Part shown: piece after piece, positions 1 to 64,000 of the stretch
Numbering within the stretch: the stretch's first letter is position 1
Layout of the letters: the number at the start of each line of letters is the position of its first letter
Assembly: GCA_964637115.1 (NCBI GenBank)
Contig: CAZWVL010000002.1
Span: forward strand, 1 to 64,000
DNA length: 64,000 nucleotides
From: an uncultured Methanosarcinales archaeon
Lineage (GTDB): Archaea > Nanobdellota > Nanobdellia > Woesearchaeales > ARS49
Reading direction: 5' to 3'
Made by a program: the position numbers and the translations under genes
The notes under the pieces: model-generated
What the model saw: the letters and a program-made list of their open reading frames with translations, nothing else
What the model was told of the DNA's origin: nothing
Databases searched by the model: none

Positions 1-172
1 AGGATGTTATTTCGAAAAATTCAAAAGCAGTTGAAGACTACAAAAAAGGAGAGCAAAAATCACTCATGTTCTTAGTAGGACAGGTCATGCGGGCGTCGAA
101 AGGAACGGCATCCGCGCAAGTGGTGCAGGAACTTCTAAAATCACTGTTGAAATAAAGCATTGAAAGAATATT

Positions 173-1336
173 CTATTGTAAACTTTGCTTTGACGCAGCT
201 TCCAATGGAACGGATTTTTGGCCAGCGATAACTCTGACGCTTGGTGTGATACCTACCACATCTCCATTCTGATCAAAGTGATATTGTCCCAATACACCAT
301 CAAATTTTTTCATAGCGTACAAGTAATCTCTGATGCTGGCGGCATCCTCTCCAACATTCCTTATGGCCTCTGCCAGAATGTACACGGCATCATAGCGCGA
401 TGCAGCAGGAAACTCCAAATCGGGATAACGTCCGAAGAGCTTTTTGTATTTTTCAAACAGTTCTGCCTTCCTAGGAGTATCTGCAACGTCCGGGTCAGCA
501 AAGAAAATCATTCCCTGCGCCTCAGGAAGCTCTTGAACAGTCTTGCTTCCTCCAAAGAAGTTTCCATACACTTTTCCATTATATCCTTGTTTTCGCAATT
601 CTTTCAGTATTGGGATTCCCGTTGCAGGACCAGTGGGGTTGATGAAAACGGCATCAGGTTTTTTTGCAAGTATTTTTGTCACATAGGTAGAGGCATCTTT
701 ATCCCCGACAGGGGTGTTTTCTTCAGAAACAATCTTCCCGCCTTTCTTGCCAAACTCTTCTTTGAAAATGTCCCGGAGATCTGCAGCAAACTCTGTAACT
801 TCTGTCACAATGGCAACTGTTTGATTCGCGCCGATAGTATTAACCATAGTCTGGGCATAATCAAGGTTTGAGTAAGCATTTCTGAATACAAAATCGCCGC
901 TGTTGGTTATTTGTGAACTTGCTGCATACGAGCCCAAAATGAGGATTTGCCGTGGTTCGGTATACGACGCAAGCGGGATAATCTCTTGTGAGCATGACGC
1001 GAGGAGAATGTGCACGTCATCAATCTCCACAAGTTTTCGGGCTGCAGTCAGCGCATCTTCTCCATTGCACTTACCGTCTTCATACTTTACCACAAGTCTT
1101 TTCCCATTTATGCCTTTTTCATTAATTTCTTCCACTGCTAAATCGATGGCGTTTTTTTCAATGAGTCCCCAGTATGCTCCGTCGCCGGTCAATGGCCCGA
1201 TAAAGCCAATCTTGATTACATCTGCTTTGGGCCTGTCTGTTGCGCACCCTGTCAAGAATAACAGGCTCAGAAGCAAGCACAGTGAGACGAGATCCTTTCT
1301 TTGTATTTTGAACATCTTTTGTTTTTGTCGTGTCAT
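173..1336 (-). CDS. Branched-chain amino acid ABC transporter substrate-binding lipoprotein (LivJ/LivK-like)
   Basis: Lipobox LTGC followed by IKIGFIGPLTG and YEDGKC motifs of type 1 periplasmic binding proteins; the exact start is uncertain. Confidence 0.85.
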   Translation of the reverse strand: MTRQKQKMFKIQRKDLVSLCLLLSLLFLTGCATDRPKADVIKIGFIGPLTGDGAYWGLIEKNAIDLAVEEINEKGINGKRLVVKYEDGKCNGEDALTAARKLVEIDDVHILLASCSQEIIPLASYTEPRQILILGSYAASSQITNSGDFVFRNAYSNLDYAQTMVNTIGANQTVAIVTEVTEFAADLRDIFKEEFGKKGGKIVSEENTPVGDKDASTYVTKILAKKPDAVFINPTGPATGIPILKELRKQGYNGKVYGNFFGGSKTVQELPEAQGMIFFADPDVADTPRKAELFEKYKKLFGRYPDLEFPAASRYDAVYILAEAIRNVGEDAASIRDYLYAMKKFDGVLGQYHFDQNGDVVGITPSVRVIAGQKSVPLEAASKQSLQ

Positions 1337-1401
1337 GTTACCCTCTATTCATGTTGTTACTTTGTGATGACAAACTATATTTATATTTTACTCCCCCCTT
1401 A

Positions 1402-2184
1402 ATGGAGAAGAAAAGAGGCTTGCAAACTGTGAAGGAAATCTTAGAAAAAATAGGGCTTACCGTTGGTGAAGCTGAAGTCTATGAGGTTCTGGTAGAAATA
1501 GGCACGACGACTGCTGGGGAAATAATAAAAAAAGCAAACATTGCAAGTTCGAAAGTCTATGATGTACTTCATCGCTTGCAAACAAAAGGTCTGGCAAGCC
1601 ATATTGTGAAGAATGGTGTTCGGTATTATGACGCGACACCTCCTGAGCGGCTGATAGATTTCTTAGAGGAGCGCAAAAATCAGCTAAAAACCGCACAAGA
1701 TGAGATAAGGAAGATTATTCCTGAACTTAAAGCAAAACGTGCCGCCAAAAGAGAAAAAAATGATGTTATCGTCTATACCGGAAGGCAAGGACCACGTATT
1801 GTCCTCAAAGAAACAATAGAGGCAGGAAGAAAAGGAGCGGAATTACTGGGTTTTGGAACAGACGAAGATCCGTACAAAGACTACCTTCCTGCAGATATAG
1901 AACAGCATTTCAGAGAACAGAGAAAATACCACGTAAAATGGAAGCTCCTTTTCACAAGAGGCAAATGGAAAACGCCAAGTCCGCTGGCAGAGACACGATA
2001 TTTGCCAAAAACCTTGGCTCACTTCATTCAGCCAATTCGAACTATGATTTATGGAGATAAAGTTGCGCTTGTTGACTTCACCAGACAGCCCTGGATAACC
2101 ATCATTATCGAGAAAAGCGAGATTGCACAAGCATTCAGACAACAATTTGAATTCTTGTGGAGGATTGCGAAACCAAGGAAATAA
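1402..2184 (+). CDS. TrmB-family transcriptional regulator
   Basis: N-terminal wHTH (LEKIGLTVGEAEVYEVL...SKVYDVLHRLQTKGL) plus effector domain ending FEFLW; start set to ATG 1402. Confidence 0.85.
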   Translation: MEKKRGLQTVKEILEKIGLTVGEAEVYEVLVEIGTTTAGEIIKKANIASSKVYDVLHRLQTKGLASHIVKNGVRYYDATPPERLIDFLEERKNQLKTAQDEIRKIIPELKAKRAAKREKNDVIVYTGRQGPRIVLKETIEAGRKGAELLGFGTDEDPYKDYLPADIEQHFREQRKYHVKWKLLFTRGKWKTPSPLAETRYLPKTLAHFIQPIRTMIYGDKVALVDFTRQPWITIIIEKSEIAQAFRQQFEFLWRIAKPRK

Positions 2185-2220
2185 TCCTGCCCTTTTGGTC
2201 ATTTCTGAAAATAAAATTAC

Positions 2221-2856
2221 TCAGGCCACCAAATGTCCGATAGGCATTGGCAGTGATGGTTTATCCTTATTTGCAGAAACGCGCAAAACAGAATACCCTC
2301 GTGCAAGCGAATATTCACGCCACGCATAATCTGCATGTATGCTTGCCTGAGATTTTTGCATAAGCTCTTCCCATTCTTGATGAATTATTACTTTTTTTCC
2401 ATAGAAATGAAAATTTTGAAATTTATCATCTTTTGATGAGTTGACAATGCAGCCTGGCTGATTGCACACCCCAGCAGCCGCACGTGCAATAACAGAAGGC
2501 ATGTCATCATAAGTCAAGGCAGGCCTTTCTAGATCGGGCCACGCGCTATCGATATCAAGCTGGACAATATGCCTGGGCACCTCTAGGTTACTTTCTAGCA
2601 CTAAGACGCTGGAAGTAATTCCAAGCACCTTTTCTGCACTATCACAGTGCTCCTGTACCAAATTAGACAGCCGGTTCTTACGAAAATAACTTGCAGGCAC
2701 AGGAATGAGTTCGTATGGTTTTACTTCAGCGGGATCAAGTTCATCAGAATCGGCTTCTGAAGGTGCGTAAGTAACAAAATGGAATGTGGCTATATTGTTT
2801 TCTCTGGCCAATCTTCTGATGATAATATCTAAAGGATATTTATGTGGTTTGAACAC
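2221..2856 (-). CDS. Hypothetical protein, possible archaeo-eukaryotic primase (AEP)-superfamily member
   Basis: HIVQLDID (hhhDhD), a later NFHFYG (His motif) and C-terminal GYSVLRVS; GTG start 2856 lies directly after the mre11 stop. Confidence 0.45.
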   Translation of the reverse strand: MFKPHKYPLDIIIRRLARENNIATFHFVTYAPSEADSDELDPAEVKPYELIPVPASYFRKNRLSNLVQEHCDSAEKVLGITSSVLVLESNLEVPRHIVQLDIDSAWPDLERPALTYDDMPSVIARAAAGVCNQPGCIVNSSKDDKFQNFHFYGKKVIIHQEWEELMQKSQASIHADYAWREYSLARGYSVLRVSANKDKPSLPMPIGHLVA

Positions 2857-2857
2857 T

Positions 2858-4063
2858 TTAATTTCCCCCAAATAAACTATCCAACTCAGAATGCAACCTC
2901 GAATCAAAATCGGCATTTCTCTCGCCTTCTGCTTTTTCTGCTGATAAAGCGTGCATCAATTTCTTTGCGAGTTCAACGTCATTGGCAGACAATTTGAACT
3001 GGCCGGCGTGCTGCTGCAAGAGAGAAGTTTCAACTTCCTCAACATTTGACTCTTTAACCATGATAATTTCCATTTCCTTGCTAGTAAATGCGTTCGTGTT
3101 CTTCATCACAAAATATGCTTTCTTCATATAAGCATCATGGAACAAATCGTTCCAGCGCACATCTGCTGGTCTGCCCTGCTTTAAGCAGCCGGAAACGCGG
3201 ATAGTTACGAGAGCACTTGTTAAATCGTTTTTCAGCAGATGCTGTTTGACCAAATTTTCAACTTCAGTTGGAGTTTTCTGTTCAGCATCAATAGAAATGC
3301 AGACAGTCGGGTATACTGTTAATGGAACGTGCTGGATATTGCCATTGTCCACAATCACAAAACTGCCGTGCTTTAATTTTTCAACTTCAGAAAAATTGTT
3401 CGGAAAAATCGGGCCAGGGTAGACGATGTTCTTGTACTTGCCAATTGTCTGCTTGTCCACAACGTGCACGTGGCCGCCGGCATAATAATCAAAACCGGCA
3501 GGCATGAGAGAAACGGCCATCGCGTCCATCTCTTCCAAATCCTTGGGCTTCAATTCTGCCAAAGCGCTGTGGAACATGAAAATCTTGAAGCCAGGCTCTT
3601 TTTCTAAATGCTCCTTGGCAAGATGATGATAATAACTCGTTTCAAGGCCGCCTTTCTTGCCAAGCATGCCGGTAATCTTTGCTCCGGTCTTATTGTCAAC
3701 AGTAAAATGCAACTTTATCTTGTTGTCGTGAGTCTCTTCGCCTCGTGCAACATTAGTTGCAAGACCGGCATGCTCCAAAACGTCAAGCATAGTCTTGCCA
3801 CTTGGCGAGAAATCGTGGCTGCCGGCAATATAATAGATGGGGATGCTGGCATCCTTGACTTTTTTTATCTGCTCAACAGCCATCTTTAAACTGTCAATGC
3901 CTGGCACTGCTGTGTTAAAGAGGTCGCCTGAAATCAGGACAAAGTCAACTTTTTCTGAAAGACATTTTTCTATCGCCATTATGAACGATTTAGAATTTGC
4001 ATCCCTGAGTTTCGGCTCGCGCCAGCCGCCGATGTGGCAATCTGAGAGATGTGCGAACTTCAT
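2858..4063 (-). CDS. mre11: DNA double-strand break repair nuclease Mre11/SbcD
   Basis: Calcineurin-like motifs [22 protein letters not shown] and GGHVH. Confidence 0.9.
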
Positions 4064-5562
4064 GATAATTTGAGCCCTCCAAAACTCTGTTTCGGTTTAA
4101 CAATTGCTTTGCGCTCTTCGTGTAAAACTTTAATTGGCATAGCAAAACTCAGGAAATTGCTTGTAACAATTGCTTCGCCCTTGTCAAGAGATGCAATCAT
4201 CCTGTCATCACTGCTCAAGTCCTGCGCTGCACTTTCTATGATGGCTTGACGCTCCGGCTTAAGTTCAATACCTAAAATAATTTTCGTATTTATATTAGCA
4301 AGCACTTCCCTTGGAATCAAGGAAGGAAGCTGAGTAATGGCGAGCAAACCAACATTAAACTTCCTGCCTTCGCGCGCAATTGTTGAAAAAACGTTTGGTC
4401 CTCTTTCAAGAACATCTTTGCCAAGAACTCTAGGAGCTTCCTCGAGAACAATGCTGACAACAGGCCTTGATTTTAATTCCGGCAATGAATAAGTCTTATG
4501 ACGTTCAAGAACCATGTGCGCAATCATGCTTCCAACCAAAATTTCTACATTACCATGAAAAGAACTTGTATCAATAATGACGGTTTTTCCCTGCTGCAAA
4601 GCGTTTACAATGTCCGGAATTGTTGTCTGGCCGGCATTAATGTCAAAAATACCTCGGCAAATGATGTTTTCCTCATCAATATCCAAGCTCAACAAGTTAA
4701 TCATTGTACGCTTGACAACAGCCAAAGTACCCTCATGGAACTTCTGATTAGGAAGATCGTGTTCGCGCAATATCGCCTCAATCCAAGAATCCTTAAAAGA
4801 ATTATAGTAAGCGGCCAAAGCCTGCTTTTGAGCATCGGTCCAGGAAACAGCGCCGTCAAAATGCCGGGGAGTAAGCTGGCCAATATGAATTTTCAATGTG
4901 CGTGTGCCAGGCGGCGGAGAGTGAGGAGTGTAATAGACAACCTGCTCGCGCGCATCAGGATGCTTTTCTAACTTATCATAATATTCATCGTGAGGGTCAA
5001 GTACGAGCATAGCATTGTATCCCTTACCGAGCGTGTCCCACAATATATTAGTCATTAACACACTCTTGCCCCTGCCAGTCGTTCCTGCGATCAAGACATG
5101 ATGACTGAGTGCATCCCTTCCATTGATAGAAACGGACACGTCAAGCACTTTAGAACCGCTTCTTAATTTGCCAAGAAACAACGGATTAAGAGGAGTAGTC
5201 AAGAAAGTAACATCATTTGCAGTAATCTCACGCACTTTTGTAAAAAAAGTCGGCAAGGTCTTCGCACTTCTGGAAGTTTGCTGCTGGATAAATGCCAGAT
5301 TTTTCAAGCGCGCGAGAACATAAGTGCGCAGTTTAGCATCCATAAGCTCAAGCTTGTCATCTTCTTCAAGCTTAAGGCCGGAAATAAGCTCGAGATGCTG
5401 CTGCGTCAGCTGAGAACCATACAGCAAATCAAACGCCTGCAAAAGAATCTGCCCATTTTTGGTATCCGCAATCAGCAATTCTCCCAACTCAAGCGCTTCA
5501 TCAGTCTTCTGCCTAACAAGAATATTTCCAAACTCGCCCCCAATAATCAACCCTTTAGTCAT
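4060..5562 (-). CDS. herA: HerA helicase (HAS barrel + FtsK/HerA ATPase)
   Basis: Walker [32 protein letters not shown] and TQLPS motifs; stop overlaps the mre11 start; start set to ATG 5562. Confidence 0.9.
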
Positions 5563-5825
5563 GTCGGAAATCCTGGCTCGGAAACCATTGACTTTGGTCG
5601 CAGGATTTCCGAGCATGCTCAAGAACCACCACAATCGATTATAATTAATTGGTGGTTCTTGACACGACGACAAATTTTGATTTTTGGCGCTATATATTAT
5701 TTGTGTAAGTGGAAAATAGACATAAGATTTATAACAAGAAGGATGATTAACATGTGTAATGAAAAGAGATGCACGCTGAAATGAATTTCAGCTGGGCTTC
5801 TCTTTGAGTCATAGGGAATGTTACA

Positions 5826-6011
5826 ATGAAAAGAGAAGTGCTAAAGGCAATGGCAAAAGCGAAGGAATTGGAAAAAATTCCTCAGCCAACCAAAGAAGAA
5901 ATCGTTTCAATCTATAAAGCAGGTCTTGAAGAAGCGGAAAAGCTAAGAAAACTTCTCAGACCAGAATGGTTCATGCATGATATTGATGTAAAGAAGAAGC
6001 GCAAGAAATAG
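5826..6011 (+). CDS. Small hypothetical protein (61 aa, basic C-terminus)
   Basis: Open ORF in an otherwise unoccupied region with protein-like composition; no motif recognised. Confidence 0.45.
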   Translation: MKREVLKAMAKAKELEKIPQPTKEEIVSIYKAGLEEAEKLRKLLRPEWFMHDIDVKKKRKK

Positions 6012-6160
6012 TTTCTGAAATATCGACGGCAACATGACGTTTCACCGTCGAGGAAAAAGAAAACTTTATAAAGCACAGCACTTTTTCAAAAAGAATTGAA
6101 TATCGACGGGGGAAGGTTTAATTTTTAAGAACCTTCTGAAAAAAGACGGAGGAAAACAAA

Positions 6161-6391
6161 ATGGCAGAAAAAGTTGCAAAAGTTGGCGTAAAGAAAGCAG
6201 ACGGCTATCTCTACTTTGTAGACAAGGCAGGAGACGTCTCAAGGGCAAAGATGGCACGCGGCCGCAAGGGAAAAGCTGGCAAGTCAGAGAAAGTCGCAAA
6301 AGTCGGCGTTAAGAAAGTTTCTGGCTACTTGTATTTCGTTGACAAGTCCGGTGATGTGTCACGCGCAAAGATGGCACGCGGCGGCAGATAA
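6161..6391 (+). CDS. Small Lys-rich protein made of two 32-aa repeats (putative nucleic-acid-binding protein)
   Basis: GGAGG SD upstream and T-rich terminator downstream; the two repeats are 29/32 identical in protein, with many synonymous DNA differences. Confidence 0.8.
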   Translation: MAEKVAKVGVKKADGYLYFVDKAGDVSRAKMARGRKGKAGKSEKVAKVGVKKVSGYLYFVDKSGDVSRAKMARGGR

Positions 6392-6426
6392 ATTATTTTT
6401 TTTCTTTAATATTTTTTTTGTTTTTT
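6392..6426 (+). terminator. Oligo-T archaeal-type terminator
   Basis: Several T runs directly after the stop at 6391. Confidence 0.55.
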
Positions 6427-6586
6427 AGACGAATTCTGATGTGATGAATAGACAAGCTCGTGGCCTTTGGTTCAGTTTTTTTCTCCCCACGCAAGCGAGG
6501 GGAGAGAGATTGACAATAAAACACTTCTCCAACGAAAACTATATATACTTACTCCGTGGACAAATGATTATCAAAAAGGTGGGTGC

Positions 6587-7216
6587 ATGCTCAAGAAAAT
6601 CAAGAATTTTTTCATGAACTTTTTCGGAGGACCTAAGCAAAATTTTAAGCTCGGTCTCTATGGTCCGCCAAACTCAGGCAAAACAACCCTTGCCAACAAA
6701 ATCTGCCTTGACTGGCTCGGCGAAGAAATGGGAAAAGTTTCAACCATCGCGCATGAAACCAGAGAAGTAAATGTCAAGGAAAAAATTTCCATCAAAGGAA
6801 AAAGCGGAAAAGAACTCACGTTCAATCTTGTTGACACGCCCGGCATCGCAACCAAAATAGATTATGAAGACTTTATGAAATCAGGAATGTCAGCAAGTCA
6901 AGCAAGAAAAAGAGCTCGAGAAGCGACAAAAGGAGTCATTGAAAGCATCAAATGGCTTGATGAAGTGGACACGGTCCTGGTAGTTCTCGACGGCACTGAA
7001 GACCCGTATTCACAAGTTAACGTTACTATAATTGGCAATCTGGCGGCACGAAACATTCCAGTGTTAATTGTTGCCAACAAAGCAGACCTGAGAAAATGCA
7101 AAATCAAGAAAGTACAGTCAGCATTCCCCCAATACGAAGTAATGGGCATAAGCGCAAAATACGGCAAGAACATAGACAAATTATACGAAAAACTTTTCGA
7201 GCTTGCGAGGCAATAA
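6587..7216 (+). CDS. oapA: Small GTPase OapA/ArvA
   Basis: G1 GPPNSGKT, G3 DTPG and G4 NKAD; followed by DUF2073-like and Zn-ribbon genes; start set to ATG 6587. Confidence 0.8.
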   Translation: MLKKIKNFFMNFFGGPKQNFKLGLYGPPNSGKTTLANKICLDWLGEEMGKVSTIAHETREVNVKEKISIKGKSGKELTFNLVDTPGIATKIDYEDFMKSGMSASQARKRAREATKGVIESIKWLDEVDTVLVVLDGTEDPYSQVNVTIIGNLAARNIPVLIVANKADLRKCKIKKVQSAFPQYEVMGISAKYGKNIDKLYEKLFELARQ

Positions 7217-7597
7217 ATGGTCACAATACAATTCGTTCCTTACACCGAAATCGAAGGACTTAGCGGACTCGGAAAAATCAGAAAACTCCTCAACATTGCA
7301 AAAATGAACAAGATAGTAATGCTGCAGGGCAGACTGAAAAAAGAGGAAGAAGTAGAGCTTATCAAGACAACCATGGAAGAAATTGACAAGAAGTTCAAAG
7401 GCATTGAAATGGCAGTAATTAATCCGACGCAAACAGCTAAAGACGGATTTCAAAAATTCAAGTACAGCATGCTTAACACCTTTTTTGGAGACACGCAAGG
7501 CCTTACAATTATTGGACCAAGCAACATAGTCAAGAGCATTAAAAAAGACCCGAACAAAATAGAACTTCTCACACAGGAGGCGCGCAAGCGCAAGTAA
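7217..7597 (+). CDS. oapB: DUF2073-family protein OapB/ArvB
   Basis: Abuts the GTPase stop; LQGRLKKEEE, FKGIEM and GLTIIGPSN are typical of the family. Confidence 0.75.
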   Translation: MVTIQFVPYTEIEGLSGLGKIRKLLNIAKMNKIVMLQGRLKKEEEVELIKTTMEEIDKKFKGIEMAVINPTQTAKDGFQKFKYSMLNTFFGDTQGLTIIGPSNIVKSIKKDPNKIELLTQEARKRK

Positions 7598-7600
7598 ACA

Positions 7601-7981
7601 ATGCCGCACCAGTGCGTCAGATGCAGTATATTTTATGAAGACGGCGCACAAGAAATCCTCAAAGGATGCCCCTGCGGTGCAAGATTATTCTTCTTCATCA
7701 AAAAAGAAAAGCTGGAAGCAGCAAGGAAAGTACTCCCTACAGCGCTGCCTCCAGAACAAAAGAAACAGATAGAACAAGATGTTCTCAACTTGGTAGGGTA
7801 CAAGGAAGATTTGCCTGTCATATTGGACTTTGAATCAGTCCGCGTAATAGAGCCAGGCAAGTATGAACTTGATCTCGTTCAATTGTTCAAAGGAGCCCCT
7901 CTCATATTCAAACTTGAAGAAGGCAAGTACGTTATAGATATAGTGGAAAGCTTTGAACGGCTTCGAAAGCCCAAAAAGTAA
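7601..7981 (+). CDS. oapC: Zn-ribbon protein OapC/ArvC (DUF2072)
   Basis: MPHQCVRC...GCPCGARLF and ESVRVIEPGKYELDL; third gene of the conserved triad. Confidence 0.8.
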   Translation: MPHQCVRCSIFYEDGAQEILKGCPCGARLFFFIKKEKLEAARKVLPTALPPEQKKQIEQDVLNLVGYKEDLPVILDFESVRVIEPGKYELDLVQLFKGAPLIFKLEEGKYVIDIVESFERLRKPKK

Positions 7982-8104
7982 ACGTCGCATTAATAATCAA
8001 ATGGGCGACGTTTACTATCCTCGACTTTTGCTCATTCAAAAGGCAAAAGTCAAGGAAAAATAAACAACAAATCCAAAACTAGCTCAGTATACGTTTTAGT
8101 AACA

Positions 8105-8112
8105 TTTATATA
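8105..8112 (+). promoter_or_regulatory. TATA box upstream of ORF 8209
   Basis: TTTATATA about 100 nt before the ATG; GAGGTG SD at about 8195-8200. Confidence 0.5.
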
Positions 8113-8208
8113 TTAGAACCAGTTAAGAATGCCTATTAAGTTCAAATGAGGCAGAGCCGAACTGGGTTCGGCTGGTCTCAAATTTAAAAAATTTGAGGTG
8201 ATTACATT

Positions 8209-8754
8209 ATGGAAGAAGAACACCGAGGAATAGCACTCGTCATTCTTGGAATCATAGCGATTATTGCGGTCATTGGGCTCGTGCTCATGTTCTCAGGCGC
8301 AAAAAAGAGCGCGGGAGCCGTATTTACAAACGTTGTTGTCACAAAGGAAGGTCTTCCATGTGACAGCCCGTGCACAGTTTTTCCAAGCGGAAACACGTAT
8401 GACACGAGAATGATGGGACTCAGAGTAGACTTGCAAAACAGAGGCTGGGTATCCCTTGGCACAGTAAAAATTGACGGTACTACAAGAACAGGCTATATTT
8501 CAGCACAAACACCAGGCGGTTGGAACGATCCAGTCCTAGAATGCTGGTGCCCGCCAAAAGGCATCCCGCAGTTCCTTCCAACAAATGAATATGCTGCAAT
8601 AGTACCGGGCCAATCAAGCGGCGCAGCACAATATGCAGGCAGATACCCAGGAACACCAGTTGACCAATACACAGACATTCAGTTCCCAGGCGGACCTGCA
8701 CAGGCAATTGGACAGGTTCCGGATTATCCATACCCGGCAAGCCTGAACAAGTAA
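8209..8754 (+). CDS. Membrane-anchored surface protein with a class III (pilin-like) signal-peptide-like N-terminus
   Basis: MEEEHRG|IALVILGIIAIIAVIGLVLMF; four Cys; Pro/Gly/Tyr-rich C-terminus. Confidence 0.65.
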   Translation: MEEEHRGIALVILGIIAIIAVIGLVLMFSGAKKSAGAVFTNVVVTKEGLPCDSPCTVFPSGNTYDTRMMGLRVDLQNRGWVSLGTVKIDGTTRTGYISAQTPGGWNDPVLECWCPPKGIPQFLPTNEYAAIVPGQSSGAAQYAGRYPGTPVDQYTDIQFPGGPAQAIGQVPDYPYPASLNK

Positions 8755-9089
8755 TGCGTTTTTATTTTTTTATTCTTATTTCTATTTTTTTAATAAGTAT
8801 TGTGACGGTCATAACAATCAATTCTATCACTGGAAATGTCGTCAACACACCCAACTGTCCAGGAGGGCATACGTATGCCTTCTATAGAACAGTTGAGGAA
8901 AAACAACGCGCAGAAGCGATGTGGGAGGAGGCAGGATTTGTGCCGGTAAGCTATGAGGTAGCCCCGGAAAGTTTCCACGCCTCAGGCAGGATAGGGGTTA
9001 TGTGCATACGACCAAAGACAATGCAAGAATTAGGCCAAGAACAATTTCTCCCACACGACAGAGTCGTAACTGAAGGTTCGTCAATCTGA
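8754..9089 (+). CDS. N-terminally anchored hypothetical protein
   Basis: Stop/start overlap (TAATG) with ORF 8209; one TM helix followed by ITGNVV; two Cys. Confidence 0.65.
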   Translation: MRFYFFILISIFLISIVTVITINSITGNVVNTPNCPGGHTYAFYRTVEEKQRAEAMWEEAGFVPVSYEVAPESFHASGRIGVMCIRPKTMQELGQEQFLPHDRVVTEGSSI

Positions 9090-10010
9090 CTATTCTTCAT
9101 CCATTACTAATCTTGAAACGTTGTTCGTCAGTGTAACCATACTCTTGAACAACTCAGCAGTACCGGCAGAAAGTTCACTTGCCTCCTTCAAAAGACCCTC
9201 GCGCTGCAATGCAACACCATCAGCCAGTTTCTTATCTTTAGTAAAGTATGCCTTCATGACTTCCAGATAATTCTTTTCAACACTCTGGAAGACCTGCTTA
9301 ACTTTATCTTTTTTCTTCTCCTTTGCCAAGTATTCAGACAAAGCTTTGGCACAGTCAGCAAAATTCTCCAAGTTTATCGTCAGATAATAATAACTCAGCA
9401 CTTTCTCATTTGACAACTGGAAGAAATCAGCAATCTGCTTGTTAGCAAGAGAACTCTTCAGCAAGCGCATAAGCAAAAAGTAAGCCCTGTTGACCTCATA
9501 ATCGCGCACTTGTACGCTCTGCGCAAGCTCTGCATTATCCAAAGCAGCTATTGAATCCTGAATCATGCTCCTGACAAGCATGTCCATACGACGAAGTGTC
9601 TTGTCAATGCTGATTTCTTTCAAATTAAGAAGATCTTTAGCAATAATGCTATTAGCAGTCTGGTCAGCAACTTCCAATGCGACAAAGTCGTGCAGCATCT
9701 TCCTGATGTCCTTAGTCTGCTTTGTAATGCTCTGGCCATTCAAAATAATCGTGTTGTAATTGTTAATGTAGGCGCTGGTTATTTCCCGCTGTATGGTGCT
9801 GAGGTCCTTATTATCAATCGGAATCGTAATCTCTTTCTGCGGAACTTCCTCATCAGCCTTGCTTTCAGGCGTTATAATAAGCTCCTTGTCCCCCTTCTCA
9901 AACAAATAGACCAAATCTCCTTTCTTCAATTTATGACGATCAAGCCATTCTTTAGGAAGAGAAATCGTATGCGACGCTTGACCTGCCTTTACTAATCTGC
10001 GGATAATCAT
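9090..10010 (-). CDS. AbrB/MazE-PhoU phosphate uptake regulator
   Basis: RRLVKAGQASHTISLPKEW (AbrB domain), REITSAYINNY and PhoU-like helical domain; start set to ATG 10010. Confidence 0.8.
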   Translation of the reverse strand: MIIRRLVKAGQASHTISLPKEWLDRHKLKKGDLVYLFEKGDKELIITPESKADEEVPQKEITIPIDNKDLSTIQREITSAYINNYNTIILNGQSITKQTKDIRKMLHDFVALEVADQTANSIIAKDLLNLKEISIDKTLRRMDMLVRSMIQDSIAALDNAELAQSVQVRDYEVNRAYFLLMRLLKSSLANKQIADFFQLSNEKVLSYYYLTINLENFADCAKALSEYLAKEKKKDKVKQVFQSVEKNYLEVMKAYFTKDKKLADGVALQREGLLKEASELSAGTAELFKSMVTLTNNVSRLVMDEE

Positions 10011-10093
10011 ACAAAACACCTCTCTTAATGCCGTACTGTCGTACATTCAATACCATAAGTATATATAAATCTTTTGCCACAGTAATATCATCA

Positions 10094-10240
10094 TTGTAAT
10101 ACTGGCGTATTACAACACAGCAACGAAAGTTGCCGCATCACTCACAGGGCAGGTCTTCGGACCTGCCACTTCATATTGTATGCAAACCCCCCAACCCAAA
10201 AAATGGCGCACCCCCAACTAATTCTGCGCCATTTATTTTT
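10094..10240 (+). ncRNA. Candidate structured non-coding RNA or leader (four hairpins)
   Basis: Stems at 10094-10115, 10120-10133 (GAAA loop), 10148-10167 (cUUCGg loop) and 10201-10234 followed by a T-rich tract; TATA-like sequence at about 10060-10070. Confidence 0.5.
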
Positions 10241-10251
10241 ACTCATCTAAA

Positions 10252-11334
10252 ATGAACACCATCACCAACCCCAAATTCCTGGAAAAAGTAGACAGATTTC
10301 TGAAAAACGTTACTCCGCAGGATAAAGTGTGCATCATACACGACACAGACCCGGATGGCGTATGTTCTGCTGTTATTATGGCCAAATGCATAGAACGACT
10401 GCGCGGCAAAAAAGTAGATGTACGCATTCCCCTTGACAAAAAAAACTACGGAATTAACAACTCGATGCTTAAAAAAATCAAACATACGAAGATTACAAAG
10501 CTTATCACATGCGACTTTAGCCCAGAGCATGACGTTCCGCTTTTGAAAGAAATAGAGAAGCAAGCAGATATCCTTGCAGTAGACCATCATAAACTCTATG
10601 CAGACTATCAGACTGACAAAACCCTCCTCTACAAGCCCCAATACTTTACGACGATAGAACCCAGCACGTATTGCACGGCAAAACTGGCATACGACGCCGC
10701 CAGCAGAGTGACAAATGTAAAAGATTTAGACTGGATGGCAGCAGCAGCGTGCATAGCAGACATCGCAACAGCACCATGGAAAAAATGGCTTGCAGCAGTT
10801 TTCAAGAAGTACAAAGTTGTCCAAAAGAAAAACCCGTTTCATACTGACATTGGACAAGTCGCAGTAACCATAAGCAGTGCGGAAGTGTATGACTCAAAAC
10901 TTGTTCCAAAATGCTTTGACATATTTTATAAAGCAAAAAAACCAAAAGATATCATTAATTCATCATTCGGCAAGTACAAGAAGATAATAGACAAAGAACT
11001 TAACAAACACCTGAAACTGTTTGAAAAAAAGGCAGAAAAACACGGTGATTTAAGACTGTATGAATTCGCATCAAAATACCGCATCCATTCACCATTAAGC
11101 ACAATTTTAGGCCTAAAGCACCCGCACAAAACCATCATAATTATTAATAAGGGATTCCCTAAAGCAGCTGTCAGTGCAAGAAGGCACGACAAAAAAGTGG
11201 CAGTGAACAACCTGCTTGAAAAAGCAGTCAAAAACATACCAGATTCAAATGCTGGTGGTCATACGCCCGCGGCAGGCGGGGGATTTCCAAAGAAATATTT
11301 AAAAATATTCAAACAGCGCATTATGGGAGATTAA
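10252..11334 (+). CDS. DHH-family phosphoesterase (RecJ/NrnA-like)
   Basis: HDTDPDG, TCDF, VDHH and C-terminal AGGH (DHHA1) motifs. Confidence 0.85.
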   Translation: MNTITNPKFLEKVDRFLKNVTPQDKVCIIHDTDPDGVCSAVIMAKCIERLRGKKVDVRIPLDKKNYGINNSMLKKIKHTKITKLITCDFSPEHDVPLLKEIEKQADILAVDHHKLYADYQTDKTLLYKPQYFTTIEPSTYCTAKLAYDAASRVTNVKDLDWMAAAACIADIATAPWKKWLAAVFKKYKVVQKKNPFHTDIGQVAVTISSAEVYDSKLVPKCFDIFYKAKKPKDIINSSFGKYKKIIDKELNKHLKLFEKKAEKHGDLRLYEFASKYRIHSPLSTILGLKHPHKTIIIINKGFPKAAVSARRHDKKVAVNNLLEKAVKNIPDSNAGGHTPAAGGGFPKKYLKIFKQRIMGD

Positions 11335-11439
11335 ATGGAAAAATTACACGTTGGACTGGCAGTTGCAAGCATTGTAGCAGTCTTACTGATATTCGCAGCC
11401 TTCCTCATACTGAGCGGACGAACAGTCCTCATTTCATAA
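11335..11439 (+). CDS. 34-aa single-TM protein (below the ORF-track cutoff)
   Basis: ATG directly after the DHH stop; MEKLHVGLAVASIVAVLLIFAAFLILSGRTVLIS*. Confidence 0.5.
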   Translation: MEKLHVGLAVASIVAVLLIFAAFLILSGRTVLIS

Positions 11440-11472
11440 ATTTAATAAAGAGACTCTAAAGAGGCGTACATC

Positions 11473-12435
11473 ATGAAAATACTAATAACAGGGGGAGCAG
11501 GGTTCCTTGGCAGCCATCTATGTGAAAAGTACGTGAATGATGGCCATACGGTCGTATGCTTTGATAACCTTGCAACAGGCGATTTGCAAAATGTACGTTC
11601 ACTCATTGCCAAACGAAATTTCAAATTCATAACAGGAGACGTCCGCGACAAAAAACTTCTTGAAAAAGTCGTACCAGGCTGCGATGCAATAATGCACTTG
11701 GCAGCACAAATTCACGTTGACAGATCGCTCATTGATCCGGAACATACCTACGAAGTCAATGTTCTCGGCACATTAAATATTCTTGAGCTCGCAAGACTGC
11801 ATGATGTGGGCAAGGTAATCCACGCATCAACATCGGAAGTTTATGGCACTGCACAAATGTCGCCAATGCCGGAAACACATCCTTTGGATGCACCGCATCC
11901 GTATGGAGCGAGCAAAATAGCAGCAGACAGAATGTGCTACGCATACCATCAGACATACGGAATGCCAGTGTACATTACTCGCTGCTTTAACATGTACGGC
12001 CCAAAGCAGAAAGACACAGGCTATGGAGGCGTAATTTCAATATTTACGCGACGTGTCATGAATAACATGCCGCCCATAATTTATGGAACAGGAGATCAGA
12101 CAAGAGATTATTTGTATGTTAAGGATGCAGTCAAAGCATATGACTTAGTTTTAAATTCAAAAAACAAGATAGCAGGAGTACCCATAAATTTTGGAACCGG
12201 TTACGACTTAAAGATCAAGACCATTGCAGAGCAAATCATCAAGCTGCTCAAAAAAGACATCAAGCCAGTCCACGTTTCTCCCAGACCAGGAGAAGTTGAA
12301 CACTTAATTGCCGACATTTCACGCGCAAAAGAACTTCTCGGCTTCAAGCCAGAATACAGCTTTGAACAAGGCATCAAAGAATTCATTGAATGGTATACAA
12401 GCTACCGCTCAGAGGAGTGGACAAAAGTCAGATGA
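11473..12435 (+). CDS. NAD-dependent sugar epimerase/4,6-dehydratase (extended SDR)
   Basis: TGGAGFLG, HLAAQIHVD, STSEVYG, YGASK and FNMYGP motifs. Confidence 0.9.
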   Translation: MKILITGGAGFLGSHLCEKYVNDGHTVVCFDNLATGDLQNVRSLIAKRNFKFITGDVRDKKLLEKVVPGCDAIMHLAAQIHVDRSLIDPEHTYEVNVLGTLNILELARLHDVGKVIHASTSEVYGTAQMSPMPETHPLDAPHPYGASKIAADRMCYAYHQTYGMPVYITRCFNMYGPKQKDTGYGGVISIFTRRVMNNMPPIIYGTGDQTRDYLYVKDAVKAYDLVLNSKNKIAGVPINFGTGYDLKIKTIAEQIIKLLKKDIKPVHVSPRPGEVEHLIADISRAKELLGFKPEYSFEQGIKEFIEWYTSYRSEEWTKVR

Positions 12436-13562
12436 AGAAACGAACCGATTTTCTCCCATTCTGTCCACCCTGCATTGGCAAAGAAGAAATTGAAGGAGTT
12501 GTGGACACGCTCAAGAACGGCTGGCTCACAATGGGGCCAAAAGTCGCAGAATTCGAAAAGAAATTTGCCGAATACTCAAATGTAAAGCACGCCGTTTCTG
12601 TAAATTCATGCACTGCAGGACTCCATCTGGCAAATATTGCAGCAGGACTCAAACCTGGCGATGAAGTCATTACAACACCAATCACGTTTGCTGCAACAGT
12701 TAATATGATAATCCACACTGGAGCAAAACCAGTGCTTGTTGATGTTGATGAGGATTACCAGTGCATTGACCCTGAAAAAATAAAAGAAGCAATCACCAAG
12801 AAAACAAAAGCAATAGTTCCAGTACATTTTGCGGGAAATCCCTGCGATATGAAAGCAATAATGGAAATTGTTTCGGACAATAATTTACAAGTTATTGAAG
12901 ACGCTGCGCATTCTGTAGGGGGAACTTATGACGGCAAGAAAAAAATGGGCAGCCTGGGAAATCTGACATCATTCAGCTTTTACGCAACTAAAAACATGAC
13001 AACAGGCGAAGGAGGCATGGTAACGACAAATGACGACGCACTCGCCGCACGATTAAAAGTGTTAAGACTGCATGGAATGAACAAGGATGCGTGGAAACGG
13101 TATACATCTGCTGGTAGTTGGTATTATGAGATTGTGGAACCTGGATGGAAAGACAACATGACGGATGTTGATGCTGCAATAGGACTTGCACAACTTAAGA
13201 AATTAGACAAGTTCTGCAGACAAAGACAGGAAATTGCTGACACGTATGCAAAACTGCTCAAAGATTTGCAATTAATATTGCCGAAAAACAAGACAGGAAA
13301 AGTGTGGCACATCTACCCAATACAAGTTTTAAAATCAGACAGGGCAAAAGTAATTGAACAATTGAAAGAGTATAATATCGGAACATCAGTGTTCTTTATT
13401 CCCATTCATTATCACCCTGCGTACAAGTATTTGAAATACAAAAAAGGAGACTTCCCAGTTGCAGAAGCATACTATAACAAAACACTCGCGTTACCTTTAT
13501 ATCCACACTTGAAAAAAGAAGATATTAAGTACGTATCTGGCGCACTACACGAGATACTATGA
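12432..13562 (+). CDS. DegT/DnrJ/EryC1/StrS-family PLP aminotransferase
   Basis: VNSCTAGLH, PVHFAG, IEDAAH and FSFYATKNMTTGEGG; ATGA overlap at 12432. Confidence 0.9.
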   Translation: MKKRTDFLPFCPPCIGKEEIEGVVDTLKNGWLTMGPKVAEFEKKFAEYSNVKHAVSVNSCTAGLHLANIAAGLKPGDEVITTPITFAATVNMIIHTGAKPVLVDVDEDYQCIDPEKIKEAITKKTKAIVPVHFAGNPCDMKAIMEIVSDNNLQVIEDAAHSVGGTYDGKKKMGSLGNLTSFSFYATKNMTTGEGGMVTTNDDALAARLKVLRLHGMNKDAWKRYTSAGSWYYEIVEPGWKDNMTDVDAAIGLAQLKKLDKFCRQRQEIADTYAKLLKDLQLILPKNKTGKVWHIYPIQVLKSDRAKVIEQLKEYNIGTSVFFIPIHYHPAYKYLKYKKGDFPVAEAYYNKTLALPLYPHLKKEDIKYVSGALHEIL

Positions 13563-14122
13563 AGGAAGTCATCAAGGCAATAATGTCGGTAATATGTTTT
13601 GTACTGCTTATACCATTTTTTATTCTTTATTTTATCAGACTTTTTGGCTTCATGTCAATTTCTCAATGCTTGAGCATGTTTCCAGGTTTTTTTGGAATAG
13701 TTCTCAGACGTGTCTGGTACAACTGCACACTTGCGGAATGCGGCAAGAATTTTACAGTTGATTTTATGGGAGTGATGAGAACACCAAAAAGCAAGGTAGG
13801 CAAGAACGTATACGTTGGCGTCAATACTTTTGTCGGATGGGCAGATATTGGCGATGACACAATGCTATCAGGGTACATAATGGTCCTCAGTGGAGCAGCG
13901 CAGCATGGCATCAAACCAGGAGTTTCAATGCGATTACAAGAAGGAAAAGTAGAGCACGTAACCATTGGCAAGGACTGCTGGATAGGAGCGGGCAGCATTG
14001 TTTTGACTGACATTGCAGACCATTCTGTTGTCGGCGCAGGAAGCGTTGTTACGAAGAAATTCGCTGCTTATGACATCATTGCAGGAGTTCCTGCGAAGAA
14101 GATAAAGAGCAGAAAAAGTTAA
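13559..14122 (+). CDS. Hexapeptide-repeat (left-handed beta-helix) acyltransferase
   Basis: VTIGKDCWIGAGSIV...VVGAGSVVTK...AGVPAK. Confidence 0.85.
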   Translation: MKEVIKAIMSVICFVLLIPFFILYFIRLFGFMSISQCLSMFPGFFGIVLRRVWYNCTLAECGKNFTVDFMGVMRTPKSKVGKNVYVGVNTFVGWADIGDDTMLSGYIMVLSGAAQHGIKPGVSMRLQEGKVEHVTIGKDCWIGAGSIVLTDIADHSVVGAGSVVTKKFAAYDIIAGVPAKKIKSRKS

Positions 14123-14131
14123 ATCGCAATA

Positions 14132-15613
14132 ATGAAAATCGTTCAAAAATTTCTTACAAATGAGCTCTTTATATCGCTGCTTTTTGTAGTTTTCTTCACT
14201 TATTTAATGTATCCGATCGCGGACCCGACAAAATACTACCGATTTAATTCTGACCATGCACTAGTTCTTTATATGATAACTGAAGATACACCTCCGCGCG
14301 AGAGCATATATTTGTGGGGACAATCGCGTTATGGCTCTTTATTATTCTTGATTTCCAAATTTTACTATATTGCCTTTCCAGCAAGCACCCTAGTGTTCGT
14401 CAATATTATGACAGTACTGTTTACTGTACTTGGTTTTTCCGTAATTGTATTCAAGAAAAAAGATAATTTTGTCCTGCTTCCTTTGGGATTGCTGTTCTTT
14501 ATATTTGTCGTGAAGACTGTTGCACCAGGGAATGTTTCTCTCTATGAACTTACTATTACTACGGCTTTCCGTCCAGATTTTCTGTTCACAATCAACGCAA
14601 CAATTCTTTTAATGCTGTTCAATTTCTATTACAAAAAGAATTGGTTTATACCCGCGCTCATTTTTGCCATATTGTCATCCTGGATAAACGATATTGCGCT
14701 GCCCCTTTTGTTTATCATTTGTGCCATATTCTCAATTTTTGATTTTATTAAAAACAGAAAAATATGCGCTTGGTATTGGCTTATCCTTTCAATCACGGCC
14801 ATTGCGATTGTAGTGCTGAAATATCTTTCTCCCAATAAAGACAGTGTATGGATTTTTGCAAGCCTCGAACAGATAAGTGCAAATTTTGTTTTTGCGGTTT
14901 CAAAAACCTTCAATGTTATTCCTGCGTATATGTGGATAGTAATAGTTTGTTTGCCCGTATATTTTGTGTGGCTCTATTTTAAACACGATGGAAAAGATGA
15001 AGACGTTACCTTTTATTTAGGCCACTCCATGCTTCTGTTCATATTAGGCGCTGCGATCTTTGTTATTCCATTTTTTAGTGACCATATTTACAGAAATAAT
15101 GTTTCACCACGGTATTTCATACACGGAATTCAGCTGCTTATGCTTGCAGCTTCCGTGAGCATTGTAGGCATTCTTGTTATTGTAAGAAAAAACGGATTCC
15201 TACGCGCAGTCCATTATTCTGCTTTTGCACTTATTCTTGTCCTGTTTGTGCCCATTTTCTTTACTTATAGAATGGAAATGCAGCAGCGGTCACCGTCAGC
15301 ATTCTATAAATCAGGAGAGCTGCTTATTGAATCTGGGTGCGAAGCAGTTGTTGGAGAATATTGGCTGTCATATGGGTATACAATTGGTGGTCTCGGAAAA
15401 CTAAAAGCAACACCTTATGATACCCGTCATACTTCTGATTCAAACATCGCACGCATATTAGCTATGAAAAACATCTGTGTTGTAGAGAAAACTACAAAGG
15501 ATTTCAAAGATCAGTACACAATACGAGGACGAACTTTGAAAGTTAAGAATTCTGCAGAAAAACCAATAAAATTGCCCGATAGCAGATATTTCAAACATTA
15601 TTTTTTTAAGTGA
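14132..15613 (+). CDS. Polytopic membrane protein, possible GT-C-fold glycosyltransferase
   Basis: About 11-12 TM helices; first-loop acidic motif FNSDHA...YLWGQSRYG; C-terminal soluble domain; visibly AT-rich. Confidence 0.5.
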   Translation: MKIVQKFLTNELFISLLFVVFFTYLMYPIADPTKYYRFNSDHALVLYMITEDTPPRESIYLWGQSRYGSLLFLISKFYYIAFPASTLVFVNIMTVLFTVLGFSVIVFKKKDNFVLLPLGLLFFIFVVKTVAPGNVSLYELTITTAFRPDFLFTINATILLMLFNFYYKKNWFIPALIFAILSSWINDIALPLLFIICAIFSIFDFIKNRKICAWYWLILSITAIAIVVLKYLSPNKDSVWIFASLEQISANFVFAVSKTFNVIPAYMWIVIVCLPVYFVWLYFKHDGKDEDVTFYLGHSMLLFILGAAIFVIPFFSDHIYRNNVSPRYFIHGIQLLMLAASVSIVGILVIVRKNGFLRAVHYSAFALILVLFVPIFFTYRMEMQQRSPSAFYKSGELLIESGCEAVVGEYWLSYGYTIGGLGKLKATPYDTRHTSDSNIARILAMKNICVVEKTTKDFKDQYTIRGRTLKVKNSAEKPIKLPDSRYFKHYFFK

Positions 15614-16706
15614 TGTTTTTCAGGGTTCTAACGAGTAACGGCACAACCTTCTTCAAATCGTACTGCTTGACCTGCTGAAGACCATCTTTTGACAACTTAT
15701 TTCTTAATTTCTCGTCTGAAAGAAGTTGGACAATCTTCGTGGCAAATGAGTTAATATCGCCTTTTTCAACCACAAAATCCTGTGCTGACTTGCTTACGAT
15801 GTCGCGCACGCCGCCAACATCAGACGCGACAAATGGAGTGCCGGTTGCCATGGCTTCTAGCAGAACTCTTGGAAAGCCTTCTTCGTCGGATGGCATCAAA
15901 AAGATGTCGGATTGTGCATATAATTTCATAACTTCCTTATTTGGCACGCTGCCCAACGTTTTTACCCACTTGCTGAGCTTCTTTTTTTTGATTTGCGCCT
16001 GCAAAGTCGGTAAATATGGTCCATCACCGGCAATAATGAATTGTGCCTTTGATTTTTTCAGCACTTTTTCAGCAATCGGCACAAGATAATGCGCGCCTTT
16101 TCTTTCTGAAATACGATGCACGAACAATATTTGAGGAATTTTGTTCTTTGAATGCTTTGGCTTGAACCGGGAAAGATCAATTTCATTCGGAACAACAAGA
16201 ATTTTTTTCAAAGGCACGCCAAACTGCTGATGATAATACTTTTTCATCCTTTCAGTGCCTGTAACGAGATAATCCACCATCTTTAATGATAATCTGAGCG
16301 GCCAATCGTCGTTAATCTTCGACTGCAGCCAGCCTTTTTGCCAGAAATGCTTGAAAAACAAGTGAGGGAGACCGCAATTCCAGTAAAAAACTCTTCCGCC
16401 GAAGAATTTTGTCATAATCGTTGCTGCAATTGCGCCGAAAAAGCTGTAATGAACGTAAAAAGTATCATATCCCTGAAGACGGAGCATCAAAAGGCGCGCA
16501 AATGTTTCACAAAAGCGTGGCACAAAAGATTTTGCGCTTATCGTCTCAATATTTTGTACGTTAGAAAGCTGTGGCGCACCCCTTGCCTTCTCTATCAGCA
16601 CGGCCAGCCTCGTCTTCTTTCCCAGTTCGCCCAACAGTTTGTAAATATGAAAGAAATGTTCGCCAGCACCCTCGTCGTACTTCGGAAGAACATAAACAAG
16701 CTTCAT
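15606..16706 (-). CDS. Glycosyltransferase family 4
   Basis: PSDEEGFPRVLLEAMATG (EX7E) motif; start set to ATG 16706. Confidence 0.85.
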   Translation of the reverse strand: MKLVYVLPKYDEGAGEHFFHIYKLLGELGKKTRLAVLIEKARGAPQLSNVQNIETISAKSFVPRFCETFARLLMLRLQGYDTFYVHYSFFGAIAATIMTKFFGGRVFYWNCGLPHLFFKHFWQKGWLQSKINDDWPLRLSLKMVDYLVTGTERMKKYYHQQFGVPLKKILVVPNEIDLSRFKPKHSKNKIPQILFVHRISERKGAHYLVPIAEKVLKKSKAQFIIAGDGPYLPTLQAQIKKKKLSKWVKTLGSVPNKEVMKLYAQSDIFLMPSDEEGFPRVLLEAMATGTPFVASDVGGVRDIVSKSAQDFVVEKGDINSFATKIVQLLSDEKLRNKLSKDGLQQVKQYDLKKVVPLLVRTLKNIT

Positions 16707-17827
16707 TTTGCAACCTGCCGCCACAAATCAAGACAGTCCTGCAAGTTTTTCTTTGGGTCAAATTTTTCCATAACCAACTTTTGACCAACCTTGCCCATCT
16801 CCTTTGCTTTTTTGTGGTTTTCGAGCACTTCAAGAATACGCAAAGCAAGAATGTCAGGATTGTCTTTTGGCACGATAAAGCCGGATTTCTCGTCAATAAC
16901 AACATCCTTTGCATCACGGACATCAGTACAGATAACAGGAAGGCCGGCTGCAGCCGCTTCAACAATAACTAACGGAATTCCTTCGTAAAATGAAGGGAGA
17001 ACAAGAACATCTGCGGCTTTGTGATATTTTGGAATGTCAGCGTGTGGCACACGACCGGTAAAAATAATATCTTTACAGCCAGCAGCCATTGTTTTCAAAT
17101 TTATTTCATCCTTTCCACTGCCGACAATTAAAAATAAAGTTTTTGGACGCTTTTGTGCAACTACTTTGGCCGCTCTAATCAGCGAGCCAACATTCTTCTC
17201 AACAGAAAGACGACCTATAAAAAGAACAATTCTGTCGTAGCTGCTAATGTATTTCTCACGCACGCTGCCCTTTTCATCAGCAAACTTCTTCAAGTCAACC
17301 AAAACAGGAGCAACCTTGACTTTTTCAGCAGAAACCCCGAGAGAAATGACTTTTTCGCGTTCAGTATCGCATTCAACTCTCACTCCATCCGCCGTCTTAA
17401 TCAGCCATTTGCCGAACATATTGAAAAAAGGATTTTTCCAATCCTCCTTTTTCCAATAAGGATCATCGAAGAAGCTGGAGACGATGTTGACGATTAATGG
17501 AATTCCAAGTCTTTTCTTCAAAAGATAGCCAGCATACCCGCACACAAACGGATCCTGTGTTGTCACCAAATTAATTGGGCGCTCTTTGTGAATTTCCTGC
17601 GCAATCTTCGCAGCCTGCCAAGGAAAACGCCACTGATATTTGGAATTGGTAGGATAAGCAATAACATTCTCAGCAATCTTTACTGGCTTAAAGTCCTTTG
17701 CAGGAGTATAGACAACTAGAGAGATAAAGTCAACGTGCTCGGCATATTTTTTCAGCCGATCAGCTAAATCGCCCCTGCCCTCCTGAGTAAATACCGTGTT
17801 GTCCAAGCCAATCATTAAGACGTGCAT
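16703..17827 (-). CDS. Glycosyltransferase family 4
   Basis: FIGRLSVEKN and PSFYEGIPLVIVEA; start set to ATG 17827. Confidence 0.85.
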   Translation of the reverse strand: MHVLMIGLDNTVFTQEGRGDLADRLKKYAEHVDFISLVVYTPAKDFKPVKIAENVIAYPTNSKYQWRFPWQAAKIAQEIHKERPINLVTTQDPFVCGYAGYLLKKRLGIPLIVNIVSSFFDDPYWKKEDWKNPFFNMFGKWLIKTADGVRVECDTEREKVISLGVSAEKVKVAPVLVDLKKFADEKGSVREKYISSYDRIVLFIGRLSVEKNVGSLIRAAKVVAQKRPKTLFLIVGSGKDEINLKTMAAGCKDIIFTGRVPHADIPKYHKAADVLVLPSFYEGIPLVIVEAAAAGLPVICTDVRDAKDVVIDEKSGFIVPKDNPDILALRILEVLENHKKAKEMGKVGQKLVMEKFDPKKNLQDCLDLWRQVAK

Positions 17828-17828
17828 A

Positions 17829-18929
17829 CTATTTTTCACCCTTTAAGAATTCAAGATACTTTTTATCTATTTCTTCACGTTTCGGCAGGTGCTTTGCCTT
17901 TGTAGCAAACTTCTTCGCTAAGGAAGGATCCCCGTAATATTTTAAAATACAGTCTTTCAACGCATCCATGTTATTGTACTCAAACAGCAATCCCCTGTTT
18001 TTAACCAGCTCAGGATTGCCGCATACGTCAGACGCAATCACGGGGCATTCAACAGACATTGCCTCCAACAAAGTATGTGACATTCCCTCATACTCGCTGT
18101 TCAATACAAGAATATCAGATGCTTTCATTAATGAACGCGTCTCATTTTCATCTTTCCTGCCCTCAAAACGCACCATGTGCGAAATATTTTCTTCATGTGC
18201 TGCTTTCTGCGCATCAAAAAACGCAGGGCCGTCTCCTACGATGATTAATAACAGTTCAGGAAGCTCTTTTCTCAATTTAGCGCACATTCGAATTATCTTA
18301 TCAACACCTTTGTAAGCGGTGATTCTGCCAACACTCAAAACCACGAACTTTTTGTCAAAACCAAACTTCTTTCTTAGAACATTCTTAGCAGGAAGTTTTA
18401 TAGGGGAAACTGCGTTTGGAATAACTCTGCTCTTGATGCCCCATTTTTTCAGCACCGATTCAAGAAAATTACTGACAGTAATGACTTCGGACTTTTGCAA
18501 TACTCCTTTCTGGATTCTCCGCAACAATTCAATTTTCCAATCATACTTTTTCTTCTGAAAAACTTCAAAAGAATCTTCAGTCCAATCATTTGAACGGGAA
18601 ATTTCCCAGGCAGAGTCGCCAACAAAACGCGTTACAAGCCTTTTTTTCAGCTTCTTTGCTGCACGCGCAGCAGGCCAGCCGGCGCTAAACGTATCTGTAG
18701 TAAAAATAACGTCGGCATCACGAGCCGACTTCAAAACGGCACGGTAAAAAGACCACCACTTAACAGGATTATCGTGAGAAATCGTAATAGCGTCTTTTCT
18801 AGGCTCTCCGTAAGTTATAACTTCAACAATCCAGCTATTCTTCTTCAAAAAAGGCACAAACTCACGAAGAAAAGTAGCAGGACCGCCGATATCAGGAGGA
18901 AAAATTCCAGTGGCAATGGTTATTTTCAT
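17829..18929 (-). CDS. Glycosyltransferase family 4
   Basis: TGIFPPDIGGPA, VGRITAYKG and SEYEGMSHTLLEAM. Confidence 0.85.
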   Translation of the reverse strand: MKITIATGIFPPDIGGPATFLREFVPFLKKNSWIVEVITYGEPRKDAITISHDNPVKWWSFYRAVLKSARDADVIFTTDTFSAGWPAARAAKKLKKRLVTRFVGDSAWEISRSNDWTEDSFEVFQKKKYDWKIELLRRIQKGVLQKSEVITVSNFLESVLKKWGIKSRVIPNAVSPIKLPAKNVLRKKFGFDKKFVVLSVGRITAYKGVDKIIRMCAKLRKELPELLLIIVGDGPAFFDAQKAAHEENISHMVRFEGRKDENETRSLMKASDILVLNSEYEGMSHTLLEAMSVECPVIASDVCGNPELVKNRGLLFEYNNMDALKDCILKYYGDPSLAKKFATKAKHLPKREEIDKKYLEFLKGEK

Positions 18930-20038
18930 TGTAAAACTCCATCAAATTGTTTTGCAACAATAGACCATTCGTATCTCTGCTTTATCATTTTCTGGCCATT
19001 TTTGACAATTGTCTTGGCAAGTTTTTTGTTTTTTAAGAGCAACGTAATCTTGTCAGCAAGGTCTTCAGGATTATGCACCTTGCAGAACAAGCCGGTCTTT
19101 TTGTCAACAAGAAAATCGGGAATGCCACCAACAGAAGTGCCGATAATGGGAACCCCGCAAGCCAAGGCCTCAACAAAACTGTTGCCAAAGCCCTCGCTTA
19201 ATGAAGGACGGACAAAAACATCGGCAGAACTCACATATTTAGGCAAGTCGTTGTACGGGATCAAGCCCAAAAAGCGCACGTCATCAGCAACACCAAGCTC
19301 TCTCGCAAGAGATTTTAATTTATCCTCATCCTCACCTGTTCCGCAGACGACTAAAACAGAAGGAATTTTCTTTTGAACAAGTGCAAATGCCCTGATAAGA
19401 TCATCAACAGCATTCTTGTGCGTTAGTCTGGAAACGGTAATGATAACTTTCTTTTTGTCAGCATTCCAGTCCCGGCGTATTTTTTTAACATTCGCGCCTT
19501 TTTTCGTGAAAGCTTGAGTATCAACACCATTTGGAATAATTGTTATATTATATGATGGAACGCCGTGAGCGATTGCACGATTTTTCAAATACTTGCTTAA
19601 AACAACATACTGCGGTTTTTTGCCATACACCCAATTATACAGAAAATAGAACGGTCCAAGCTTCTGCTTTATCCACTCTTCAGTATCACCGCTCTGCAAA
19701 TTAATGATGCATTTAGCACCCTGCATTTTTGCAACAACACGGGCAGCAAGAGCAGCCTGATTTTCCAGCAAGCCAAACACAATATCTGCCCTATGGAAGA
19801 GACCGTACAGAATCGCGCACGGCAAAAAAAGTAATTTGTCAAGCCACTGAATGCCAAAACCAAGACGGTGAATTGAGATGCCATCGATAACATCTGTTGA
19901 CGGTAACATTTTCATACGAGCAGTGACGACTTGAAATTCATATTTGTCCTTCAAACGGGCCATAACTTCGCGAACTGCAATCTCTGCACCACCCACAAAA
20001 GGAAAGTATGCCAATGTGAAAATAAGAACCTTCCTCAT
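18926..20038 (-). CDS. Glycosyltransferase family 4
   Basis: YFPFVGGAE, VSRLTHKNA and SLSEGFGNSFVEA. Confidence 0.85.
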   Translation of the reverse strand: MRKVLIFTLAYFPFVGGAEIAVREVMARLKDKYEFQVVTARMKMLPSTDVIDGISIHRLGFGIQWLDKLLFLPCAILYGLFHRADIVFGLLENQAALAARVVAKMQGAKCIINLQSGDTEEWIKQKLGPFYFLYNWVYGKKPQYVVLSKYLKNRAIAHGVPSYNITIIPNGVDTQAFTKKGANVKKIRRDWNADKKKVIITVSRLTHKNAVDDLIRAFALVQKKIPSVLVVCGTGEDEDKLKSLARELGVADDVRFLGLIPYNDLPKYVSSADVFVRPSLSEGFGNSFVEALACGVPIIGTSVGGIPDFLVDKKTGLFCKVHNPEDLADKITLLLKNKKLAKTIVKNGQKMIKQRYEWSIVAKQFDGVLQ

Positions 20039-21090
20039 AGAGATTTTAGCACCTTTTCAAACTTGTCTGTTACTTTATTCCAATCAAACTTCTCGCGCAC
20101 AGTCTTTTGCAGGACTTTTCCAAGCTTTTCCCGCAGTTTTTCATCATTAACAAGCTTCTGAATGGCAGTTTTCAATTCGTGCACGCTTCCAGGGTGAACT
20201 AAAATACCGTTTTTACCATCCTGAATTATTTCACTTGTGCCGCCGACATCAGTAGCAATGGTGGCGAGACCCATTGCACCTCCTTCAAGAACGGCAGTAG
20301 GCAGGCCCTCACCATATGACGGATTGACAAGAATATCAGAAGCAGTAAGAATCTCTCTAACACCAGTAATGTCTTTTTCACCAACAAATTTTCCACCAAG
20401 TTTTCTCAATTCACTTTCATAAGGACCTTTTCCAATAATGACGACAGAAACTTTTATTCCTTTAACTGCCCTCAACAAATCCTGCACGCCTTTTTCCTGG
20501 ATAAGACGGCCAACATAAGCTATCTGAATGCCTTTATGCGCCTTACTGCCGGTAAAGAACTTGGTATCAACACCATTATACAAAACCTGGCAGCTTTTAG
20601 CTCCAAATTTCTTTGTAAAATCGCAAGATGCTTTTGAAACACCAGCAACTGTCGCATTCCGCATAATCCAACTGCCGGCAGTCGCATCGAAAGTTTTCGC
20701 GCCAATATTTACCAGAGGATTAGAGTATTTCACTTGAGCAGTGCCGTGCTCAACGTGCAGCCAAGGAATTCCTTTAGACTTCGCAATCATTCCGCCGGCA
20801 ACAGACAAAGGATAAAAACGCGTATGCGTGATAATAACGTCAGGCCTGCCAATCTTTTCCAATGCGTTCATAGCAAAAGGAACAGCCATCCTGCCAGGCA
20901 ACGGCTCAATTGCCGGAAAACGAATGACTTTGATACCATCAATTGTTTCCTCTGGCTTCATCCCTTTGAGACGAGAAGTGACAACCCAGACCTTGTGCCT
21001 CTTAGCCAAACGCTTGCCGGTCTGGTAAACATAATTTTCAACACCGCCCCTGTGCGGCAGAAAATACGACGAGAAAATCACTATCTTCAT
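20035..21090 (-). CDS. Glycosyltransferase family 4
   Basis: PHRGGVE, VGRLIQEKG and SYGEGLPTAVLEG. Confidence 0.85.
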   Translation of the reverse strand: MKIVIFSSYFLPHRGGVENYVYQTGKRLAKRHKVWVVTSRLKGMKPEETIDGIKVIRFPAIEPLPGRMAVPFAMNALEKIGRPDVIITHTRFYPLSVAGGMIAKSKGIPWLHVEHGTAQVKYSNPLVNIGAKTFDATAGSWIMRNATVAGVSKASCDFTKKFGAKSCQVLYNGVDTKFFTGSKAHKGIQIAYVGRLIQEKGVQDLLRAVKGIKVSVVIIGKGPYESELRKLGGKFVGEKDITGVREILTASDILVNPSYGEGLPTAVLEGGAMGLATIATDVGGTSEIIQDGKNGILVHPGSVHELKTAIQKLVNDEKLREKLGKVLQKTVREKFDWNKVTDKFEKVLKSL

Positions 21091-21410
21091 TTTTTCAGGG
21101 AAATTTCCCTCACCAGCTTCGTAATCTCGCGCTCGAGCTTGTCAATTTTCATATTAAGCTGGAAGACCATGTAAAACAATATCAAAACCGCAATATACAC
21201 CACCATATCAATGCCCCTGCCAACACCAATCGGCCTAGACAAAGCATCGATAAAAGGAGTAGCAAATACAACAACTAAAACGGCAAACCAAATCAGGAAC
21301 CAAAATAAAGTTGTCCTGCCCGGAATCTTGTTTTTCTTCCATAAAACCAGAACGCGAGCTATGTGAATAACCGCAACAACCAACGCCACAATTTGAATCG
21401 GCTGCATCAT
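21087..21410 (-). CDS. DUF2304-family membrane protein
   Basis: Three TM helices with IGVGRGIDMVVY and KLEREITKLVRE; follows a GT2, the usual arrangement. Confidence 0.8.
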   Translation of the reverse strand: MMQPIQIVALVVAVIHIARVLVLWKKNKIPGRTTLFWFLIWFAVLVVVFATPFIDALSRPIGVGRGIDMVVYIAVLILFYMVFQLNMKIDKLEREITKLVREISLKK

Positions 21411-22081
21411 TTTGTAAACTTATGCACCATCATCTTGTAAAAGATTTTCACGGCATTTAAACTGCTCTGACCGTGCGCCTGACTGTAAGCCGTATATCTG
21501 ATAATAACAGGAACTTCAACATATTTCAAATGATGGCGCCTGATTTCAGACAAAATCTCGCTCGCGTGCTCCATCTGATCCATAGTAATCTCAATCTGCT
21601 CTGCTGCGTGCCTGGACAATGCGCGAAAGCCATTATGCACATCAGTCAAGCTGATGCCGTAAAAAAGCCAGACCAACAAAATGCCACCTTTCAACATAAT
21701 CTTTCTGAAAAAAGGCACATTAGATCCTGATTTCAGAAAACGACTGCCAAGAGCAACATCAACCTCTCCATTTTTCACAGGCGCGATCAAAACAGGAATG
21801 TCCTCAACACGATGCTGGCCATCAGCATCAAAAGTAACAACAATATCAGCACCTTCATTCAAGGCAAAATCAATGCCAGTTTTCAAAGCAGCACCCTGGC
21901 CCCTGTTGATGACGTGCTTGACAACGTTCTTTGTATGCTGTTTTGCAATCCTGGAAGTATCATCAACAGAGCCATCATCTACCACAACCACGTTTTTGTA
22001 GCCGGCCTTTACAAGCTCTTTAAGAACAGCGCCTATGCTGTGTTCTTCATTATACGCGGCGATAACTATCCATACGTGCAT
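21407..22081 (-). CDS. Glycosyltransferase family 2 (Dol-P-Man synthase-like)
   Basis: IAAYNEE, VDDGSVD, NRGQGAAL, TFDADGQH and TDVHNGFR. Confidence 0.9.
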   Translation of the reverse strand: MHVWIVIAAYNEEHSIGAVLKELVKAGYKNVVVVDDGSVDDTSRIAKQHTKNVVKHVINRGQGAALKTGIDFALNEGADIVVTFDADGQHRVEDIPVLIAPVKNGEVDVALGSRFLKSGSNVPFFRKIMLKGGILLVWLFYGISLTDVHNGFRALSRHAAEQIEITMDQMEHASEILSEIRRHHLKYVEVPVIIRYTAYSQAHGQSSLNAVKIFYKMMVHKFTK

Positions 22082-22129
22082 ACGCTTAGAACAATAATTT
22101 GGCTTTATAAACCTTTAGAACTACATGTA

Positions 22130-25100
22130 CTACAACAATGCTTCAACACGAATCTTAAAGTGCAAAGTTTTATTGCCCAAGAGGTGCTTTGAAGGATCAG
22201 TGCCATAAGCTTCTTCAGGCGGAATAACAATGGTCTTCGTCTCGCCTTTCTTCATTCCCTGAATCCGCTTATCAAAACCAGGAATAACCTTGCCAGCACC
22301 AGAAACGAACGACAAAGGCTTCGCATTAAAATCCTCAAACTTTGAATCAGGAGTGACGTTCAACAATTTCCAGTTTTCTATGCTGCTGTCAAACACCTCA
22401 TTGTCATCAGTCCAGCCAATATAATGAACTGAAACCTTCGCTCCTGGCTCAACGCTGCTCTTCGGCTCAAGCTCTTTTGGAACATATGCTTCTGAACCTT
22501 CCCAATCAACCTTGTAAGCGTAAATATTGCCGCCAATCAACTGACGGTCTTCAGCAAATGGTTTGAAGTGCTTCAAGCCAAGACCTTTCATAAAGAACAT
22601 TCTAGTAAACATACTGTCAGCAAGCTCTGCATTCGCAGCAATCGCACTCACGCCACCTTCTGTTGGCCACATAACAACTATCAGTCCAGCGTTTCCATTC
22701 GGCACTTCCACAATTTGCTTTTCACCATTTGAATTGTAAATGATAACTTTGCCGGCACGAGCAACACCCTGCTGTATGCGTATTTCAGCATACTTGGTTG
22801 TCAAGTTAACAGCAATATTTCCGCCACAACGCGCAGTATCTCCGGAAACAGAACAAGAACTCGCATCTGATGCCAAATAACCAGGCCATGAACTAATCCA
22901 AGCATTAGCTGTATCTTCTGAAGTCAAAGCATTAGCTTCATTGTAAATGCGCTTCGCCTCTTCTTCAGTCCAATTAAAGCGCTTAACCATCTGCGGCACT
23001 GCCTCACTTTCATCCATCAACCGCCATTTCTGCCAGACCTCTGCTTTGTCAAACGTCCACATGCCAAAGTGCGCCCAGACACCAGCTTTTCCAATCATAT
23101 CAGCACTGGCAATAAAGAAATCTTCAGGAGGACTGCAATGCGTGTACTTCAAAATTTCTTCAGAAACACCGGCAGATTTTGCAGTCTGCGCAGCAGAATC
23201 CTTGTCCTGCATAATAATATCCTTAACTAATTTGATAGAGACAACAGGATCCTGAGTTGCATTCAATGCGAAATCATAGGCAGAATTTGCACCGCAATCA
23301 AGCATTCGCAAAATTCCAACTGCCTCTTTTTCATTATCAGTTTGCAGAGCGCGGCCAACCCAATGCGCCTGGGGCGAGTTTTGAATAGCGCCGTCAGAAG
23401 TTGTCGCGCGGTCAGCAATGTACTTGAAATGATGGCCAAAGTCCCACCACGAGTTGATAATAGCATTCGGCTGGCTGTTGTCCTTAATCTTTGTCAGCAC
23501 ACCCCACCACGCGTCATTAACAAGAGGGATATCATTAACAACACTGCCGTATGAATTTTGCACCATGTGAGCGCCTGAAACAGCAGGATTCACAATTATC
23601 ACTCCCATGACAACAATGACGACAATACTGGTGATAGTCTTGCCTAGATGCAGGCTTCTTTCGCCAAAAGCAGACAAGCGCTGCGCAAGCAAGCCGGCAG
23701 CAGCGCCAAAAGCAACTGCAAAAGCAGGGCCAAGAAGCAAAGTGAAACGTAAACCCTTCAAAGAAGCATAAATCGTGCCAATAAACCATAACGTCAACAA
23801 TGCAGTGTAAGTAACGTCAATTTTGCCGTGCTCATCGCGTTTTAGCAATAAAAGCAGGATGCCTAGCATGGCAATAACAAACATCAACGTACCGCCAATG
23901 GAGGCGATTACCTGGCTGAAGCTTGCCGGATTCAATTCCGCAACAGTTGTGTATACGTTAGGCCACAAGTTGGGCAAGGAGGCGGATTTGATTATGGTGA
24001 AGCTCAGCGCGCCCCTGAACGCACCTTCAATAAAACTAGTGAAACCAATCGTTAACGAACAAAACACAGCTGACGACGCAAAGAATGCCACACCAATCGT
24101 GATAAATTTCTTAATGCGCGAATGATGCCAGAGAGTGCCCTCCTTCAACTGCTGCAGATGTGTAAAGATTTCGAACACAACAGCAACCGCAAATGCGCCG
24201 AGAACAAAATCAAAAACATACCACCAGCCGCTCCACAAATTTGAAAATACTGCAAGCGTAAGACCAGTGAGCACACCAAACAATGCCTGCTTTTTCAACG
24301 ATGATGCGCTCAATGCGATAAATAACAAGTAAACAGCCAATGTTGGGAAAAATACGTTGTACGCATCTGTATCAAAGTGGCCCCAAGGAGTCCTGCCCAT
24401 CACTGCAGGCATAACAGCAAGCACAGTTACTGCAAAAAATCCACCAATATTGCCGGAAACTTTCTGTGCGATAAAGAAAACAAAAATTAAAGACAAAAAT
24501 ATGAACACAATCGGGAAATAATTGGAAGACTGCATCAAAGTAATACGGCTGTCAAATAATTTCATGATTTTAAACAGAACAACGGCCACATACGGATGCC
24601 AGTTCTTGTCGGCTGGCAAGCCCAATGGAGCCATCATATGATCATCCCATGGCTGGCCGTCCTTCAGTATATCATATGCGTGTCCTTTCTCAACAATATT
24701 ACGAGCATATCTCAAGTAGAAGTACGGGTCAATGTCAGGCATATAACCGAACTTTCTGCCGTCAGACTCATACTGATAATGATCTCTTATTTGATCTGCG
24801 AGCTTTTTTTCCTCCTGAGCCAGCTGATCCTTGTTTTCGTCCTTGATTTTCTTCATCACATCATTGACGACTTTCACCTTATTCGCATCAGGAAGATTTG
24901 GATACTGCTGATTTGCGATGACAGAGGCCTGCTGCCTCAGATAATTATCAACGCTTGATGCAGCAGCAGAATCAGCAATAGGCAGATCACTAGATTGCAT
25001 TCGAATCCATATTCCGCCCCACGGATAATTACCGCCCGGATTAGGAATAAATTGCAGGATGAGCACTAATAATAGTGTAAGCAATACGGCATGCTTCTTG

Positions 25101-25156
25101 GAGAATGAAATGATCTTCTGGACTTGGGAAGTTCCCCCGCTGCTTTGCTCTTCCAT
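22130..25156 (-). CDS. aglB: Oligosaccharyltransferase AglB/STT3 with a fused C-terminal FKBP-type PPIase domain
   Basis: DIDPYF, GHFDTD, TVAEL and SWWDFG STT3 motifs; last ~108 aa are FKBP-like (VSVHYIG..VFDSS..VIPGFDKRIQGMKKGE..IPPEEAYG); start set to ATG 25156. Confidence 0.9.
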   Translation of the reverse strand: MEEQSSGGTSQVQKIISFSKKHAVLLTLLLVLILQFIPNPGGNYPWGGIWIRMQSSDLPIADSAAASSVDNYLRQQASVIANQQYPNLPDANKVKVVNDVMKKIKDENKDQLAQEEKKLADQIRDHYQYESDGRKFGYMPDIDPYFYLRYARNIVEKGHAYDILKDGQPWDDHMMAPLGLPADKNWHPYVAVVLFKIMKLFDSRITLMQSSNYFPIVFIFLSLIFVFFIAQKVSGNIGGFFAVTVLAVMPAVMGRTPWGHFDTDAYNVFFPTLAVYLLFIALSASSLKKQALFGVLTGLTLAVFSNLWSGWWYVFDFVLGAFAVAVVFEIFTHLQQLKEGTLWHHSRIKKFITIGVAFFASSAVFCSLTIGFTSFIEGAFRGALSFTIIKSASLPNLWPNVYTTVAELNPASFSQVIASIGGTLMFVIAMLGILLLLLKRDEHGKIDVTYTALLTLWFIGTIYASLKGLRFTLLLGPAFAVAFGAAAGLLAQRLSAFGERSLHLGKTITSIVVIVVMGVIIVNPAVSGAHMVQNSYGSVVNDIPLVNDAWWGVLTKIKDNSQPNAIINSWWDFGHHFKYIADRATTSDGAIQNSPQAHWVGRALQTDNEKEAVGILRMLDCGANSAYDFALNATQDPVVSIKLVKDIIMQDKDSAAQTAKSAGVSEEILKYTHCSPPEDFFIASADMIGKAGVWAHFGMWTFDKAEVWQKWRLMDESEAVPQMVKRFNWTEEEAKRIYNEANALTSEDTANAWISSWPGYLASDASSCSVSGDTARCGGNIAVNLTTKYAEIRIQQGVARAGKVIIYNSNGEKQIVEVPNGNAGLIVVMWPTEGGVSAIAANAELADSMFTRMFFMKGLGLKHFKPFAEDRQLIGGNIYAYKVDWEGSEAYVPKELEPKSSVEPGAKVSVHYIGWTDDNEVFDSSIENWKLLNVTPDSKFEDFNAKPLSFVSGAGKVIPGFDKRIQGMKKGETKTIVIPPEEAYGTDPSKHLLGNKTLHFKIRVEALL

Positions 25157-25298
25157 GACGTGCAAAACCAGAGCACTGCTTAAAAAGTTTGTCATCACCA
25201 AATGTCGAACTAGTTGCCACTATAGAATAGCAACAGATAGAAAGTTTTAAATATCTCTTGCACTACGTCGATAATTAAGCTATATATAACGGGGGTTT

Positions 25299-26411
25299 AT
25301 GATGAGCATTTGGAAAAGTTTCAAGAATACAGTTCTCACAGGAGCATTACTTGCAGGTTCTCTATTTGCAACGCAAAAAGCATACTCACAAGACACTTAC
25401 AACGAGGACAACAAGCCGGCGAAAACAGAAAAAACCGCGCCAATACTCTCACTCACTGACGATAATATTGAAAGGAAAGTTGATGTTCTGCTTAGAGGCT
25501 CACTCCAGGCAAAAGCAGAAACAGATCCATTAGTTGACAGATTGTCAGCAAGCGCACAATTTGAATGGATGACAGGCAATCTTAGACCTTATCTTGGCAT
25601 CCAGGACGTCTTTGAAAAATGGGATAATATCGACGGAAGCAAGCTTGAAGTAAACTCTTTGCGCGAAATAGCAGCACTTGGCATATATTTGGAAAACACT
25701 CCGAAACAAGAAATATACCTGCGTGCTATTCTGGGAAACGAAAACAGCAAATTCAGCGACGCTATAAAAATGGATTCACAACGCTTGATTTATGGTGTAG
25801 AAGCAGGCCTTGCAAGCGTAGAAAAAGGATACAAACTACTCGCAAAATTCTACAAAGGAAACGGAAAGTTTGACGCAGAACTTGAAAGCGGCTTTGAAAT
25901 CGACGGAGATTTGGATACAACATATGCAGGTCTTGAAGGCAGATTTGCACTTAGTCGCGAGGGAAAAAGGCGCTCAGGAAGCTCAGAATTCGACAAACGC
26001 CAGGATGAAAGAGAAGCAAACTTCACACTTGACCTTCTTGCAGACGTGTACTGGAACAGAAACGAGTTTGTTGAACTTGAACAAGACGACACAATACAAT
26101 TCAAGCTTGGGCCATCATTCACGTGGAATTACCGCGATGAAAAAGGAAATGGCGGCATATGGAATTTGACAACATATGGTGTCTACAAGAATCTCGAAAC
26201 AGAAAGCGGAATTTCACTGAGACAAACACAGACAACAACTATGGGCGGTGGTGCTACATTTACCTATTCACCAACTCCACACTGGAGCTTATCCGTACTG
26301 CTTGGCGTCAACAAAAGCAAGCAAACAATCGACGATCCAGGTCAAAACTTTGACCGAACAGAAACAAGGAGCGGCGTTACTGCAGCCTTTATCATCAGAT
26401 ATGATTTTTAG
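25299..26411 (+). CDS. Secreted all-beta protein resembling an outer-membrane beta-barrel
   Basis: Sec-type signal peptide (AYS|Q), about 14-16 alternating-hydrophobicity strands and a C-terminal ...FIIRYDF beta-signal-like end. Confidence 0.6.
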   Translation: MMSIWKSFKNTVLTGALLAGSLFATQKAYSQDTYNEDNKPAKTEKTAPILSLTDDNIERKVDVLLRGSLQAKAETDPLVDRLSASAQFEWMTGNLRPYLGIQDVFEKWDNIDGSKLEVNSLREIAALGIYLENTPKQEIYLRAILGNENSKFSDAIKMDSQRLIYGVEAGLASVEKGYKLLAKFYKGNGKFDAELESGFEIDGDLDTTYAGLEGRFALSREGKRRSGSSEFDKRQDEREANFTLDLLADVYWNRNEFVELEQDDTIQFKLGPSFTWNYRDEKGNGGIWNLTTYGVYKNLETESGISLRQTQTTTMGGGATFTYSPTPHWSLSVLLGVNKSKQTIDDPGQNFDRTETRSGVTAAFIIRYDF

Positions 26412-26483
26412 GCAAACTTTTAAATATTAGTGCCACTCTACAGTAGATATAAAGCGTTTGACGCTCATATCGGGGGGATTACA

Positions 26484-27560
26484 ATGAAAGGAATATACGG
26501 AGCATTGCTCGCAGCAGGATTAAGCGTTTTCAACTACGGATGCGCAGTACAAAAGGATTCTAAATTAGAACAGAAAGCAGCTGTAGTCCAGAAAGCTGAA
26601 CAAGACTCATATTCTGCAAAAGGCAACCAAGAAAAAGTCGTATATCTCCGCGATCAGCTCAAAGCAGTCAAGAAAGACGGCGTTGTAAACCCTAATGAAA
26701 TTTCTACAATTGAAACAACTGTTGCACGTGCAGAACAAGTGAGCAAATCACTCAAAGGCGAAGATGCAATCAGCAAAGCAGTAAAAGCAGAAGCAGAATC
26801 AATTGCAAAAGACGGCAATCAGTATAAAACGGACCTTCTCAACAGCAAACAGCTTGAAGTATATGCAGTTGTTCTCTATCAGGAACAACCTGGCAATCCA
26901 GCATCAAGCGTTAAAGCAATGGGTGTTAATGAAAACGATCACATGAAGCTTGAAGGCATATGTGCAGAGCAATCAACAGTGCTTGGCTTCAGCGCAGAAA
27001 AGGCATTTGCAAAACGTTCAACCAAGGACAGCTGGGGATATTCAAGAGATACAAAGCTCGGCCTAAGTAAAGAGGATTATCTGCGTTTGTCAAAAGAAGA
27101 GATAAAAGCAATCGAAGCAAGACAACAGGATTTTCTTGGCAGTGTTACCTGGGTAGAAAATCCAGAAAAATTAGCACAATACTTCCCGGGAAAGAAATTA
27201 TCCTGCTCAGTGGATGCAGATACATTCAGCGAAAAGCGCTACAACGATGCTCTCGCAAAAGGCAAAATCCTTAGAGTCGGAGTTCAGTATGTACTGAGAA
27301 CTCTTGAGCCAACAAAGAAAGAAAAGAAAGACAAGAAAACAGAAGCTCCTAAAGTAGAAGCACCAAAAGCAGTAGAAGCGCCAAAAATAGACGACGCTGC
27401 TGCAAAAGCTGCTGCTGAAAAAGCAAAAGCAGACTCTGAAGCAAGAGCAGCTGCAGAAAGAAAAGCAGCAGAAGCAAGAGCAACTGCAGAAAAATCAGCT
27501 GCTGAGAAAGCCAAGAAAGTAAAAGACCTCGGCGACATCGACACATACGTTGAGAAGTAA
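26484..27560 (+). CDS. Lipoprotein with a TolA-like Ala/Lys/Glu-rich C-terminal helix
   Basis: Lipobox-like NYGC; three EAPK repeats then AAAKAAAEKAK...; G-rich SD; start set to ATG 26484. Confidence 0.7.
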   Translation: MKGIYGALLAAGLSVFNYGCAVQKDSKLEQKAAVVQKAEQDSYSAKGNQEKVVYLRDQLKAVKKDGVVNPNEISTIETTVARAEQVSKSLKGEDAISKAVKAEAESIAKDGNQYKTDLLNSKQLEVYAVVLYQEQPGNPASSVKAMGVNENDHMKLEGICAEQSTVLGFSAEKAFAKRSTKDSWGYSRDTKLGLSKEDYLRLSKEEIKAIEARQQDFLGSVTWVENPEKLAQYFPGKKLSCSVDADTFSEKRYNDALAKGKILRVGVQYVLRTLEPTKKEKKDKKTEAPKVEAPKAVEAPKIDDAAAKAAAEKAKADSEARAAAERKAAEARATAEKSAAEKAKKVKDLGDIDTYVEK

Positions 27561-27600
27561 TTTTTAATTTTTTTATCAATTATAAAAAGGGAAAAACCAA

Positions 27601-28698
27601 ATGAAACCAACCAAAACACTACCATTCATTTCTATGCTTTTGATAGCAGCAATGATAACTGCACCATTCATCTTCGCATTCGAAGGCGGCTTTGACAGCA
27701 GCTTCTTCACAGGCGGTTCTTATGGCGGAACAGATTCGAGCGCGTTCTCAGGCGGCTCTTATGGAGGCCAAGATCCAAGTGCTTTCTCAGGCGGTTCATT
27801 CGGAGGAACTGACCCAAGCGCGTTCTCAGGCGGTTCTTATGGCGGAACTGATCCAAGTGCATTCTCGGGCGGTTTATATGGCGGAACTGATCCGAGTGCA
27901 TTTTCGGGCGGCTCAGAAACAGGAACTGGAAGCACATCAGGCAGCATAACAGGCGGAACAACTGGAGGCAGCTTTGACGGACCAGGCAGCATAGGATTCC
28001 CAGGCGGAGACCTGCCAGGCGGACCAGCACCAGGACCAGGACCAGGATTCCCATCAGAACACGACGCAGTATGGCAAGATTTGCCAGATAAAACAATCCT
28101 GCGCGGCAGTCCATCAGGCACGCTCATACAAGAAAACGTATTTGACAAGTGCACAGACCCAGACAGCGACACATTATTCTTTGAAATAACAAGCACATCA
28201 ACACATTATGAATTATTCTTCTTCGCAAACGACATCAGAATCTTTTTCCTTGATCCAGGTTTTGTAGGCAGTGAAACGGCTGTTGTAACCTGCAACGGAG
28301 TGCCGGAAAGCTTCTTACTGCACGTTGTTGAAAGAGGAGCATCAATACAAACACTGGAAGATGAAGATGACAGACTCAGTGTGCACATCGGCGCTATTAT
28401 AATACCAAACGCATACGATGCGCAAGCAGGAGATGTTGTTCCTGTCACAATCTCATTCAAAAACAATGGTGACGAGAAGCTCGAAAACCTGAAAGCAGCT
28501 GTCGCAATTCCAGACCTTGGTGTAAAAGCATCAGTAGGGCCAATGGAAGATCTGCCAGTAGGCAAGCGCGTCAGCAAGACTGTTTATATCGAACTTCCAG
28601 AAGATGCCAAAGAAGGCATGTACTATGCACGCATAACGATTGACAGCGGCTCATTACACCGCGTCAAGCACCGCGATGTTGAAGTCATCGTGCAATAA
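27601..28698 (+). CDS. Secreted protein: Gly/Ser/aromatic tandem repeats, cadherin-like module and CARDB-like Ig domain
   Basis: Signal peptide, about six 13-aa repeats, DPDSD motif and VPVTISFKNNGDEKLENL. Confidence 0.75.
   Translation: MKPTKTLPFISMLLIAAMITAPFIFAFEGGFDSSFFTGGSYGGTDSSAFSGGSYGGQDPSAFSGGSFGGTDPSAFSGGSYGGTDPSAFSGGLYGGTDPSAFSGGSETGTGSTSGSITGGTTGGSFDGPGSIGFPGGDLPGGPAPGPGPGFPSEHDAVWQDLPDKTILRGSPSGTLIQENVFDKCTDPDSDTLFFEITSTSTHYELFFFANDIRIFFLDPGFVGSETAVVTCNGVPESFLLHVVERGASIQTLEDEDDRLSVHIGAIIIPNAYDAQAGDVVPVTISFKNNGDEKLENLKAAVAIPDLGVKASVGPMEDLPVGKRVSKTVYIELPEDAKEGMYYARITIDSGSLHRVKHRDVEVIVQ
27694..27927 (+). repeat. In-frame 39-bp tandem repeat (about 6 copies) encoding DPSAFSGGSYGGT
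   Basis: Read directly from the DNA and the translation; synonymous differences between copies. Confidence 0.9.
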
Positions 28699-28754
28699 TA
28701 TAGAAACCAACGCCAAACGCAGTTTGGCGAGGTCTCGAAATCCTTACGGATATC

Positions 28755-28768
28755 GAAACCTTTATATA
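28755..28768 (+). promoter_or_regulatory. BRE-TATA promoter of the S-layer-like gene
   Basis: GAAACC TTTATATA about 100 nt before ATG 28870. Confidence 0.55.
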
Positions 28769-28869
28769 ATAGTATTTACTAGAAGGTAGTAACAGAGTAA
28801 AACTACTCCAGAATAGAAAAACTTTAATAGCAGGATACTGTCCTGCAAACATATGTGGGGGTCATCATA

Positions 28870-30093
28870 ATGAAGGCAATACAAGCAATCGTTGCATTGG
28901 CATTATTCTTAGCAGTTATCAGTTCAGCAATAGCATTACCAGTTGTTCTTGACGAAGTAGAAGTCGACGACACTATTCTTACAGAAAATGCAGTTAACAG
29001 ATTATCATTAGAACGCGGCGAAGAATACGAAGTCAGAGTAAGATTCACTCCAACATATGACATTGAAAACGCAGAAGTCAGAGTGTTCATTTCAGGATAC
29101 GAATTCAACGACGTTGACAACATCGAAGACAAAACACCAGTCTTTGATGCGGACGCAAACGTCACGTATGTCAAGAAGTTAAACATAGTAGTTCCGGATG
29201 AAGTTGATGAAGACGACTACAAGCTCAGAGTTGTAATCTCAGACAGATTTGGAGACGAAAGAGTTGCAAACTACAATTTGAAAATTGACGTTCCACGAAA
29301 TGCGATGAAAATTGAAGATGTTGTGTTCAGCCCAAGCAACGCAGTAAGAGCAGGCAGTGCATTATTGACAACCGTGCGCGTTGAAAACAAGGGCGAAAAA
29401 TCACAGGATGATGTCAAAGTCACAGTAAACATACCAGGCCTTGGCGTTTCAGGCACAGAATACATCGACGAAGTCGATGACGGCGACGAAGAAGAAGAAA
29501 CAGAAGAAATCTTCCTCAGAGTACCGAAGTGCGCAAAAGCAGGCCAGTACGACGTAACAGTCGATGTCGAGTTCTCACAGAGACACAGAAAAGTCAGCGA
29601 GAAACGCACAATCACTGTGCTCGAAGATGAGACTTGCAATGAAGACAACAAGCAGACATCAAGCATAACCCTAGGCAACCAGATGCAAAGCGTTGCAAAT
29701 GGACAAACAGCAATCTTCCCAATCACAGTAACGAATGCAGGCAAGACCAGCAAGACATTTGTGGTCACTGTGCCAAGTACAGACTGGGCAGCTGTAACAA
29801 TCACGCCAACCAGCATGCTCGTCGTACCAGCAGGCCAGACACAGACCATCTTTGTCAACGTACAAGTCAGCGAGGAAGCACCATCAGGAGCACACTCACT
29901 TGTCGCAACAATCGCATCAGGCGACAGCAGACAAGAACTCACGTTGACAGCCAATGTCGTATCACAGCAGTCAAAATCCAAGGGCGTGTTTGAGGTAATA
30001 CTCATCGTCCTCGTGGTCCTGCTCGTCATCCTTGGCATTATAATCGGCATCGGACACTTGCGCGGCAAGGAACAAGCCGAAACATACTACTAA
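28870..30093 (+). CDS. S-layer-like surface protein with tandem Ig/CARDB domains and a C-terminal TM anchor
   Basis: Signal peptide, very acidic beta-rich body (VRVENKG, ITVTNAG) and C-terminal TM helix; start set to ATG 28870. Confidence 0.75.
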   Translation: MKAIQAIVALALFLAVISSAIALPVVLDEVEVDDTILTENAVNRLSLERGEEYEVRVRFTPTYDIENAEVRVFISGYEFNDVDNIEDKTPVFDADANVTYVKKLNIVVPDEVDEDDYKLRVVISDRFGDERVANYNLKIDVPRNAMKIEDVVFSPSNAVRAGSALLTTVRVENKGEKSQDDVKVTVNIPGLGVSGTEYIDEVDDGDEEEETEEIFLRVPKCAKAGQYDVTVDVEFSQRHRKVSEKRTITVLEDETCNEDNKQTSSITLGNQMQSVANGQTAIFPITVTNAGKTSKTFVVTVPSTDWAAVTITPTSMLVVPAGQTQTIFVNVQVSEEAPSGAHSLVATIASGDSRQELTLTANVVSQQSKSKGVFEVILIVLVVLLVILGIIIGIGHLRGKEQAETYY

Positions 30094-30117
30094 GGATACA
30101 TTCGTTTTGGGGGATCA

Positions 30118-32475
30118 ATGCAGCGCACAATCATTTTTTTGTTAATTGCTTCTTTATTTCTCGTGAGCGTCAGCGCCCAAGACTTTAATGCCTTTGGAGA
30201 TTTAACCGTTAATGCAGTCCCCTGCGGCAGCGCAGTAAGAAACGTAACAATACAGAACACAAAAGAAGTACAATCAACCTTCGGCTTAAGCGTAGAAGGG
30301 GATGCAAGCGACTATGTAACATTCTCGGCAATCAGCTTCACATTACAGCCACAACAAAGCATTGTAATAAACACCTTTTACAACATACCCTGCAACGTAA
30401 AACCAGGCATTTACTCAACTGACTTATTCTTCTCAGATGAAGAAGTAGAAAAGCAGCTCACACAAGAATTGATAATTGCAGTGCCAGACAATCTCAATTT
30501 AACTCTTTCACAAACAAGCGCAGTCATTGCACCATGCGAAACAGCAGGCTACACGCTTTCATTGCACAACCCTCTCAATTTCACCGAAATATACAACCTG
30601 CAAGCATCAGGACATCCAAACGTTCACGTGAGCGAGAAAACAGCTGTTTTACAAGGCGACGAGAGAAAAGACATAATCGTTTCCGTGACACCAGATGACT
30701 GCACGCAATCAGGAACTTTCCCATTAACAGTCTCAATTGATGCCGACAAATCAAGCCAGCACAAAGAAATCGCACTTGAGCTTATCATCAAAGCAACAGA
30801 CATTCCAGTTATTGCAGAAGGCATTACTAGAATAAGAACAGACTATGAAGATAGCACAACGGACATAAACATAGAAAACACGGGAGACAGAATAACACAA
30901 TACACAATGTCTGTGGAGGGCATCAGCTGGGCAGGAATTTCACCAAGCACAGTCTCATTAAATCCGGGCCAGACAAAAACATTAGCACTAAGGTTCCAGC
31001 CGACAAAAGAAATCAGCAAAGGAACTTACACGGCAACACTTGTTGCAACAGTAGAACAGACAGGAATCAGATACAGCAAGGACATAACGATTTCACTAAA
31101 ACCACAAACACTCTTTGAAAAAAATCCGGCACCAGTCATTGCGGCCATAATAATAGTCCTTGCAATCATCGCCGGAATATACTTCCTTGCCAGATATTTG
31201 CGAAGCCCTGCATTTAAAGAAAAAATGCGTCTCAGGAAAGAACAACGTGAAGCAAGACGCAAGGCACGCGAACAGAAACGAGCAGAAAAACTGAGACGAA
31301 AGCTCGAAATGCAGCACAAAGAAGTAGAGCGCAGACGCGTAGAAACGGAGCGCGTCAAAAAACAAATGCAGAGAAAGCTTGAGAAAGCATATAAGAGAGA
31401 ATATCACGTTGTAGCAAAAAAAGATCTCATAGTAGGAAAGAAAAAGACGCCGGCCGCAAAAATCCTTGCAGTCATACTCGGCATAATCATACTCATCCTG
31501 ATAGCAGCTTTCTGGGCGCTCATCGCACCAAACCTGGCTTATGTCCTTGTAGGCATCATAGTCCTTGCAATAATATATGCCGCAAAAAAACTCTCCAGAG
31601 CGCGCGTAATACGAGCAAACTGGAAAAATCTAGTGCAGCCGGTAAACATTACTGCTTGGAAGCGCGGATTATCATTACTAAGCATTACTCCAGAGAAAAC
31701 AATCAAAAACTTCAAACTGCTCGTCAGAAAAACACGAGCACGCGTTGCACCATCAGCAGCAGTATATCAAACAATACAGCTTAAGACAAACGTTTCAGAA
31801 GACGCAACTGCGATTAAAGCAACTTTCTCAATTTCAAAAAGATGGCTTGCAAGAAAACAAGCAAGCCTTGACGACGTAAGAATTGCGCGCTATTCAAACC
31901 AGGCCTGGAGCACGATATCCTTCAAGAAAACAGGAGAAGACAAGAACGTGATTTACATCACGGCAGACATCGACAAGCACGGAACTTACAGCTTGTACGC
32001 ACGCGTAACACAAAAAACAGTGCCGGGCAACAGAATCGTCTGGGGCTTTATCGGAGTAGCACTGCTCGTGTTAATCGCAGTTGCACTCACTCCATCAAGC
32101 GGCACTGTTGCACACGGCATACCGCCACAAGTCTGGCAGCAAGATTTAGTACACTCACTTGACTTAAGCAACTATTTCAAAGACCCTGACAGCGACAAGT
32201 TAACCTTCAGCGTCTCAAAAACAAACCGCATTGCTATTGACATCGTTGGCAGCACAGCCTTCATGACTCCAGATCCGGGCTGGACTGGAGAAGAAAGAGT
32301 CAAGTTCGGAGCCTCAGACAGCAAAGGAGGATTTATAGCAAGCAACACGGTTCCATTGCGCGTTCAAAGCCATCTAGTGCCACCACGCATACAACCGTAC
32401 ATTGCACTTCTTGTGGCAATCGTTGCATTAATTCTGATAGTGTGGTCAATCAGATCACAAAACAAGAAGAAATAA
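30118..32475 (+). CDS. Large multi-pass surface protein (Ig domains, basic coiled coil, PGF-pre-PGF-like domain, cadherin-like domain)
   Basis: Signal peptide, three Ig-like repeats, five TM segments and DLSNYFKDPDSD. Confidence 0.7.
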   Translation: MQRTIIFLLIASLFLVSVSAQDFNAFGDLTVNAVPCGSAVRNVTIQNTKEVQSTFGLSVEGDASDYVTFSAISFTLQPQQSIVINTFYNIPCNVKPGIYSTDLFFSDEEVEKQLTQELIIAVPDNLNLTLSQTSAVIAPCETAGYTLSLHNPLNFTEIYNLQASGHPNVHVSEKTAVLQGDERKDIIVSVTPDDCTQSGTFPLTVSIDADKSSQHKEIALELIIKATDIPVIAEGITRIRTDYEDSTTDINIENTGDRITQYTMSVEGISWAGISPSTVSLNPGQTKTLALRFQPTKEISKGTYTATLVATVEQTGIRYSKDITISLKPQTLFEKNPAPVIAAIIIVLAIIAGIYFLARYLRSPAFKEKMRLRKEQREARRKAREQKRAEKLRRKLEMQHKEVERRRVETERVKKQMQRKLEKAYKREYHVVAKKDLIVGKKKTPAAKILAVILGIIILILIAAFWALIAPNLAYVLVGIIVLAIIYAAKKLSRARVIRANWKNLVQPVNITAWKRGLSLLSITPEKTIKNFKLLVRKTRARVAPSAAVYQTIQLKTNVSEDATAIKATFSISKRWLARKQASLDDVRIARYSNQAWSTISFKKTGEDKNVIYITADIDKHGTYSLYARVTQKTVPGNRIVWGFIGVALLVLIAVALTPSSGTVAHGIPPQVWQQDLVHSLDLSNYFKDPDSDKLTFSVSKTNRIAIDIVGSTAFMTPDPGWTGEERVKFGASDSKGGFIASNTVPLRVQSHLVPPRIQPYIALLVAIVALILIVWSIRSQNKKK

Positions 32476-33591
32476 TTCGTACAGCATACCGATAGCGAAT
32501 AAAGCAATTAAAACTGTATAACCAAGCCAGTTTATTCTCAGACTAAATTCCGGCTTTCTCTCAGAACGCTTTCTTGCCTTTATATGCATCAAAACGACAG
32601 TAATGCCGGCAATACCTCCGGCAAAAGCACCTGCAACCTCCAAAGTCCTCACAAAAGACTGCACGCCGGCAAGAATCAAAGCCAAAGGAATGAGCAAAGT
32701 CAAAGACCACGCTTCCAAATGAGGCAGTTTGTAGTCAATCCAATACATTTCTTTCAATGCGTAGCCCAATGCTATAAATGATGTCGCCATGGCCAAAATA
32801 GCGAAAGCGTGCAATAGAATAAAGCCAATTCCACCAATCAATTGACCAACACCAATAGTAGCAACTTCAGTTGTTCCAATCCCAGTAACTCCAACAACAG
32901 CAGCAGCAAATAACAAATACACGACAATCGGAATAACAGAGCCGATAATGATTGCACGCTTTGTCAATAGCCTGCACGTCTTCATTTCTTCCCTTACTTC
33001 AGGAATGGCTGCAGTGCCGATGTATGCGAATAGCACGACGCCGAACGGCAGCAATAAAGCCTCCCACGAAAATCCGATAAAACGTTCAGCAAAGAAATGC
33101 GGCGAAGAAAACAAAATAACCAGAATAACGCCAAATATGATAAATTTCAATGCCTCCATAAACAATTCTGAGCGACCAAGAATACCGATGCCTCCAAATA
33201 TTATCCACGCCATTAACGCATAAAACAAAACAGCCCACAGCCAGAAAGAACCACCAAGCAAAGCCTGCACGCTCTGCCCGACACCAACAGTATACGCGAT
33301 TAATGCGCCATAAACACCGATAACCATTGAAGCTGTCATCAAATACTTGCCTTTCATGCCAAGATACTTTTCTGCATAGCCGGCCAACTGCATACACTTG
33401 TCAGAACGAAGAGTTACTTCGCCAATCAACAGATGCACGAACAAAGTTGCCAAACCAAGCCCGAGAATAACCAACATACCAGTCCAAAACCCGGCGTGTA
33501 CTACAACAAACGGAATGCCAAGAATACCGGCGCCAATAACGCAGCCGGTCAGAATAGCTATCGCCTGATAATACGCTAATGGACGTTTCAT
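32455..33591 (-). CDS. Amino acid permease (aromatic amino acid / Trp-Tyr permease-like)
   Basis: GCVIGAGILGIPF and LFAYIGTAAIPE; about 11 TM helices; start set to ATG 33591. Confidence 0.8.
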   Translation of the reverse strand: MKRPLAYYQAIAILTGCVIGAGILGIPFVVVHAGFWTGMLVILGLGLATLFVHLLIGEVTLRSDKCMQLAGYAEKYLGMKGKYLMTASMVIGVYGALIAYTVGVGQSVQALLGGSFWLWAVLFYALMAWIIFGGIGILGRSELFMEALKFIIFGVILVILFSSPHFFAERFIGFSWEALLLPFGVVLFAYIGTAAIPEVREEMKTCRLLTKRAIIIGSVIPIVVYLLFAAAVVGVTGIGTTEVATIGVGQLIGGIGFILLHAFAILAMATSFIALGYALKEMYWIDYKLPHLEAWSLTLLIPLALILAGVQSFVRTLEVAGAFAGGIAGITVVLMHIKARKRSERKPEFSLRINWLGYTVLIALFAIGMLYELFLLVL

Positions 33592-33685
33592 GCAACCTCT
33601 TTTTTTAGAAAACAAAGCTAATATCTGTTTTTAAATGTGATGTACAGAAACTTTTAAATACGCTCATAATCGACGATTGTTTCAA

Positions 33686-33758
33686 GGGGACGTAGTTCAA
33701 CCTGGTAGAACGGCCGGCTCCAACCCGGCTAATTCGGGTTCAAATCCCGCCGTCCCCA
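33686..33758 (+). tRNA. trnW: tRNA-Trp (CCA), intronless, CCA end not encoded
   Basis: Acceptor GGGGACG/CGTCCCC; D arm GTTC/GAAC; anticodon arm GCCGG-CTCCAAC-CCGGC; T loop TTCAAAT; TATA box at about 33652-33660. Confidence 0.92.
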
Positions 33759-33769
33759 CTTTATTTCAG

Positions 33770-34915
33770 TCACTCAATCGCTTCAAATACCGGCTTGCCA
33801 TCAACAATGTGGACAATCGCAAGGCTGTAAACTGCATCGCCGTCCTCGCCAAATGAGAATGTTCCGACCGCTCCCGTGCGGTCTTTTGTGGCTATAATCT
33901 TCTCTCTGATGCAATCCTTATCATCTTCGCCGCACACTGTAACAACTTCTGCGAGCAGCTTAACTGCATCGTAATTCTCGGCGACAAGCGCAAAGTCAAT
34001 CGCAGGAAGGTCGCCATACTTCTGCTGGTATACCTCGGCGAAATGCTTGCTTATTTCATTTGTATCAGGATCAGCATGCGGCGTCACGGCCCACGCTGTA
34101 GCAGGCATTGCTCCTTCGGATTTGACCCAGGCACCCTTGCTGATAGTAACAGGGTCGCCCATGACTGGCAATGTTATACTGAGCTCTTTGAGTTGCTTGA
34201 AGAACAGTGAGGTGGAATCAGGACCCTGCGCACTGAACAGAACCACATCAGGGTTTGTTTCTTTGAGCTTAAGGAGGTCAGTCCTGAAATCTGTGGTGCC
34301 GGGCGCGAACGAGTTTGCAGAGACAATTTCACCGCCAAGCTCCTTGAAACGCTTGGTGAAAGCGTTCACCACACCTTGCGGGAAGTCCCGCTGCTCATTG
34401 TAGACCGCGACCTTCTTGATGCCTTTCTTAAACGCGACTTCTGCCTGTGCGCCAGCATAGTATGTCGCAGATGGCGTGATGCGGAGCGCGTACTTTCCCT
34501 TGCCTGTAAATGCAGGAGATGATGTGTCGCCAGCGAACTGGAAGACGCCCTTTGCCTGCGTGACCGGCAGAATAGCCATGCTTTCGGTGCTGCAATGGCC
34601 GCCAATGATAATCTTGACTTTGTCCACGTCGATAAGCTTTGTTGCAGCCGTTACTGCGGTAGCGCCATCGCACTTGCCGTCCTCGGCAACAAGTTCAAGT
34701 TTCTTTCCGTTAATGCCGCCTGCCGCGTTAATTTCTTCTGCAGCAATCTGCACCGAGTTCAGTGCGGGCTGGCCATAGAGCGTTGCCGTACCAGTTAACG
34801 GGCCGATGAAGCCCCATTTCGTGATCTGTGCTGTTTTTTCCGCTGGTTGTCCCTGCGGTGCACAAGCTGCGAGCAGTATAAACATACTTATTGCGAGAAT
34901 AGCGGTCATTTTCAT
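33770..34915 (-). CDS. Second LivJ-like ABC substrate-binding lipoprotein
   Basis: Lipobox LAAC, GFIGPLTG, AEDGKCD and IIGGHCS; GGAGGG SD before ATG 34915. Confidence 0.85.
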   Translation of the reverse strand: MKMTAILAISMFILLAACAPQGQPAEKTAQITKWGFIGPLTGTATLYGQPALNSVQIAAEEINAAGGINGKKLELVAEDGKCDGATAVTAATKLIDVDKVKIIIGGHCSTESMAILPVTQAKGVFQFAGDTSSPAFTGKGKYALRITPSATYYAGAQAEVAFKKGIKKVAVYNEQRDFPQGVVNAFTKRFKELGGEIVSANSFAPGTTDFRTDLLKLKETNPDVVLFSAQGPDSTSLFFKQLKELSITLPVMGDPVTISKGAWVKSEGAMPATAWAVTPHADPDTNEISKHFAEVYQQKYGDLPAIDFALVAENYDAVKLLAEVVTVCGEDDKDCIREKIIATKDRTGAVGTFSFGEDGDAVYSLAIVHIVDGKPVFEAIE

Positions 34916-34977
34916 ATGTATCCCTCCAATATAGTGCACGTATTTTTCTAACATTTTAAAACTTGTGCTCGATACAG

Positions 34978-35325
34978 CTACTTCAGAATATGCACGACGT
35001 CTCCTACCTGTGTGCCAGACTTGAAAATCGTGCCGCGCGGAAGCTCCAAAAGAAACATAAATGGCTTGGAAGGATTGTAGCTGCTGTAAGTATCCCATTC
35101 AGATTGTAGTTCAACAACCTCCCAGCTCTCGTCGAGAAACACCAAGTCCATGTTGTCAGGACAGAACCAAGAATGCAGTTTCACAATCTTCTCCTTTGGA
35201 AATGTGAAAACCAATGGAACAACCTCTTTTCTGAACATCATCCCTTTTGTCTGCTGCCAGAAAGACCTGCATTCTTCAAAAGAATCAGCCAGTACACTGT
35301 CCTTAGTTCTGTTAATAATCGGCAT
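34978..35325 (-). CDS. DUF192-family protein
   Basis: KGMMFR, LHSWF..MDLVFLD and LELPRG. Confidence 0.75.
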   Translation of the reverse strand: MPIINRTKDSVLADSFEECRSFWQQTKGMMFRKEVVPLVFTFPKEKIVKLHSWFCPDNMDLVFLDESWEVVELQSEWDTYSSYNPSKPFMFLLELPRGTIFKSGTQVGDVVHILK

Positions 35326-35600
35326 TATAAGTATTTCACAATTTTTTCCTTAGCGAGCCTCAAAAAGCTAAGTGTTTGGGCAGATTCCCGCACTTTCCTC
35401 GCATTCGTGCCTTCGCGCGAACCTTCTAAGTTCTTCGTCACAAAGTCTTGATAGAATTTAATCTGTGCGTTTAATACAGCAATCAACTGGTCTCTAGTCT
35501 CAATTTCATTCTGCGATATCCAATGCAAGAAAGTCGACCACTCAGTAGTATTTTTCACAAAATCAGGAACCTTTTTTTCCAAATCAGCTTTTATCGCCAT
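35325..35600 (-). CDS. Hypothetical protein (91 aa, helical)
   Basis: Stop/start coupling within a minus-strand operon; no motif recognised. Confidence 0.6.
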   Translation of the reverse strand: MAIKADLEKKVPDFVKNTTEWSTFLHWISQNEIETRDQLIAVLNAQIKFYQDFVTKNLEGSREGTNARKVRESAQTLSFLRLAKEKIVKYL

Positions 35601-35615
35601 TTTTTCCTCTTTAAT

Positions 35616-37328
35616 TTATCTTGTTAAAAACTTTTGCAATTTTTGCAATGACCAAGTGTTTATGACATCCTTTTCCTCAGCCCAGCCCCTTCTTGCCTGC
35701 GCAATCCCATACTCCATAAAACGCAACTGGTCAACAGCGTGGCTGTCAGTATCTATAGATATCTTGCAGCCAATCTCAACAGCAGACTTGATGTGCAAGT
35801 CCTTAAGGTCCAATCTCGTCGGATAAGCATCACATTCCAACGCAATACATCTGTCTTTTGCAGCTTGGGCAATCTTCTCAAAATCAAAATCATAAGGATC
35901 ACGCCTGCCGATAAGCCTGCCAGTAGGGTGCGCAAGCGCATTCACATATGGATTTTCAAATGCTTTCAAAATACGCTTAGTCATGTCTTGCCTTGTTGAT
36001 TTGAAGCGCGAATGAACTGCGGCAAGAACAAAATCGAGCTGCTTCAGATATTTATTGTCAAAATCTAATGAGCCGTCCGGCATAATGTCAACTTCACATC
36101 CTTTCAGAATCCTTATTTTAAATTTATTTTGCAGCTTGTCCAACTCTGCAATATACTTGACAAGCCGTTTCTCATCCATTCCATTTGCAATTCGCTCGCT
36201 CTTTGAATGGTCTGTCATTGCAATATACTTGTAACCTCTGTCCTGTGCAGCTTTCGCCATCTGTTCAGTAGAATGCAAGCCGTCGCTCCACTTGCTGTGC
36301 ATATGCAAATCACCTTTCATGGCATTGTAAGAAATAATGTGAGGGAGCTTATGCTTTAACGCTGCCTGAATCTCGCCCTGGTTCTCTCTCAATTCAGGTT
36401 CAATGTACGGAAGGCCAAGCTTTGTGTAAAGCTCTTTTTCAGTCCTGCCGCAAACATATCTTTCTTTCTTGAACAGGCCATACTCAGACAATTTGAAGCC
36501 TTTCTTGATTGCCATCTGCCTGAGAGAAACATTATGGTCCTTGTTGCCCGTAAAATACTGCAGTGCAGCGCCAAATGATTTCTCGTCGAGAACACGCACG
36601 TCTGATTGGATTCCATCTTTCAGAATGACTGTGGTCTTTGTTGTACCCTTTGCCAGCACGGTCTGGACTTCAGGCATTTTAGTGAAAAAATCCATCACTT
36701 TTGCCGGTTTTGAGCTGATGACAAGAATGTCAATATCGCCAACAGTCTCCCTCATTCTTCGCAAACTTCCAGCAGGCTCTGCTTTTTTCACGCCATCAAC
36801 TTCAGATAATCTTTCAGCGAATTCCCTTGCCATTGGCAGGGCAATGCCCAATAATGCGCGCTCTTTACCCTGTTTTAATATTCCAAGACCTCTGAGAACA
36901 TCTTGTTCGCTCTTTGCGCCAAAACCTTCCAGTTTTTTCAATTTTCCAGCCTTGGCAGCAGATTCCAGTTGAGAAAGACTTATGATTTTCAATTTTTTGT
37001 AAAGCTTCATCACTTTCTTCGGGCCAAGACCAGGAACGTGCATCATTTCCTCAACGCCCTTTGGAATTTTCTTGACAATTTGATTGAATTCCTTCATCTT
37101 TCCAGTCTTCAAGAACTCCTCAATTTTGGAAGCCAGACTCTGGCCAACACCGGGAATGCCCATCAATGCCCTTATTCCACCCTGCGCATACATTTTTTCA
37201 ATCGGTTCGCTCAATGTTTCAATGGCGCGTGCTGCTTTCCTGTACGCATTCGGCTTCCAATCAATACCCTGCATCTCAAGAATGTCAGCCATTTCAAAGA
37301 ACATGTCCGCGATTTCCTTATTTTTCAT
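35616..37328 (-). CDS. polX: DNA polymerase X / PHP-domain 3'-5' exonuclease
   Basis: HhH motifs, GSLRRMRETVGDIDIL, QYFTGNKDHN and PHP motifs DLHMHS, TDHS, HPTGR, DTDSH. Confidence 0.93.
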   Translation of the reverse strand: MKNKEIADMFFEMADILEMQGIDWKPNAYRKAARAIETLSEPIEKMYAQGGIRALMGIPGVGQSLASKIEEFLKTGKMKEFNQIVKKIPKGVEEMMHVPGLGPKKVMKLYKKLKIISLSQLESAAKAGKLKKLEGFGAKSEQDVLRGLGILKQGKERALLGIALPMAREFAERLSEVDGVKKAEPAGSLRRMRETVGDIDILVISSKPAKVMDFFTKMPEVQTVLAKGTTKTTVILKDGIQSDVRVLDEKSFGAALQYFTGNKDHNVSLRQMAIKKGFKLSEYGLFKKERYVCGRTEKELYTKLGLPYIEPELRENQGEIQAALKHKLPHIISYNAMKGDLHMHSKWSDGLHSTEQMAKAAQDRGYKYIAMTDHSKSERIANGMDEKRLVKYIAELDKLQNKFKIRILKGCEVDIMPDGSLDFDNKYLKQLDFVLAAVHSRFKSTRQDMTKRILKAFENPYVNALAHPTGRLIGRRDPYDFDFEKIAQAAKDRCIALECDAYPTRLDLKDLHIKSAVEIGCKISIDTDSHAVDQLRFMEYGIAQARRGWAEEKDVINTWSLQKLQKFLTR

Positions 37329-37728
37329 GTGCTTTCAGCCATTTCTCTGCTTTTCTCAATATGTTCTTCGCATTTTGGAAGGTTGCCTTATTCACCGCCT
37401 CTTTATATGGCAGCCAGATAAAACCTTTATGCTCAAATGACAAGTTCACCTTTTTTTGCCTTGTCTTAGCAAGATAGAAAACAACGAACTTCAAAAGCCT
37501 TTTCCCTTTCCACGTGTAGATGAAACTGATTGTTTCCTTAAAGCCAGGCAGAATAGATGCCTTTGAAATGCCAGTTTCCTCTTTTAGTTCACGCAGTGCA
37601 GTAGCCTTGGATTTTTCTCCTTTCTCCATAATACCCTTTGGAAAATCCCAATGACCTGACTTTAAAAGCAAGTATTCCCTCTTTTTAATCTCATTGAACA
37701 CCACAACTCCCGCGCTTCTCACTGGCAT
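37318..37728 (-). CDS. NUDIX hydrolase (Ap4A hydrolase-like)
   Basis: WDFPKGIMEKGEKSKATALRELKEETG Nudix box and SFEH; start set to ATG 37728. Confidence 0.88.
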   Translation of the reverse strand: MPVRSAGVVVFNEIKKREYLLLKSGHWDFPKGIMEKGEKSKATALRELKEETGISKASILPGFKETISFIYTWKGKRLLKFVVFYLAKTRQKKVNLSFEHKGFIWLPYKEAVNKATFQNAKNILRKAEKWLKAHEK

Positions 37729-37805
37729 ACCTTGCAAACATATATTCAGATATTTAAACCATGTCACAACAAAGCTTAAATACACCAGCTCTGGTATTTT
37801 TTATT

Positions 37806-38678
37806 ATGAAATATCTTTCACTCATCGTCATATCATTGCTCATTTTGGCGGCATGCGCTGCACCAGAGCCAAACAAGGCAAAACAACTAACAGATGACAT
37901 TAAGAAACAGGCAGAAGAACCAAAAACAGAGGCAACAACACCTCCATCAGAAAGTAATGAGACAAGTCCTGTAGCACAGGAAGCAATTTCTGCACCAACG
38001 CCAGATGAAGATTTGCAAAAAACATTAACTGAAACTGTCAAAGAAGTAACAGCAGGAAATGCAACCCGCACAAAGATGTACGATTTCCTTGATACGTTCG
38101 CAAAAAATGTCAGAAGCTACCAATTCAAATACAAAGGAACTGAATATTATGTCAAAGGAACACGATTCAAGATAATTCTTGACGCGCCTGTCATCGTCAA
38201 AAACGTCAAATTCGGAGAAATGCAGAAACAATTCTTCTATTATGATACAATATATGTCGACCGCGCAGCAAAAACAGCAATTGCCTTCTGCGAAGGCCAC
38301 AAAAGTCCCGTCAACTCCCAATGTTACGACTTAAAATTATATGATCTTGCTTATCCAGTTCCGATAAAAGAATATGATGTCATACTTCCTGAAGACTGGC
38401 TCTTTGCAAATCTGAATAATGAACCAAATCAAATAGAAGCCAACAAATATTACATCAAAGGCAGAGCAAGCATCTTTGTCAGATTTGAGACTGACCCAGC
38501 ACTTGAATTGAACATAGATCCCAGCACGGGGTTAATCATGCAGGCAGATTTAAAGAAAGGCAGTCAATTGGTTTCGCGCAATGAATATCTTGACTTGGTA
38601 TCAAACGAAGTGCGCGATGTAGATGTGCAGCACAGAAGCAGAGAAGAGATTCCGACTTCTGAAGCGTTTTATAGATAA
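37806..38678 (+). CDS. Hypothetical lipoprotein
   Basis: Lipobox LAAC and a Pro/Glu/Thr-rich linker; start set to ATG 37806. Confidence 0.7.
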   Translation: MKYLSLIVISLLILAACAAPEPNKAKQLTDDIKKQAEEPKTEATTPPSESNETSPVAQEAISAPTPDEDLQKTLTETVKEVTAGNATRTKMYDFLDTFAKNVRSYQFKYKGTEYYVKGTRFKIILDAPVIVKNVKFGEMQKQFFYYDTIYVDRAAKTAIAFCEGHKSPVNSQCYDLKLYDLAYPVPIKEYDVILPEDWLFANLNNEPNQIEANKYYIKGRASIFVRFETDPALELNIDPSTGLIMQADLKKGSQLVSRNEYLDLVSNEVRDVDVQHRSREEIPTSEAFYR

Positions 38679-38710
38679 ATTTTAAAGCTGTTTATTATTC
38701 TTCTTTCTTA

Positions 38711-39214
38711 ATGAAAGACTCTCTCAAAGTTATTTCAAATGAAATTTCTGAATGCACAAAATGTCCATTGTATAAACACGCAATGCATGGCGTACCTGGA
38801 GAAGGGCCGGCAAATGCAAAAATATTCTTCATCGGCCAAGCGCCAGGCGCAAACGAAGACAAAACAGGAAGGCCATTTGTTGGCAGAGCAGGAAAATACT
38901 TGACAAAAATGATTGAATCAATAGGGCTCAAACGCGAAGATGTGTTTATCACCAGCACAGTCAAACATTTTCCACCAAAAAACAGGGCACCAACAGAACA
39001 AGAAATACACGCGTGTAGACCATATCTACTTCGGCAGCTTGATATTATCAAGCCAGAAATTGTGGTTCTGTTGGGCAGGACAGCGGAATGTATCAAACCC
39101 CTGCTGAACAGCAAGCACATCATGGTTACTGTGCATCCATCTGCAGCAATGCGCTTTACAAAAATGGCTGAGAGAATGGAAAAGGACTTTCAGAACCTTA
39201 AAAAGCTGTTATAG
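38711..39214 (+). CDS. udg: Uracil-DNA glycosylase family 4
   Basis: CTKCPL (Fe-S), IGQAPG, PFVGRAG and HPSAA. Confidence 0.9.
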   Translation: MKDSLKVISNEISECTKCPLYKHAMHGVPGEGPANAKIFFIGQAPGANEDKTGRPFVGRAGKYLTKMIESIGLKREDVFITSTVKHFPPKNRAPTEQEIHACRPYLLRQLDIIKPEIVVLLGRTAECIKPLLNSKHIMVTVHPSAAMRFTKMAERMEKDFQNLKKLL

Positions 39215-39250
39215 ATAACTTTTTAAACGCCGTTCTGTTAAAACCGCACT

Positions 39251-39661
39251 ATGTCACGAGAATTCGACAAAGATATGGAAGATTACCTGCGCGCACGCAA
39301 GCGGGCAGGCATCAGCATCAAGGGCCTAAAAGAGATACTTCAAAATCTGATTCCTAAACGAAAATTACCAGACCATATAGAGCTTCATGAGGAAGTAGAA
39401 GTATACCACGAAAAAGCACCAGAGACAAAACGCAAAGACAGCATGCTAACCAAATTCTTCAAAAAAGAAGACCATTCAAGCGAAGAATTCCTGCAGGCAA
39501 AAATGGCAGCAGAAGACGCCATAGCAGACATCAAAGAAATATCAAAAATCACATTGAACATGATAAGACAACTGCCAGATGAGCAATTAAGACAGTTCAG
39601 ACAGTCAGAAGATTTTGAAAGAATGAAAACAATTCTGAAAAAACACGAATTGATTAAATGA
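39251..39661 (+). CDS. Hypothetical protein (136 aa)
   Basis: Fills an operon slot with an ATGA overlap to the next gene. Confidence 0.6.
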   Translation: MSREFDKDMEDYLRARKRAGISIKGLKEILQNLIPKRKLPDHIELHEEVEVYHEKAPETKRKDSMLTKFFKKEDHSSEEFLQAKMAAEDAIADIKEISKITLNMIRQLPDEQLRQFRQSEDFERMKTILKKHELIK

Positions 39662-40206
39662 AAACACTGGTTACTTTAGAAAAACTAAAAGAACTTCTCG
39701 ATGCATTTGAAAAAGCTCACATACATTACATGGTCATAGCCGGTTTCGGGCTTGATGGACTAAGAGGACATCAAACAAGACCGCACCAAGATGTGGATAT
39801 TCTTTGCTTAAAGAAAGATGCAAAAAAGATAGAAAAAACAACTTCTGATTTAAATTATAAAGGCGAATGGTTTCAGGATTTGTACAAGATAAAACGAAAA
39901 GAAGACGGAAGCAAAGCAGATTTGGCAATGGCAACAAAGGAAGGCGAAGAGTATGTCACTTATGGCAGAATAGCAGTTACGCGATTTCCCCGCATTTTAT
40001 TCAAACCGCAAATAGGAAGAATCAGAGACTTTAAATTCAAGATAGCGCCAAATGAACTCCTGAAAACATATGCCCTCCACGCGACGAAAGGCGACGACAA
40101 AGCATACGCCGATAAAATACCTGTTGACACAAAAATTATTGGGAAGATCCGAAGAGTCTTGAGAACTCCTCCTCAAACTGCAAAGCAATCTGCGGGTCAC
40201 GAATGA
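39658..40206 (+). CDS. Pol-beta-fold nucleotidyltransferase, ANT(2'')/Lnu-like
   Basis: IAGFGLDGLRGHQTRPHQDVDI resembles the GGW-x-D-x3-G-x-QTR-x-H-x-DID signature. Confidence 0.6.
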   Translation: MKTLVTLEKLKELLDAFEKAHIHYMVIAGFGLDGLRGHQTRPHQDVDILCLKKDAKKIEKTTSDLNYKGEWFQDLYKIKRKEDGSKADLAMATKEGEEYVTYGRIAVTRFPRILFKPQIGRIRDFKFKIAPNELLKTYALHATKGDDKAYADKIPVDTKIIGKIRRVLRTPPQTAKQSAGHE

Positions 40207-41017
40207 TGACTATGTTTTCGTCGTTTCGTTCGTTAGCAGCTTTTGAAGGATTGTAACTGCCGGTAATAACTGTATTACCGTCAATGATGAAAACTTTGTG
40301 GTGGACTTTTGCGATTTTTGACAAGTCTTTGAGTTTTTCGTATTCACTGTACTTGTTTTTTCTGGGATCAAATACGCCTCTTATGTCAAGACCCTGAGAT
40401 TTTTTCTCGAGCAACATGTTACCAATGCTGTCATCAGTAAACGAATAAGCCATGAAATGGATAGACTGCTTTGCTTCGCTCAATACGTTAATAACATTAC
40501 TTTGGCAATTGTCCTCGGGGCAGAAATAAGCTTCAGCAAGCTGTCCATTAAGTTTTACCAAACCTGGAAACTGCGTGCCACCATGAAAATCTTTATTGTA
40601 AAGCTCATCAAATTCTTTTTTATACGCATGTGCCAAAGTCCTGCTCTGAATCAAAACAACATTATTAGGAATCGTCATCTCTTGCGCAGGATTCCAAGAG
40701 CCGGTCCAGACATATTGGTTATCAATAACACAGAATTTGTTATGCATTAAGCCATTTCCAAATTCCGCAACAGAGCCCGGCAATGGGTGCTCCTCATCAG
40801 TAACCAGCTTGGCATCCTTTTGGTCAAGCAGGCCAAAGAAGTTGTTGTTAATGTGGTATAAGGCACACGACAAAGACTGGGCATTAGCAATCTTTTCAGC
40901 AAATATCTGAGTACAATTCACTTTATCGCAAAAGAAAGCCTCTATGGTACCTGTTTCCTCTGGAATAGGTGTTACCATGCACCCAACCAACAGTAGGCAA
41001 ATCAAGGCATACTTCAT
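40136..41017 (-). CDS. Phospholipase D-family (two HKD motifs) lipoprotein, nuclease or lipase
   Basis: Lipobox LVGC, MHNKFCVID..TGSWN and VHHKVFIID..TGSYN. Confidence 0.85.
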   Translation of the reverse strand: MKYALICLLLVGCMVTPIPEETGTIEAFFCDKVNCTQIFAEKIANAQSLSCALYHINNNFFGLLDQKDAKLVTDEEHPLPGSVAEFGNGLMHNKFCVIDNQYVWTGSWNPAQEMTIPNNVVLIQSRTLAHAYKKEFDELYNKDFHGGTQFPGLVKLNGQLAEAYFCPEDNCQSNVINVLSEAKQSIHFMAYSFTDDSIGNMLLEKKSQGLDIRGVFDPRKNKYSEYEKLKDLSKIAKVHHKVFIIDGNTVITGSYNPSKAANERNDENIVIIRDPQIALQFEEEFSRLFGSSQ

Positions 41018-41184
41018 TTATAAACTCCTTCAGGGGCCCTTTATAAAGCCCCTGCCCATGATTACGTTGTTGTTACTCTTAAGTAGTCGGAAATCGAAAG
41101 ATTTATATATTCCTATACTATATGAGAGTAGTAACAAGGGTGGTGTAGGGGTGATAAAACATTCTACGCCATTTCATTTCAAAA

Positions 41185-42972
41185 TCACCTCTTTTTCCCT
41201 CGCAGGCGTCGCTCACGCGGCGCTTGCAGGGTTTGAAAATTACTAACAGACGAAAGTCTCTTTCTGGAAATCTGGCGCGCAATAATCCAAATGAAAACTG
41301 CACCAACAATCACTCCAGCTATAAATGCAAAGAACGTAGCGGGCAGTTTTGGCATGCTTAGTTTTACAACTGGTGGCTTTTTTTCCTCGAAATAAATGTC
41401 AAGATTTGAAAGCTCCAGAGAGTATTCAGTAAAAAGCATTGAAGAAACACGGTCAAAGTCTCTCAGAGACTTGGCATATTCATAATAACTGTACGCAATA
41501 ATCGGGAAGACGTTCTTGCGCTGGGCCTTAATCAAGGCCTGCTTGGCAATCTGCAATTTAAGATCTATCACTTCACCAAAGCGCTGCTCCTCAACACCCA
41601 TCAAACTAAGAAGCACATCAGCCTCAGACTTTGCTTTTGCAGCAGTGTAAAGACACATAATGTACTTGCCATTACTTAGCAAGCCATAAGCGTTGTCGAT
41701 ATCAGCTCTTGTAGCATCCAATGCCTCTGGAATAATACTTTTCACATAATTATAACGCTCCTCTGCTTCAGAAATCTTCTCAACACAAACCGATTGCAAT
41801 GAAGTCTTGTCAATAACCACCAGCTTATCCTGGCCGTCAAAGAAACGCGACCAAGTGATTCCAGAGAATAGTCTTTCTTCAGCAAAACCAATTGTGCCTG
41901 CACTATCTGTCTGATTATTCTTCAGGTCATTGGAAACTTCATCCAGCAAACCCTTTGCTTCATCAACGCGCTCCATCACAGCCATAAACGTCTGCAAATC
42001 AGTCAAAGTGGTAATGTTCCGCGACTCAACCTCATTTTTGGTTTTGTTGACTTCTGCCTTCAACTGTTCAACCCTGTTCTCAAGCTCTAATATGGAAAGA
42101 TTCTGTTCACGATACCAATAACTCTTGTATTCTACATTTGCACGGAAACAGTAAGAAGCAGCAGCGTAATAAGCACCCTTCTGTTGTTCAGCAACTGACC
42201 GTTCAGTGAAATTCCTGGCCTGTGTTAGATTATCCTTCAAAGGCCTTGAGAAATAATCCGCACTGCGCTTGCATAAATCTTCAGACACGTCCTTCATAAT
42301 ACGCTGATATCTGCCTTCAATCCTCAATTCCTCGTCTGAAATCTGCTGAGGAATACCGAGCACAAGATCCAAGACTTCGCCCAATGTTGCGACTTCAGTA
42401 ACGGTTAAATTAAACTGCCTGCCATACTCGACAAGATCCAAGGTCTTATTATTATTGTCCTTGACATCCTTTGTGCCTTTTGGCAACAAAACAGTTCTGA
42501 TACCATTGTTGCCAGCTGCCTCAACCTTGTTCTGCAAGCCGCCAACCGGACCAATCATGCCGCCACTGTTAATCGTGCCAGTCATAGCAACATCTCCAGG
42601 CAAGGACTTATTGAGAAGCAAAGCAGTAGTTAATAGTGCAGCAGCACCACCAGCACTAGGACCGCCAACAATGCCGGGCATGGCGCGAATGGCAAACAAG
42701 AAATCATATTTTGAACAATCAACTTCAATATATTTGCAAGCAATCTGCTGGGCAAACCTCAAAGAAGCCTGTGTAGTAACTTTAGTCATAGGGAACGTTT
42801 CCAAAAACACGCGCTCACTACCAGGACGCAATTCAAGCTCTAATGAAGCAACACTGCCAGTTTTACTCGTGCCGTTCTCCACCAAGGCCAACAGTGTAAT
42901 ATTGCCTTTAGCAAGCACTTCCTGAGCGCTTACAGCGGCAGACAAGAGCAGGAAAATTATCACCCATTTCAT
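41185..42972 (-). CDS. Membrane-anchored S16 (Lon proteolytic domain) serine protease without an ATPase domain
   Basis: Signal peptide, GGPSAG (Ser), MTGTI..PVGGLQNK (Lys), helical repeats and C-terminal TM helix. Confidence 0.85.
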   Translation of the reverse strand: MKWVIIFLLLSAAVSAQEVLAKGNITLLALVENGTSKTGSVASLELELRPGSERVFLETFPMTKVTTQASLRFAQQIACKYIEVDCSKYDFLFAIRAMPGIVGGPSAGGAAALLTTALLLNKSLPGDVAMTGTINSGGMIGPVGGLQNKVEAAGNNGIRTVLLPKGTKDVKDNNNKTLDLVEYGRQFNLTVTEVATLGEVLDLVLGIPQQISDEELRIEGRYQRIMKDVSEDLCKRSADYFSRPLKDNLTQARNFTERSVAEQQKGAYYAAASYCFRANVEYKSYWYREQNLSILELENRVEQLKAEVNKTKNEVESRNITTLTDLQTFMAVMERVDEAKGLLDEVSNDLKNNQTDSAGTIGFAEERLFSGITWSRFFDGQDKLVVIDKTSLQSVCVEKISEAEERYNYVKSIIPEALDATRADIDNAYGLLSNGKYIMCLYTAAKAKSEADVLLSLMGVEEQRFGEVIDLKLQIAKQALIKAQRKNVFPIIAYSYYEYAKSLRDFDRVSSMLFTEYSLELSNLDIYFEEKKPPVVKLSMPKLPATFFAFIAGVIVGAVFIWIIARQISRKRLSSVSNFQTLQAPRERRLRGKKR

Positions 42973-42995
42973 ACTGCAAATAACTAAATGAGCCT

Positions 42996-45233
42996 TTAAG
43001 AACTTTTTGATTGAGTTTTGCCTTTTTCCTGTTTAGCTGCAGCTTTGGCAGCATCTTGATTAGGATTCGGAATTCTTTCAATACTTCTGCACTTAGGGAA
43101 CCGATTGCATGCCAAGAATCCACCATAAATGCTCTTTCTGAGAATCATCTTCCCTTCACCGCACTTTTTACAAGGTTTTTCAACATAAGCAGGAACTGCC
43201 TTGCTTGGGCAATCAACATTAATGCAGACTTCCTGAGGCCTCTTGGCTTTGCGGATCATCTTAACAATAGGAAACTGGCAGTGCTGGCAGATGTTAGGCG
43301 TAACTTCAACCAAACCAGACGCAGGCAGCTTAAAAGTAGTTTTGCAATCAGGATATTTGTCGCACGCGATAAACCGGCCAAACTTTCCAGTGCGCAAGAT
43401 AAGCATACCCGGCTTGCAACTCGGACACTTGCCCACAGTCGTCATTGCCGCTCTTGTCTCAGTAAAAGTCTTCTTGAGCTCCTCTCCAATGAGTTTTTCT
43501 TTTGATTTGAATTCAGTGCAAATATCCGTCATTACATGCTTTGCTTCTTCCAAAATCTCTTCACGATGCTTCTTATTCTCCCTTATTAATTCCATATCCT
43601 CTTCAAAATGACGGGTAAGCTCTTCATCAAGAATTTTAGGAGAATATTTCTCAAGAATAATGATTATTTCCATGCCCAATTCTGTTACAGTAATAGCTTC
43701 ACCCTGAACATAATTACGTTTGCGCAATGTCTCTACAATTTCAGCACGCGTTGCCTTTGTTCCAAGATTGCGCTTTTCCAATTCCCGGATAAGAGAAGCA
43801 GGAGTGTAACGTTTTGGCGGCTTTGTTTCATCGGCATGCTGGATGATGTCTTTGATCGAAACTTCCTCGCCTGCTTTCATTGCAGGAAGTTCTTCCTCTT
43901 CAAGTTTGACATATGGAGCGTAAAAGACGTGCCAGTTAGGAGCAACTGTTCTAGTTCCTTTTGAGATGAATAACTCGTTGTTCACGTCAACTTTTGCAAT
44001 AACTGTTTCCCTGACGGCTGCTTCTCCGAAAGTTGAGAAGAAACGCTTGACGATAATGTCGTAGATTTTAGCCTCCCTGCCTTCAAGCCCTTTTGGCGCA
44101 ATTCCAGTCGGGAAAATAGCCGGGTGAGCAGGATCAGTCTTCTTGCCATTATTTGGCTCAAGCTTTGACTTTTGCAGGAGCATATTTGCTAATTCCTTGT
44201 ATTCAGATTGTTTTGACAATTCTTTGAGAATCTTATGAATGCCGATACTTGGCGGCAGCTGCTGTGAACTGGTACGGGGATAAGAAATCCAACCATTTGT
44301 GTACAAGTCCTGGGCAATTGCTAATGTGACGCTTGGGTTAGTGCCAAAACAACGGTAAGCTTCTGTCTGCAAACTTGTAAGATCAAAAGGTACGGGAGGA
44401 TTCTGCTTAAATTGACCCTTGGTAACTTCCTTAACAGAGCCCTTCTTCTTTCCCTTGACTTTATCCATTACTGAGTCTGCCTTGTCTTTTTCCCAGAATT
44501 TATCAGCCTCATGCCATGCAACAAGCACGCCATCTTTTACTTTTCCCTGCAGTTCAACCATCCAGTACGGTACAGGTTTGAATGCCCTGATTTCACGCTC
44601 CCTGTCAGCAACAATCTTCAATGCAGGACCCTGCACACGACCAGTGCTCAAAATTTTGAACATACCTGCATTCTTGATAGAACTAGTCAAGGCCCTCGAC
44701 AAATTAATACCGTAAAAATAATCGAGGAAATGCCTTGTTTCACCAGCCTCTGCCTGACGCCAGTCCAAATGCTCAGAAGCTTTTTCATAAGATTCAACCA
44801 ATTCATCTTTTGTCAAGGTAGAAAACTTCATACGCTTGGCATCATTTCTGTTGCAAATATAACGCACAATGTTAAGACCAATAACTTCACCCTCAACATC
44901 ATAGTCAGTTGCCACAGTAACAGACTTCGCATCCTTTGACAATTTTTTCAAAGCTTCAAGATAACCTTTGGTGAAGGCAGCACCCTTAGAAATCTCAAAT
45001 GTAGGCACCCACTCAATGTCAAACACAGGATAAGCAAAACCTTTGGACTTCTTTTTCTCAGCAAGACCAAACAAGTGGCCAACAGCACAGCCAACCACAA
45101 TCTCGTTCTTGCCGTGCGTTACAAGATAATATGGAATGCCCTTAATGTCCTTCTTAACCGGTTTTCCATCAGCCAACGACTCGGCCACCTTCTTGCTGGC
45201 ATTTGGCTTCTCTGTAATGATAAGTTCGTACAT
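42996..45233 (-). CDS. topA: DNA topoisomerase I (type IA)
   Basis: ITEKP, ATDYDVEGE, STGRVQ, ISYPRTS (catalytic Tyr), NLGTKATR and C-terminal Zn ribbons; start set to ATG 45233. Confidence 0.95.
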   Translation of the reverse strand: MYELIITEKPNASKKVAESLADGKPVKKDIKGIPYYLVTHGKNEIVVGCAVGHLFGLAEKKKSKGFAYPVFDIEWVPTFEISKGAAFTKGYLEALKKLSKDAKSVTVATDYDVEGEVIGLNIVRYICNRNDAKRMKFSTLTKDELVESYEKASEHLDWRQAEAGETRHFLDYFYGINLSRALTSSIKNAGMFKILSTGRVQGPALKIVADREREIRAFKPVPYWMVELQGKVKDGVLVAWHEADKFWEKDKADSVMDKVKGKKKGSVKEVTKGQFKQNPPVPFDLTSLQTEAYRCFGTNPSVTLAIAQDLYTNGWISYPRTSSQQLPPSIGIHKILKELSKQSEYKELANMLLQKSKLEPNNGKKTDPAHPAIFPTGIAPKGLEGREAKIYDIIVKRFFSTFGEAAVRETVIAKVDVNNELFISKGTRTVAPNWHVFYAPYVKLEEEELPAMKAGEEVSIKDIIQHADETKPPKRYTPASLIRELEKRNLGTKATRAEIVETLRKRNYVQGEAITVTELGMEIIIILEKYSPKILDEELTRHFEEDMELIRENKKHREEILEEAKHVMTDICTEFKSKEKLIGEELKKTFTETRAAMTTVGKCPSCKPGMLILRTGKFGRFIACDKYPDCKTTFKLPASGLVEVTPNICQHCQFPIVKMIRKAKRPQEVCINVDCPSKAVPAYVEKPCKKCGEGKMILRKSIYGGFLACNRFPKCRSIERIPNPNQDAAKAAAKQEKGKTQSKSS

Positions 45234-45403
45234 TAACCGGTGTGAAGATGGGCAGTTCTTTTTAAATGTTCGGATACTATATATAGGCGGCAACATAAGG
45301 TATTTAAATGGATTCTTCATGAGGACGATTAATGGAAAAAGAGGCAGCGCCGAATGCGATTCGGTTGGTCTCTTTTTCCATAGCGTAAGTTAAAGGATGC
45401 AAT

Positions 45404-47047
45404 ATGGAAAAAGAGGACATTAAACGCATTGCCACAGTAATTAGAGTCCTTGCCAAGCACGGTTTAGGAGGAGTTCTCAGCAGATACGGGTTTGCTTGGT
45501 ACTTGCCAATCTTCAAAAGAGACGCTGGAGCACTGCCGCCGGACCTGCCAAAGAGATTACGATTATCTATGGAAGAGCTTGGGGGAGCTTACATCAAGCT
45601 CGGACAATTGCTGAGCGTCAGGCCAGACTTAGTGCCAGTTGAATACTGCGATGAGTTTGCCAAACTGCAAGACGACGTTCCACCAGAATCATTGGCGGTT
45701 GTGGAAAAAACAATTGAACACGAGTTCAGGAAACCATACACTGCAATTTTTACACACATAGATCCCAAACCACTGGGCAGCGCAAGCGTTGCACAAGTGC
45801 ACAAAGCACGTTTGAAGAGTGGGAAAGCAGTTGCCATAAAAGTACAACGGCCGGATATGCGGCAGAAATTTGCAGCAGATATTGACATCATCCGCTACAT
45901 TGGACAAAAGCTGCAGAAACACCTGCAAAATAATGTTGATATCATACAAATAATAAATGAATTTGAAAGATATACAAAAAAAGAACTTGACTTCACGGTT
46001 GAGGCAGGGCATATTGACGAAATATGCAAGGGAATCAATATACGGAGTATAGTAGTTCCCAAAGTCTTCTGGGCATATACAACTGAAAAAATCCTGACAA
46101 TGGAATATCTGGACGGCGTAAAGCTGTCAGAAATGAAAATAGCAGACAAGCCGCATATGGCGCGTGTTCTAGTTGATGCGTTTGTCGATCAAGTCTTTAC
46201 TTGCGGAACATTCCACGCAGACTTACATCCAGGAAACATTTTGTTGATGAAAGACGGAAAACTCGGACTGCTGGACTTCGGCATTGTCGGACACCTTGAT
46301 GTACGCACAAGAAAGCTGGGAATTGACCTCTACATGGCAATTCTCGACAGAGACACACGCGAAATATCAGAAACACTGCTCAAATACGGCACTCCAGGCA
46401 GCAGGACAAAAGTAGATGTGTTCATGAATGATGTTTCAGAACTCGTCAGTTCCTGGTGGGAATCAAACCCCGAAAAAAGAAAAGTCTCACATTTGCTCAA
46501 TAAACTGTTCATACTATGCGCACAGCACCACATCAGAATGCCAGTTGATACAATACTTCTAGGAAAGGGAATGATGACAGTAGAAGCAACAGCGCGTCAA
46601 TTAGACCCCCACTTTAATTTTGTCGCATATTCAGAGCCGCGCATTTCGCAACTGCTGAAAAAACAGCACGCACCAAAAAAAACATTACAACACTTTACTC
46701 AACGAGCACGCTTATTTGCAGAAGCAATCTCTGAAATACCATCCAGAACAATGGATGTCTTGGACCGTGTAAAAAAAGAAGGCGTAACGATAAATCTCAG
46801 AGACACGCAGTTCAGACACATAGGCCAGGACCTGAACAGGTCAAGCAACAGACTCAGCTATGCAATGATAGCAGCAGCGTGCATTCTGGCCGGCAGTCTA
46901 ATGATAAATGTCGGGCCGAAAGTAGCTGACTATAGTATCATCAGCCTGCTCAGTTTAAGCATTGCCAGCTTATTTGTCATAGTACTATTCATTTCAATCA
47001 CACGAGAACAGAGAAAACCATATGATGTACACGAAGACAGTACATAA
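45404..47047 (+). CDS. ABC1/AarF/UbiB-family atypical kinase
   Basis: IKLGQLLSVRPD, LQDDVPP, ASVAQVH, VAIKVQRP, FHADLHPGN and LLDFG. Confidence 0.9.
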   Translation: MEKEDIKRIATVIRVLAKHGLGGVLSRYGFAWYLPIFKRDAGALPPDLPKRLRLSMEELGGAYIKLGQLLSVRPDLVPVEYCDEFAKLQDDVPPESLAVVEKTIEHEFRKPYTAIFTHIDPKPLGSASVAQVHKARLKSGKAVAIKVQRPDMRQKFAADIDIIRYIGQKLQKHLQNNVDIIQIINEFERYTKKELDFTVEAGHIDEICKGINIRSIVVPKVFWAYTTEKILTMEYLDGVKLSEMKIADKPHMARVLVDAFVDQVFTCGTFHADLHPGNILLMKDGKLGLLDFGIVGHLDVRTRKLGIDLYMAILDRDTREISETLLKYGTPGSRTKVDVFMNDVSELVSSWWESNPEKRKVSHLLNKLFILCAQHHIRMPVDTILLGKGMMTVEATARQLDPHFNFVAYSEPRISQLLKKQHAPKKTLQHFTQRARLFAEAISEIPSRTMDVLDRVKKEGVTINLRDTQFRHIGQDLNRSSNRLSYAMIAAACILAGSLMINVGPKVADYSIISLLSLSIASLFVIVLFISITREQRKPYDVHEDST

Positions 47048-47140
47048 GTGTTGGAAATCCGCAAAAATAAATAATTGATTGTGAGAATCTCCGAGCACCT
47101 TTCCGAAGGTTTTAAATAACTAATATCCACAGGTGAGAGC

Positions 47141-47416
47141 ATGGCAAGAAAAATCAGAAAAGCGATGAGATTAGGAGCGCGCATTGTAACAGCAGCAAAA
47201 AGCAGGCTGGCACGCGATATGAAAATGCTTGTCAAATCAGGCATTATCAACAGAAAAGAAGCACAAAGGCTTGCGAAGGTAATAACTGCAGAAGTGAGAG
47301 TAGAAAAAGAGCGAATAAAGCAGTTTGCCAAGGCAGAGCTTAAGCGCGGACTTAAAAGAGCAAAACCGCTGGTAAAGAAAGCAGTTTCACGCTTGAAGAA
47401 GGCACGCAGACGGTAA
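47141..47416 (+). CDS. Small, very basic protein, phasin-like
   Basis: AGGTGA SD; LVKSGIINRKEAQRL resembles the phasin-like partners of ABC1 kinases; 33 of 91 residues are K/R. Confidence 0.55.
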   Translation: MARKIRKAMRLGARIVTAAKSRLARDMKMLVKSGIINRKEAQRLAKVITAEVRVEKERIKQFAKAELKRGLKRAKPLVKKAVSRLKKARRR

Positions 47417-47450
47417 ATATTTAAAGCACACGAGCGTATTTCTTAAGACC

Positions 47451-48467
47451 ATGAGTGAGCATTTCCAAAAAGTATTCCTGCAGGCAGATCCGTTTACGGA
47501 CATCCTTGGACAGGAAAAAACAAAACAACAGCTGAAAAGTGCCCTTCTGATGAACAGGCACGTTATTGTGTTAGGTCCACCAGGCATAGGCAAGACTACT
47601 TTAGCGAAGAACGTGGCGCGCTTACTGCCAGCGCTTGTTGTGAACGAATGCGAGTACAACTGTGATCCGAAAAATCCTCTTTGTCCGGAATGCAAGGTCA
47701 AGAAGCCAAAGACAAAGAAAGTTAATGGTGAAGAGAGATTTGTAAGAGTGCAAGGCAGTCCTGACTTGACTGTTGAAGACTTACTTGGAGACATTGATCC
47801 GGTTAAAGCACTGCAATTTGGGCCGACAAGCATACAAGCCTTCACTCCAGGCAAAATATTCAAGGCAAACCAAGGAATATTATTCTTTGACGAACTGAAT
47901 AGATGTCCTGAAAAATTACAGAACGCATTATTACAAGTTCTTGAAGAAGGCAAGTCTACTTTAGGAGCTTACACAGTAGATTTGCCTGCAAACTTCATCT
48001 TTATCGGAACGATGAATCCGGAAGAGACTGCAGCAACTGAAAAATTGTCAGACGTTTTCATGGACAGATTTGACATAGTCCACATGGGTTATCCAGAAAG
48101 CCTTGACATCGAAAAAAGAATAGTGCTGAATAAAGGACAAAAGCTGCCTCTCGAGTTTGAAGACGAATTACTATCATTAGGAATATTATTTGTAAGAATG
48201 TTAAGAGAACACAAGAACATCTTAAAGAAACCAAGCGTCAGAGCAAGCCTTGGCATCTACGAAAGAGCACAGGCAAACGCCTTCCTGGCAAAAAGAAAAA
48301 TAGTAACGCCTGGAGACCTTGCAGAAGCACTTATATCAGTCCTAGCTCATAGAATTGAGCTTAAGCCGAGCGTCAAATACCTGCAGACGAACGAAGAGTT
48401 CATCAAAGAGCAGTTTGACGCGTTCTCAGGGCAACACCCCGAGCTTTCCGGTGGTGGTGGCCTTTGA
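47451..48467 (+). CDS. ChlI/MoxR-type AAA+ ATPase
   Basis: GPPGIGKT, Cys-rich insert CEYNCDPKNPLCPEC, FFDELNR, GTMNP and MDRF. Confidence 0.85.
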   Translation: MSEHFQKVFLQADPFTDILGQEKTKQQLKSALLMNRHVIVLGPPGIGKTTLAKNVARLLPALVVNECEYNCDPKNPLCPECKVKKPKTKKVNGEERFVRVQGSPDLTVEDLLGDIDPVKALQFGPTSIQAFTPGKIFKANQGILFFDELNRCPEKLQNALLQVLEEGKSTLGAYTVDLPANFIFIGTMNPEETAATEKLSDVFMDRFDIVHMGYPESLDIEKRIVLNKGQKLPLEFEDELLSLGILFVRMLREHKNILKKPSVRASLGIYERAQANAFLAKRKIVTPGDLAEALISVLAHRIELKPSVKYLQTNEEFIKEQFDAFSGQHPELSGGGGL

Positions 48468-49638
48468 CCTCGAGCAAGAAGTAAAGGACATTTCTCAAGG
48501 CGAAAGCGCTGAAGGCAAACTGCACAAGCAATACACTGAAGACAAACTGATGAATTCCGTATTAGCCGGCGACAAGAAAACAGTAGACCACGCCGAGATG
48601 ATACAAGAAGCGACAAATAGAGGAATCGGAGCTTTTACTCCAGACATGCTATTCGCCAGCATGTCGAAAAATTTCTCAATCGCAAAACAAATATTTGGAG
48701 ATAAATTGCTGAGGCTTCTTACAGGCTACGATCCCAATTACATAGAAAAAAACCTGAAAATTCCCGAGTTCAGGAAAGAGTTACAGAAAGCACTCTACGA
48801 AAATATTGGTCAGATGAAAGACGACAACTTACTGGATTCAGAAGGAATAATAACAGATAAAGGCGCAGAACTTGGCGCTCTTGTGTTAGTGAAAGAATTA
48901 GACAAGTTCATCGCCAAAGACAAAATGGGAGAAAAAGTCAACAAACGAGCAAGGCATTATGGGGAGAAAGCAGGCAACAGAAATTATCGAAAAGGAGACA
49001 GGTACAAGGATATCAATATCAAACGTTCTGTACATATGGCAATCAGAAGAGCGCACAAGAGTTTGATGGCGCAAGACTTGATTACTTCGGAAAGAGAGGG
49101 TAGGGGAAAAGTTTCAATTATCTTTGCACTTGATGCTTCCGCAAGCATGAAAGGCAAAAAGTTGGAAATGTCTAAGAAAGCAGGAATTGCACTTGCCTAC
49201 AACGCAATACAAGACAAAGATGATGTTGGTTTGGTAGTGTTTGGCAGCGAGATTAAAAGCGCCATACCACCAACACGCAACTTTTCAACACTTTTAAATG
49301 AGATTTCACACATCAAAGCTAGCAAACAGACAGACTTTGCAGCCATGATAGCAAAAAGCGTAGAACTATTCCCGCCGACTGGTGAGACAAAACATTTGAT
49401 ACTTTTAACTGATGCTTTGCCGACTGTAGGCAAGGACCCAGAGAAGGAAACTTTAAGGGCGGTAAGCACTGCACGCAGTGCAGGCATTACAATCTCACTT
49501 GTTGGAATTCAACTGGACAAAGAAGGCATTGAATTGGCAAAACAGATTACCAAGATAGGCGAAGGAAGGCTAAGCCTGGCAAAAGACCTTGCTAATGTAG
49601 GAAGCATTGTGCTGGAAGATTATTATGCGGTACGGTAG
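48457..49638 (+). CDS. von Willebrand factor A (VWA) domain protein (ChlD-like C-terminus)
   Basis: MIDAS DASASM..T..LTDA; probable GTG start overlapping the ATPase stop (start uncertain). Confidence 0.85.
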   Translation: MAFDLEQEVKDISQGESAEGKLHKQYTEDKLMNSVLAGDKKTVDHAEMIQEATNRGIGAFTPDMLFASMSKNFSIAKQIFGDKLLRLLTGYDPNYIEKNLKIPEFRKELQKALYENIGQMKDDNLLDSEGIITDKGAELGALVLVKELDKFIAKDKMGEKVNKRARHYGEKAGNRNYRKGDRYKDINIKRSVHMAIRRAHKSLMAQDLITSEREGRGKVSIIFALDASASMKGKKLEMSKKAGIALAYNAIQDKDDVGLVVFGSEIKSAIPPTRNFSTLLNEISHIKASKQTDFAAMIAKSVELFPPTGETKHLILLTDALPTVGKDPEKETLRAVSTARSAGITISLVGIQLDKEGIELAKQITKIGEGRLSLAKDLANVGSIVLEDYYAVR

Positions 49639-49691
49639 TCACTCAGTCGTCATCAATCATGTTTAAAAGTGAATGTTCTTTCATATAGTAT

Positions 49692-50552
49692 ATGGTCTTT
49701 GAACGTTTGTACTCAGCAGAATTCCTGCACGACCATCCTTGGTATGGGCTGTTGCTCGGAATTGGCTATACAGTTCTGGGATTGTTCATTGCCCTGATGA
49801 TATTTCCAAATGACCCGGCTGTTATTGCAGTAGGAATTACGGCATTGTTCTTGATACCATCACTGTCAGACCTTACGGACAGCGCGGAAATCACAAGCAG
49901 AAGAGTGCCCACGTTCAAAGCATATATTCAGGAAACACTGCCGCACGTCAAAGTCTACATAGCAATCTTCTTTGGAATATTCTTCACGTTTGCATTCTTT
50001 TCCATTATTTTACCAAAACTAGCAGTCGGGCATTTGTTCAACATACAACTTGACATTGTCTCAGGCCAAGCAGCAGCTGGAATGGCAGGACGCTTCAGCT
50101 GGGCATTATGGTGGGACTTGTTCAGCTGGAACATGCAAGTACTCGGACTGTGCTTTTTACTGTCGCTAATAGCAGGAAACGGCGCAATACTATTCATTGC
50201 GTGGAACGCCAGCGTCTGGGGGACAGTATTCGGAACACTGGCAAAAACAGCAGGAGTTGTTTCAACAGCAAACCCCTTCATACTGTTTTTACTTGTAATT
50301 GTAAGCGTATTTCCGCACACATTCATGGAAGGACTCAGTTACATGCTCTCAACACTATCCGGCACAACGCTCTCAGACGGCATACTCAAAGAGAAGTTAT
50401 TATCAAATAAAATGGGTGTAATCTTCAAATACAACTTTTACCTGCTGCTAATTTCAATAGCCGTACTAGCAATTGGAATGATAATAGAAACGTATGTACT
50501 CGGCAACTTTGAAGTATACAGAACAATCATCAACATTGCCTTCCCCAGATAA
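49692..50552 (+). CDS. SpoIIM-like polytopic membrane protein
   Basis: Multiple TM helices, AWNASVWG and PHTFMEG. Confidence 0.65.
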   Translation: MVFERLYSAEFLHDHPWYGLLLGIGYTVLGLFIALMIFPNDPAVIAVGITALFLIPSLSDLTDSAEITSRRVPTFKAYIQETLPHVKVYIAIFFGIFFTFAFFSIILPKLAVGHLFNIQLDIVSGQAAAGMAGRFSWALWWDLFSWNMQVLGLCFLLSLIAGNGAILFIAWNASVWGTVFGTLAKTAGVVSTANPFILFLLVIVSVFPHTFMEGLSYMLSTLSGTTLSDGILKEKLLSNKMGVIFKYNFYLLLISIAVLAIGMIIETYVLGNFEVYRTIINIAFPR

Positions 50553-50578
50553 GAATATAAAGAGCAAATTTTTCTATC

Positions 50579-51196
50579 ATGAGCATGAAAATCCTGGCAT
50601 TTACTGATTTACACGCAGGCGTTACTGCATATAAAAAAATACAGGCACTCTTAAAGAAGGAAAAACCAGATTACATTTTCTGCCTTGGAGACTTCACAAT
50701 CTTCGAGCAAAACATAGAAGCAGTAATTAGAAAAGTAGCAGAGCTGAAAAAACCAGTTTACATAATACACGGCAACCACGAGACAGACGTAATAGTCAAA
50801 AAACTCTGCAAGAAATATCCGAACATGCACTTTGTGCACAGAACTCTGACAAAACTTGGCGATTATACTTTAGTAGCGCACGGAGGAGGAGGTTTTTACG
50901 GCCAAGGCAGACTGGCAGGAGACAAAGACTTTGACAGGTTTGTAAAAGAAAATAAAGCAAAACTAAAAGACAAATTAATACTCATTACTCACGCGCCTCC
51001 TGCACATACAAAACTTGACTATCTTGAATGGATGGACGACTACGCAGGATGTTCAAGCTATGCTGCATTCATAAAACAATACAAGCCAGTCCTAGCACTA
51101 TCGGGGCATTTGCACGAAAACTTTAGAGTCAAGTACAAAGCTGGCAAGACTCTGATTTGCAATCCAGGACCAGAAGGCATGGTGTTCAAAATATGA
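50579..51196 (+). CDS. Calcineurin-like metallophosphoesterase
   Basis: FTDLH, LGDF, GNHE, THAPP, GHLHE and NPG. Confidence 0.88.
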   Translation: MSMKILAFTDLHAGVTAYKKIQALLKKEKPDYIFCLGDFTIFEQNIEAVIRKVAELKKPVYIIHGNHETDVIVKKLCKKYPNMHFVHRTLTKLGDYTLVAHGGGGFYGQGRLAGDKDFDRFVKENKAKLKDKLILITHAPPAHTKLDYLEWMDDYAGCSSYAAFIKQYKPVLALSGHLHENFRVKYKAGKTLICNPGPEGMVFKI

Positions 51197-52503
51197 GCAA
51201 CAAGCGCGTATTTCTGACACAAAGCGCTCTCTGGGCAGCATATGACGGTTTAACATCGGCTTATCTGGCAGCATTTGCGCTTGCTTTAGGCGCTTCAAAC
51301 GAAGTAATCGGCTTTTTAGGAGCGTTGCCATTTCTGGCAGCAATACTCACCCAAATCCCGGGCTCAGAATTATCACAACACTTCAGCAGAAAAAAAGTAT
51401 ACGTGCTGTTTTCCTTTATTGGCAGGTTATTCTGGATACCGCTATTGGCAGCACCATTCTTTTTTGAAAAACCGATATTATTCATCATCATATTCTATCT
51501 TATCATCAAACTAGGCGAGATGATAACAGACCCAGCTTATACTTCCTTGATGGCAGACGTCGTTCCACGTGACACATTTGGCGACTTTACAAGTAAAAGA
51601 TACAGGCTAATTGCTGTCTTTGGCACCATAACACTTGTACTGGGCGGATTATTGCTAAAACAATTCCCAAAAGAAAGCCCGGTAGGATTTGCGGTCATGT
51701 TTGGATTTGGCACATTATTATCAATTCTTGCAACAACCATAATGCTGCGCGTAAAAGAGCCATTGTACAAAGACCACGACCACCACGCAATCAAAGAATT
51801 TCTCACACTTGACGGGCCAATCAGACATTTAGTATTTTTTGGAGTAGCATTCAACTTTGCCTTCATGCTCGCATCACCATTCTTTACAGTATACATGCTT
51901 AAAACCCTTGAAGTCAGCTACATGTTCTTTGGAATTGCAACAGCAATAGCAACACTGGCGCAAATCGTATCCTCACATTATGTTGGCAAGTTAACAGACA
52001 AGTATGGAGACAAACCGATTGCAATCTTAGGTCATCTGGGAACTGTCATAATCCCGCTTTTGTTCCTTTTTGTGACGAAACAATCACTCTGGCTTATAGT
52101 ACCCGTGCAAATACTCAGCGGACTCGTATGGAGCGCAGCAGACATATCACGATTTAATTTATTGCTGGCACTAGCAGATTCCAAGAAAAGAGCAATGCAA
52201 GTGGCAGAGTATAATTTGTACTGCGCAATACCTTTGATTATTGCGCCAATACTAGGCGGCTGGATAACAGAAAACGTCACTTTGATTTTGACAGGCATTC
52301 CACTAGTATTTGTCATGAGCAGCATGCTCAGATTTTTGAGCACGCTTTTGCTTTTCAGAATTCAAGAACCAAGAGCAAAACACGAATATCCTTTGGTATT
52401 CGTATTCAGAGAAGCAATGCACTTCCACCCAGGCAGAGGAATAGTCCACGGAATACATGTTGTGAAGAGAGTGGCGGCTGGATTAGGGTTGGTGAATAAG
52501 TAA
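51193..52503 (+). CDS. MFS transporter
   Basis: About 12 TM helices and GKLTDKYGDK; ATGA overlap at 51193. Confidence 0.85.
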   Translation: MSNKRVFLTQSALWAAYDGLTSAYLAAFALALGASNEVIGFLGALPFLAAILTQIPGSELSQHFSRKKVYVLFSFIGRLFWIPLLAAPFFFEKPILFIIIFYLIIKLGEMITDPAYTSLMADVVPRDTFGDFTSKRYRLIAVFGTITLVLGGLLLKQFPKESPVGFAVMFGFGTLLSILATTIMLRVKEPLYKDHDHHAIKEFLTLDGPIRHLVFFGVAFNFAFMLASPFFTVYMLKTLEVSYMFFGIATAIATLAQIVSSHYVGKLTDKYGDKPIAILGHLGTVIIPLLFLFVTKQSLWLIVPVQILSGLVWSAADISRFNLLLALADSKKRAMQVAEYNLYCAIPLIIAPILGGWITENVTLILTGIPLVFVMSSMLRFLSTLLLFRIQEPRAKHEYPLVFVFREAMHFHPGRGIVHGIHVVKRVAAGLGLVNK

Positions 52504-52526
52504 ATTGTATGAAAAGGTAGAGGTTC

Positions 52527-53012
52527 TTAATCGATTTGGCGGATGGTGTCTCCGATTTTTACTTGTCCTTCTTGTAAGACGCGCGCGTACCATCCTCTAC
52601 GGCCCAGGAGCGTTTTGATGAACGGTGCTTTCTTTTCTTCACCTACGTACGGAAGATGTTTGAGATTGCTGCACGGCTTGCATATTTTTGCGATTTGTAC
52701 AACTGCGTTTCCCACTTGGTAGTGCTGACCTAGTGCAAAGTGTGCGTATGGTATTCCCTGCGTGGTAAAATTCTCCCCGATATCACCTGCTTTTAAAGGC
52801 CAACCTTCATTATTTAACTGAACAATTGTTTCAAGAGGAAACAATAATACCGCCATGTCTGGATCATCATGGCATTTTTCATGACGATAATGGTTAAAAT
52901 CTCCAGCAGGACCACGGGATGTCACCTGCATCATCCCAACTGGTTGCTTCGGCAAACCATGCTCGCCCGATATTTCCGGCTTAATGTTAATTTGATAAAT
53001 AATGCCTTCCAT
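52527..53012 (-). CDS. MOSC-domain protein
   Basis: GENFTTQG, CKPC and GWYARVLQEGQVKIGD. Confidence 0.8.
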   Translation of the reverse strand: MEGIIYQINIKPEISGEHGLPKQPVGMMQVTSRGPAGDFNHYRHEKCHDDPDMAVLLFPLETIVQLNNEGWPLKAGDIGENFTTQGIPYAHFALGQHYQVGNAVVQIAKICKPCSNLKHLPYVGEEKKAPFIKTLLGRRGWYARVLQEGQVKIGDTIRQID

Positions 53013-53130
53013 GCTCTTTTGAATAACTACACGTTCTTAAAAACCTTCACCTTTTTAGATGGTCTCTATGAATATTAGAATGACCGCTCATTCCAATATC
53101 TATTTATAGCACTGTTATTTTTGCACATGA

Positions 53131-53532
53131 ATGAAATTCACCAAAAACTTATACATTATCGGCTTTCTGATGCTTCTCATCGCATGCCAACCAAGCACAC
53201 CTGAAATAAAAGAAAAAGGCACCCTGGAAGGCACGATACATATAGGCCCCATTTGTCCAGTTGAACGAATACCTCCTGATCCTCAATGCAAGCCAAGCCC
53301 AGAAACATTTGCAGCTTGGCCGATTTCAATTTACACGCCGGATAATAAAAAAACGGCAACAGTTGTATCGGACGCTGATGGACATTTTGTGCTGCAGTTG
53401 CCTGCAGGCACGTACATAATTGACCTTGAGAAACACCAGCCAATTGGAGGCAATAATCTGCCGGCAACTATTGAGATTTCTTCAGGCAGGACAACGACGT
53501 TTGATGTAGATATTGACACAGGAATCAGGTAA
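53131..53532 (+). CDS. Lipoprotein with a carboxypeptidase-regulatory-like (Ig) domain
   Basis: Lipobox LIAC, GPICPVE..C and SDADGHFVLQLPAGTY. Confidence 0.7.
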   Translation: MKFTKNLYIIGFLMLLIACQPSTPEIKEKGTLEGTIHIGPICPVERIPPDPQCKPSPETFAAWPISIYTPDNKKTATVVSDADGHFVLQLPAGTYIIDLEKHQPIGGNNLPATIEISSGRTTTFDVDIDTGIR

Positions 53533-53536
53533 AGTT

Positions 53537-54028
53537 ATGGATCTCCACGAAACACTTGCAAAATTAACAAGAACTGCAGTATTCAAAGACTGGCACAAGA
53601 ACAATTCCAAATATTTTCTCGCGCACGCGTTTGTAATGCTGGATGAGGCAAACAAAGGAATCTGGCAGGTAGGATTTTACAACTTGGAAAAGGAGAGAAT
53701 GATTACTTTTATTATTTCAGACAAAGGAGTCCAGCATACAGAAGAGCAGGAAGTGCTGAGGACAGAAGCAGAAATCTTTCCGTTGAAGCCGGAAGAAGTA
53801 ACACATTCTGTTGAAGACGCCCTGAAGACAGCAAAACAATGCCTCCAAGAGAATTATCGAGGAGAAATGCCGGTGAAGGAATTCTTCATAATACAGCATG
53901 CAGAAGGACACGCGATGTTCAACATTACATACTTCACGCAAAGTTTGAAGACGATAAACATCAAGATAGATGCAAAGACAGGAAAAATATTCAAACACAC
54001 AATGCAAAGTCTGGCTGAGTTTACATAA
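53537..54028 (+). CDS. Hypothetical protein (PepSY-like C-terminus)
   Basis: Ends INIKIDAKTGKI; start set to ATG 53537. Confidence 0.6.
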   Translation: MDLHETLAKLTRTAVFKDWHKNNSKYFLAHAFVMLDEANKGIWQVGFYNLEKERMITFIISDKGVQHTEEQEVLRTEAEIFPLKPEEVTHSVEDALKTAKQCLQENYRGEMPVKEFFIIQHAEGHAMFNITYFTQSLKTINIKIDAKTGKIFKHTMQSLAEFT

Positions 54029-54211
54029 TTATTTTCCTGCCAGTGTTGTCACTCTATATTGTGTGGAATATATTTCCTTTTACAACACTCTTTAAATATC
54101 TGTTTTCCTAATTTTTTTTCGGACGACGACAAAATTTTTTGTAAAAAGAGGCAGCGACGAAACTTGTTTCGTCGGGTCTATTTTTTGCAGGCAAAAAAGA
54201 GGTGTATTAGT

Positions 54212-54313
54212 ATGGCAGTAGCAGTGAATTACAAAGAAAAACTAAAAAATAAAGACCTCGACTCTTTCTTCCGCAATGCAGATGATCAAAACGCAGAAGA
54301 AGCAACGAGTTGA
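54212..54313 (+). CDS. Putative 33-aa small protein
   Basis: GAGGTG SD 7 nt upstream; MAVAVNYKEKLKNKDLDSFFRNADDQNAEEATS*. Confidence 0.4.
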   Translation: MAVAVNYKEKLKNKDLDSFFRNADDQNAEEATS

Positions 54314-54497
54314 TTTTTTATTATAAAGAAAAATTTCCCCTTGCGGGGAATCACCTCTTTTCTCCAGGATGATTATGCAATAAGCAGGTGCTTTAAATTC
54401 ATTTATGGTAAGATTTGTAATGTTTCCAATGTGGCTGCTGCAATTATGCTACTGCAGTTTACTAAATTTTAAATAGGACTTGGCAAATCTTCAGGAT

Positions 54498-55541
54498 ATG
54501 ATACTGGGGGTAACTGGACATTTGGCCGCAGGGAAAGACACGGTGGCCGAAATTCTAAAAGAAGAAAGATTCCACCAGATATCACTCTCAGATTTTATCC
54601 GCGAAGAAGCGAAAAAACGCAGAATAAAGGACACTCGCGAGAATCTCATTAATCTTGGCAATGAACTCAGGAAGAAACACGGCAGCGGAGTTCTTGCGCG
54701 CTGGGCACTGCAAAAAATCGAGTGGGACAAAAACTATGTCATTACGAGCGTCAGGAACCCAGTTGAAGTCGAGATTTTAAGGACAAAATCAAATTTCGCG
54801 CTTATTAACGTAACCGCGTCCCAAAAAGTTAGATGGGGCAGAATGCAGCAAAGACAAGTCACGGAAAAGCGAAATGATGACCTGAACACGCTTGAAGAAT
54901 TCAAAAAATGGGAAGAACAGGAATCGACAAGCACCGACCCGACAAAACAACAAGTCGCAACAGTAATGGCGATGGCTGACCTTGTAATTACGAACGACGG
55001 AACTCGTGAAGAGCTAAAAAAGAAAGTTGCCAAAATCCTAAAAGAATTGAAACGCAAGCTCGGCGATGAGAGGCCGAGCTGGGACAATTATTTTCTTAAT
55101 TTAGCATTAGAAGTAGGCAAGCGTGCAACCTGCGACAGAGGAAAAAGTGGGTGTGTAATCGTAAAAGACAAACGCCTAATATCAACCGGCTACGTCGGAG
55201 CTCCAGTCGGACTCCCACACTGCGATGAAGCGGGACATTTAATGCACACAGTGCAAAACCCTGACGGAACAACATCGCAGCACTGCATAAGAACAACGCA
55301 CGCTGAAACAAACGCGATAGCGCAAGCAGCACGCCATGGCATTTCAGTAAATGGCGCAACACTTTATTGCAAAATGGAACCCTGCTATAAATGTGCGCAG
55401 ATGATAGTAAATTCTGGCATAATCAAAGTTGTCTGCATGAAACGATACCACGGCGCTGCGTATACACGAGAGATATTTAAGGAAGCAGGCGTCAAACTGG
55501 AAGTCGTGCAGGATGAACTCGAAAAATACGCCAAAATGTGA
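54498..55541 (+). CDS. P-loop nucleotide kinase (dephospho-CoA/NMP-kinase-like) fused to dCMP deaminase
   Basis: N-terminal GVTGHLAAGKD; C-terminal RPSWDNYF, HAETNAI and EPCYKC (Zn site). Confidence 0.85.
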   Translation: MILGVTGHLAAGKDTVAEILKEERFHQISLSDFIREEAKKRRIKDTRENLINLGNELRKKHGSGVLARWALQKIEWDKNYVITSVRNPVEVEILRTKSNFALINVTASQKVRWGRMQQRQVTEKRNDDLNTLEEFKKWEEQESTSTDPTKQQVATVMAMADLVITNDGTREELKKKVAKILKELKRKLGDERPSWDNYFLNLALEVGKRATCDRGKSGCVIVKDKRLISTGYVGAPVGLPHCDEAGHLMHTVQNPDGTTSQHCIRTTHAETNAIAQAARHGISVNGATLYCKMEPCYKCAQMIVNSGIIKVVCMKRYHGAAYTREIFKEAGVKLEVVQDELEKYAKM

Positions 55542-55553
55542 TTATTCATTCTC

Positions 55554-56291
55554 ATGAATCTCGAAGACTATTGTACATTACTGAACGACGCACTTGCGCG
55601 CAACGAAACAGTTGTTTTCTCCTGCACTTGCACCATACGCTATTCAGGCAGGGCAGAAAGCTATCTGGGCAAAGGAGACAGAATAGTCATGATAAAATCA
55701 GACGGCGCGTTATTAGTACATCAGCCGACCGGCAATGCGCCAATCAACTACATGAAACCGCAAAGCACGCACAGCCTGAAACTTGAAAACGGCGCATTAG
55801 TGCTCAAAAGCCAAAATCTAGCACAGAAAGAAAAAATTGACATTACGATAGACAAAATACACTTCTTTAACAGTCACAAACTCGAAGATGGACAAGTAAT
55901 AAGCATAGCGGGAACAGAAGAAGACATGAGCGACATGATATACAAAAATCCAGAGTTCATAGAAGAGGGATTCAAACCAGTTTCGCAGGAAGAACAAACA
56001 AAATACGGCTTCATTGATGTCATGGGCGTTGACAAGAATGGAGTATTAACAGTAGTTGAGTGCAAAAGGTATTGTGCTGAGCTTTCTGCAGTTACGCAAC
56101 TGCGCCGCTATGTTGAAAAAATAATGGTTAGCAAAGGAATAACAAGAGTAAGAGGAATTTTAGCAGCGCCAAAGATCACTGAGAATGCAGCAAGAATGCT
56201 GAACGACTGGGGATTTGAGTTTGTATCAGTCAAGCCGCCAAAATACCTGGAAGAATACGACAAAAAACAGTCAAGATTAGACGGTTTCTGA
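55554..56291 (+). CDS. nucS: Endonuclease NucS/EndoMS
   Basis: YSGRAES, LLVHQP...PINY and GFIDVMGVD..VVECK..QLRRY. Confidence 0.9.
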   Translation: MNLEDYCTLLNDALARNETVVFSCTCTIRYSGRAESYLGKGDRIVMIKSDGALLVHQPTGNAPINYMKPQSTHSLKLENGALVLKSQNLAQKEKIDITIDKIHFFNSHKLEDGQVISIAGTEEDMSDMIYKNPEFIEEGFKPVSQEEQTKYGFIDVMGVDKNGVLTVVECKRYCAELSAVTQLRRYVEKIMVSKGITRVRGILAAPKITENAARMLNDWGFEFVSVKPPKYLEEYDKKQSRLDGF

Positions 56292-56292
56292 T

Positions 56293-56805
56293 TCAACCGT
56301 AATACGGATAATTCGTGGAAGGCCCGTAAGCCTGATACGGATAATTGGTTACCTGCTGCGGAATCCTTGAACAGACGCCAACACCAGTTGTGCCGGTCTT
56401 TGTATAATCACACACAAGACCATAATTGCAGCCATATTGCCTGCTGTTGATAACACCGCACAACTGCCCATCAGCACTGCGCGGAATGTTTACAGTAGGA
56501 TATTCAGCTGGCTTGATTTCAAAGCGTTTTTCCTGAGAAGTGGGTCCAATAGGATAATTAACCTGAGGATAAGGCGTTGTTGAATACCAGCCATCATACA
56601 AATACGGATGATATACTCCTAAGCCGTATGGAAAATACATGCTCTGGCGCGGATAATTGTGATACACAGGATAATAAGTGTAATCAGGAGTTCCGTAATT
56701 ATACACGGCGCCATAACGGGTGTAACCCCACCTGCTTGCAGCGCCAGCAAAAACAGCAACCAACAATACAACAGCAACAACTGCCATTATAGTCTTTTTC
56801 ACCAT
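56293..56805 (-). CDS. Secreted Tyr/Pro-rich protein with a 4-Cys motif (paralog A)
   Basis: Signal peptide MVKKTIMAVVAVVLLVAVFAGA; 27 Tyr in 170 aa; LCG..GCNYGLVCDY..GVCSR. Confidence 0.75.
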   Translation of the reverse strand: MVKKTIMAVVAVVLLVAVFAGAASRWGYTRYGAVYNYGTPDYTYYPVYHNYPRQSMYFPYGLGVYHPYLYDGWYSTTPYPQVNYPIGPTSQEKRFEIKPAEYPTVNIPRSADGQLCGVINSRQYGCNYGLVCDYTKTGTTGVGVCSRIPQQVTNYPYQAYGPSTNYPYYG

Positions 56806-56858
56806 CTTTTTCAGATACAAGAAAACTTTTAGGCTTTAAAAATCTATGCCTTTAAAAA

Positions 56859-57320
56859 TTAAGCAGAACGTGAACAAATGCCGACGCTTGGCTGTGCAGT
56901 CCTGGAATAATCACAGAACAAGCCAAATTCACAGCTGTATTCACCCATTCCAACACTACCGCAAAGCATTCCTTCTCTTGCTCGCGGTGTAACTCCAACG
57001 TATGTTGGATATGTTTGCAACGGTTCTCCAAAACGATTAGGCTTCACTGTAGAATAATACGGATAAACATACGATGGCCGCTGATACGCCGGCTGGCTGT
57101 AAGCAGGATACACGTTAACATATTTTGGATAATTCAGATAAGGCGTATATCCTGGATAGGCTGTTTGAGTATAAGGATAAAATTTTGGATAAGATGTCTC
57201 AGGAGAATAAGTGTAAACATATCTAGAAGGCAGGTAACCACCATACCTGTAGGAAGCGCCAACAACAACGGCGACTAACAAAACAACTGCTACAATAGCC
57301 AAAACTGTCTTTTTCACCAT
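56859..57320 (-). CDS. Secreted Tyr/Pro-rich protein with a 4-Cys motif (paralog B)
   Basis: Signal peptide MVKKTVLAIVAVVLLVAVVVGA; 25 Tyr in 153 aa; LCG..SCEFGLFCDY..GICSR. Confidence 0.75.
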   Translation of the reverse strand: MVKKTVLAIVAVVLLVAVVVGASYRYGGYLPSRYVYTYSPETSYPKFYPYTQTAYPGYTPYLNYPKYVNVYPAYSQPAYQRPSYVYPYYSTVKPNRFGEPLQTYPTYVGVTPRAREGMLCGSVGMGEYSCEFGLFCDYSRTAQPSVGICSRSA

Positions 57321-57367
57321 CTTTTGAATGCTATAGAACTTTTGAGATTTAAAAATCTATGCATCAA

Positions 57368-57487
57368 GAACCGTAGAGGCGGTTCGCGAGAAAATGCCTT
57401 GCATTTTCTGCGCCCAGAAAAGCAAGGCTTTTCTTGGGCTTGGGCCTAGAAAATTGCCACACTCATCATGCTTTTGGCAATTTTCTA
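57368..57487. repeat. Array of four adjacent palindromes, three sharing AGAAAA(T)(T)GC arms
   Basis: Stems at 57368-57385, 57389-57409, 57412-57439 and 57447-57487. Confidence 0.75.
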
Positions 57488-57730
57488 TGCCTCAATGACA
57501 TATATGTTCTTTTTGCCCAATGCTTTGCTGACAGAAAATGCTGACTGACCGTTTACGATAACCTGGCGGTTGCTGTCAATAACTATATATCCAGCATCTA
57601 GAAAATGGCTTTTCAACAAGGGCAAAATAGTATCAACACCTTTTTCCAGCAATTTCATAGCAGTCCTGTAATGAACGCTTGCGAAATAAACACAATCATC
57701 CTTGATGATTACCAAATGAACGTATGACAT
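57485..57730 (-). CDS. Hypothetical protein (81 aa)
   Basis: Has its own TATA-like element; protein-like composition. Confidence 0.55.
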   Translation of the reverse strand: MSYVHLVIIKDDCVYFASVHYRTAMKLLEKGVDTILPLLKSHFLDAGYIVIDSNRQVIVNGQSAFSVSKALGKKNIYVIEA

Positions 57731-57785
57731 GATTTGTTATGTGTTGAGGTGTTTAATATAATCATCGACGACAAAATTGGAAGAA

Positions 57786-58025
57786 TTACGGAATCTGCAG
57801 TATTTTTTGTCTTTGACGTCAGCCCGGATACTATTGTAACGTTCTTTTTCGTCAATCTGGCAAAGAACTTGATAACTGCAATGTTTGCTTTGTTGTCTTC
57901 GGGAGGAGCGGAAATAGCAACTCTGTATGCCTGTTTTTCCTCATCATAACAAAGAATTTCATCCTTTTTGTGTTTGGCTTGACGATAATCTTGATTTTTC
58001 CACTTATAGGTATTTCTGGAGCCAT
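57786..58025 (-). pseudogene. DUF167 (YggU)-family gene broken by two homopolymer indels
   Basis: KIKIIVKPNTK lies in one frame, KDEILCYDE...APPEDNKAN in the -1 frame, and ILQIP* back in the first frame. Confidence 0.7.
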
Positions 58026-58675
58026 TCACGAACCTCTTGCAATACTTGTGGCGTTTCTTCACCGAAATCATGGTCAGTGCCGGGCAAGATGACGAGCTTC
58101 TTAGGATTATTTGCTAGCTTGTCAAGCTCATATGCTTCTTTTACTGGAAGCACAGAATCGCTACTGCCATGAACAATCAGCAAGGGAGCTTTTATTTTTT
58201 TCACTGCAGCTAAAATATCAGTCTTTGCCAAATCGTCAAGAAATGATTTTGGCAGCTCCTTATTCACCCACTCGCGGGCATACTTCGTCATGCGCTGAGG
58301 ATTGGGTTTTGAAGGGCCTGCAAGCGAAACGACAACATCGACTTTTGCACCGGCTAACAGGGCGACAGCAGCACCCATGCTATGGCCAACCAAGGCAATA
58401 GAAGCACATCCCCGCTTTTTCATGAAGTCAACAGCGGCCAATGCGTCATCTGTTTCTTTGCTGTACGTTGCTTCTTCAAATACGCCTTCACTTTCGCCAT
58501 TGCCGCTGAAATCAAAACGCAAAGTCAAGAATTCATCACGTAGAAAATCAGCAAACGGATTCATACCTGCTTTATTGCCGGTAAAACCGTGCAGAAGAAC
58601 AACCCCCTTCTTACCCTGTCCTTCCAGAATACCAATCAGTTTTTCCTTTTGCTTGTTGAGAAACGAAACTTTCAT
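58004..58675 (-). CDS. Alpha/beta-fold hydrolase
   Basis: LHGFTG, RFDFSGNGES, GHSMG, HGSSD and DH. Confidence 0.88.
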   Translation of the reverse strand: MKVSFLNKQKEKLIGILEGQGKKGVVLLHGFTGNKAGMNPFADFLRDEFLTLRFDFSGNGESEGVFEEATYSKETDDALAAVDFMKKRGCASIALVGHSMGAAVALLAGAKVDVVVSLAGPSKPNPQRMTKYAREWVNKELPKSFLDDLAKTDILAAVKKIKAPLLIVHGSSDSVLPVKEAYELDKLANNPKKLVILPGTDHDFGEETPQVLQEVREWLQKYL

Positions 58676-58986
58676 TTATACTCGCGCCAAGTGTGTCCGC
58701 ATTTCTTGCATTTGTGGAATCTGGTTGGAGGCTCATCAGCAGAACGCGTCTGCAGCTCCCAATATTCGGCTTTCACAGGACCACATTTGGGACAGTTGGC
58801 ATCAATAATGACGTTAATCGAGACTTCATTTTCAACAATAACAAAATCCTTAGGTTTTTCCTTAACAGACTCTGTAATCGTGACGCTTTCAGCGGCCTGT
58901 TTGTAGCCACAGCCGCAAACAAACTGCTTCTTTCCCCCAACTGACTTCGGCATCATAATGCTTTTGCACTTGGGACAAAACATCAT
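58672..58986 (-). CDS. tfs: Transcription factor S (TFS/RpoM)
   Basis: MMFCPKC...CGC and CPKC...LQTRSADEPPTRFHKCKKCGHTWREY; ATGA overlap at 58986. Confidence 0.93.
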   Translation of the reverse strand: MMFCPKCKSIMMPKSVGGKKQFVCGCGYKQAAESVTITESVKEKPKDFVIVENEVSINVIIDANCPKCGPVKAEYWELQTRSADEPPTRFHKCKKCGHTWREYK

Positions 58987-59609
58987 TTGAAGCCTCCCAT
59001 AATCAAACTCCACAGGTCAACAGCTACAATCTTCACCCAGCCAAGCAATGGAACACGCCAGACTGCCTTGCCGATAACTCTCTCCTGTGGAATGTGTTGT
59101 TCAAAATCTCCAGTATCACAATTATGGTCACCCTTGGTCCAGAATAATTTCTTGCCATTTTCCTCTTTTATATTTATAGTGCGGTGAATAATCGGGTCAG
59201 GCCGGTTTGGCACTATGTAAACAATCACATCGCCTATTTCTGCTTTCTTAGGGCTGTACAAAATTATGATGTCCCCTTTATTGAATCCATTGACGAAATC
59301 AAAATCGTGGAACTGAGTTCTCGTGATGTTGATGTGCTCATACCACTGCCCTTGAATTTCCTGTCTTGAACACATCTCATTACAGCACATCGGCTGCATC
59401 CAAAACTCTTCAAAATTGCCGTCGTGCTCCATACTGCCGGAAACAACTGCAACAATCGGTGCAGGTGTTCCTAAAAACCAGCCAAGGCCAGGATAGAGCA
59501 GGAACTTAATGATAACAAACGCTAAAAGAACATTGACAATCCAGCTGAGCAAGCTATCTTCTTCCCAGATGAAATACCAGAATTTCTTCAATACTTCTTT
59601 GAAACCCAT
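58983..59609 (-). CDS. Signal peptidase I (archaeal Sec11-type)
   Basis: VVSGSME (Ser), KGD, IIHR (His) and TKGDHN. Confidence 0.9.
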   Translation of the reverse strand: MGFKEVLKKFWYFIWEEDSLLSWIVNVLLAFVIIKFLLYPGLGWFLGTPAPIVAVVSGSMEHDGNFEEFWMQPMCCNEMCSRQEIQGQWYEHINITRTQFHDFDFVNGFNKGDIIILYSPKKAEIGDVIVYIVPNRPDPIIHRTINIKEENGKKLFWTKGDHNCDTGDFEQHIPQERVIGKAVWRVPLLGWVKIVAVDLWSLIMGGFK

Positions 59610-59641
59610 TAGAAGAACTTTCCTAGAACGGCTTAAAAAGG

Positions 59642-60397
59642 TTATTGTTTTGCGCCGGTGCTCTTTTCAATCTCTGTAAAGTAGAACTTGAGCCTTTTGT
59701 TACTTGCATCTTTGACTTCTTTCAGCTCAGCAGCATAATCTAGCGCTGCCTTATCCTGCGCTTCTAGTTCTTCTTTGTATGAATTTCTGAGACGGCGGCT
59801 CTCTGCCTGCTCACGCTGCTCCAAACTAATAAATAAATATCCTTTATCAGGACTGGGAGCGCCATCCGGCTGTCCGAACCACACAAAGAGAGTTCCTGGA
59901 TTTTCGCTTACATATTTATTGTCAAAGCCGAATTTAATGCTCCGCCTGAGATTGTTATATTTCGCATCAAGCCCTTTGATTTCAAAATCTTCTGTTGACT
60001 GAACTATCCATTTCATGTCAGCTATTTGGTGCAAACCTATTTGTTTTACAACATCAGGATTAAGCTGCTTGGACAAGTTACTTGGTTTTCCCTCTGGGAA
60101 AAGCATGCCGTATGCCCAAGTGCCATCACGATTGGAAAGCGCATTTTTAATGAGGTCTTCGATTTCCTGTGCAACCTGTTTCTGGCATGGTTTCGCCTGC
60201 TCGTCATTATAGATTGAGAATAATTTCTGAGATTTCTGGTACGAATTAAGATGCTCGTAATCGAACCCTTTGAGTTTTTCAATCACCGAAGGACGTTTCC
60301 TGTCTTGCACTATGGCGTCAATTGTAAAACCTAGACCGGCTCCTAAAGCTGATCCGAACAAAGCAGGAATAATCCACTTTGAAAAAAGCTTGTTCAT
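59642..60397 (-). CDS. N-terminally anchored hypothetical protein
   Basis: One hydrophobic N-terminal helix and a C-terminal coiled coil. Confidence 0.6.
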   Translation of the reverse strand: MNKLFSKWIIPALFGSALGAGLGFTIDAIVQDRKRPSVIEKLKGFDYEHLNSYQKSQKLFSIYNDEQAKPCQKQVAQEIEDLIKNALSNRDGTWAYGMLFPEGKPSNLSKQLNPDVVKQIGLHQIADMKWIVQSTEDFEIKGLDAKYNNLRRSIKFGFDNKYVSENPGTLFVWFGQPDGAPSPDKGYLFISLEQREQAESRRLRNSYKEELEAQDKAALDYAAELKEVKDASNKRLKFYFTEIEKSTGAKQ

Positions 60398-60463
60398 AGC
60401 ACTTTTAATGACGATTTAATATATAAACCTTTCGTTCATTAGTCACTCTTTAGTAGTTATTAA

Positions 60464-60940
60464 ATGACTGGGTGCTTTAAAAAGGGTCATAAGCTCCTCC
60501 ATAATATGAAAGAAAGGCCAAAGGATTATTTTGAAGGTATATTGCAGATCAGAGGAGGCGGTCCAGAATTGCTCTCTTGGATACATAACAGAATAAAGAC
60601 CGATGGCAGGGCACGAGTAGCTAAAGAAAAGAAAGTAACCAACGGTGTAGATGTATACCTCAGCGACCAGCACTATTTGCAGAACCTCGGCAGGCAATTG
60701 AAACAAAAGTTTACCGGCATACTTAAAGTCAGCAGGAGACTGCACACTGTTGACAAGATGACTAGCAAATTTTTGTACAGAGTAACTGTGCTTTTCAAAG
60801 TGCTTCCATTCAAAAGAGGAGATGTTATAACAGTGCATGGCGAACAAGTGGAAATTCTCAACATCGGTAATAGGGCACAAGTAAAAGATGTCAAAAGCGG
60901 CGCGAAAAAAGATGTGAATTTAGAATTCTTAAGACGGTAA
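60464..60940 (+). CDS. NMD3-related protein (C-terminal part)
   Basis: YFEGILQIR, GVDVYLSD and LHTVDKMTSKFLYRVTV; the start may be a few codons later. Confidence 0.7.
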   Translation: MTGCFKKGHKLLHNMKERPKDYFEGILQIRGGGPELLSWIHNRIKTDGRARVAKEKKVTNGVDVYLSDQHYLQNLGRQLKQKFTGILKVSRRLHTVDKMTSKFLYRVTVLFKVLPFKRGDVITVHGEQVEILNIGNRAQVKDVKSGAKKDVNLEFLRR

Positions 60941-62077
60941 GCGCTCTTTTTTGTATTCTTCGACAATTTTTGCCAATACAGCACGTTCTGCACGAACTTT
61001 GTCCAACCAGGCACGCTTTACGAGAACAATTTTATTTAGCAATTCACATTCCTCGGCCGGAATACAGGCAAAAGGCAGTTGTTCACGCGCGCGATGGCCT
61101 GGAAGCTTTCCACAAATAATAATTTGAATACCTTTCTGGTGCAGCCATTCAACAGCCCTGTCGCTCATCTCATTTGCATCATCAGCAAACAGAACATTGC
61201 CTTCAGTAATCAAATCCTTGTTTTTCATCACATCATCCCAGCCAAGCCGAGCGAGACGCAAAACAGGTAATCTATCCTGCTGAAGCAATGTTTTTTCCAG
61301 TCTTTCAATAAGCATCATCAGTTTTGATTGCATCTGCATGGAATTTTTCAAGCGCATTGTCAATGACTGAATCTGGCCGTCCTTGATTTTTGCTATCTCA
61401 GCGGGAGTTTTGGGCTTGACGAGAATGCTTGTTTTACTGTGCAGCAAGCTCAATTGCTGTTTCAGAGCAAATACTTCTTCTTCCAAAGCCCTGTTTCTCG
61501 ACGATAAAATAGCGGCATCTTTGCGGGTACGTGAAAATAGGCCATGCAAATGGATAATTTCTTCATCACGCTTCTGCTCTTCTGGCTGCATCTCCAAAAT
61601 TTCCTCTTTGGGTGTCAAGATTGAAATGGCCGAACGGATGCTGATTCTTTCTTTGATGACTAATTCTGCAATATCTTCAAATAAACTTAACCGTTTTTCC
61701 CGCTCCAAAAACAAACGAATCTTATTCAGCAGCGGATGGATTTTCTTGAATGCAATGCGGGCACTGGCAAGTGCGTCCATCTCATGTGAATTATGAAATG
61801 TAAAATCAGCAGCCATATGCCTTTTTTCATCAACACGAACATCCTGCAGAGGGCCAATAACTTTTGCGCCAAGCTTTGTTGCAGCCTCTTCAACAAAAGA
61901 GGGAATTTTTGACTTGTCGCTGCCAACAATAATCACTGTGCCATATTGTGTAAGTTTTGCAACAAGCGAGTCAAGATCAAGTTCTTTCTGTGCACCAGAA
62001 GCGACATGTTTGCCATGAAGGTCAAACACTGCCCAGCCAACAGTTGTTCCAGGATCAATGCCAGCGACAAGCTTCAT
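60929..62077 (-). CDS. DUF460-family protein (RNase H-like fold plus coiled coil)
   Basis: VAGIDPGTTVG, GSDK and HEMDALASA. Confidence 0.8.
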   Translation of the reverse strand: MKLVAGIDPGTTVGWAVFDLHGKHVASGAQKELDLDSLVAKLTQYGTVIIVGSDKSKIPSFVEEAATKLGAKVIGPLQDVRVDEKRHMAADFTFHNSHEMDALASARIAFKKIHPLLNKIRLFLEREKRLSLFEDIAELVIKERISIRSAISILTPKEEILEMQPEEQKRDEEIIHLHGLFSRTRKDAAILSSRNRALEEEVFALKQQLSLLHSKTSILVKPKTPAEIAKIKDGQIQSLTMRLKNSMQMQSKLMMLIERLEKTLLQQDRLPVLRLARLGWDDVMKNKDLITEGNVLFADDANEMSDRAVEWLHQKGIQIIICGKLPGHRAREQLPFACIPAEECELLNKIVLVKRAWLDKVRAERAVLAKIVEEYKKERLPS

Positions 62078-62748
62078 GTCTTTAATATGAGATTTCCCCT
62101 TCCCTTTTTGACTTTCTTTATGAGGCCCTTTGCCTCAAGATCATCAATCATCAACGAAATTTTTGCTTCAGAATAAGGAAAGTTCTTCCTGATATCCTTC
62201 TGTGTAGTTCTTCCGCCTTCTTTCTCAATAAACTCCATAATCTTCTGCAATTCTTCAGGAACCGCAACTTCCCTAATTTCCTTGATTGTTTCAATTACTT
62301 TTTCAACAACTTTTGTGGGCTTGCGTGAAACTTTGAATACAATGTAGCCAAGAACCACAAAAGCAACCAGCCATACCAGCCAGCTAAGAGCCGGTTTTTT
62401 AGATAATTCTTCAAAAGGCGCTTCAGCCTCTATAAGCAGTTCATCATCAGCTTCAAAAGTCGGAAGCAGAATTAAATCTAAAACATAATCGCCTTCTTCT
62501 TGTGCAGTAATGTTTTCTATAATTTCAGAATCAGTTTTGTTATGCCAGGCGTGCAGTGAATATGTTCCGGCCGGAACGCTAAATGAATACGAGCCATCCT
62601 TGGCCACCATGAGCTGGCGAGGAGTGCTATTTATTTCAACTACCGCGTTTGGCAGCAGATTCAAGCCGAAATCATACACAATTCCATGAATTGAGACCCC
62701 CAAAACTGAAGGCAAAATCAGGAGCCACAAAACCCAAAACATCCTCAT
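62074..62748 (-). CDS. Membrane protein: extracellular Ig-like domain, TM helix and cytoplasmic wHTH
   Basis: SIHGIVYD..DGSYSFSVPAGTY, TM helix, then GGRTTQKDIRK..SEAKISLMIDDLEAKG..KKGRGN. Confidence 0.75.
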   Translation of the reverse strand: MRMFWVLWLLILPSVLGVSIHGIVYDFGLNLLPNAVVEINSTPRQLMVAKDGSYSFSVPAGTYSLHAWHNKTDSEIIENITAQEEGDYVLDLILLPTFEADDELLIEAEAPFEELSKKPALSWLVWLVAFVVLGYIVFKVSRKPTKVVEKVIETIKEIREVAVPEELQKIMEFIEKEGGRTTQKDIRKNFPYSEAKISLMIDDLEAKGLIKKVKKGRGNLILKT

Positions 62749-63019
62749 ACACATGCAGTACTTTTTCTAATATATAAAGATTGTGAGATAGTAAGTCGAA
62801 AAACTAAGCGTTTTTTGAGAAAAGGAGCATAAATCATTCTCCTTTAAGCTAAAAAGAGCCAAATGAACCTTTGTAAAGTATTAAGGCTGGAAGAACAGTT
62901 CCGATTCTCGAAGTCATGAAAGTATGTTTTTAAGCATCTTCAGGCATAGTAATGGTCATGAAAACAAGTTACTTAACCGGCAACGCCGAAACATGCATCG
63001 CATGGAGTAACGTGATAAT

Positions 63020-63083
63020 AACCCACTTGGAGGTAACGCCGAATGAGTTTGGCGGATCTCCAAGTGGAACCCACTTGGAGGTG
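63020..63083 (+). promoter_or_regulatory. Candidate translational RNA switch overlapping the SD
   Basis: 15-nt direct repeat at 63020-63034 and 63068-63082 flanking its 10-nt reverse complement at 63058-63067; SD GGAGGTG at 63077-63083. Confidence 0.6.
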
Positions 63084-63088
63084 GAAAC

Positions 63089-63946
63089 ATGAAAAATTTG
63101 ATAGCGATACTCGCTATTTTACTGGTAGTGTTAGCACCGGTAGCTCTTGCAGAAGAGAACGGCGACGCTTCAGATAGCGAAGACAAATCTCCGCGGGAAA
63201 AAGCCAAGGAGCGAATGGAAAACGCCAAAAGCAACATAGCAGAGCGCAAAGAAATGCGTGAAGAACGCAAACAAATGCGCCTTGAAACGCGCGAGGAAAT
63301 TAGAGCACTTCGAGAAAGCGTAAAAGCAGCTTGTGAAGCAGACAAGAACAGCGAAGAGTGCAAGACCGCACGCATGGATGCACGCGATGCAAAGCATACT
63401 TTGCTCGGACGCATAGCAGAAAAAATGGGTCCAACATTCAAACGTGCAGAAATGCTCAAGACAAGACTTGCAAGAATCCTTGCACACCTTGAAAGAAAAG
63501 GAAAGGATGTAAGCGGCCTTGACACAGGAGCTATCAACGCAAAGATAACAGAAGCACAAGCAATCTTTGACGAAGCAAAGAAGCTCTTTGAGCAGGCACG
63601 TGCTGCAGAAGCAGGCGAGAAAGACGAGCTCATGAAACAAGCAGCTCAGAAATTCCGCGAAGCCAACAAAGCGCTGAAAGAAGCCCGTGCACTGATTGTT
63701 GACTGGCTGAAATCAGTCAAGCAAAAAGATGCAAACGCAGTCGAAGAAAGCGCTTCAACAGCTCCAGCCGATGTAGATACAACTGCACCAGCAGCTGATG
63801 CAAATGCGACATCAGCAACGAACGTCACTTCCAGCACGGATAGTGATGATTCTGAAGATGAGTCAGAAGATGACGAGTCTGAAGATGCTGATGAAGGAAA
63901 TGCATCATCTCAGGTCAACGCCAGCACGAACGGAACAACCGCGTAA
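63089..63946 (+). CDS. Secreted coiled-coil protein with an acidic, disordered C-terminal tail
   Basis: Signal peptide (ALA|E), E/K/R-rich helices, one Cys pair, and a D/E/S-rich tail with N-x-T/S sequons. Confidence 0.75.
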   Translation: MKNLIAILAILLVVLAPVALAEENGDASDSEDKSPREKAKERMENAKSNIAERKEMREERKQMRLETREEIRALRESVKAACEADKNSEECKTARMDARDAKHTLLGRIAEKMGPTFKRAEMLKTRLARILAHLERKGKDVSGLDTGAINAKITEAQAIFDEAKKLFEQARAAEAGEKDELMKQAAQKFREANKALKEARALIVDWLKSVKQKDANAVEESASTAPADVDTTAPAADANATSATNVTSSTDSDDSEDESEDDESEDADEGNASSQVNASTNGTTA

Positions 63947-63962
63947 ACCTTAAATAGGAAGG

Positions 63963-64000
63963 ATGATGATGGCTACGAACATGAGAAACGCAGTAATTGC
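63963..64000 (+). CDS. Partial ORF running off the window end
   Basis: AGGAAGG SD-like sequence then MMMATNMRNAVI... Confidence 0.4.
   Translation, partial: MMMATNMRNAVI

Follow-up and report, generated by a model that had tools for sequence, protein, structure and literature searches.

The oligosaccharyltransferase (OST) AglB of a tiny uncultured archaeon of the Woesearchaeota type is continued, on one and the same polypeptide, by an FKBP-type peptidyl-prolyl isomerase (PPIase) domain, and this fusion is confirmed as both real and conserved. The window analysed spans 64,000 nt (positions 1-64,000, forward strand, of contig CAZWVL010000002.1, assembly GCA_964637115.1), in which the fused gene occupies 22130..25195 on the minus strand, as do all the parts of it described below; the stop codon lies at 22130-22132 and the database call of 1021 aa is identical. 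The candidate starts are a TTG at 25201 (1023 aa), an ATG at 25195 (1021 aa) and an ATG at 25156 (1008 aa), the last being the start used in the first-pass annotation, which had proposed one uninterrupted ORF joining AglB to an FKBP. The frame (22130..25201, minus strand; 1008-1023 aa depending on the start) is indeed open throughout, with no stop between the domains. Pfam recovers, in order, the STT3 domain (PF02516; residues 135-520, E 2.5e-32; 113.3 bits against a cut-off of 24.5), the STT3-PglB_core (PF21436; residues 567-698, E 2.9e-07; 31.5 bits, cut-off 23) and FKBP_C (PF00254; residues 901-1004, E 5e-22; 78.5 bits, cut-off 21.1), and it places the last at nt 22145-22456, in agreement with the C-terminal position (~22130-22455) first proposed. 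Database labels for proteins of this architecture are inconsistent, reading either 'FKBP-type isomerase' or 'STT3 domain-containing protein'.

The AglB part begins with a GT-C membrane domain (residues 9-522; 23591..25132), delineated by Pfam STT3, hydropathy, the helices of an AlphaFold2 (AF2) model and Foldseek. Hydropathy and the model (mean pLDDT 92.9, pTM 0.86) concur on about 13 hydrophobic helices; EL1 (residues 35-186) forms a long loop on the external side. Foldseek matches the model to AglB, PglB and STT3 folds with E-values of 1e-13 to 1e-21, including PglB (6gxc, E 6.5e-21), AfAglB (5gmy/7e9s), 6s7o and STT3A. The predicted structure shows the GT-C arrangement of about 13 transmembrane helices ahead of a C-terminal domain that lies outside. 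This C-terminal domain, predicted from Pfam STT3-PglB_core and the AF2 model to be extracytoplasmic, covers residues 531-890 (22487..23566), and an unfused AglB paralog of 803 aa is colinear with the fused protein up to its end.

We scored motif conservation across an alignment of 110 relatives. The first DXD motif, D141-I-D143 (24728..24736), retains D143 in all 110 and D141 in 106; both aspartates of the second, D262-T-D264 (24365..24373), are invariant, as are T404 and E407 of the TIXE-type motif T404-V-A-E407 in external loop 5 (23936..23947). The WWDYG motif takes the form W570-W-D-F-G574 (23435..23449), with W, W, D and G present in 110/110 and the fourth position being F in 104 and Y in 6. 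The motifs named in the first-pass annotation (both DXD, TVAE and WWDFG) are thus present and invariant or nearly so. The stretch D686-M-I-G-K690-A-G-V-W694 (23075..23101; D686, K690, V693 and W694 in 110/110) we take, from its position, to be a putative variant of the DK/MI motif; it fits neither DxxKxxx(M/I) nor MxxIxxx(I/V/W) exactly and presumably reads as a hybrid, MxxKxxxW. Compared with AglB, PglB and STT3 of the GT66 family (3RCE, 5OGL, 6GXC, 3WAJ, 5GMY, 7E9S), the fused protein shares the membrane domain and external C-terminal domain along with both DXD, the TIXE-type and the WWD(F/Y)G motifs. It differs in its unusually long and helical EL1 and in its presumed hybrid (D)MxxKxxxW version of the DK/MI motif. 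Moreover, the external domain is the last one in the solved and characterised members, whereas here the chain runs on through a linker into an FKBP domain. As one part of the joint explanation that we favour, this AglB is probably a complete and catalytically competent OST.

The linker (residues 886-906; 22439..22501) is of fixed length in the alignment of the 110 relatives, with 26 residues separating W885 from Y912 in 75 of them; L896, K899 and G905 are conserved, and AF2 models it confidently (pLDDT ~90). The succeeding PPIase domain (residues 901-1004; 22145..22456) is a short-type FKBP lacking the IF chaperone insert, as judged from Pfam, sequence matches in the PDB (wheat FKBP73, BpMip and FKBP25), Foldseek (TM-score 0.75-0.81 against FKBP12/13, with FKBP25 also matched) and its pocket residues. 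Reading alignments with FKBPs of known structure by hand, we map Y26, F36, D37, V55, I56, W59, Y82 and F99 of FKBP12 to Y912, F922, D923, V957, I958, F961, Y984 and F1000, respectively. In FKBP12 numbering, Y26 is conserved in 109/110 relatives, F36 in 105, D37 in 108, I56 in 92, Y82 in 108, H87 in 104 and F99 in 109; the V55 position varies among hydrophobic residues (Val in 46/110), and that of W59 is conservatively replaced by Phe in 103/110. This pattern indicates that the hydrophobic proline pocket has been kept under strong constraint.

Gaps against FKBPs of known structure further reveal a 22-residue insertion in the 40s loop (residues 926-947; 22316..22381), which is 22 residues long in 78/110 relatives, keeps W929 and F940 in at least 90% of them and contains a sequon, N933-V-T, kept in 81/110. 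A further sequon, N995-K-T (107/110), is uninformative as a sign of glycosylation because it coincides with the generic 'N-A/K-T-L' strand of cytosolic FKBPs. With the short FKBP12-type PPIases (human FKBP12/13/25, Burkholderia BpMip and the FK1 domain of wheat FKBP73), the domain shares the FKBP_C profile, the pocket residues other than W59, ~30-34% identity over ~110 columns and a fold similarity of TM-score 0.7-0.8; it departs from them in being fused to a membrane enzyme, in its predicted extracellular location and in the sequon-bearing insertion. A docking prediction of the AglB core (20-890) with the FKBP (897-1008) returned a score of 0.00, which we weigh neither way.

The architecture recurs in more than 100 sequence clusters from independent assemblies, at 39-80% identity, and, of 401 genomes sampled across the phylum, at least 40 have it, distributed over 6 families (genomes G243 and G396 of this sample are unpublished). 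We use this count in preference to a PF00254 search over 301 genomes of the order, in which the matches listed were mostly frames of ~150 aa and at least four were fused. The junction itself (22456-22489), for which the first-pass annotation had sought read support, is crossed without an indel by independent contigs from two studies and by a strain variant from a third (95-99%). Among the 150 nearest representatives at 50% identity, 38 have the FKBP tail, and in about 11 its C-terminal place is taken by a parvulin PPIase, a count that takes in P0203, whose Pfam match is below the cut-off. About 80 lack a tail, some perhaps as truncated gene calls; the PPIase tail is thus evolutionarily labile, and AglB works without it. 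Tails other than PPIases are low-complexity stretches, either acidic or rich in sequons, although that of P0184 looks like a degenerate parvulin; no thioredoxin-type tail occurred among the 261 proteins examined. The parvulin fusions (for example P0110, P0173, P0250, P0254 and P0257) belong to sister Woesearchaeota, and their AglB cores are orthologous to ours at ~40% identity, whereas their PPIC/parvulin domain belongs to a family unrelated to FKBP. A tree of the AglB core shows six changes between FKBP and parvulin, at least four of them forced by SH-aLRT values of at least 95, and the AU test rejects a single parvulin clade (p 1e-82).

In its genome, the gene comes first in a glycosylation operon, ahead of seven genes related to glycosyltransferases: a GT2 glycosyltransferase immediately follows it (21407..22081, minus strand; PF00535, E 3.4e-26), and then come a small DUF2304 membrane protein overlapping both its neighbors (21087..21410, minus; PF10066, E 2.2e-25) and five consecutive overlapping GT4 (Glycos_transf_1) genes (15606..21090, minus; PF00534, E 1e-31 to 3e-48). 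Convergent to these is a set of sugar-modification genes (11473..15613, plus strand), coding for an NAD-dependent dehydratase/epimerase, a DegT aminotransferase, a hexapeptide acyltransferase and a 493-aa membrane protein without a Pfam match. This operon, together with a density of sequons that is higher in predicted secreted than in cytoplasmic proteins (0.76 against 0.365 per 100 aa), forms the context for a putative transfer of a lipid-linked glycan to Asn of N-X-S/T. The same genome encodes, besides the unfused AglB, a separate secreted FKBP, which has both a lipobox-like sequence and a signal peptide. The two FKBPs that the genome encodes apart from the fusion are only 25-27% identical to the fused domain, and their match to Pfam FKBP_C ends at about position 69-76 of 94, so that they read as carrying an IF-type insert. 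A bacterial promoter and terminator scan was set aside as inapplicable to an archaeon; an identical 180-nt contig (22662-22838) from a run labelled metatranscriptomic, flagged as 'probably DNA', was not taken as expression evidence.

Taking the above together, we propose, with somewhat better than even confidence, that the FKBP is an extracytoplasmic prolyl-isomerase or prolyl-peptide-binding module stationed beside the OST active site. Briefly, we envisage the following mechanism. The external C-terminal domain of AglB would hold the short-type FKBP, via the short fixed-length linker, at the outer face of the membrane; there, the module might bind proteins that have just been translocated and are yet to fold, through segments containing proline, and probably isomerise those segments at the point of glycosylation by AglB. 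Acceptor segments must be flexible to be glycosylated and are lost on folding; hence, having both activities on one chain would coordinate the two. The outside topology, which we infer from homology to the solved PglB and AglB and from the predicted model, fits the 13 hydrophobic segments, a number shared with PglB and AglB, the sequon-dense C-terminal tails of unfused relatives and the sequon in the insertion. The first-pass annotation had suggested a single-chain glycosylation and folding enzyme: its architecture, outside location and conservation are supported, whereas the PPIase or binding activity of the domain and its action on AglB substrates, and with these the coupling to glycosylation, are putative. 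Its related idea of a folding helper at the OST is strengthened by the unrelated PPIase at the same position in relatives, with the enzymatic part likewise only predicted. The replacement of W59 by Phe, the lack of the IF insert, the lability of the tail, the presence of both an unfused AglB paralog and a secreted FKBP, and the absence of a robust Pro enrichment next to sequons in the predicted secretome (see below) run against this proposal. The IF insert is the element that confers chaperone activity on archaeal FKBPs and SlyD.

A bolder version, which we advance tentatively and consider possible rather than probable, is that OST and prolyl isomerase form one machine, in which the tethered PPIase would shape glycosite occupancy by deciding which segments stay accessible or fold straight after glycosylation. 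Such a machine would have had several origins, with unrelated PPIases, and its evolution would parallel that of the eukaryotic OST accessory subunits OST3/6 and FKBP11. The OST3/OST6 (TUSC3/MagT1) subunits similarly place a folding-related domain on the OST that keeps acceptor segments accessible. The likeness is one of functional analogy only: these are separate subunits of a different, non-homologous fold that act by thiol-disulfide exchange rather than prolyl isomerisation, and their Pfam domain (PF04756), a thioredoxin fold with a CxxC motif plus four transmembrane helices, has no match in the AglB-FKBP protein.

An unlikely alternative is that the domain is a housekeeping extracytoplasmic PPIase for which AglB is a mere anchor near the Sec exit, with no link to glycosylation. 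This would resemble PrsA of Bacillus subtilis, a membrane-anchored parvulin foldase for newly secreted proteins; PrsA, too, works outside the cytoplasm as a foldase of the PPIase type, but what ties this lipoprotein of a Gram-positive bacterium to the membrane is a lipid rather than an enzyme, and it has no link to glycosylation. The frequent gain, loss and swapping of the tails, the many unfused AglB relatives and the separate lipobox-bearing FKBP of the same genome are all in line with a general foldase, as is the lack of a sequon-proline signal. The first-pass annotation's Pro-rich secreted neighbors hold weakly: proline amounts to 2.4-2.5% in the pair of divergent genes closest by and reaches 9-10.5% in a few small proteins, also secreted, from other parts of the window. 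Genome-wide, proline content is 5.7% for secreted and 4.1% for cytoplasmic proteins. Across 211 proteins predicted to be secreted, Pro occupies the -2 position of N-X-S/T in 8.2% of cases, while the figure at other Asn is 4.1% (OR 2.1, p 6e-4); cytoplasmic proteins show no such enrichment. A single tandem-repeat protein (C8:32362-35913), however, supplies 9 of the 35 cases, and without it the figure falls, by our own arithmetic, to ~6.4% and would fail correction for 16 positions; hence, no robust enrichment of Pro beside sequons was found in the predicted secretome. Against a plain foldase speaks the choice of anchor: although any membrane protein would do, PPIases of two unrelated families have repeatedly joined AglB at one position, and the linker, being of fixed length, conserved and confidently modelled, is unlike a plain tether.

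Less probable still, in our estimate, is a non-catalytic adaptor or regulator whose pocket holds a fixed proline-containing ligand, either a partner or an AglB loop, and which recruits partners or gates the OST. It has a precedent, absent from the first-pass annotation, in human FKBP11, found with CCDC134 at the SEC61/OST-A translocon (Nature 2025, PMC12804085; PDB 9n9j, which is among our Foldseek matches). Like the archaeal domain in its predicted placement, FKBP11 adjoins STT3 on the non-cytosolic side, where nascent chains emerge, but it is a subunit of its own, spanning the membrane once and brought in via the ribosome, rather than covalently fused; CCDC134 buries its pocket, and the study argues that it does not act as an isomerase but is apparently an adaptor (PMC12804085). 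By analogy, this is the main caveat to the isomerase reading, and the lack of the IF insert and the seemingly fixed linker geometry point the same way. Conversely, a parvulin differs from an FKBP in fold and surface, and that it replaces the FKBP in relatives argues for selection on a biochemical property common to both, not on one particular interface. The sole candidate internal ligand examined, the invariant EL1 motif Y85-P-N-L-P89, was rejected, being equally conserved in unfused relatives (60/80 unfused and 20/21 short-tailed). Finally, an artefact, in which misassembly or an erroneous base call at the junction would have fused two separate genes, has nothing in the sequence data in its favor and, given the junction-spanning contigs, the conserved linker length and the independent clusters from many genomes, is refuted as far as such data allow.

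In archaea and bacteria, the OST is thought to act alone, and how glycosylation and folding are coordinated outside the cytoplasm is an open question in both. The first-pass annotation knew of no account of this fusion, and our literature search likewise yielded no description of an archaeal one. Were the FKBP only a generic anchored foldase, this would still be a clear new domain architecture. As a single chain that occurs in nature, the OST-PPIase is a compact system in which to ask if N-glycosylation is tuned by folding catalysts, and it may find use as a component in glyco-engineering. The architecture persists in many DPANN genomes, has arisen again and again with another PPIase family, and stands as a parallel, independently evolved, to the accessory subunits of the eukaryotic OST. 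Since the fusion is conserved and an unrelated PPIase occupies the same spot in relatives, folding help seems to have been placed in these archaea at the very site of sugar attachment.

The fused aglB-FKBP gene is a single open frame on the minus strand that starts at 25201 (TTG), 25195 (ATG) or 25156 (ATG) and stops at 22130-22132. Its 1008-aa product, P0001, carries three Pfam domains: STT3 (residues 135-520; E 2.5e-32), the STT3/PglB/AglB core (residues 567-698) and FKBP_C (residues 901-1004, nt 22145-22456, minus strand; E 5e-22). A sequence search of the PDB links the body to PglB, STT3A and STT3B and the tail to FKBPs; the first-pass annotation, which had placed here an AglB oligosaccharyltransferase (OST) running uninterrupted into an FKBP peptidyl-prolyl isomerase (PPIase), was right in both coordinates and description. 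Across an alignment of 110 relatives the two DXD motifs (D141/D143 and D262/D264), R255 and R470, the TIXE-type T404 and E407, W570-W-D-F/Y-G574 and D686-M-x-x-K690-x-x-V-W694 are invariant or nearly so; the last, which we take to be a DK/MI hybrid, is presumably the sole atypical AglB motif. The AlphaFold2 model built on this alignment (mean pLDDT 92.9, pTM 0.86) is matched by Foldseek to PglB (6gxc; E 6.5e-21), and also to Archaeoglobus AglB (5gmy, 7e9s, 3waj) and yeast and human STT3. The DK/MI motif apart, P0001 has those defining features of both AglB/STT3 and FKBP that can be assessed in silico. The long external loop EL1 bears a Y-P-N-L-P motif (residues 85-89; window 24890-24904), which most unfused relatives share and in which P86, L88 and P89 are invariant in the 110 relatives. 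Likewise invariant are C621, C674, C768 and C777 of the external AglB domain (window about 22826-23296), which, together with a secretome predicted to be richer in cysteine (2.1% as against 1.2% in cytoplasmic proteins), hint at disulfide formation outside the cell.

The C-terminal part gives Foldseek TM-scores of 0.7-0.8 against FKBP12, FKBP13, FKBP25 and BpMip. It is of the short FKBP12 type; alignment with other FKBPs indicates that the insert-in-flap (IF) chaperone insert is absent, and its 40s loop contains a conserved 22-residue insertion. The predicted equivalents of the FKBP12 pocket, assigned by hand from sequence alignments, are strongly conserved: in FKBP12 numbering, Y26 and F99 are each kept in 109 of the 110 relatives, D37 and Y82 in 108, F36 in 105, H87 in 104 and I56 in 92, with W59 replaced by Phe in 103. 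P0001 has about 13 membrane segments by hydropathy and model helices, the same as the solved OST enzymes. As the latter have their C-terminal domain outside the membrane, the FKBP domain is predicted to be there too. In keeping with this location, the sequon N933-V-T in the FKBP insertion is kept in 81 of the 110 relatives, and the C-terminal tails of unfused relatives are crowded with N-X-S/T sequons or are acidic and of low complexity. AglB relatives without a PPIase, such as P0144, P0152, P0160, P0186, P0198 and P0240, often have a terminal tail of 50-100 residues that is strongly acidic or N-X-S/T-packed, as would be expected of glycosylated external stalks. The spacing from W885 to Y912 is exactly 26 residues in 75/110 sequences, and several linker positions are conserved among the 110 relatives. 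Given this constant length, the conserved positions and the confident AlphaFold2 model in this region, the linker is predicted to be no floppy tether.

Among the best 150 representatives at 50% identity, 38 bear an FKBP tail, about 80 have no tail beyond the AglB domain, and about 21 end in a short tail that is acidic or rich in sequons. In a further 11, the same C-terminal position is occupied by a parvulin (PPIC), a PPIase unrelated to FKBP, with Pfam E-values down to 3e-30, counting P0203, whose match is below the Pfam cut-off (E 0.0036). No thioredoxin tail was seen among the 261 proteins sampled. Trees were computed solely from the AglB core. In a FastTree of 147 rows, branches whose support reaches 95 or more force the FKBP state to change at least 10 times and the parvulin state at least 9 times; these counts are to be taken cautiously, as some 'none' entries may be truncated gene calls. 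A cleaner IQ-TREE analysis, limited to FKBP- and parvulin-bearing cores, needs six switches between the two, at least four of them forced by SH-aLRT >= 95, and places the query in a 19-row clade composed solely of FKBP-bearing cores. A tree keeping the parvulin-bearing cores together is rejected by the AU test (delta lnL 360, p 1e-82). Because two unrelated PPIase families were repeatedly recruited to one position on one enzyme, the selected property would be one common to both, namely proline-directed binding or catalysis; this is our strongest argument.

We propose, as the somewhat favored explanation, that the FKBP faces outward from a set position on the OST and serves as a prolyl isomerase or as a module that binds prolyl peptides. 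There its targets would be newly translocated chains and, as glycosylation requires flexible acceptor segments, it would coordinate glycosylation with folding. That it is instead a generic membrane-anchored foldase unconnected with glycosylation appears unlikely; in favor of this reading are the evolutionary lability of the tail and the presence in the genome of both an unfused AglB and a separate secreted FKBP. The former (803 aa; L002:469-2880, minus strand), which lies outside the window on another contig (C5, about 37.9-40.3 kb), has WWDYG and STT3 core matches, is colinear with and 24% identical to the fused enzyme, and stops precisely at the point where the latter's linker starts. The second protein (314 aa; L004:1402-2346, contig C2 about 68.4-69.4 kb, just past the window, plus strand) has a signal peptide and a lipobox-like 'LLAAC' before its FKBP domain, and is predicted to be extracytoplasmic. 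A third related protein, a 213-aa FKBP without a signal sequence, is presumably cytoplasmic; the fused domain shares just 25-27% identity with each of the two stand-alone FKBPs. It is rather improbable that the domain serves as a non-catalytic adaptor or regulator; the precedent for this is human FKBP11 (PDB 9n9j, among the Foldseek matches of the model), which adjoins OST-A at the translocon. There CCDC134 buries the FKBP11 pocket, and the authors argue against isomerase action (PMC12804085).

The genome (1.27 Mb in 27 contigs, 98% complete) is typical of a DPANN archaeon. aglB-FKBP heads a run of eight minus-strand genes (15606-25201) that overlap or lie close together; after it come the genes for a GT2 glycosyltransferase, a DUF2304 membrane protein and five GT4 glycosyltransferases. 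Convergent with this cluster are sugar-modification genes (11473-15613). Between them and the GT4 array, a 493-aa multi-pass membrane protein without a Pfam match (14132-15613, plus strand) could, going by position, be a glycan flippase or polymerase. Upstream of aglB, five divergent plus-strand genes (25299-32475) probably encode cell-surface proteins that are candidate AglB substrates; three have Ig-like NPCBM_assoc, CARDB or FixG_C type domains and two are without a Pfam match. Across the proteome, predicted secreted proteins exceed cytoplasmic ones in proline (5.7% versus 4.1%) and in sequons per 100 aa (0.76 versus 0.365). Four small predicted secreted proteins in the window (133-181 aa; 8209-8754 and 53131-53532, plus strand; 56293-56805 and 56859-57320, minus strand) contain 9-10.5% proline and 3-4 cysteines apiece. 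As a possible proteome signature of coupling, an apparent twofold proline excess at sequon position -2 was not robust, being largely due to one protein of 1183 aa (contig C8:32362-35913, minus strand, outside the window). This predicted secreted, likely heavily glycosylated surface protein has nine 80-residue tandem repeats, each with an N-P-V-N-T-S context, which skewed the sequon statistics.

The architecture recurs in over 100 clusters, at 39-80% identity, from independent assemblies (NCBI, JGI, ENA and Logan; 5.8 billion proteins searched). Nearly all are 1000-1130 aa long with both STT3 and FKBP_C, and those with a named source are mostly Candidatus Woesearchaeota. With the last 356 residues as the query, at least 40 of 401 genomes sampled across the phylum (a lower bound; 38 without the unpublished G243 and G396), belonging to six family-level groups, returned a single colinear match that extends from the AglB external domain into the FKBP within one open frame. 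The first-pass annotation had proposed checking read support across the junction. At 22456-22489, all (100%) of the sampled words are present in Logan contigs from two studies, contigs of 3132 and 1876 nt span it with zero differences, and a strain variant from a third study, 95-99% identical, crosses it with substitutions only. Given these independent clusters, genomes and contigs, sequence data, as far as they reach, rule out a misassembly or frameshift, and there is next to no chance that the fusion is an artefact.

Many such sequences are deposited in public databases, where their naming is inconsistent, and neither full-text literature searches nor a 2024 review of archaeal N-glycosylation yielded a description of an archaeal AglB-FKBP fusion. 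In contrast to every characterized OST, none of which has a covalently attached PPIase, the fused archaeal AglB carries one. The AglB-FKBP architecture, with its putative function, is clear, conserved and amenable to experiment.

Follow-up and report, generated by a model that had tools for sequence, protein, structure and literature searches.

The gene at 25299-26411 on the plus strand of the window (the whole 64,000-nucleotide stretch of DNA analysed here) is archaeal and not chimeric, and the best explanation of its modelled product is a monomeric transmembrane beta-barrel of the OmpG/CymA type. Our tentative reading, to which we give a probability of about 0.4, places the protein in lipid in the outer envelope of the archaeon itself, beyond the cytoplasmic membrane, as a passive channel inserted without BAM. 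The whole analysis is computational.

In textbooks, a membrane-spanning beta-barrel that ends in an aromatic signal marks a bacterial outer membrane or an organelle derived from one, and Omp85-family machines are generally held to be needed for its insertion. A conserved archaeal barrel, in a genome where the searched insertion families were not found, would mean that some DPANN archaea may be diderm, or that barrels may be exported as pores into the membrane of another cell, or that a BAM-independent assembly route may exist. Each outcome bears on envelope evolution, on the feeding of ultra-small symbionts and on what barrel biogenesis minimally requires. Short, single-copy and readily expressed, the gene lends itself to a direct test. 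An earlier sequence-only reading of this DNA had called the gene a candidate for a new system; this was overstated, as both function and location are predicted only.

The barrel gene, its promoter region and the predicted fold

We predict the following features in and upstream of the barrel gene:

25213..25234, no strand assigned: palindrome GTTGCCA-N8-TAGCAAC, directly upstream of the AGAAAGTTTTAAATA box
25239..25253, plus strand: archaeal BRE/TATA-like box AGAAAGTTTTAAATA, some 50 nt ahead of the ATG, near-invariant in six aligned loci
25291..25296, plus strand: Shine-Dalgarno-like GGGGGT, a G run 3-8 nt before the start, conserved (GGGGG)
25299..25388, plus strand: signal peptide (aa 1-30), cleavage predicted after A-Y-S
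25389..25490, plus strand: charged N-terminal extension (aa 31-64), disordered by pLDDT, with a short helix (aa 57-64)
25491..26411, plus strand: 14-stranded beta-barrel (aa 65-370) and stop codon, predicted from AlphaFold2, Foldseek, the ESM Atlas and the family alignment

The open reading frame has 370 codons and encodes 370 amino acids. An identical protein of 369 amino acids is present in a public collection on five contigs (the longest of 160,113 bp), a length consistent with gene callers having started at the second ATG (25302). The leader contains a K-containing n-region, a hydrophobic core (VLTGALLAGSLFA) and a cleavage site between A-Y-S and Q-D; the consensus across the barrel family is A-x-A followed by Q (A-x-A followed by Q-D). 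Read from the sequence, this leader appears to be a Sec signal peptide cleaved by signal peptidase I, as in outer-membrane proteins. No stretch of 19 residues in the protein reaches helix-level hydrophobicity; the leader and the lack of a transmembrane helix proposed in the sequence-only reading both hold. The N-terminal extension that follows (aa 31-64) is moderately conserved among close orthologs and is possibly a plug or a tether. The protein has few N-glycosylation sequons; they are unconserved and uninformative.

The barrel gene and the divergent aglB (STT3) gene have a common 97-bp intergenic region. The archaeal TATA promoter that had been claimed is borne out by the conservation of the AGAAAGTTTTAAATA box, and a scan for bacterial sigma-70 promoters and terminators gave nothing above shuffled sequences. 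The palindrome has the family form GTTGC(C/T)A-N7/8-TAGCAAC, with the arms GTTGC...GCAAC invariant in six loci whose barrels are 27-61% identical, and it is likely a regulator site for the divergent aglB and barrel promoters. A wider regulon was considered and rejected: the single other near-identical site in the genome (C6:46331) is inside the coding region of a membrane protein and is probably there by chance.

An AlphaFold2 model built from a 14-ortholog alignment (mean pLDDT 73.8, pTM 0.73, strand blocks mostly about 75-90) contains exactly 14 long strands across residues 65-369; residues 1-56 are disordered, their pLDDT staying below 50, and residues 57-64 form a helix. The modelled strands are even in number and antiparallel and form a closed barrel, as in outer-membrane proteins. 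About 14-16 amphipathic strands had been counted before, and the segments then quoted all fall inside the 14 modelled ones. The top matches of a Foldseek search against the PDB are all integral outer-membrane barrels, with CymA best (E 1e-9), then autotransporter barrels, FadL and OmpG. The closest ESM Atlas cluster is a CymA-family porin (TM 0.68/0.75), and a language-model feature search, which uses no structure, placed the barrel beside the OmpG and CymA porins (score 0.97). Among the structural and feature matches listed there is no soluble 14-strand barrel. The model supports a 14-stranded fold of the outer-membrane type.

The window protein matched no Pfam or NCBIfam model, and the family profile drew no match when run against PDB sequences. 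The Pfam model OMP_b-brl (PF13505) touches 10 of the 30 aligned family members, one of them above the cut-off (E 6e-8, 33.5 bits against a cut-off of 28.7); the window barrel and most relatives score nil or under the cut-off. As these matches fall on differing parts of the proteins, they point to an OMP-like hairpin character and not to clear homology or a clean family assignment.

The C-terminus reads ...AAFIIRYDF and so ends in Y-D-F, with the Tyr at -3 and the terminal Phe that had been noticed earlier. The last strand (residues 360-370) has the pattern V-x-A-x-F-x-I-x-Y-x-F. A terminal F or W is present in 25 of the 30 aligned relatives, down to 21% identity, and F is penultimate in two more. 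The alternating hydrophobic residues and terminal aromatic of a beta-signal are present, with the Gly of the canonical G-x-x-hydrophobic-x-hydrophobic form off its usual place.

We tested the hydrophobic belt on the 30-member family alignment, which reaches down to 21% identity. Each of the 14 strands carries its most hydrophobic alternating face in the half beside the termini-side turns, and the opposite face is polar. Family-wide, the belt face has a hydrophobic fraction of 0.63-0.91 and a charged fraction of at most 0.08. Followed along a strand, a run of 5-6 outward positions is hydrophobic (fraction about 0.8-1.0) before an abrupt fall to below 0.1, and aromatic-rich positions tend to both edges of the band. 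Judged on these alignments, the amphipathic pattern is beyond chance. The belt would be about 10-12 residues wide, which we take as about the thickness of a bilayer core. Because the lumen of a 14-strand barrel is water-filled, we infer from barrel geometry that the hydrophobic face points outward, and with that orientation the protein would have the lipid-facing belt and aromatic girdles of outer-membrane proteins. The earlier proposal of an outer-membrane-type barrel is supported by AlphaFold2, Foldseek, the ESM Atlas and the feature search, and the belt with its aromatic-rich edges by the family alignment.

The end of the barrel opposite the belt is a polar, acidic crown (D+E 23%) that carries the strongest motifs of the family (DNIDGS, EIDGD, TESGISLR and IDDPGQ). 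Columns at least 90% conserved among close orthologs make up 49% of the crown, 28% of the belt and 23% of the termini-side turns. In bacterial porins the external loops are usually the most variable part; the conserved crown is the reverse of this, which suggests a docking or gating surface.

Archaeal origin and the conserved neighbourhood

The contig, 160 kb long and even in GC, has the window as its first 64 kb and belongs to a genome of 1.27 Mb (27 contigs, 98% complete). The genome encodes TFB, a model that scored solely in the archaeal ones among the control genomes, and the contig of the barrel carries a gene for CDP-archaeol synthase (CarS) outside the window (G000:C2:94684-95178, minus strand), in agreement with the archaeal setting described before. 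A search of the whole 98%-complete genome detected no GGGP synthase (PcrB); the presence of CarS without it suggests that the archaeal lipid pathway is incomplete.

The barrel gene is single-copy in its own genome. The family profile matched 13 of the 14 other species of the same GTDB genus, 27 of the 77 genomes of the GTDB family, from 9 of its 29 genera and with mostly weak matches beyond the genus, and only 2 of 301 sampled genomes of the order. These tallies include unpublished genomes (G302 in the genus, and G364, G365 and G371 with weak matches), on which the conclusions do not depend. An exhaustive HMMER search over 1.8 billion representative proteins gave 21 relatives in all (330-425 aa), a second, word-indexed profile search added none, and no bacterial relative was found by sequence. 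Among species-representative genomes, those with relatives are titled Woesearchaeota archaeon, Nanoarchaeia archaeon and, in one case, Methanosarcinales, probably a mislabelled bin. One locus titled 'uncultured Methanosarcinales archaeon' (L002, CAZNFZ010000073.1) has a Woesearchaeota-type cluster with 61-81% protein identity, and its label is probably wrong. Gene order matched that of the window in all three HMMER relatives whose neighbourhoods were viewed, with aglB also present at the two longer loci. So narrow a distribution and so constant an order lend no support to a recent acquisition of the gene from bacteria. We see an old, lineage-restricted and apparently vertically inherited gene, with no sign of recent bacterial transfer.

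The genes around the barrel are predicted to be:

22130..25201, minus strand: AglB/STT3 oligosaccharyltransferase with a C-terminal FKBP prolyl isomerase domain (Pfam STT3, STT3-PglB_core and FKBP_C)
26484..27560, plus strand: lipoprotein-like partner (P0002), with a signal peptide ending G-C and a globular middle
27601..28698, plus strand: membrane-anchored surface protein with a C-terminal NEW3/CARDB-like Ig domain (domain and TM searches)
28855..30093, plus strand: S-layer-like protein with NEW3/CARDB domains and a C-terminal TM anchor
30118..32475, plus strand: 785-aa protein combining Ig domains, several TM helices and a PGF-pre-PGF domain

The barrel has a fixed position as the first gene of this predicted five-gene surface operon, which adjoins aglB-FKBP. 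The core order starts with glycosyltransferases, followed by aglB-FKBP on the minus strand, continues on the plus strand with the genes for the barrel, the lipoprotein, the Gly-rich/Ig protein, the S-layer-like protein and the 785-aa Ig/TM protein, and closes with an amino-acid permease on the minus strand. It is kept in L001, L002, L003, L004 and L006-L008, from independent NCBI and Logan assemblies; L005, a 3.4-kb JGI contig, holds the barrel and two downstream genes only. In every syntenic locus with a readable upstream side the neighbour is aglB, and synteny holds down to 27% barrel identity.

That the gene is an artefact (a bacterial contaminant, part of a chimeric contig or a non-coding open reading frame) is an explanation to which we give almost no credence. 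The contamination estimate for the bin is 4.25%. Against this, the contig is 160 kb long with uniform GC and has CDP-archaeol synthase also aboard, the conserved archaeal promoter region is common with aglB, the same gene order is present in at least six independent assemblies, and the family alignment has invariant Gly and Pro and a conserved belt. The chimera that the sequence-only reading had allowed for is closed off by the synteny with aglB in independent assemblies.

Percent identities to the window proteins, in the order L001/L002/L003/L004/L006, are:

Barrel: 61/61/55/32/27
Adjacent lipoprotein: 55/53/57/28/undetectable
S-layer-like protein: 84/81/-/75/70
AglB: 77/78/79/62/57

By this pattern the barrel and the lipoprotein are the two fastest-evolving members of the cluster, changing in step, and the S-layer-like gene is the best conserved. 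The lipoprotein profile matched in 13 other genomes (one, G302, unpublished), in each immediately downstream of the barrel match. The lipoprotein has a helical tail of about 45 residues rich in Ala, Lys and Glu, with the conserved end KDLxDIDTFVE; its 'TolA-like' character remains a compositional resemblance only. One of five models of its fold reached pLDDT 67, a Foldseek search against the PDB gave nothing at E of 0.001 or below, and an ESM Atlas feature search gave no usable match. A complex prediction of barrel residues 29-370 with the adjacent lipoprotein scored 0.01, which speaks neither for nor against binding.

Further along the operon, the protein at 27601-28698 contains about six tandem Gly/Ser-rich repeats (F-S-G-G-S-Y-G-G-T-D-P-S-A) ahead of its NEW3 domain, and the S-layer-like assignment of 28855..30093 comes from a match, below the cut-off, to PACE-CTERM putative S-layer proteins. 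Next to the end of the surface operon come a Trp/Tyr-type amino-acid permease (32455-33615, minus strand), whose position is kept in the syntenic loci, and a Leu/Ile/Val-type solute-binding protein (33770-35098, minus strand).

The last TM helix of AglB spans aa 523-541 and the FKBP domain aa 916-1019, after an external domain. The topology of AglB/PglB is established, and with it an FKBP domain placed after the last TM helix should face outside. Bacterial periplasmic FKBP chaperones, for example FkpA, assist the folding of outer-membrane proteins. We considered a barrel-specific role for the AglB FKBP and rejected it: the aglB-FKBP fusion is present across the GTDB family, including genera without the barrel family, and in three such genera the neighbours of aglB differ. 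The domain may be at most a general extracytoplasmic foldase. The NCBIfam 'BamJ' model also matches AglB weakly, below the cut-off and solely by way of the FKBP domain.

Insertion machinery and known barrels

The sequence-only reading had called for a search for Omp85/BamA/TamA. Models for Omp85, POTRA, TamB and Skp/OmpH found nothing in the 98%-complete genome, and they do score in control diderm genomes. For insertion by Omp85/BamA, usual for outer-membrane proteins, these models gave no sign in this genome. A crude genome screen (leader, no TM helix, terminal aromatic, dyad-repeat hydrophobicity) gave three barrel-like proteins, the window gene and two exported ORFs. One of these (L015, G000:C4:18658-19698, minus strand) encodes 346 aa ending in EWKKEF; the other (L016, G000:C6:79571-80302, minus strand) encodes 243 aa with the lipobox LSGC and ends in QIGVKF. 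Neither has a Pfam match. A fourth candidate, on C27, was a false positive, a truncated transglutaminase-like ORF. Three barrel-like proteins is far fewer than in diderm bacteria.

The top Foldseek match, CymA of Klebsiella oxytoca (PDB 4d51, PF16941), is a cyclodextrin channel from a BAM-containing diderm bacterium. The window barrel is only 9-11% identical to it in the structural alignment and, having no Pfam match, is not placed in PF16941. The N-terminus of CymA plugs its pore; that of the window barrel is disordered in the model and could be a plug. Where CymA has variable loops, the window barrel has its conserved, acidic crown. OmpG of E. coli (PDB 2iwv, 2f1c, PF09381) is a monomeric porin encoded in a sugar-uptake operon; the window barrel is outside its sequence family, and its gene is archaeal and in an S-layer/AglB operon. 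FadL and TodX (PDB 1t16, 3brz), channels for hydrophobic compounds, have a folded N-terminal hatch domain. In contrast, the window barrel has about 35 residues before strand 1, disordered with a short helix, and no Pfam match, so the hatch of the FadL family (PF03349) is lacking.

Our full-text literature search found no paper describing bacterial-type barrels in Woesearchaeota. The nearest statement, and our sole hint in print that a DPANN archaeon may have an outer-membrane barrel of bacterial type, concerns Altiarchaeales: a single sentence mentions a possible PopA-superfamily relative, not analysed further there (PMC12228718). PopA belongs to a different barrel superfamily, of small lipid-trapping oligomers, and Altiarchaeales are a different lineage.

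Possible locations of the barrel

Several points favour placement in the archaeon's own envelope. The gene resembles a housekeeping gene, has a promoter region in common with aglB and heads an S-layer operon, and the protein has the topology of a resident outer-membrane protein. The envelope context, with lipoprotein, S-layer-like protein and AglB as neighbours and two further barrel-like exported ORFs in the genome, supports the same reading. We count against it the undetected Omp85, POTRA, TamB and Skp, the low number of barrel-like proteins and the undetected GGGP synthase, as well as the lack of a Pfam or NCBIfam match and an outward face that depends on geometry. Also counted against it is cryo-ET of a cultivated member of Micrarchaeota, a different DPANN lineage, in which an S-layer lies over the cytoplasmic membrane (PMC11329633).

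Several of these same points could fit a pore that the archaeon exports and lodges in the membrane of a host at the contact site to draw metabolites, its crown staying docked to the symbiont surface apparatus encoded downstream. The archaeon would then presumably be an episymbiont like cultivated DPANN. The small genome and undetected GGGP synthase, the searched insertion families not found, and the few barrels would agree with this, and the rapid evolution of barrel and lipoprotein (27-61% for the barrel, against 70-84% for the S-layer-like gene) fits proteins at a host interface. The crown, best conserved among close orthologs, again suggests a docking surface. We nevertheless consider this location unlikely, while giving it some real weight: both termini and the short turns are at the belt end, as in a resident outer-membrane protein, so for insertion from outside either the termini or the large polar crown would have to pass through the target bilayer. 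The gene is also single-copy and core, has its promoter and palindrome region in common with aglB and precedes S-layer-like genes, which gives it a housekeeping look, and there is no known host. The barrel might instead avoid lipid altogether, being secreted or integrated in the S-layer with its band covered by partners or lipid anchors, or binding a ligand beneath the S-layer. The Micrarchaeota envelope, which has no second bilayer in cryo-ET (PMC11329633), would accommodate this, as would an operon with S-layer-like and lipid-anchored proteins, the negative searches for Omp85, POTRA, TamB and Skp, and the highly conserved crown. It is distinctly improbable given the continuous, family-conserved band of about 10-12 residues, virtually uncharged on one face, with aromatic-rich edges on all 14 strands, a signature of lipid exposure, and given that the top structural and feature matches are all integral outer-membrane barrels, with no soluble 14-strand barrel among those listed.

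A pore in the archaeon's cytoplasmic membrane, gated or plugged and serving for example as a cytoplasmic bridge to a partner cell, has in its favour that this is the sole membrane certain to exist and that the N-terminal 35-residue extension could plug the barrel, as in CymA. It appears very improbable, as an open channel of OmpG size would collapse the ion gradients of an energised membrane and the plug is modelled without confidence. We know of no precedent for a barrel pore in a cytoplasmic membrane. At the other extreme, the Woesearchaeota genus may be diderm, with a true second lipid membrane, few bacterial-type barrels and an assembly route unrelated to BamA, in which the operon and the AglB FKBP would be part of the envelope and its biogenesis; we regard this as rather unlikely.

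In the reading that we prefer, a channel in the archaeon's own outer envelope, the archaeon would make the barrel itself, as a vertically inherited core component of its envelope, export it by Sec and process it with signal peptidase. The barrel would sit in a lipid layer beyond the cytoplasmic membrane, with its termini and belt end facing the cell, and may act as a passive, possibly gated, diffusion channel. Insertion without BAM might be spontaneous or might use lineage-specific factors, for which the co-evolving adjacent lipoprotein and the extracytoplasmic FKBP domain of AglB are candidate helpers. Other envelope proteins would serve as docking partners for the acidic crown or would gate it, and the D-x-D-G-like motifs of the crown might, as a speculation, bind calcium.

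Follow-up and report, generated by a model that had tools for sequence, protein, structure and literature searches.

The gene that starts at 63089 has a leader in which a hairpin is flanked by two copies of the Shine-Dalgarno (SD) region, an arrangement that a sequence-only reading had taken for a translational switch belonging to that gene. The flagged sequence is probably one copy of a dispersed hairpin cassette of ~45–55 nt typical of this Woesearchaeota (DPANN) lineage. Membership of a family, presence and absence at orthologous sites, a common architecture, stem covariation and folding energetics are documented directly.

Layout of the leader and its orthologues

The features of the locus and the further copies of the cassette in the window (the whole 64,000-nt stretch that was analyzed) are listed in Table 1. 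A direct repeat of 15 nt lies at 63020–63034 and 63068–63082 with 100% identity, and the anti arm is a perfect reverse complement of 63023–63032, 25 nt away, as well as of 63071–63080, 3 nt away. The inner hairpin between copy 1 and the anti arm has 7-bp arms at 63038–63044 and 63049–63055. The 15-mer is found at no other place in the 1.27-Mb genome, and the exact 10-mer occurs in the window at these three places only. Repeats, complement, inner hairpin, SD and ATG are all placed as the sequence-only reading had them, and the upstream recurrence that it described is also seen, the 9-mer AACGCCGAA lying at 62982–62990 and again at 63035–63043 inside a 12-nt repeat (D3, 92%).

Table 1. Coordinates of the 63089 leader, its neighboring features and the other cassette copies in the window
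Feature	Position	Strand	Description
BRE/TATA-like promoter box	62917..62934	+	TATA-like octamer 62927–62934
Upstream mini-ORF	62958..63092	+	44 codons; TGA stop overlaps main ATG as ATGA
Copy 1	63020..63033	+	Old half of split target with GGAGG end; 5′ arm of long hairpin
Cassette core	63034..63057	+	5′ junction, 6–7-bp inner stem, UGAG loop, 3′ junction
Anti arm	63058..63067	+	Perfect complement of copy 1 and copy 2; inverted repeats I2, I3
Copy 2	63068..63083	+	Rebuilt target with working SD 63077–63083, 5 nt before ATG 63089
Downstream gene	63089..63946	+	285-aa protein with signal peptide, K/E-rich long helical middle, acidic tail
Second window copy	45330..45385	+	Duplicates leaderless start of ABC1-type kinase gene (ATG 45404; Pfam ABC1); 64 bits
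Third window copy	8137..8192	+	At SD of 181-aa membrane protein gene
Fourth window copy	54137..54194	+	SD of 33-codon ORF; orthologous site filled in G001, G008, G011
Fifth window copy	5757..5813	+	Degenerate; duplicates gene start (12-nt direct repeat); 22.7 bits

The downstream protein has no Pfam family match, and a majority of the 14 congeneric genomes have an orthologue of its gene. Two divergent genes upstream, one for a DUF460 protein and the other for a membrane protein in which CarboxypepD_reg and DUF7343 (winged-helix) domains are combined, are both in keeping with an archaeon. A TATA-like box begins 30–31 nt 5′ of a conserved ATGAAA in 12 of 12 congeners examined, and because of this spacing transcription is predicted to start at ~62958, upstream of copy 1, as the sequence-only reading requires. 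The conserved ATGAAA opens a mini-ORF of 8–44 codons, the frame being open in 12 of 12 congeners, and the mini-ORF ends at, beside or overlapping the main start codon or runs in frame into it. In this genome the mini-ORF is probably leaderless, and the cassette sits within it in frame. Codon comparison of the mini-ORF, a weak test, gives a dN/dS of ~0.41 and pairwise differences by codon position of 75/135/189.

Comparison of 13 same-genus orthologues (12 extracted congeners together with this genome, G000) finds the 48-nt insert, from copy 1 through the anti arm, in only two leaders, G000 and G014. The remaining 11 (G001, G002, G003, G004, G006, G007, G008, G009, G011, G012 and G013) are empty, with a single target that runs straight into the remainder of the SD and then the ATG, the SD being uninterrupted. 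The insert splits the SD precisely where GGAGG meets TGGA and lengthens the mini-ORF by 16 in-frame codons. In this alignment the 48-nt block reads as a lineage-specific in-frame insertion, and the cassette would have entered the leader in an ancestor shared by this genome and a single sister species. The sequence of copy 2 is present once in the orthologous empty sites, and copy 1 in G014 retains the empty-site sequence of G007. An exact 23-mer scan for this insert finds a G014 contig only, among species-representative genomes, and no occurrence in JGI metagenome contigs. The three-way complementarity that homologous leaders were expected to share is lacking in 11 of the 13, which by the criterion set in the sequence-only reading refutes a switch specific to this gene.

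Filled and empty orthologous sites are both seen at the three loci tested, namely the 63089 leader, the ABC1 kinase gene and the GAPDH gene. The ABC1 kinase site is filled in G000 and G005 and is a plain leaderless start in the close relatives G014 and G006; G007 has an apparent decayed copy, and G001 and G011 have a different hairpin-rich element. At the GAPDH gene a copy within the first eight codons is common to G000, G008 and G001, a copy at the SD is present in G014 and G002, and nine congeners are empty. Neither the ABC1 nor the GAPDH distribution tracks protein similarity, which points to a cassette that was gained more than once, was lost by precise removal between its direct repeats or passed from one lineage to another.

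A dispersed family and its targets

Recurrence of the core first appeared as a weak BLAST match to an unrelated gene in G005, where a first copy of the gene start is followed by a near-identical core hairpin, a complementary arm and the real start, and two further unrelated genes with the same core and locally matched arms were found after this case. A strict core pattern allowing one mismatch was too narrow and returned mostly chance matches, with two real copies recognized by eye, and was replaced by covariance models, R1 built from five copies and R2 from 32. The genome G000 contains 22 copies by R1 and 24 by R2. R1 has matches in 13 of the 14 genomes of the genus and 45 of the 77 of the family, with 0–18 per genome in the family and none in the seven genomes of genus g16, in contrast to genera g1, g2 and g10; these tallies take in the unpublished genomes G010, G023 and G094–G096, and no sequence-level statement uses them. 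Strong R2 matches in the order sample occur in 16 of 150 other genomes (a tally that takes in the unpublished G207), distributed over at least 12 other families. The inner stems of these distant copies are wholly different yet paired, and GAGG-CAGCG and CUGG-UCUC are unchanged.

The core of the 63089 leader scores 73.5 bits with R1 and 59.3 bits with R2, and its junction motifs are common to ~60 aligned copies. In the 32-copy alignment, which was fitted to the model and is to be read with that in mind, 90.6% of cells pair, and changes on both sides are seen in 12 of 18 pairs, a level of pairing and covariation matched by none of 500 shuffles and with slid controls also far below. The inner stem is 98.9% paired with four of six pairs changed on both sides, and the junction motifs are near-invariant. 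No Rfam family matches the leader: Rfam 15 returns nothing for 62500–63400 at E values up to 10 and only tRNA for the whole window, and eight other copies give sub-threshold noise only. An older decayed cassette is a possible source of the upstream AACGCCGAA repeat (62979–63006), the corresponding 17 nt in G009 being the 5′ half of the family core, but R2 gives no significant match to this region in G000 or at five orthologous loci.

The order of elements is resident promoter, copy 1, CAGCG, a covarying stem-loop, CUGGUCUC, the anti arm, a short spacer, copy 2 and the start codon. CAGCG and CUGGUCUC form the invariant junctions, and the stem-loop varies in sequence but remains paired. The cassette sits directly 3′ of a purine tract ending in GG, usually the GAGG of an SD; in a set of 72 copies, 40 have GAGG and 20 have AAGG as the 4 nt preceding the core. 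The anti arm of this set starts a median of 32 nt (IQR 29–34) 5′ of the start codon, and 55 of the 60 copies with a callable ORF are located no more than 45 nt upstream of a co-oriented start codon. Other targets are the first codons of genes, tRNA gene ends, the last part of an upstream ORF within an operon (as ahead of the genes for the ribosomal stalk proteins P0 and P1) and sites between convergent genes, and tandem arrays of the cassette are also seen. The target sequence recurs downstream of the core, and in most copies this copy 2 is the SD of the gene. As each copy has a half-site, a core, an anti arm and a rebuilt SD, the three-way complementarity is a family trait. It is a consequence of how the cassette is built or inserted, with no sensor evolved for the 63089 gene.

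The direct repeats vary in length across copies (~10–35 nt) and measure 14–15 nt at the 63089 locus, 13 nt at the ABC1 kinase start at 45330, 26 nt with perfect identity at a pilin-like gene start in G014, ~35 nt with divergence at GAPDH in G000, 13–15 nt at tRNA gene ends and 14 nt at a hairpin between convergent genes, the range for gene-start targets being 13–35 nt. The arms are mostly A-rich and T-rich, like the SD contexts of this genome. Identical tails of anti arm, spacer and SD are found at unrelated genes (L108, L129, L122, C4:5898 and C9:22125), forming a shared tail subfamily and indicating that the cassette can bring its own SD-bearing second hairpin; arms are also common to the copies 8137 and L126, and in other copies the arms are clearly copied from the target. 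TATA-like boxes lie 5′ of the cassette in locus-specific sequence, and the start codon is the gene's own. The genes served are a heterogeneous set comprising ABC1 kinase, GAPDH, P0, P1, aIF1/SUI1, an SSB-like OB-fold protein, ZPR1, DUF483 and several orphan secreted or membrane (surface) proteins.

Predicted folding of the leader RNA

The 91-nt stretch of the leader folds at −36.5 kcal/mol compared with −18.9 ± 3.0 for shuffles (z −5.9), with none of 200 shuffles as stable. RNA folding of this stretch gives as the minimum-free-energy structure the ON fold of the sequence-only reading, in which copy 1 pairs with the anti arm and the SD is left free. Its OFF fold, in which the anti arm pairs with copy 2, does exist and the exclusive pairing geometry is real, but the fold lies 5.8 kcal/mol higher in ensemble energy and is populated at ~1e-4. 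For the predicted transcript 62958–63110 the ensemble energy is −52.2 kcal/mol with copy 1:anti versus −46.4 kcal/mol with anti:copy 2, corresponding to 99% ON and 8e-5 OFF at 37 °C. Between 4 and 65 °C the ON fold accounts for 97–99% and the OFF fold for ~1e-4 to 2e-3 in the G000 leader, and in the G014 leader, which has a bulge in copy 1, the ON fold accounts for 71–99.8%. RNA-thermometer behavior is not predicted for the 63089 leader, the SD-free fold being dominant throughout this range, and in these models the leader is neither a thermometer nor a balanced switch.

The copy 1:anti helix is predicted to be the first to form during transcription, with copy 1 pairing with the anti arm as an extension of the core hairpin. 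Since this helix would form first and is 5–8 kcal/mol more stable than anti:copy 2, the true SD should stay available, and the anti arm would bury it only with copy 1 removed or occupied. A native hairpin, CCACU/GGUGG, covers the 3′ half of the SD even in the ON fold; it is possible in most empty orthologues and would therefore predate the insertion.

Across the copies, forbidding copy 1 pairing costs a median of 5.2 kcal/mol (range 0.3 to 13), and the predicted unpaired probability of the SD window usually falls when copy 1 is blocked; start codons in this survey were picked crudely, some being GTG or TTG in the SD or a T-run, and medians are used. The 72-copy survey of architecture and duplexes applied a better start-codon rule and gives a median of −10.7 kcal/mol for the anti:downstream duplex versus −6.0 kcal/mol for the control. 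The anti:downstream duplex is stronger than copy 1:anti in 55 of the 72 copies, a comparison that favors the longer search space. For the GAPDH copy in G000 the anti:copy 2 helix is the minimum-energy fold, placing the SD and AUG in the loop, and the old GAPDH copy retains anti:copy 2 complementarity at 13 of 13 positions, with the rest of the duplication ~25% diverged. The conserved internal loop was also compared by eye with two known motifs, and both readings were rejected: the G·A pairs required for a K-turn (L7Ae) and the two 3-nt bulges across 4 bp of a bulge-helix-bulge are missing or not conserved. The assembly does not include the 3′ end of the 16S rRNA gene, where helix 45 and the anti-SD tail, candidate counterparts of the 3′ half of the cassette, would lie.

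Possible regulation and spread, and related elements

The two exclusive helices around the SD and the transcription predicted from upstream of copy 1 are what would be expected of a switch of the riboswitch, attenuator or thermometer type that had evolved for the 63089 leader in particular, and this was the proposal of the sequence-only reading. Such a switch is highly improbable given that the feature is missing from 11 of 13 orthologous leaders, that the core is common to unrelated genes, tRNA flanks and the interiors of reading frames, that Rfam holds no match at E up to 10 and that the folds are unbalanced, the ON fold dominating from 4 to 65 °C across a gap of 5.8 kcal/mol. The duplication scar put forward as an alternative comes nearer the truth, in the form of a duplicative insertion. 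A replication error confined to this one site (a quasipalindrome event or a duplication by template switching), with no tie to any repeat family, could account for the arrangement insofar as template switching can yield a direct plus inverted triplication, but it is contradicted by the family, the 24-nt core between the repeats matching the family model at 59–73 bits together with ~60 other aligned copies. The other alternative, a triple protein-binding DNA site, could be imagined as an operator for the divergent winged-helix membrane protein, whose DUF7343 gene is upstream on the opposite strand. No support was found for it; the arms differ from locus to locus so that there is no common operator sequence, and the site is downstream of the predicted transcription start and absent in congeners that keep both genes. 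Local error and operator are together given scarcely any credence.

A mobile riboregulator, for which a trans factor (protein or small molecule) would read the junction or core and tip copy 1:anti against anti:copy 2, the carriers forming a post-transcriptional regulon, is unlikely although several properties of the family are consistent with it. The three-way complementarity is family-wide, with the anti:downstream duplex at −10.7 compared with −6.0 kcal/mol for the control, and blocking copy 1 is predicted to leave the SD window less unpaired in most copies. Across the order the junction motifs are invariant and the inner stems covary, compensated changes distinguish orthologous copies, a copy may persist at the same gene in up to 4–5 species, the same gene (GAPDH) has acquired copies independently, and the G000 copy at that gene has anti:copy 2 as its minimum-energy fold. 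Set against this, each of the three loci tested has mostly orthologues without the cassette (11 of 13, ~10 of 13 and 9 of 14), SD control is meaningless for copies that flank tRNA genes, separate convergent genes or lie within ORFs, the carriers are a mixed set of genes, the OFF fold reaches only ~1e-4 at the 63089 locus, and no candidate factor was identified. A family-wide regulatory role of the cassette is accordingly rated here as rather unlikely. The fuller proposal that a factor recognizes the CAGCG / CUGGUCUC junction and switches the anti arm from decoy to SD and back across a regulon (GAPDH, P0, P1, aIF1, ABC1 kinase and surface proteins), combined with a transposase-free, target-primed fold-back spread, is quite doubtful.

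Several observations are explained at least as well by selection at the RNA level as by pure selfishness. These are the order-wide invariance of the junction motifs, the compensated pair differences between orthologous copies (63089 locus, GAPDH intragenic copy and 54137 group), the preference of the anti arm, in 55 of 72 copies, for the downstream SD region over copy 1 as its pairing partner, the 13/13 anti:copy 2 complementarity retained in the old GAPDH copy and the independent acquisition of copies by GAPDH.

The best-supported reading is that the cassette is mobile, or at least spreads duplicatively, and would leave the gene with an intact SD. As neither an insertion event nor a mobilizing enzyme was observed, the case for mobility rests on comparative presence and absence. 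Searches of the 98%-complete genome for Y1 (PF01797), RVT_1, TnpB zinc ribbon, IS110, DDE_Tnp_1, rve, Cas1 and Phage_integrase gave no match, and this result and the variable direct-repeat length favor spread by host replication or repair. The copying would be host-dependent and proceed without a transposase; our guess is microhomology-mediated template switching at GAGG, and fold-back synthesis across the hairpin would generate the inverted target copy. At the RNA level the cassette may be near-neutral and self-insulating, with copy 1 as a built-in decoy that would keep the anti arm off the real SD. Selection against translation-blocking copies alone would preserve both the three-way complementarity and the compensated changes.

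The cassette is a small non-autonomous palindromic repeat, unusual in its SD targeting, its direct plus inverted target triplication and in having no transposase found. Its closest published counterparts are the leader repeats REP2 of Neisseria and IR-A/IR-B of Borrelia (Parkhill 2000; Morelle 2003; Dunn 1994; reviewed by Delihas 2011, PMC3184786), dispersed elements without classical terminal inverted repeats or a known transposase, and how they arose and spread is unexplained; they lie directly 5′ of many unrelated ORFs, carry the ribosome-binding site of the gene and have two internal stem-loops (PMC3184786). The cassette likewise lies directly 5′ of unrelated ORFs and supplies their ribosome-binding site, with no searched transposase family found. 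REP2 is a bacterial element of 120–150 bp with its own promoter and ATG and shows neither target duplication nor a target-copied arm, whereas the cassette is ~50 nt, has no sequence similarity to REP2, possesses both of these features, uses the resident promoter, and splits and then rebuilds the resident SD.

Likeness to MITEs and Rickettsia palindromic elements (RPEs), which come next in closeness, extends to a small, non-autonomous, palindromic and multi-copy nature with presence or absence between close relatives, and to the RPEs in the toleration of the element in translated sequence, here as 16 in-frame codons and also in gene starts and ORF tails. The strict position and orientation relative to SD sites set the cassette apart from both groups. 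In a further difference with MITEs, its direct repeats are variable (~10–35 nt) and not a fixed short target-site duplication, its ends are only quasi-palindromic with an extra inverted target copy, and no cognate transposase is present among the families searched in the genome. PATEs, which are derived from IS200/IS605 and are known in archaea, and the REP/BIME elements with their RAYT (Y1) enzymes resemble the cassette in having a short conserved motif beside a covarying-stem hairpin and in inserting 3′ of a short specific sequence. However, the genome has no Y1 transposase or TnpB match and the cassette has no GTAG-type head, and REPs are mostly 3′ of genes without target duplication, whereas the cassette is mostly 5′ of start codons. 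With riboswitches, thermometers and attenuators the cassette has in common the logic of SD, anti-SD and anti-anti-SD, and at the 63089 locus the mini-ORF would be read through the alternative helices. It differs from these in having no sensor conserved in orthologous leaders, no balanced folds here and no Rfam family, and from attenuators in that its leader has no terminator or regulatory codons. A full-text literature search on Woesearchaeota with Shine-Dalgarno and hairpin found no description of the family in print, and a survey that includes a Woesearchaea genome with very high MITE density does not describe it (PMC11602168).

The supposed new archaeal riboswitch is a false lead, and its place is taken by a searchable repeat family defined by a covariance model, an invariant junction and a placement rule. 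For annotation it means that cassettes give rise to spurious mini-ORFs, extend genuine ones and move the true start codons. The family raises the questions of how a transposase-free element makes a direct and an inverted copy of its target and whether the triad of SD, anti-SD and decoy may have been co-opted for the control of highly expressed genes. It also shows how selfish or semi-selfish DNA can be tolerated in DPANN genomes that are very small and densely packed with genes, the cassette landing on a ribosome-binding site, rebuilding it and carrying a decoy that would keep the new complementary arm from blocking translation.

Mini-ORF and native hairpin in the leader of the secreted protein gene

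In 12 of 12 congeners, a mini-ORF stands at the head of the leader upstream of the gene at 63089 for the secreted coiled-coil protein (window 62958-63092 and orthologous loci L005, L013, L014, L016, L017, L019, L020, L022, L010, L033 and L034). The start motif is conserved and lies 30-31 nt downstream of the TATA-like box, and the mini-ORF is probably leaderless. Its length ranges from 8 to 44 codons among the congeners, with the 3' end always being placed at the main start, overlapping it or running in-frame into it, and translational coupling of the mini-ORF and the main gene seems likely. The encoded peptide is under weak constraint with a dN/dS of about 0.41.

The SD of the main gene is itself partly covered by a small native hairpin (see table). 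The same CCACU/GGUGG pairing is also possible in most of the empty orthologous leaders (those lacking the cassette), and therefore the opening of the SD may already depend on translation of the mini-ORF.

Positions of leader features, inserts and cassettes
Feature	Location	Strand	Remarks
Mini-ORF	window 62958-63092	+	ATGAAA start, TATA-like box upstream
Upstream AACGCCGAA repeat segment	window 62979-63006		
Small native hairpin, CCACU with GGUGG	window 63071-63084		covers 3' half of SD
GAPDH cassette	G000 contig C2 102560-102680 (L140, L158); also L172, L165		
Cassette pair at tRNA gene	G000 contig C12 16694-16961		outside the window; opposite orientation
Insert of ~90 nt, GGAAACC / GGTTTCC	L148 (G001), L151 (G011)		~110 nt upstream of ABC1 kinase start
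Insert of ~90 nt, GGAAACC / GGTTTCC	L098, L124		further loci

Other repeats in leaders of the genus

The upstream repeat sits within a segment of ~45 nt found only in the long-type leaders, which are those of G000 (the source genome of the window) and its congeners G014, G006, G009, G011, G001 and G003. A 17-nt stretch of the segment in G009 is identical to the cassette core's 5' half, and the segment may represent an older, decayed copy of the cassette family nested in the leader; the covariance model search gave it no score as a cassette.

The leaders of several congeners contain a hairpin-rich insert with repeated GGAAACC and GGTTTCC motifs that is unrelated to the cassette and seems to represent a further family of repeats that insert into leaders in the same genus.

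Genome assembly and public record

No match to a tyrosine recombinase (Phage_integrase or XerA-type) occurs in the 98%-complete G000 assembly. This assembly also lacks the 3' end of the 16S rRNA gene. The public record of the only other carrier of the flagged insert (loci L032 and L005) is titled 'uncultured Methanosarcinales archaeon', a label that looks wrong because gene content and genome size point to DPANN/Woesearchaeota.

Cassettes at other genes

Cassettes form tandem arrays at L134 (G168, contig C9), L071 (G002) and L081 (G084) with a unit of ~55-62 nt, one array being broken in the assembly by a stretch of Ns. The two cassettes on contig C12 flank a single tRNA gene, which appears to contain an intron, and each duplicates the tRNA end next to it.

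The GAPDH cassette is located within the first eight codons of the gene, with the old start now opening a 25-codon ORF that passes through the cassette and stops just past the new start. G000 and the compared genome G008 are nearly identical in the rebuilt start region, whereas the old start region is species-specific, which suggests that the filled (cassette-bearing) allele has been exchanged between lineages.
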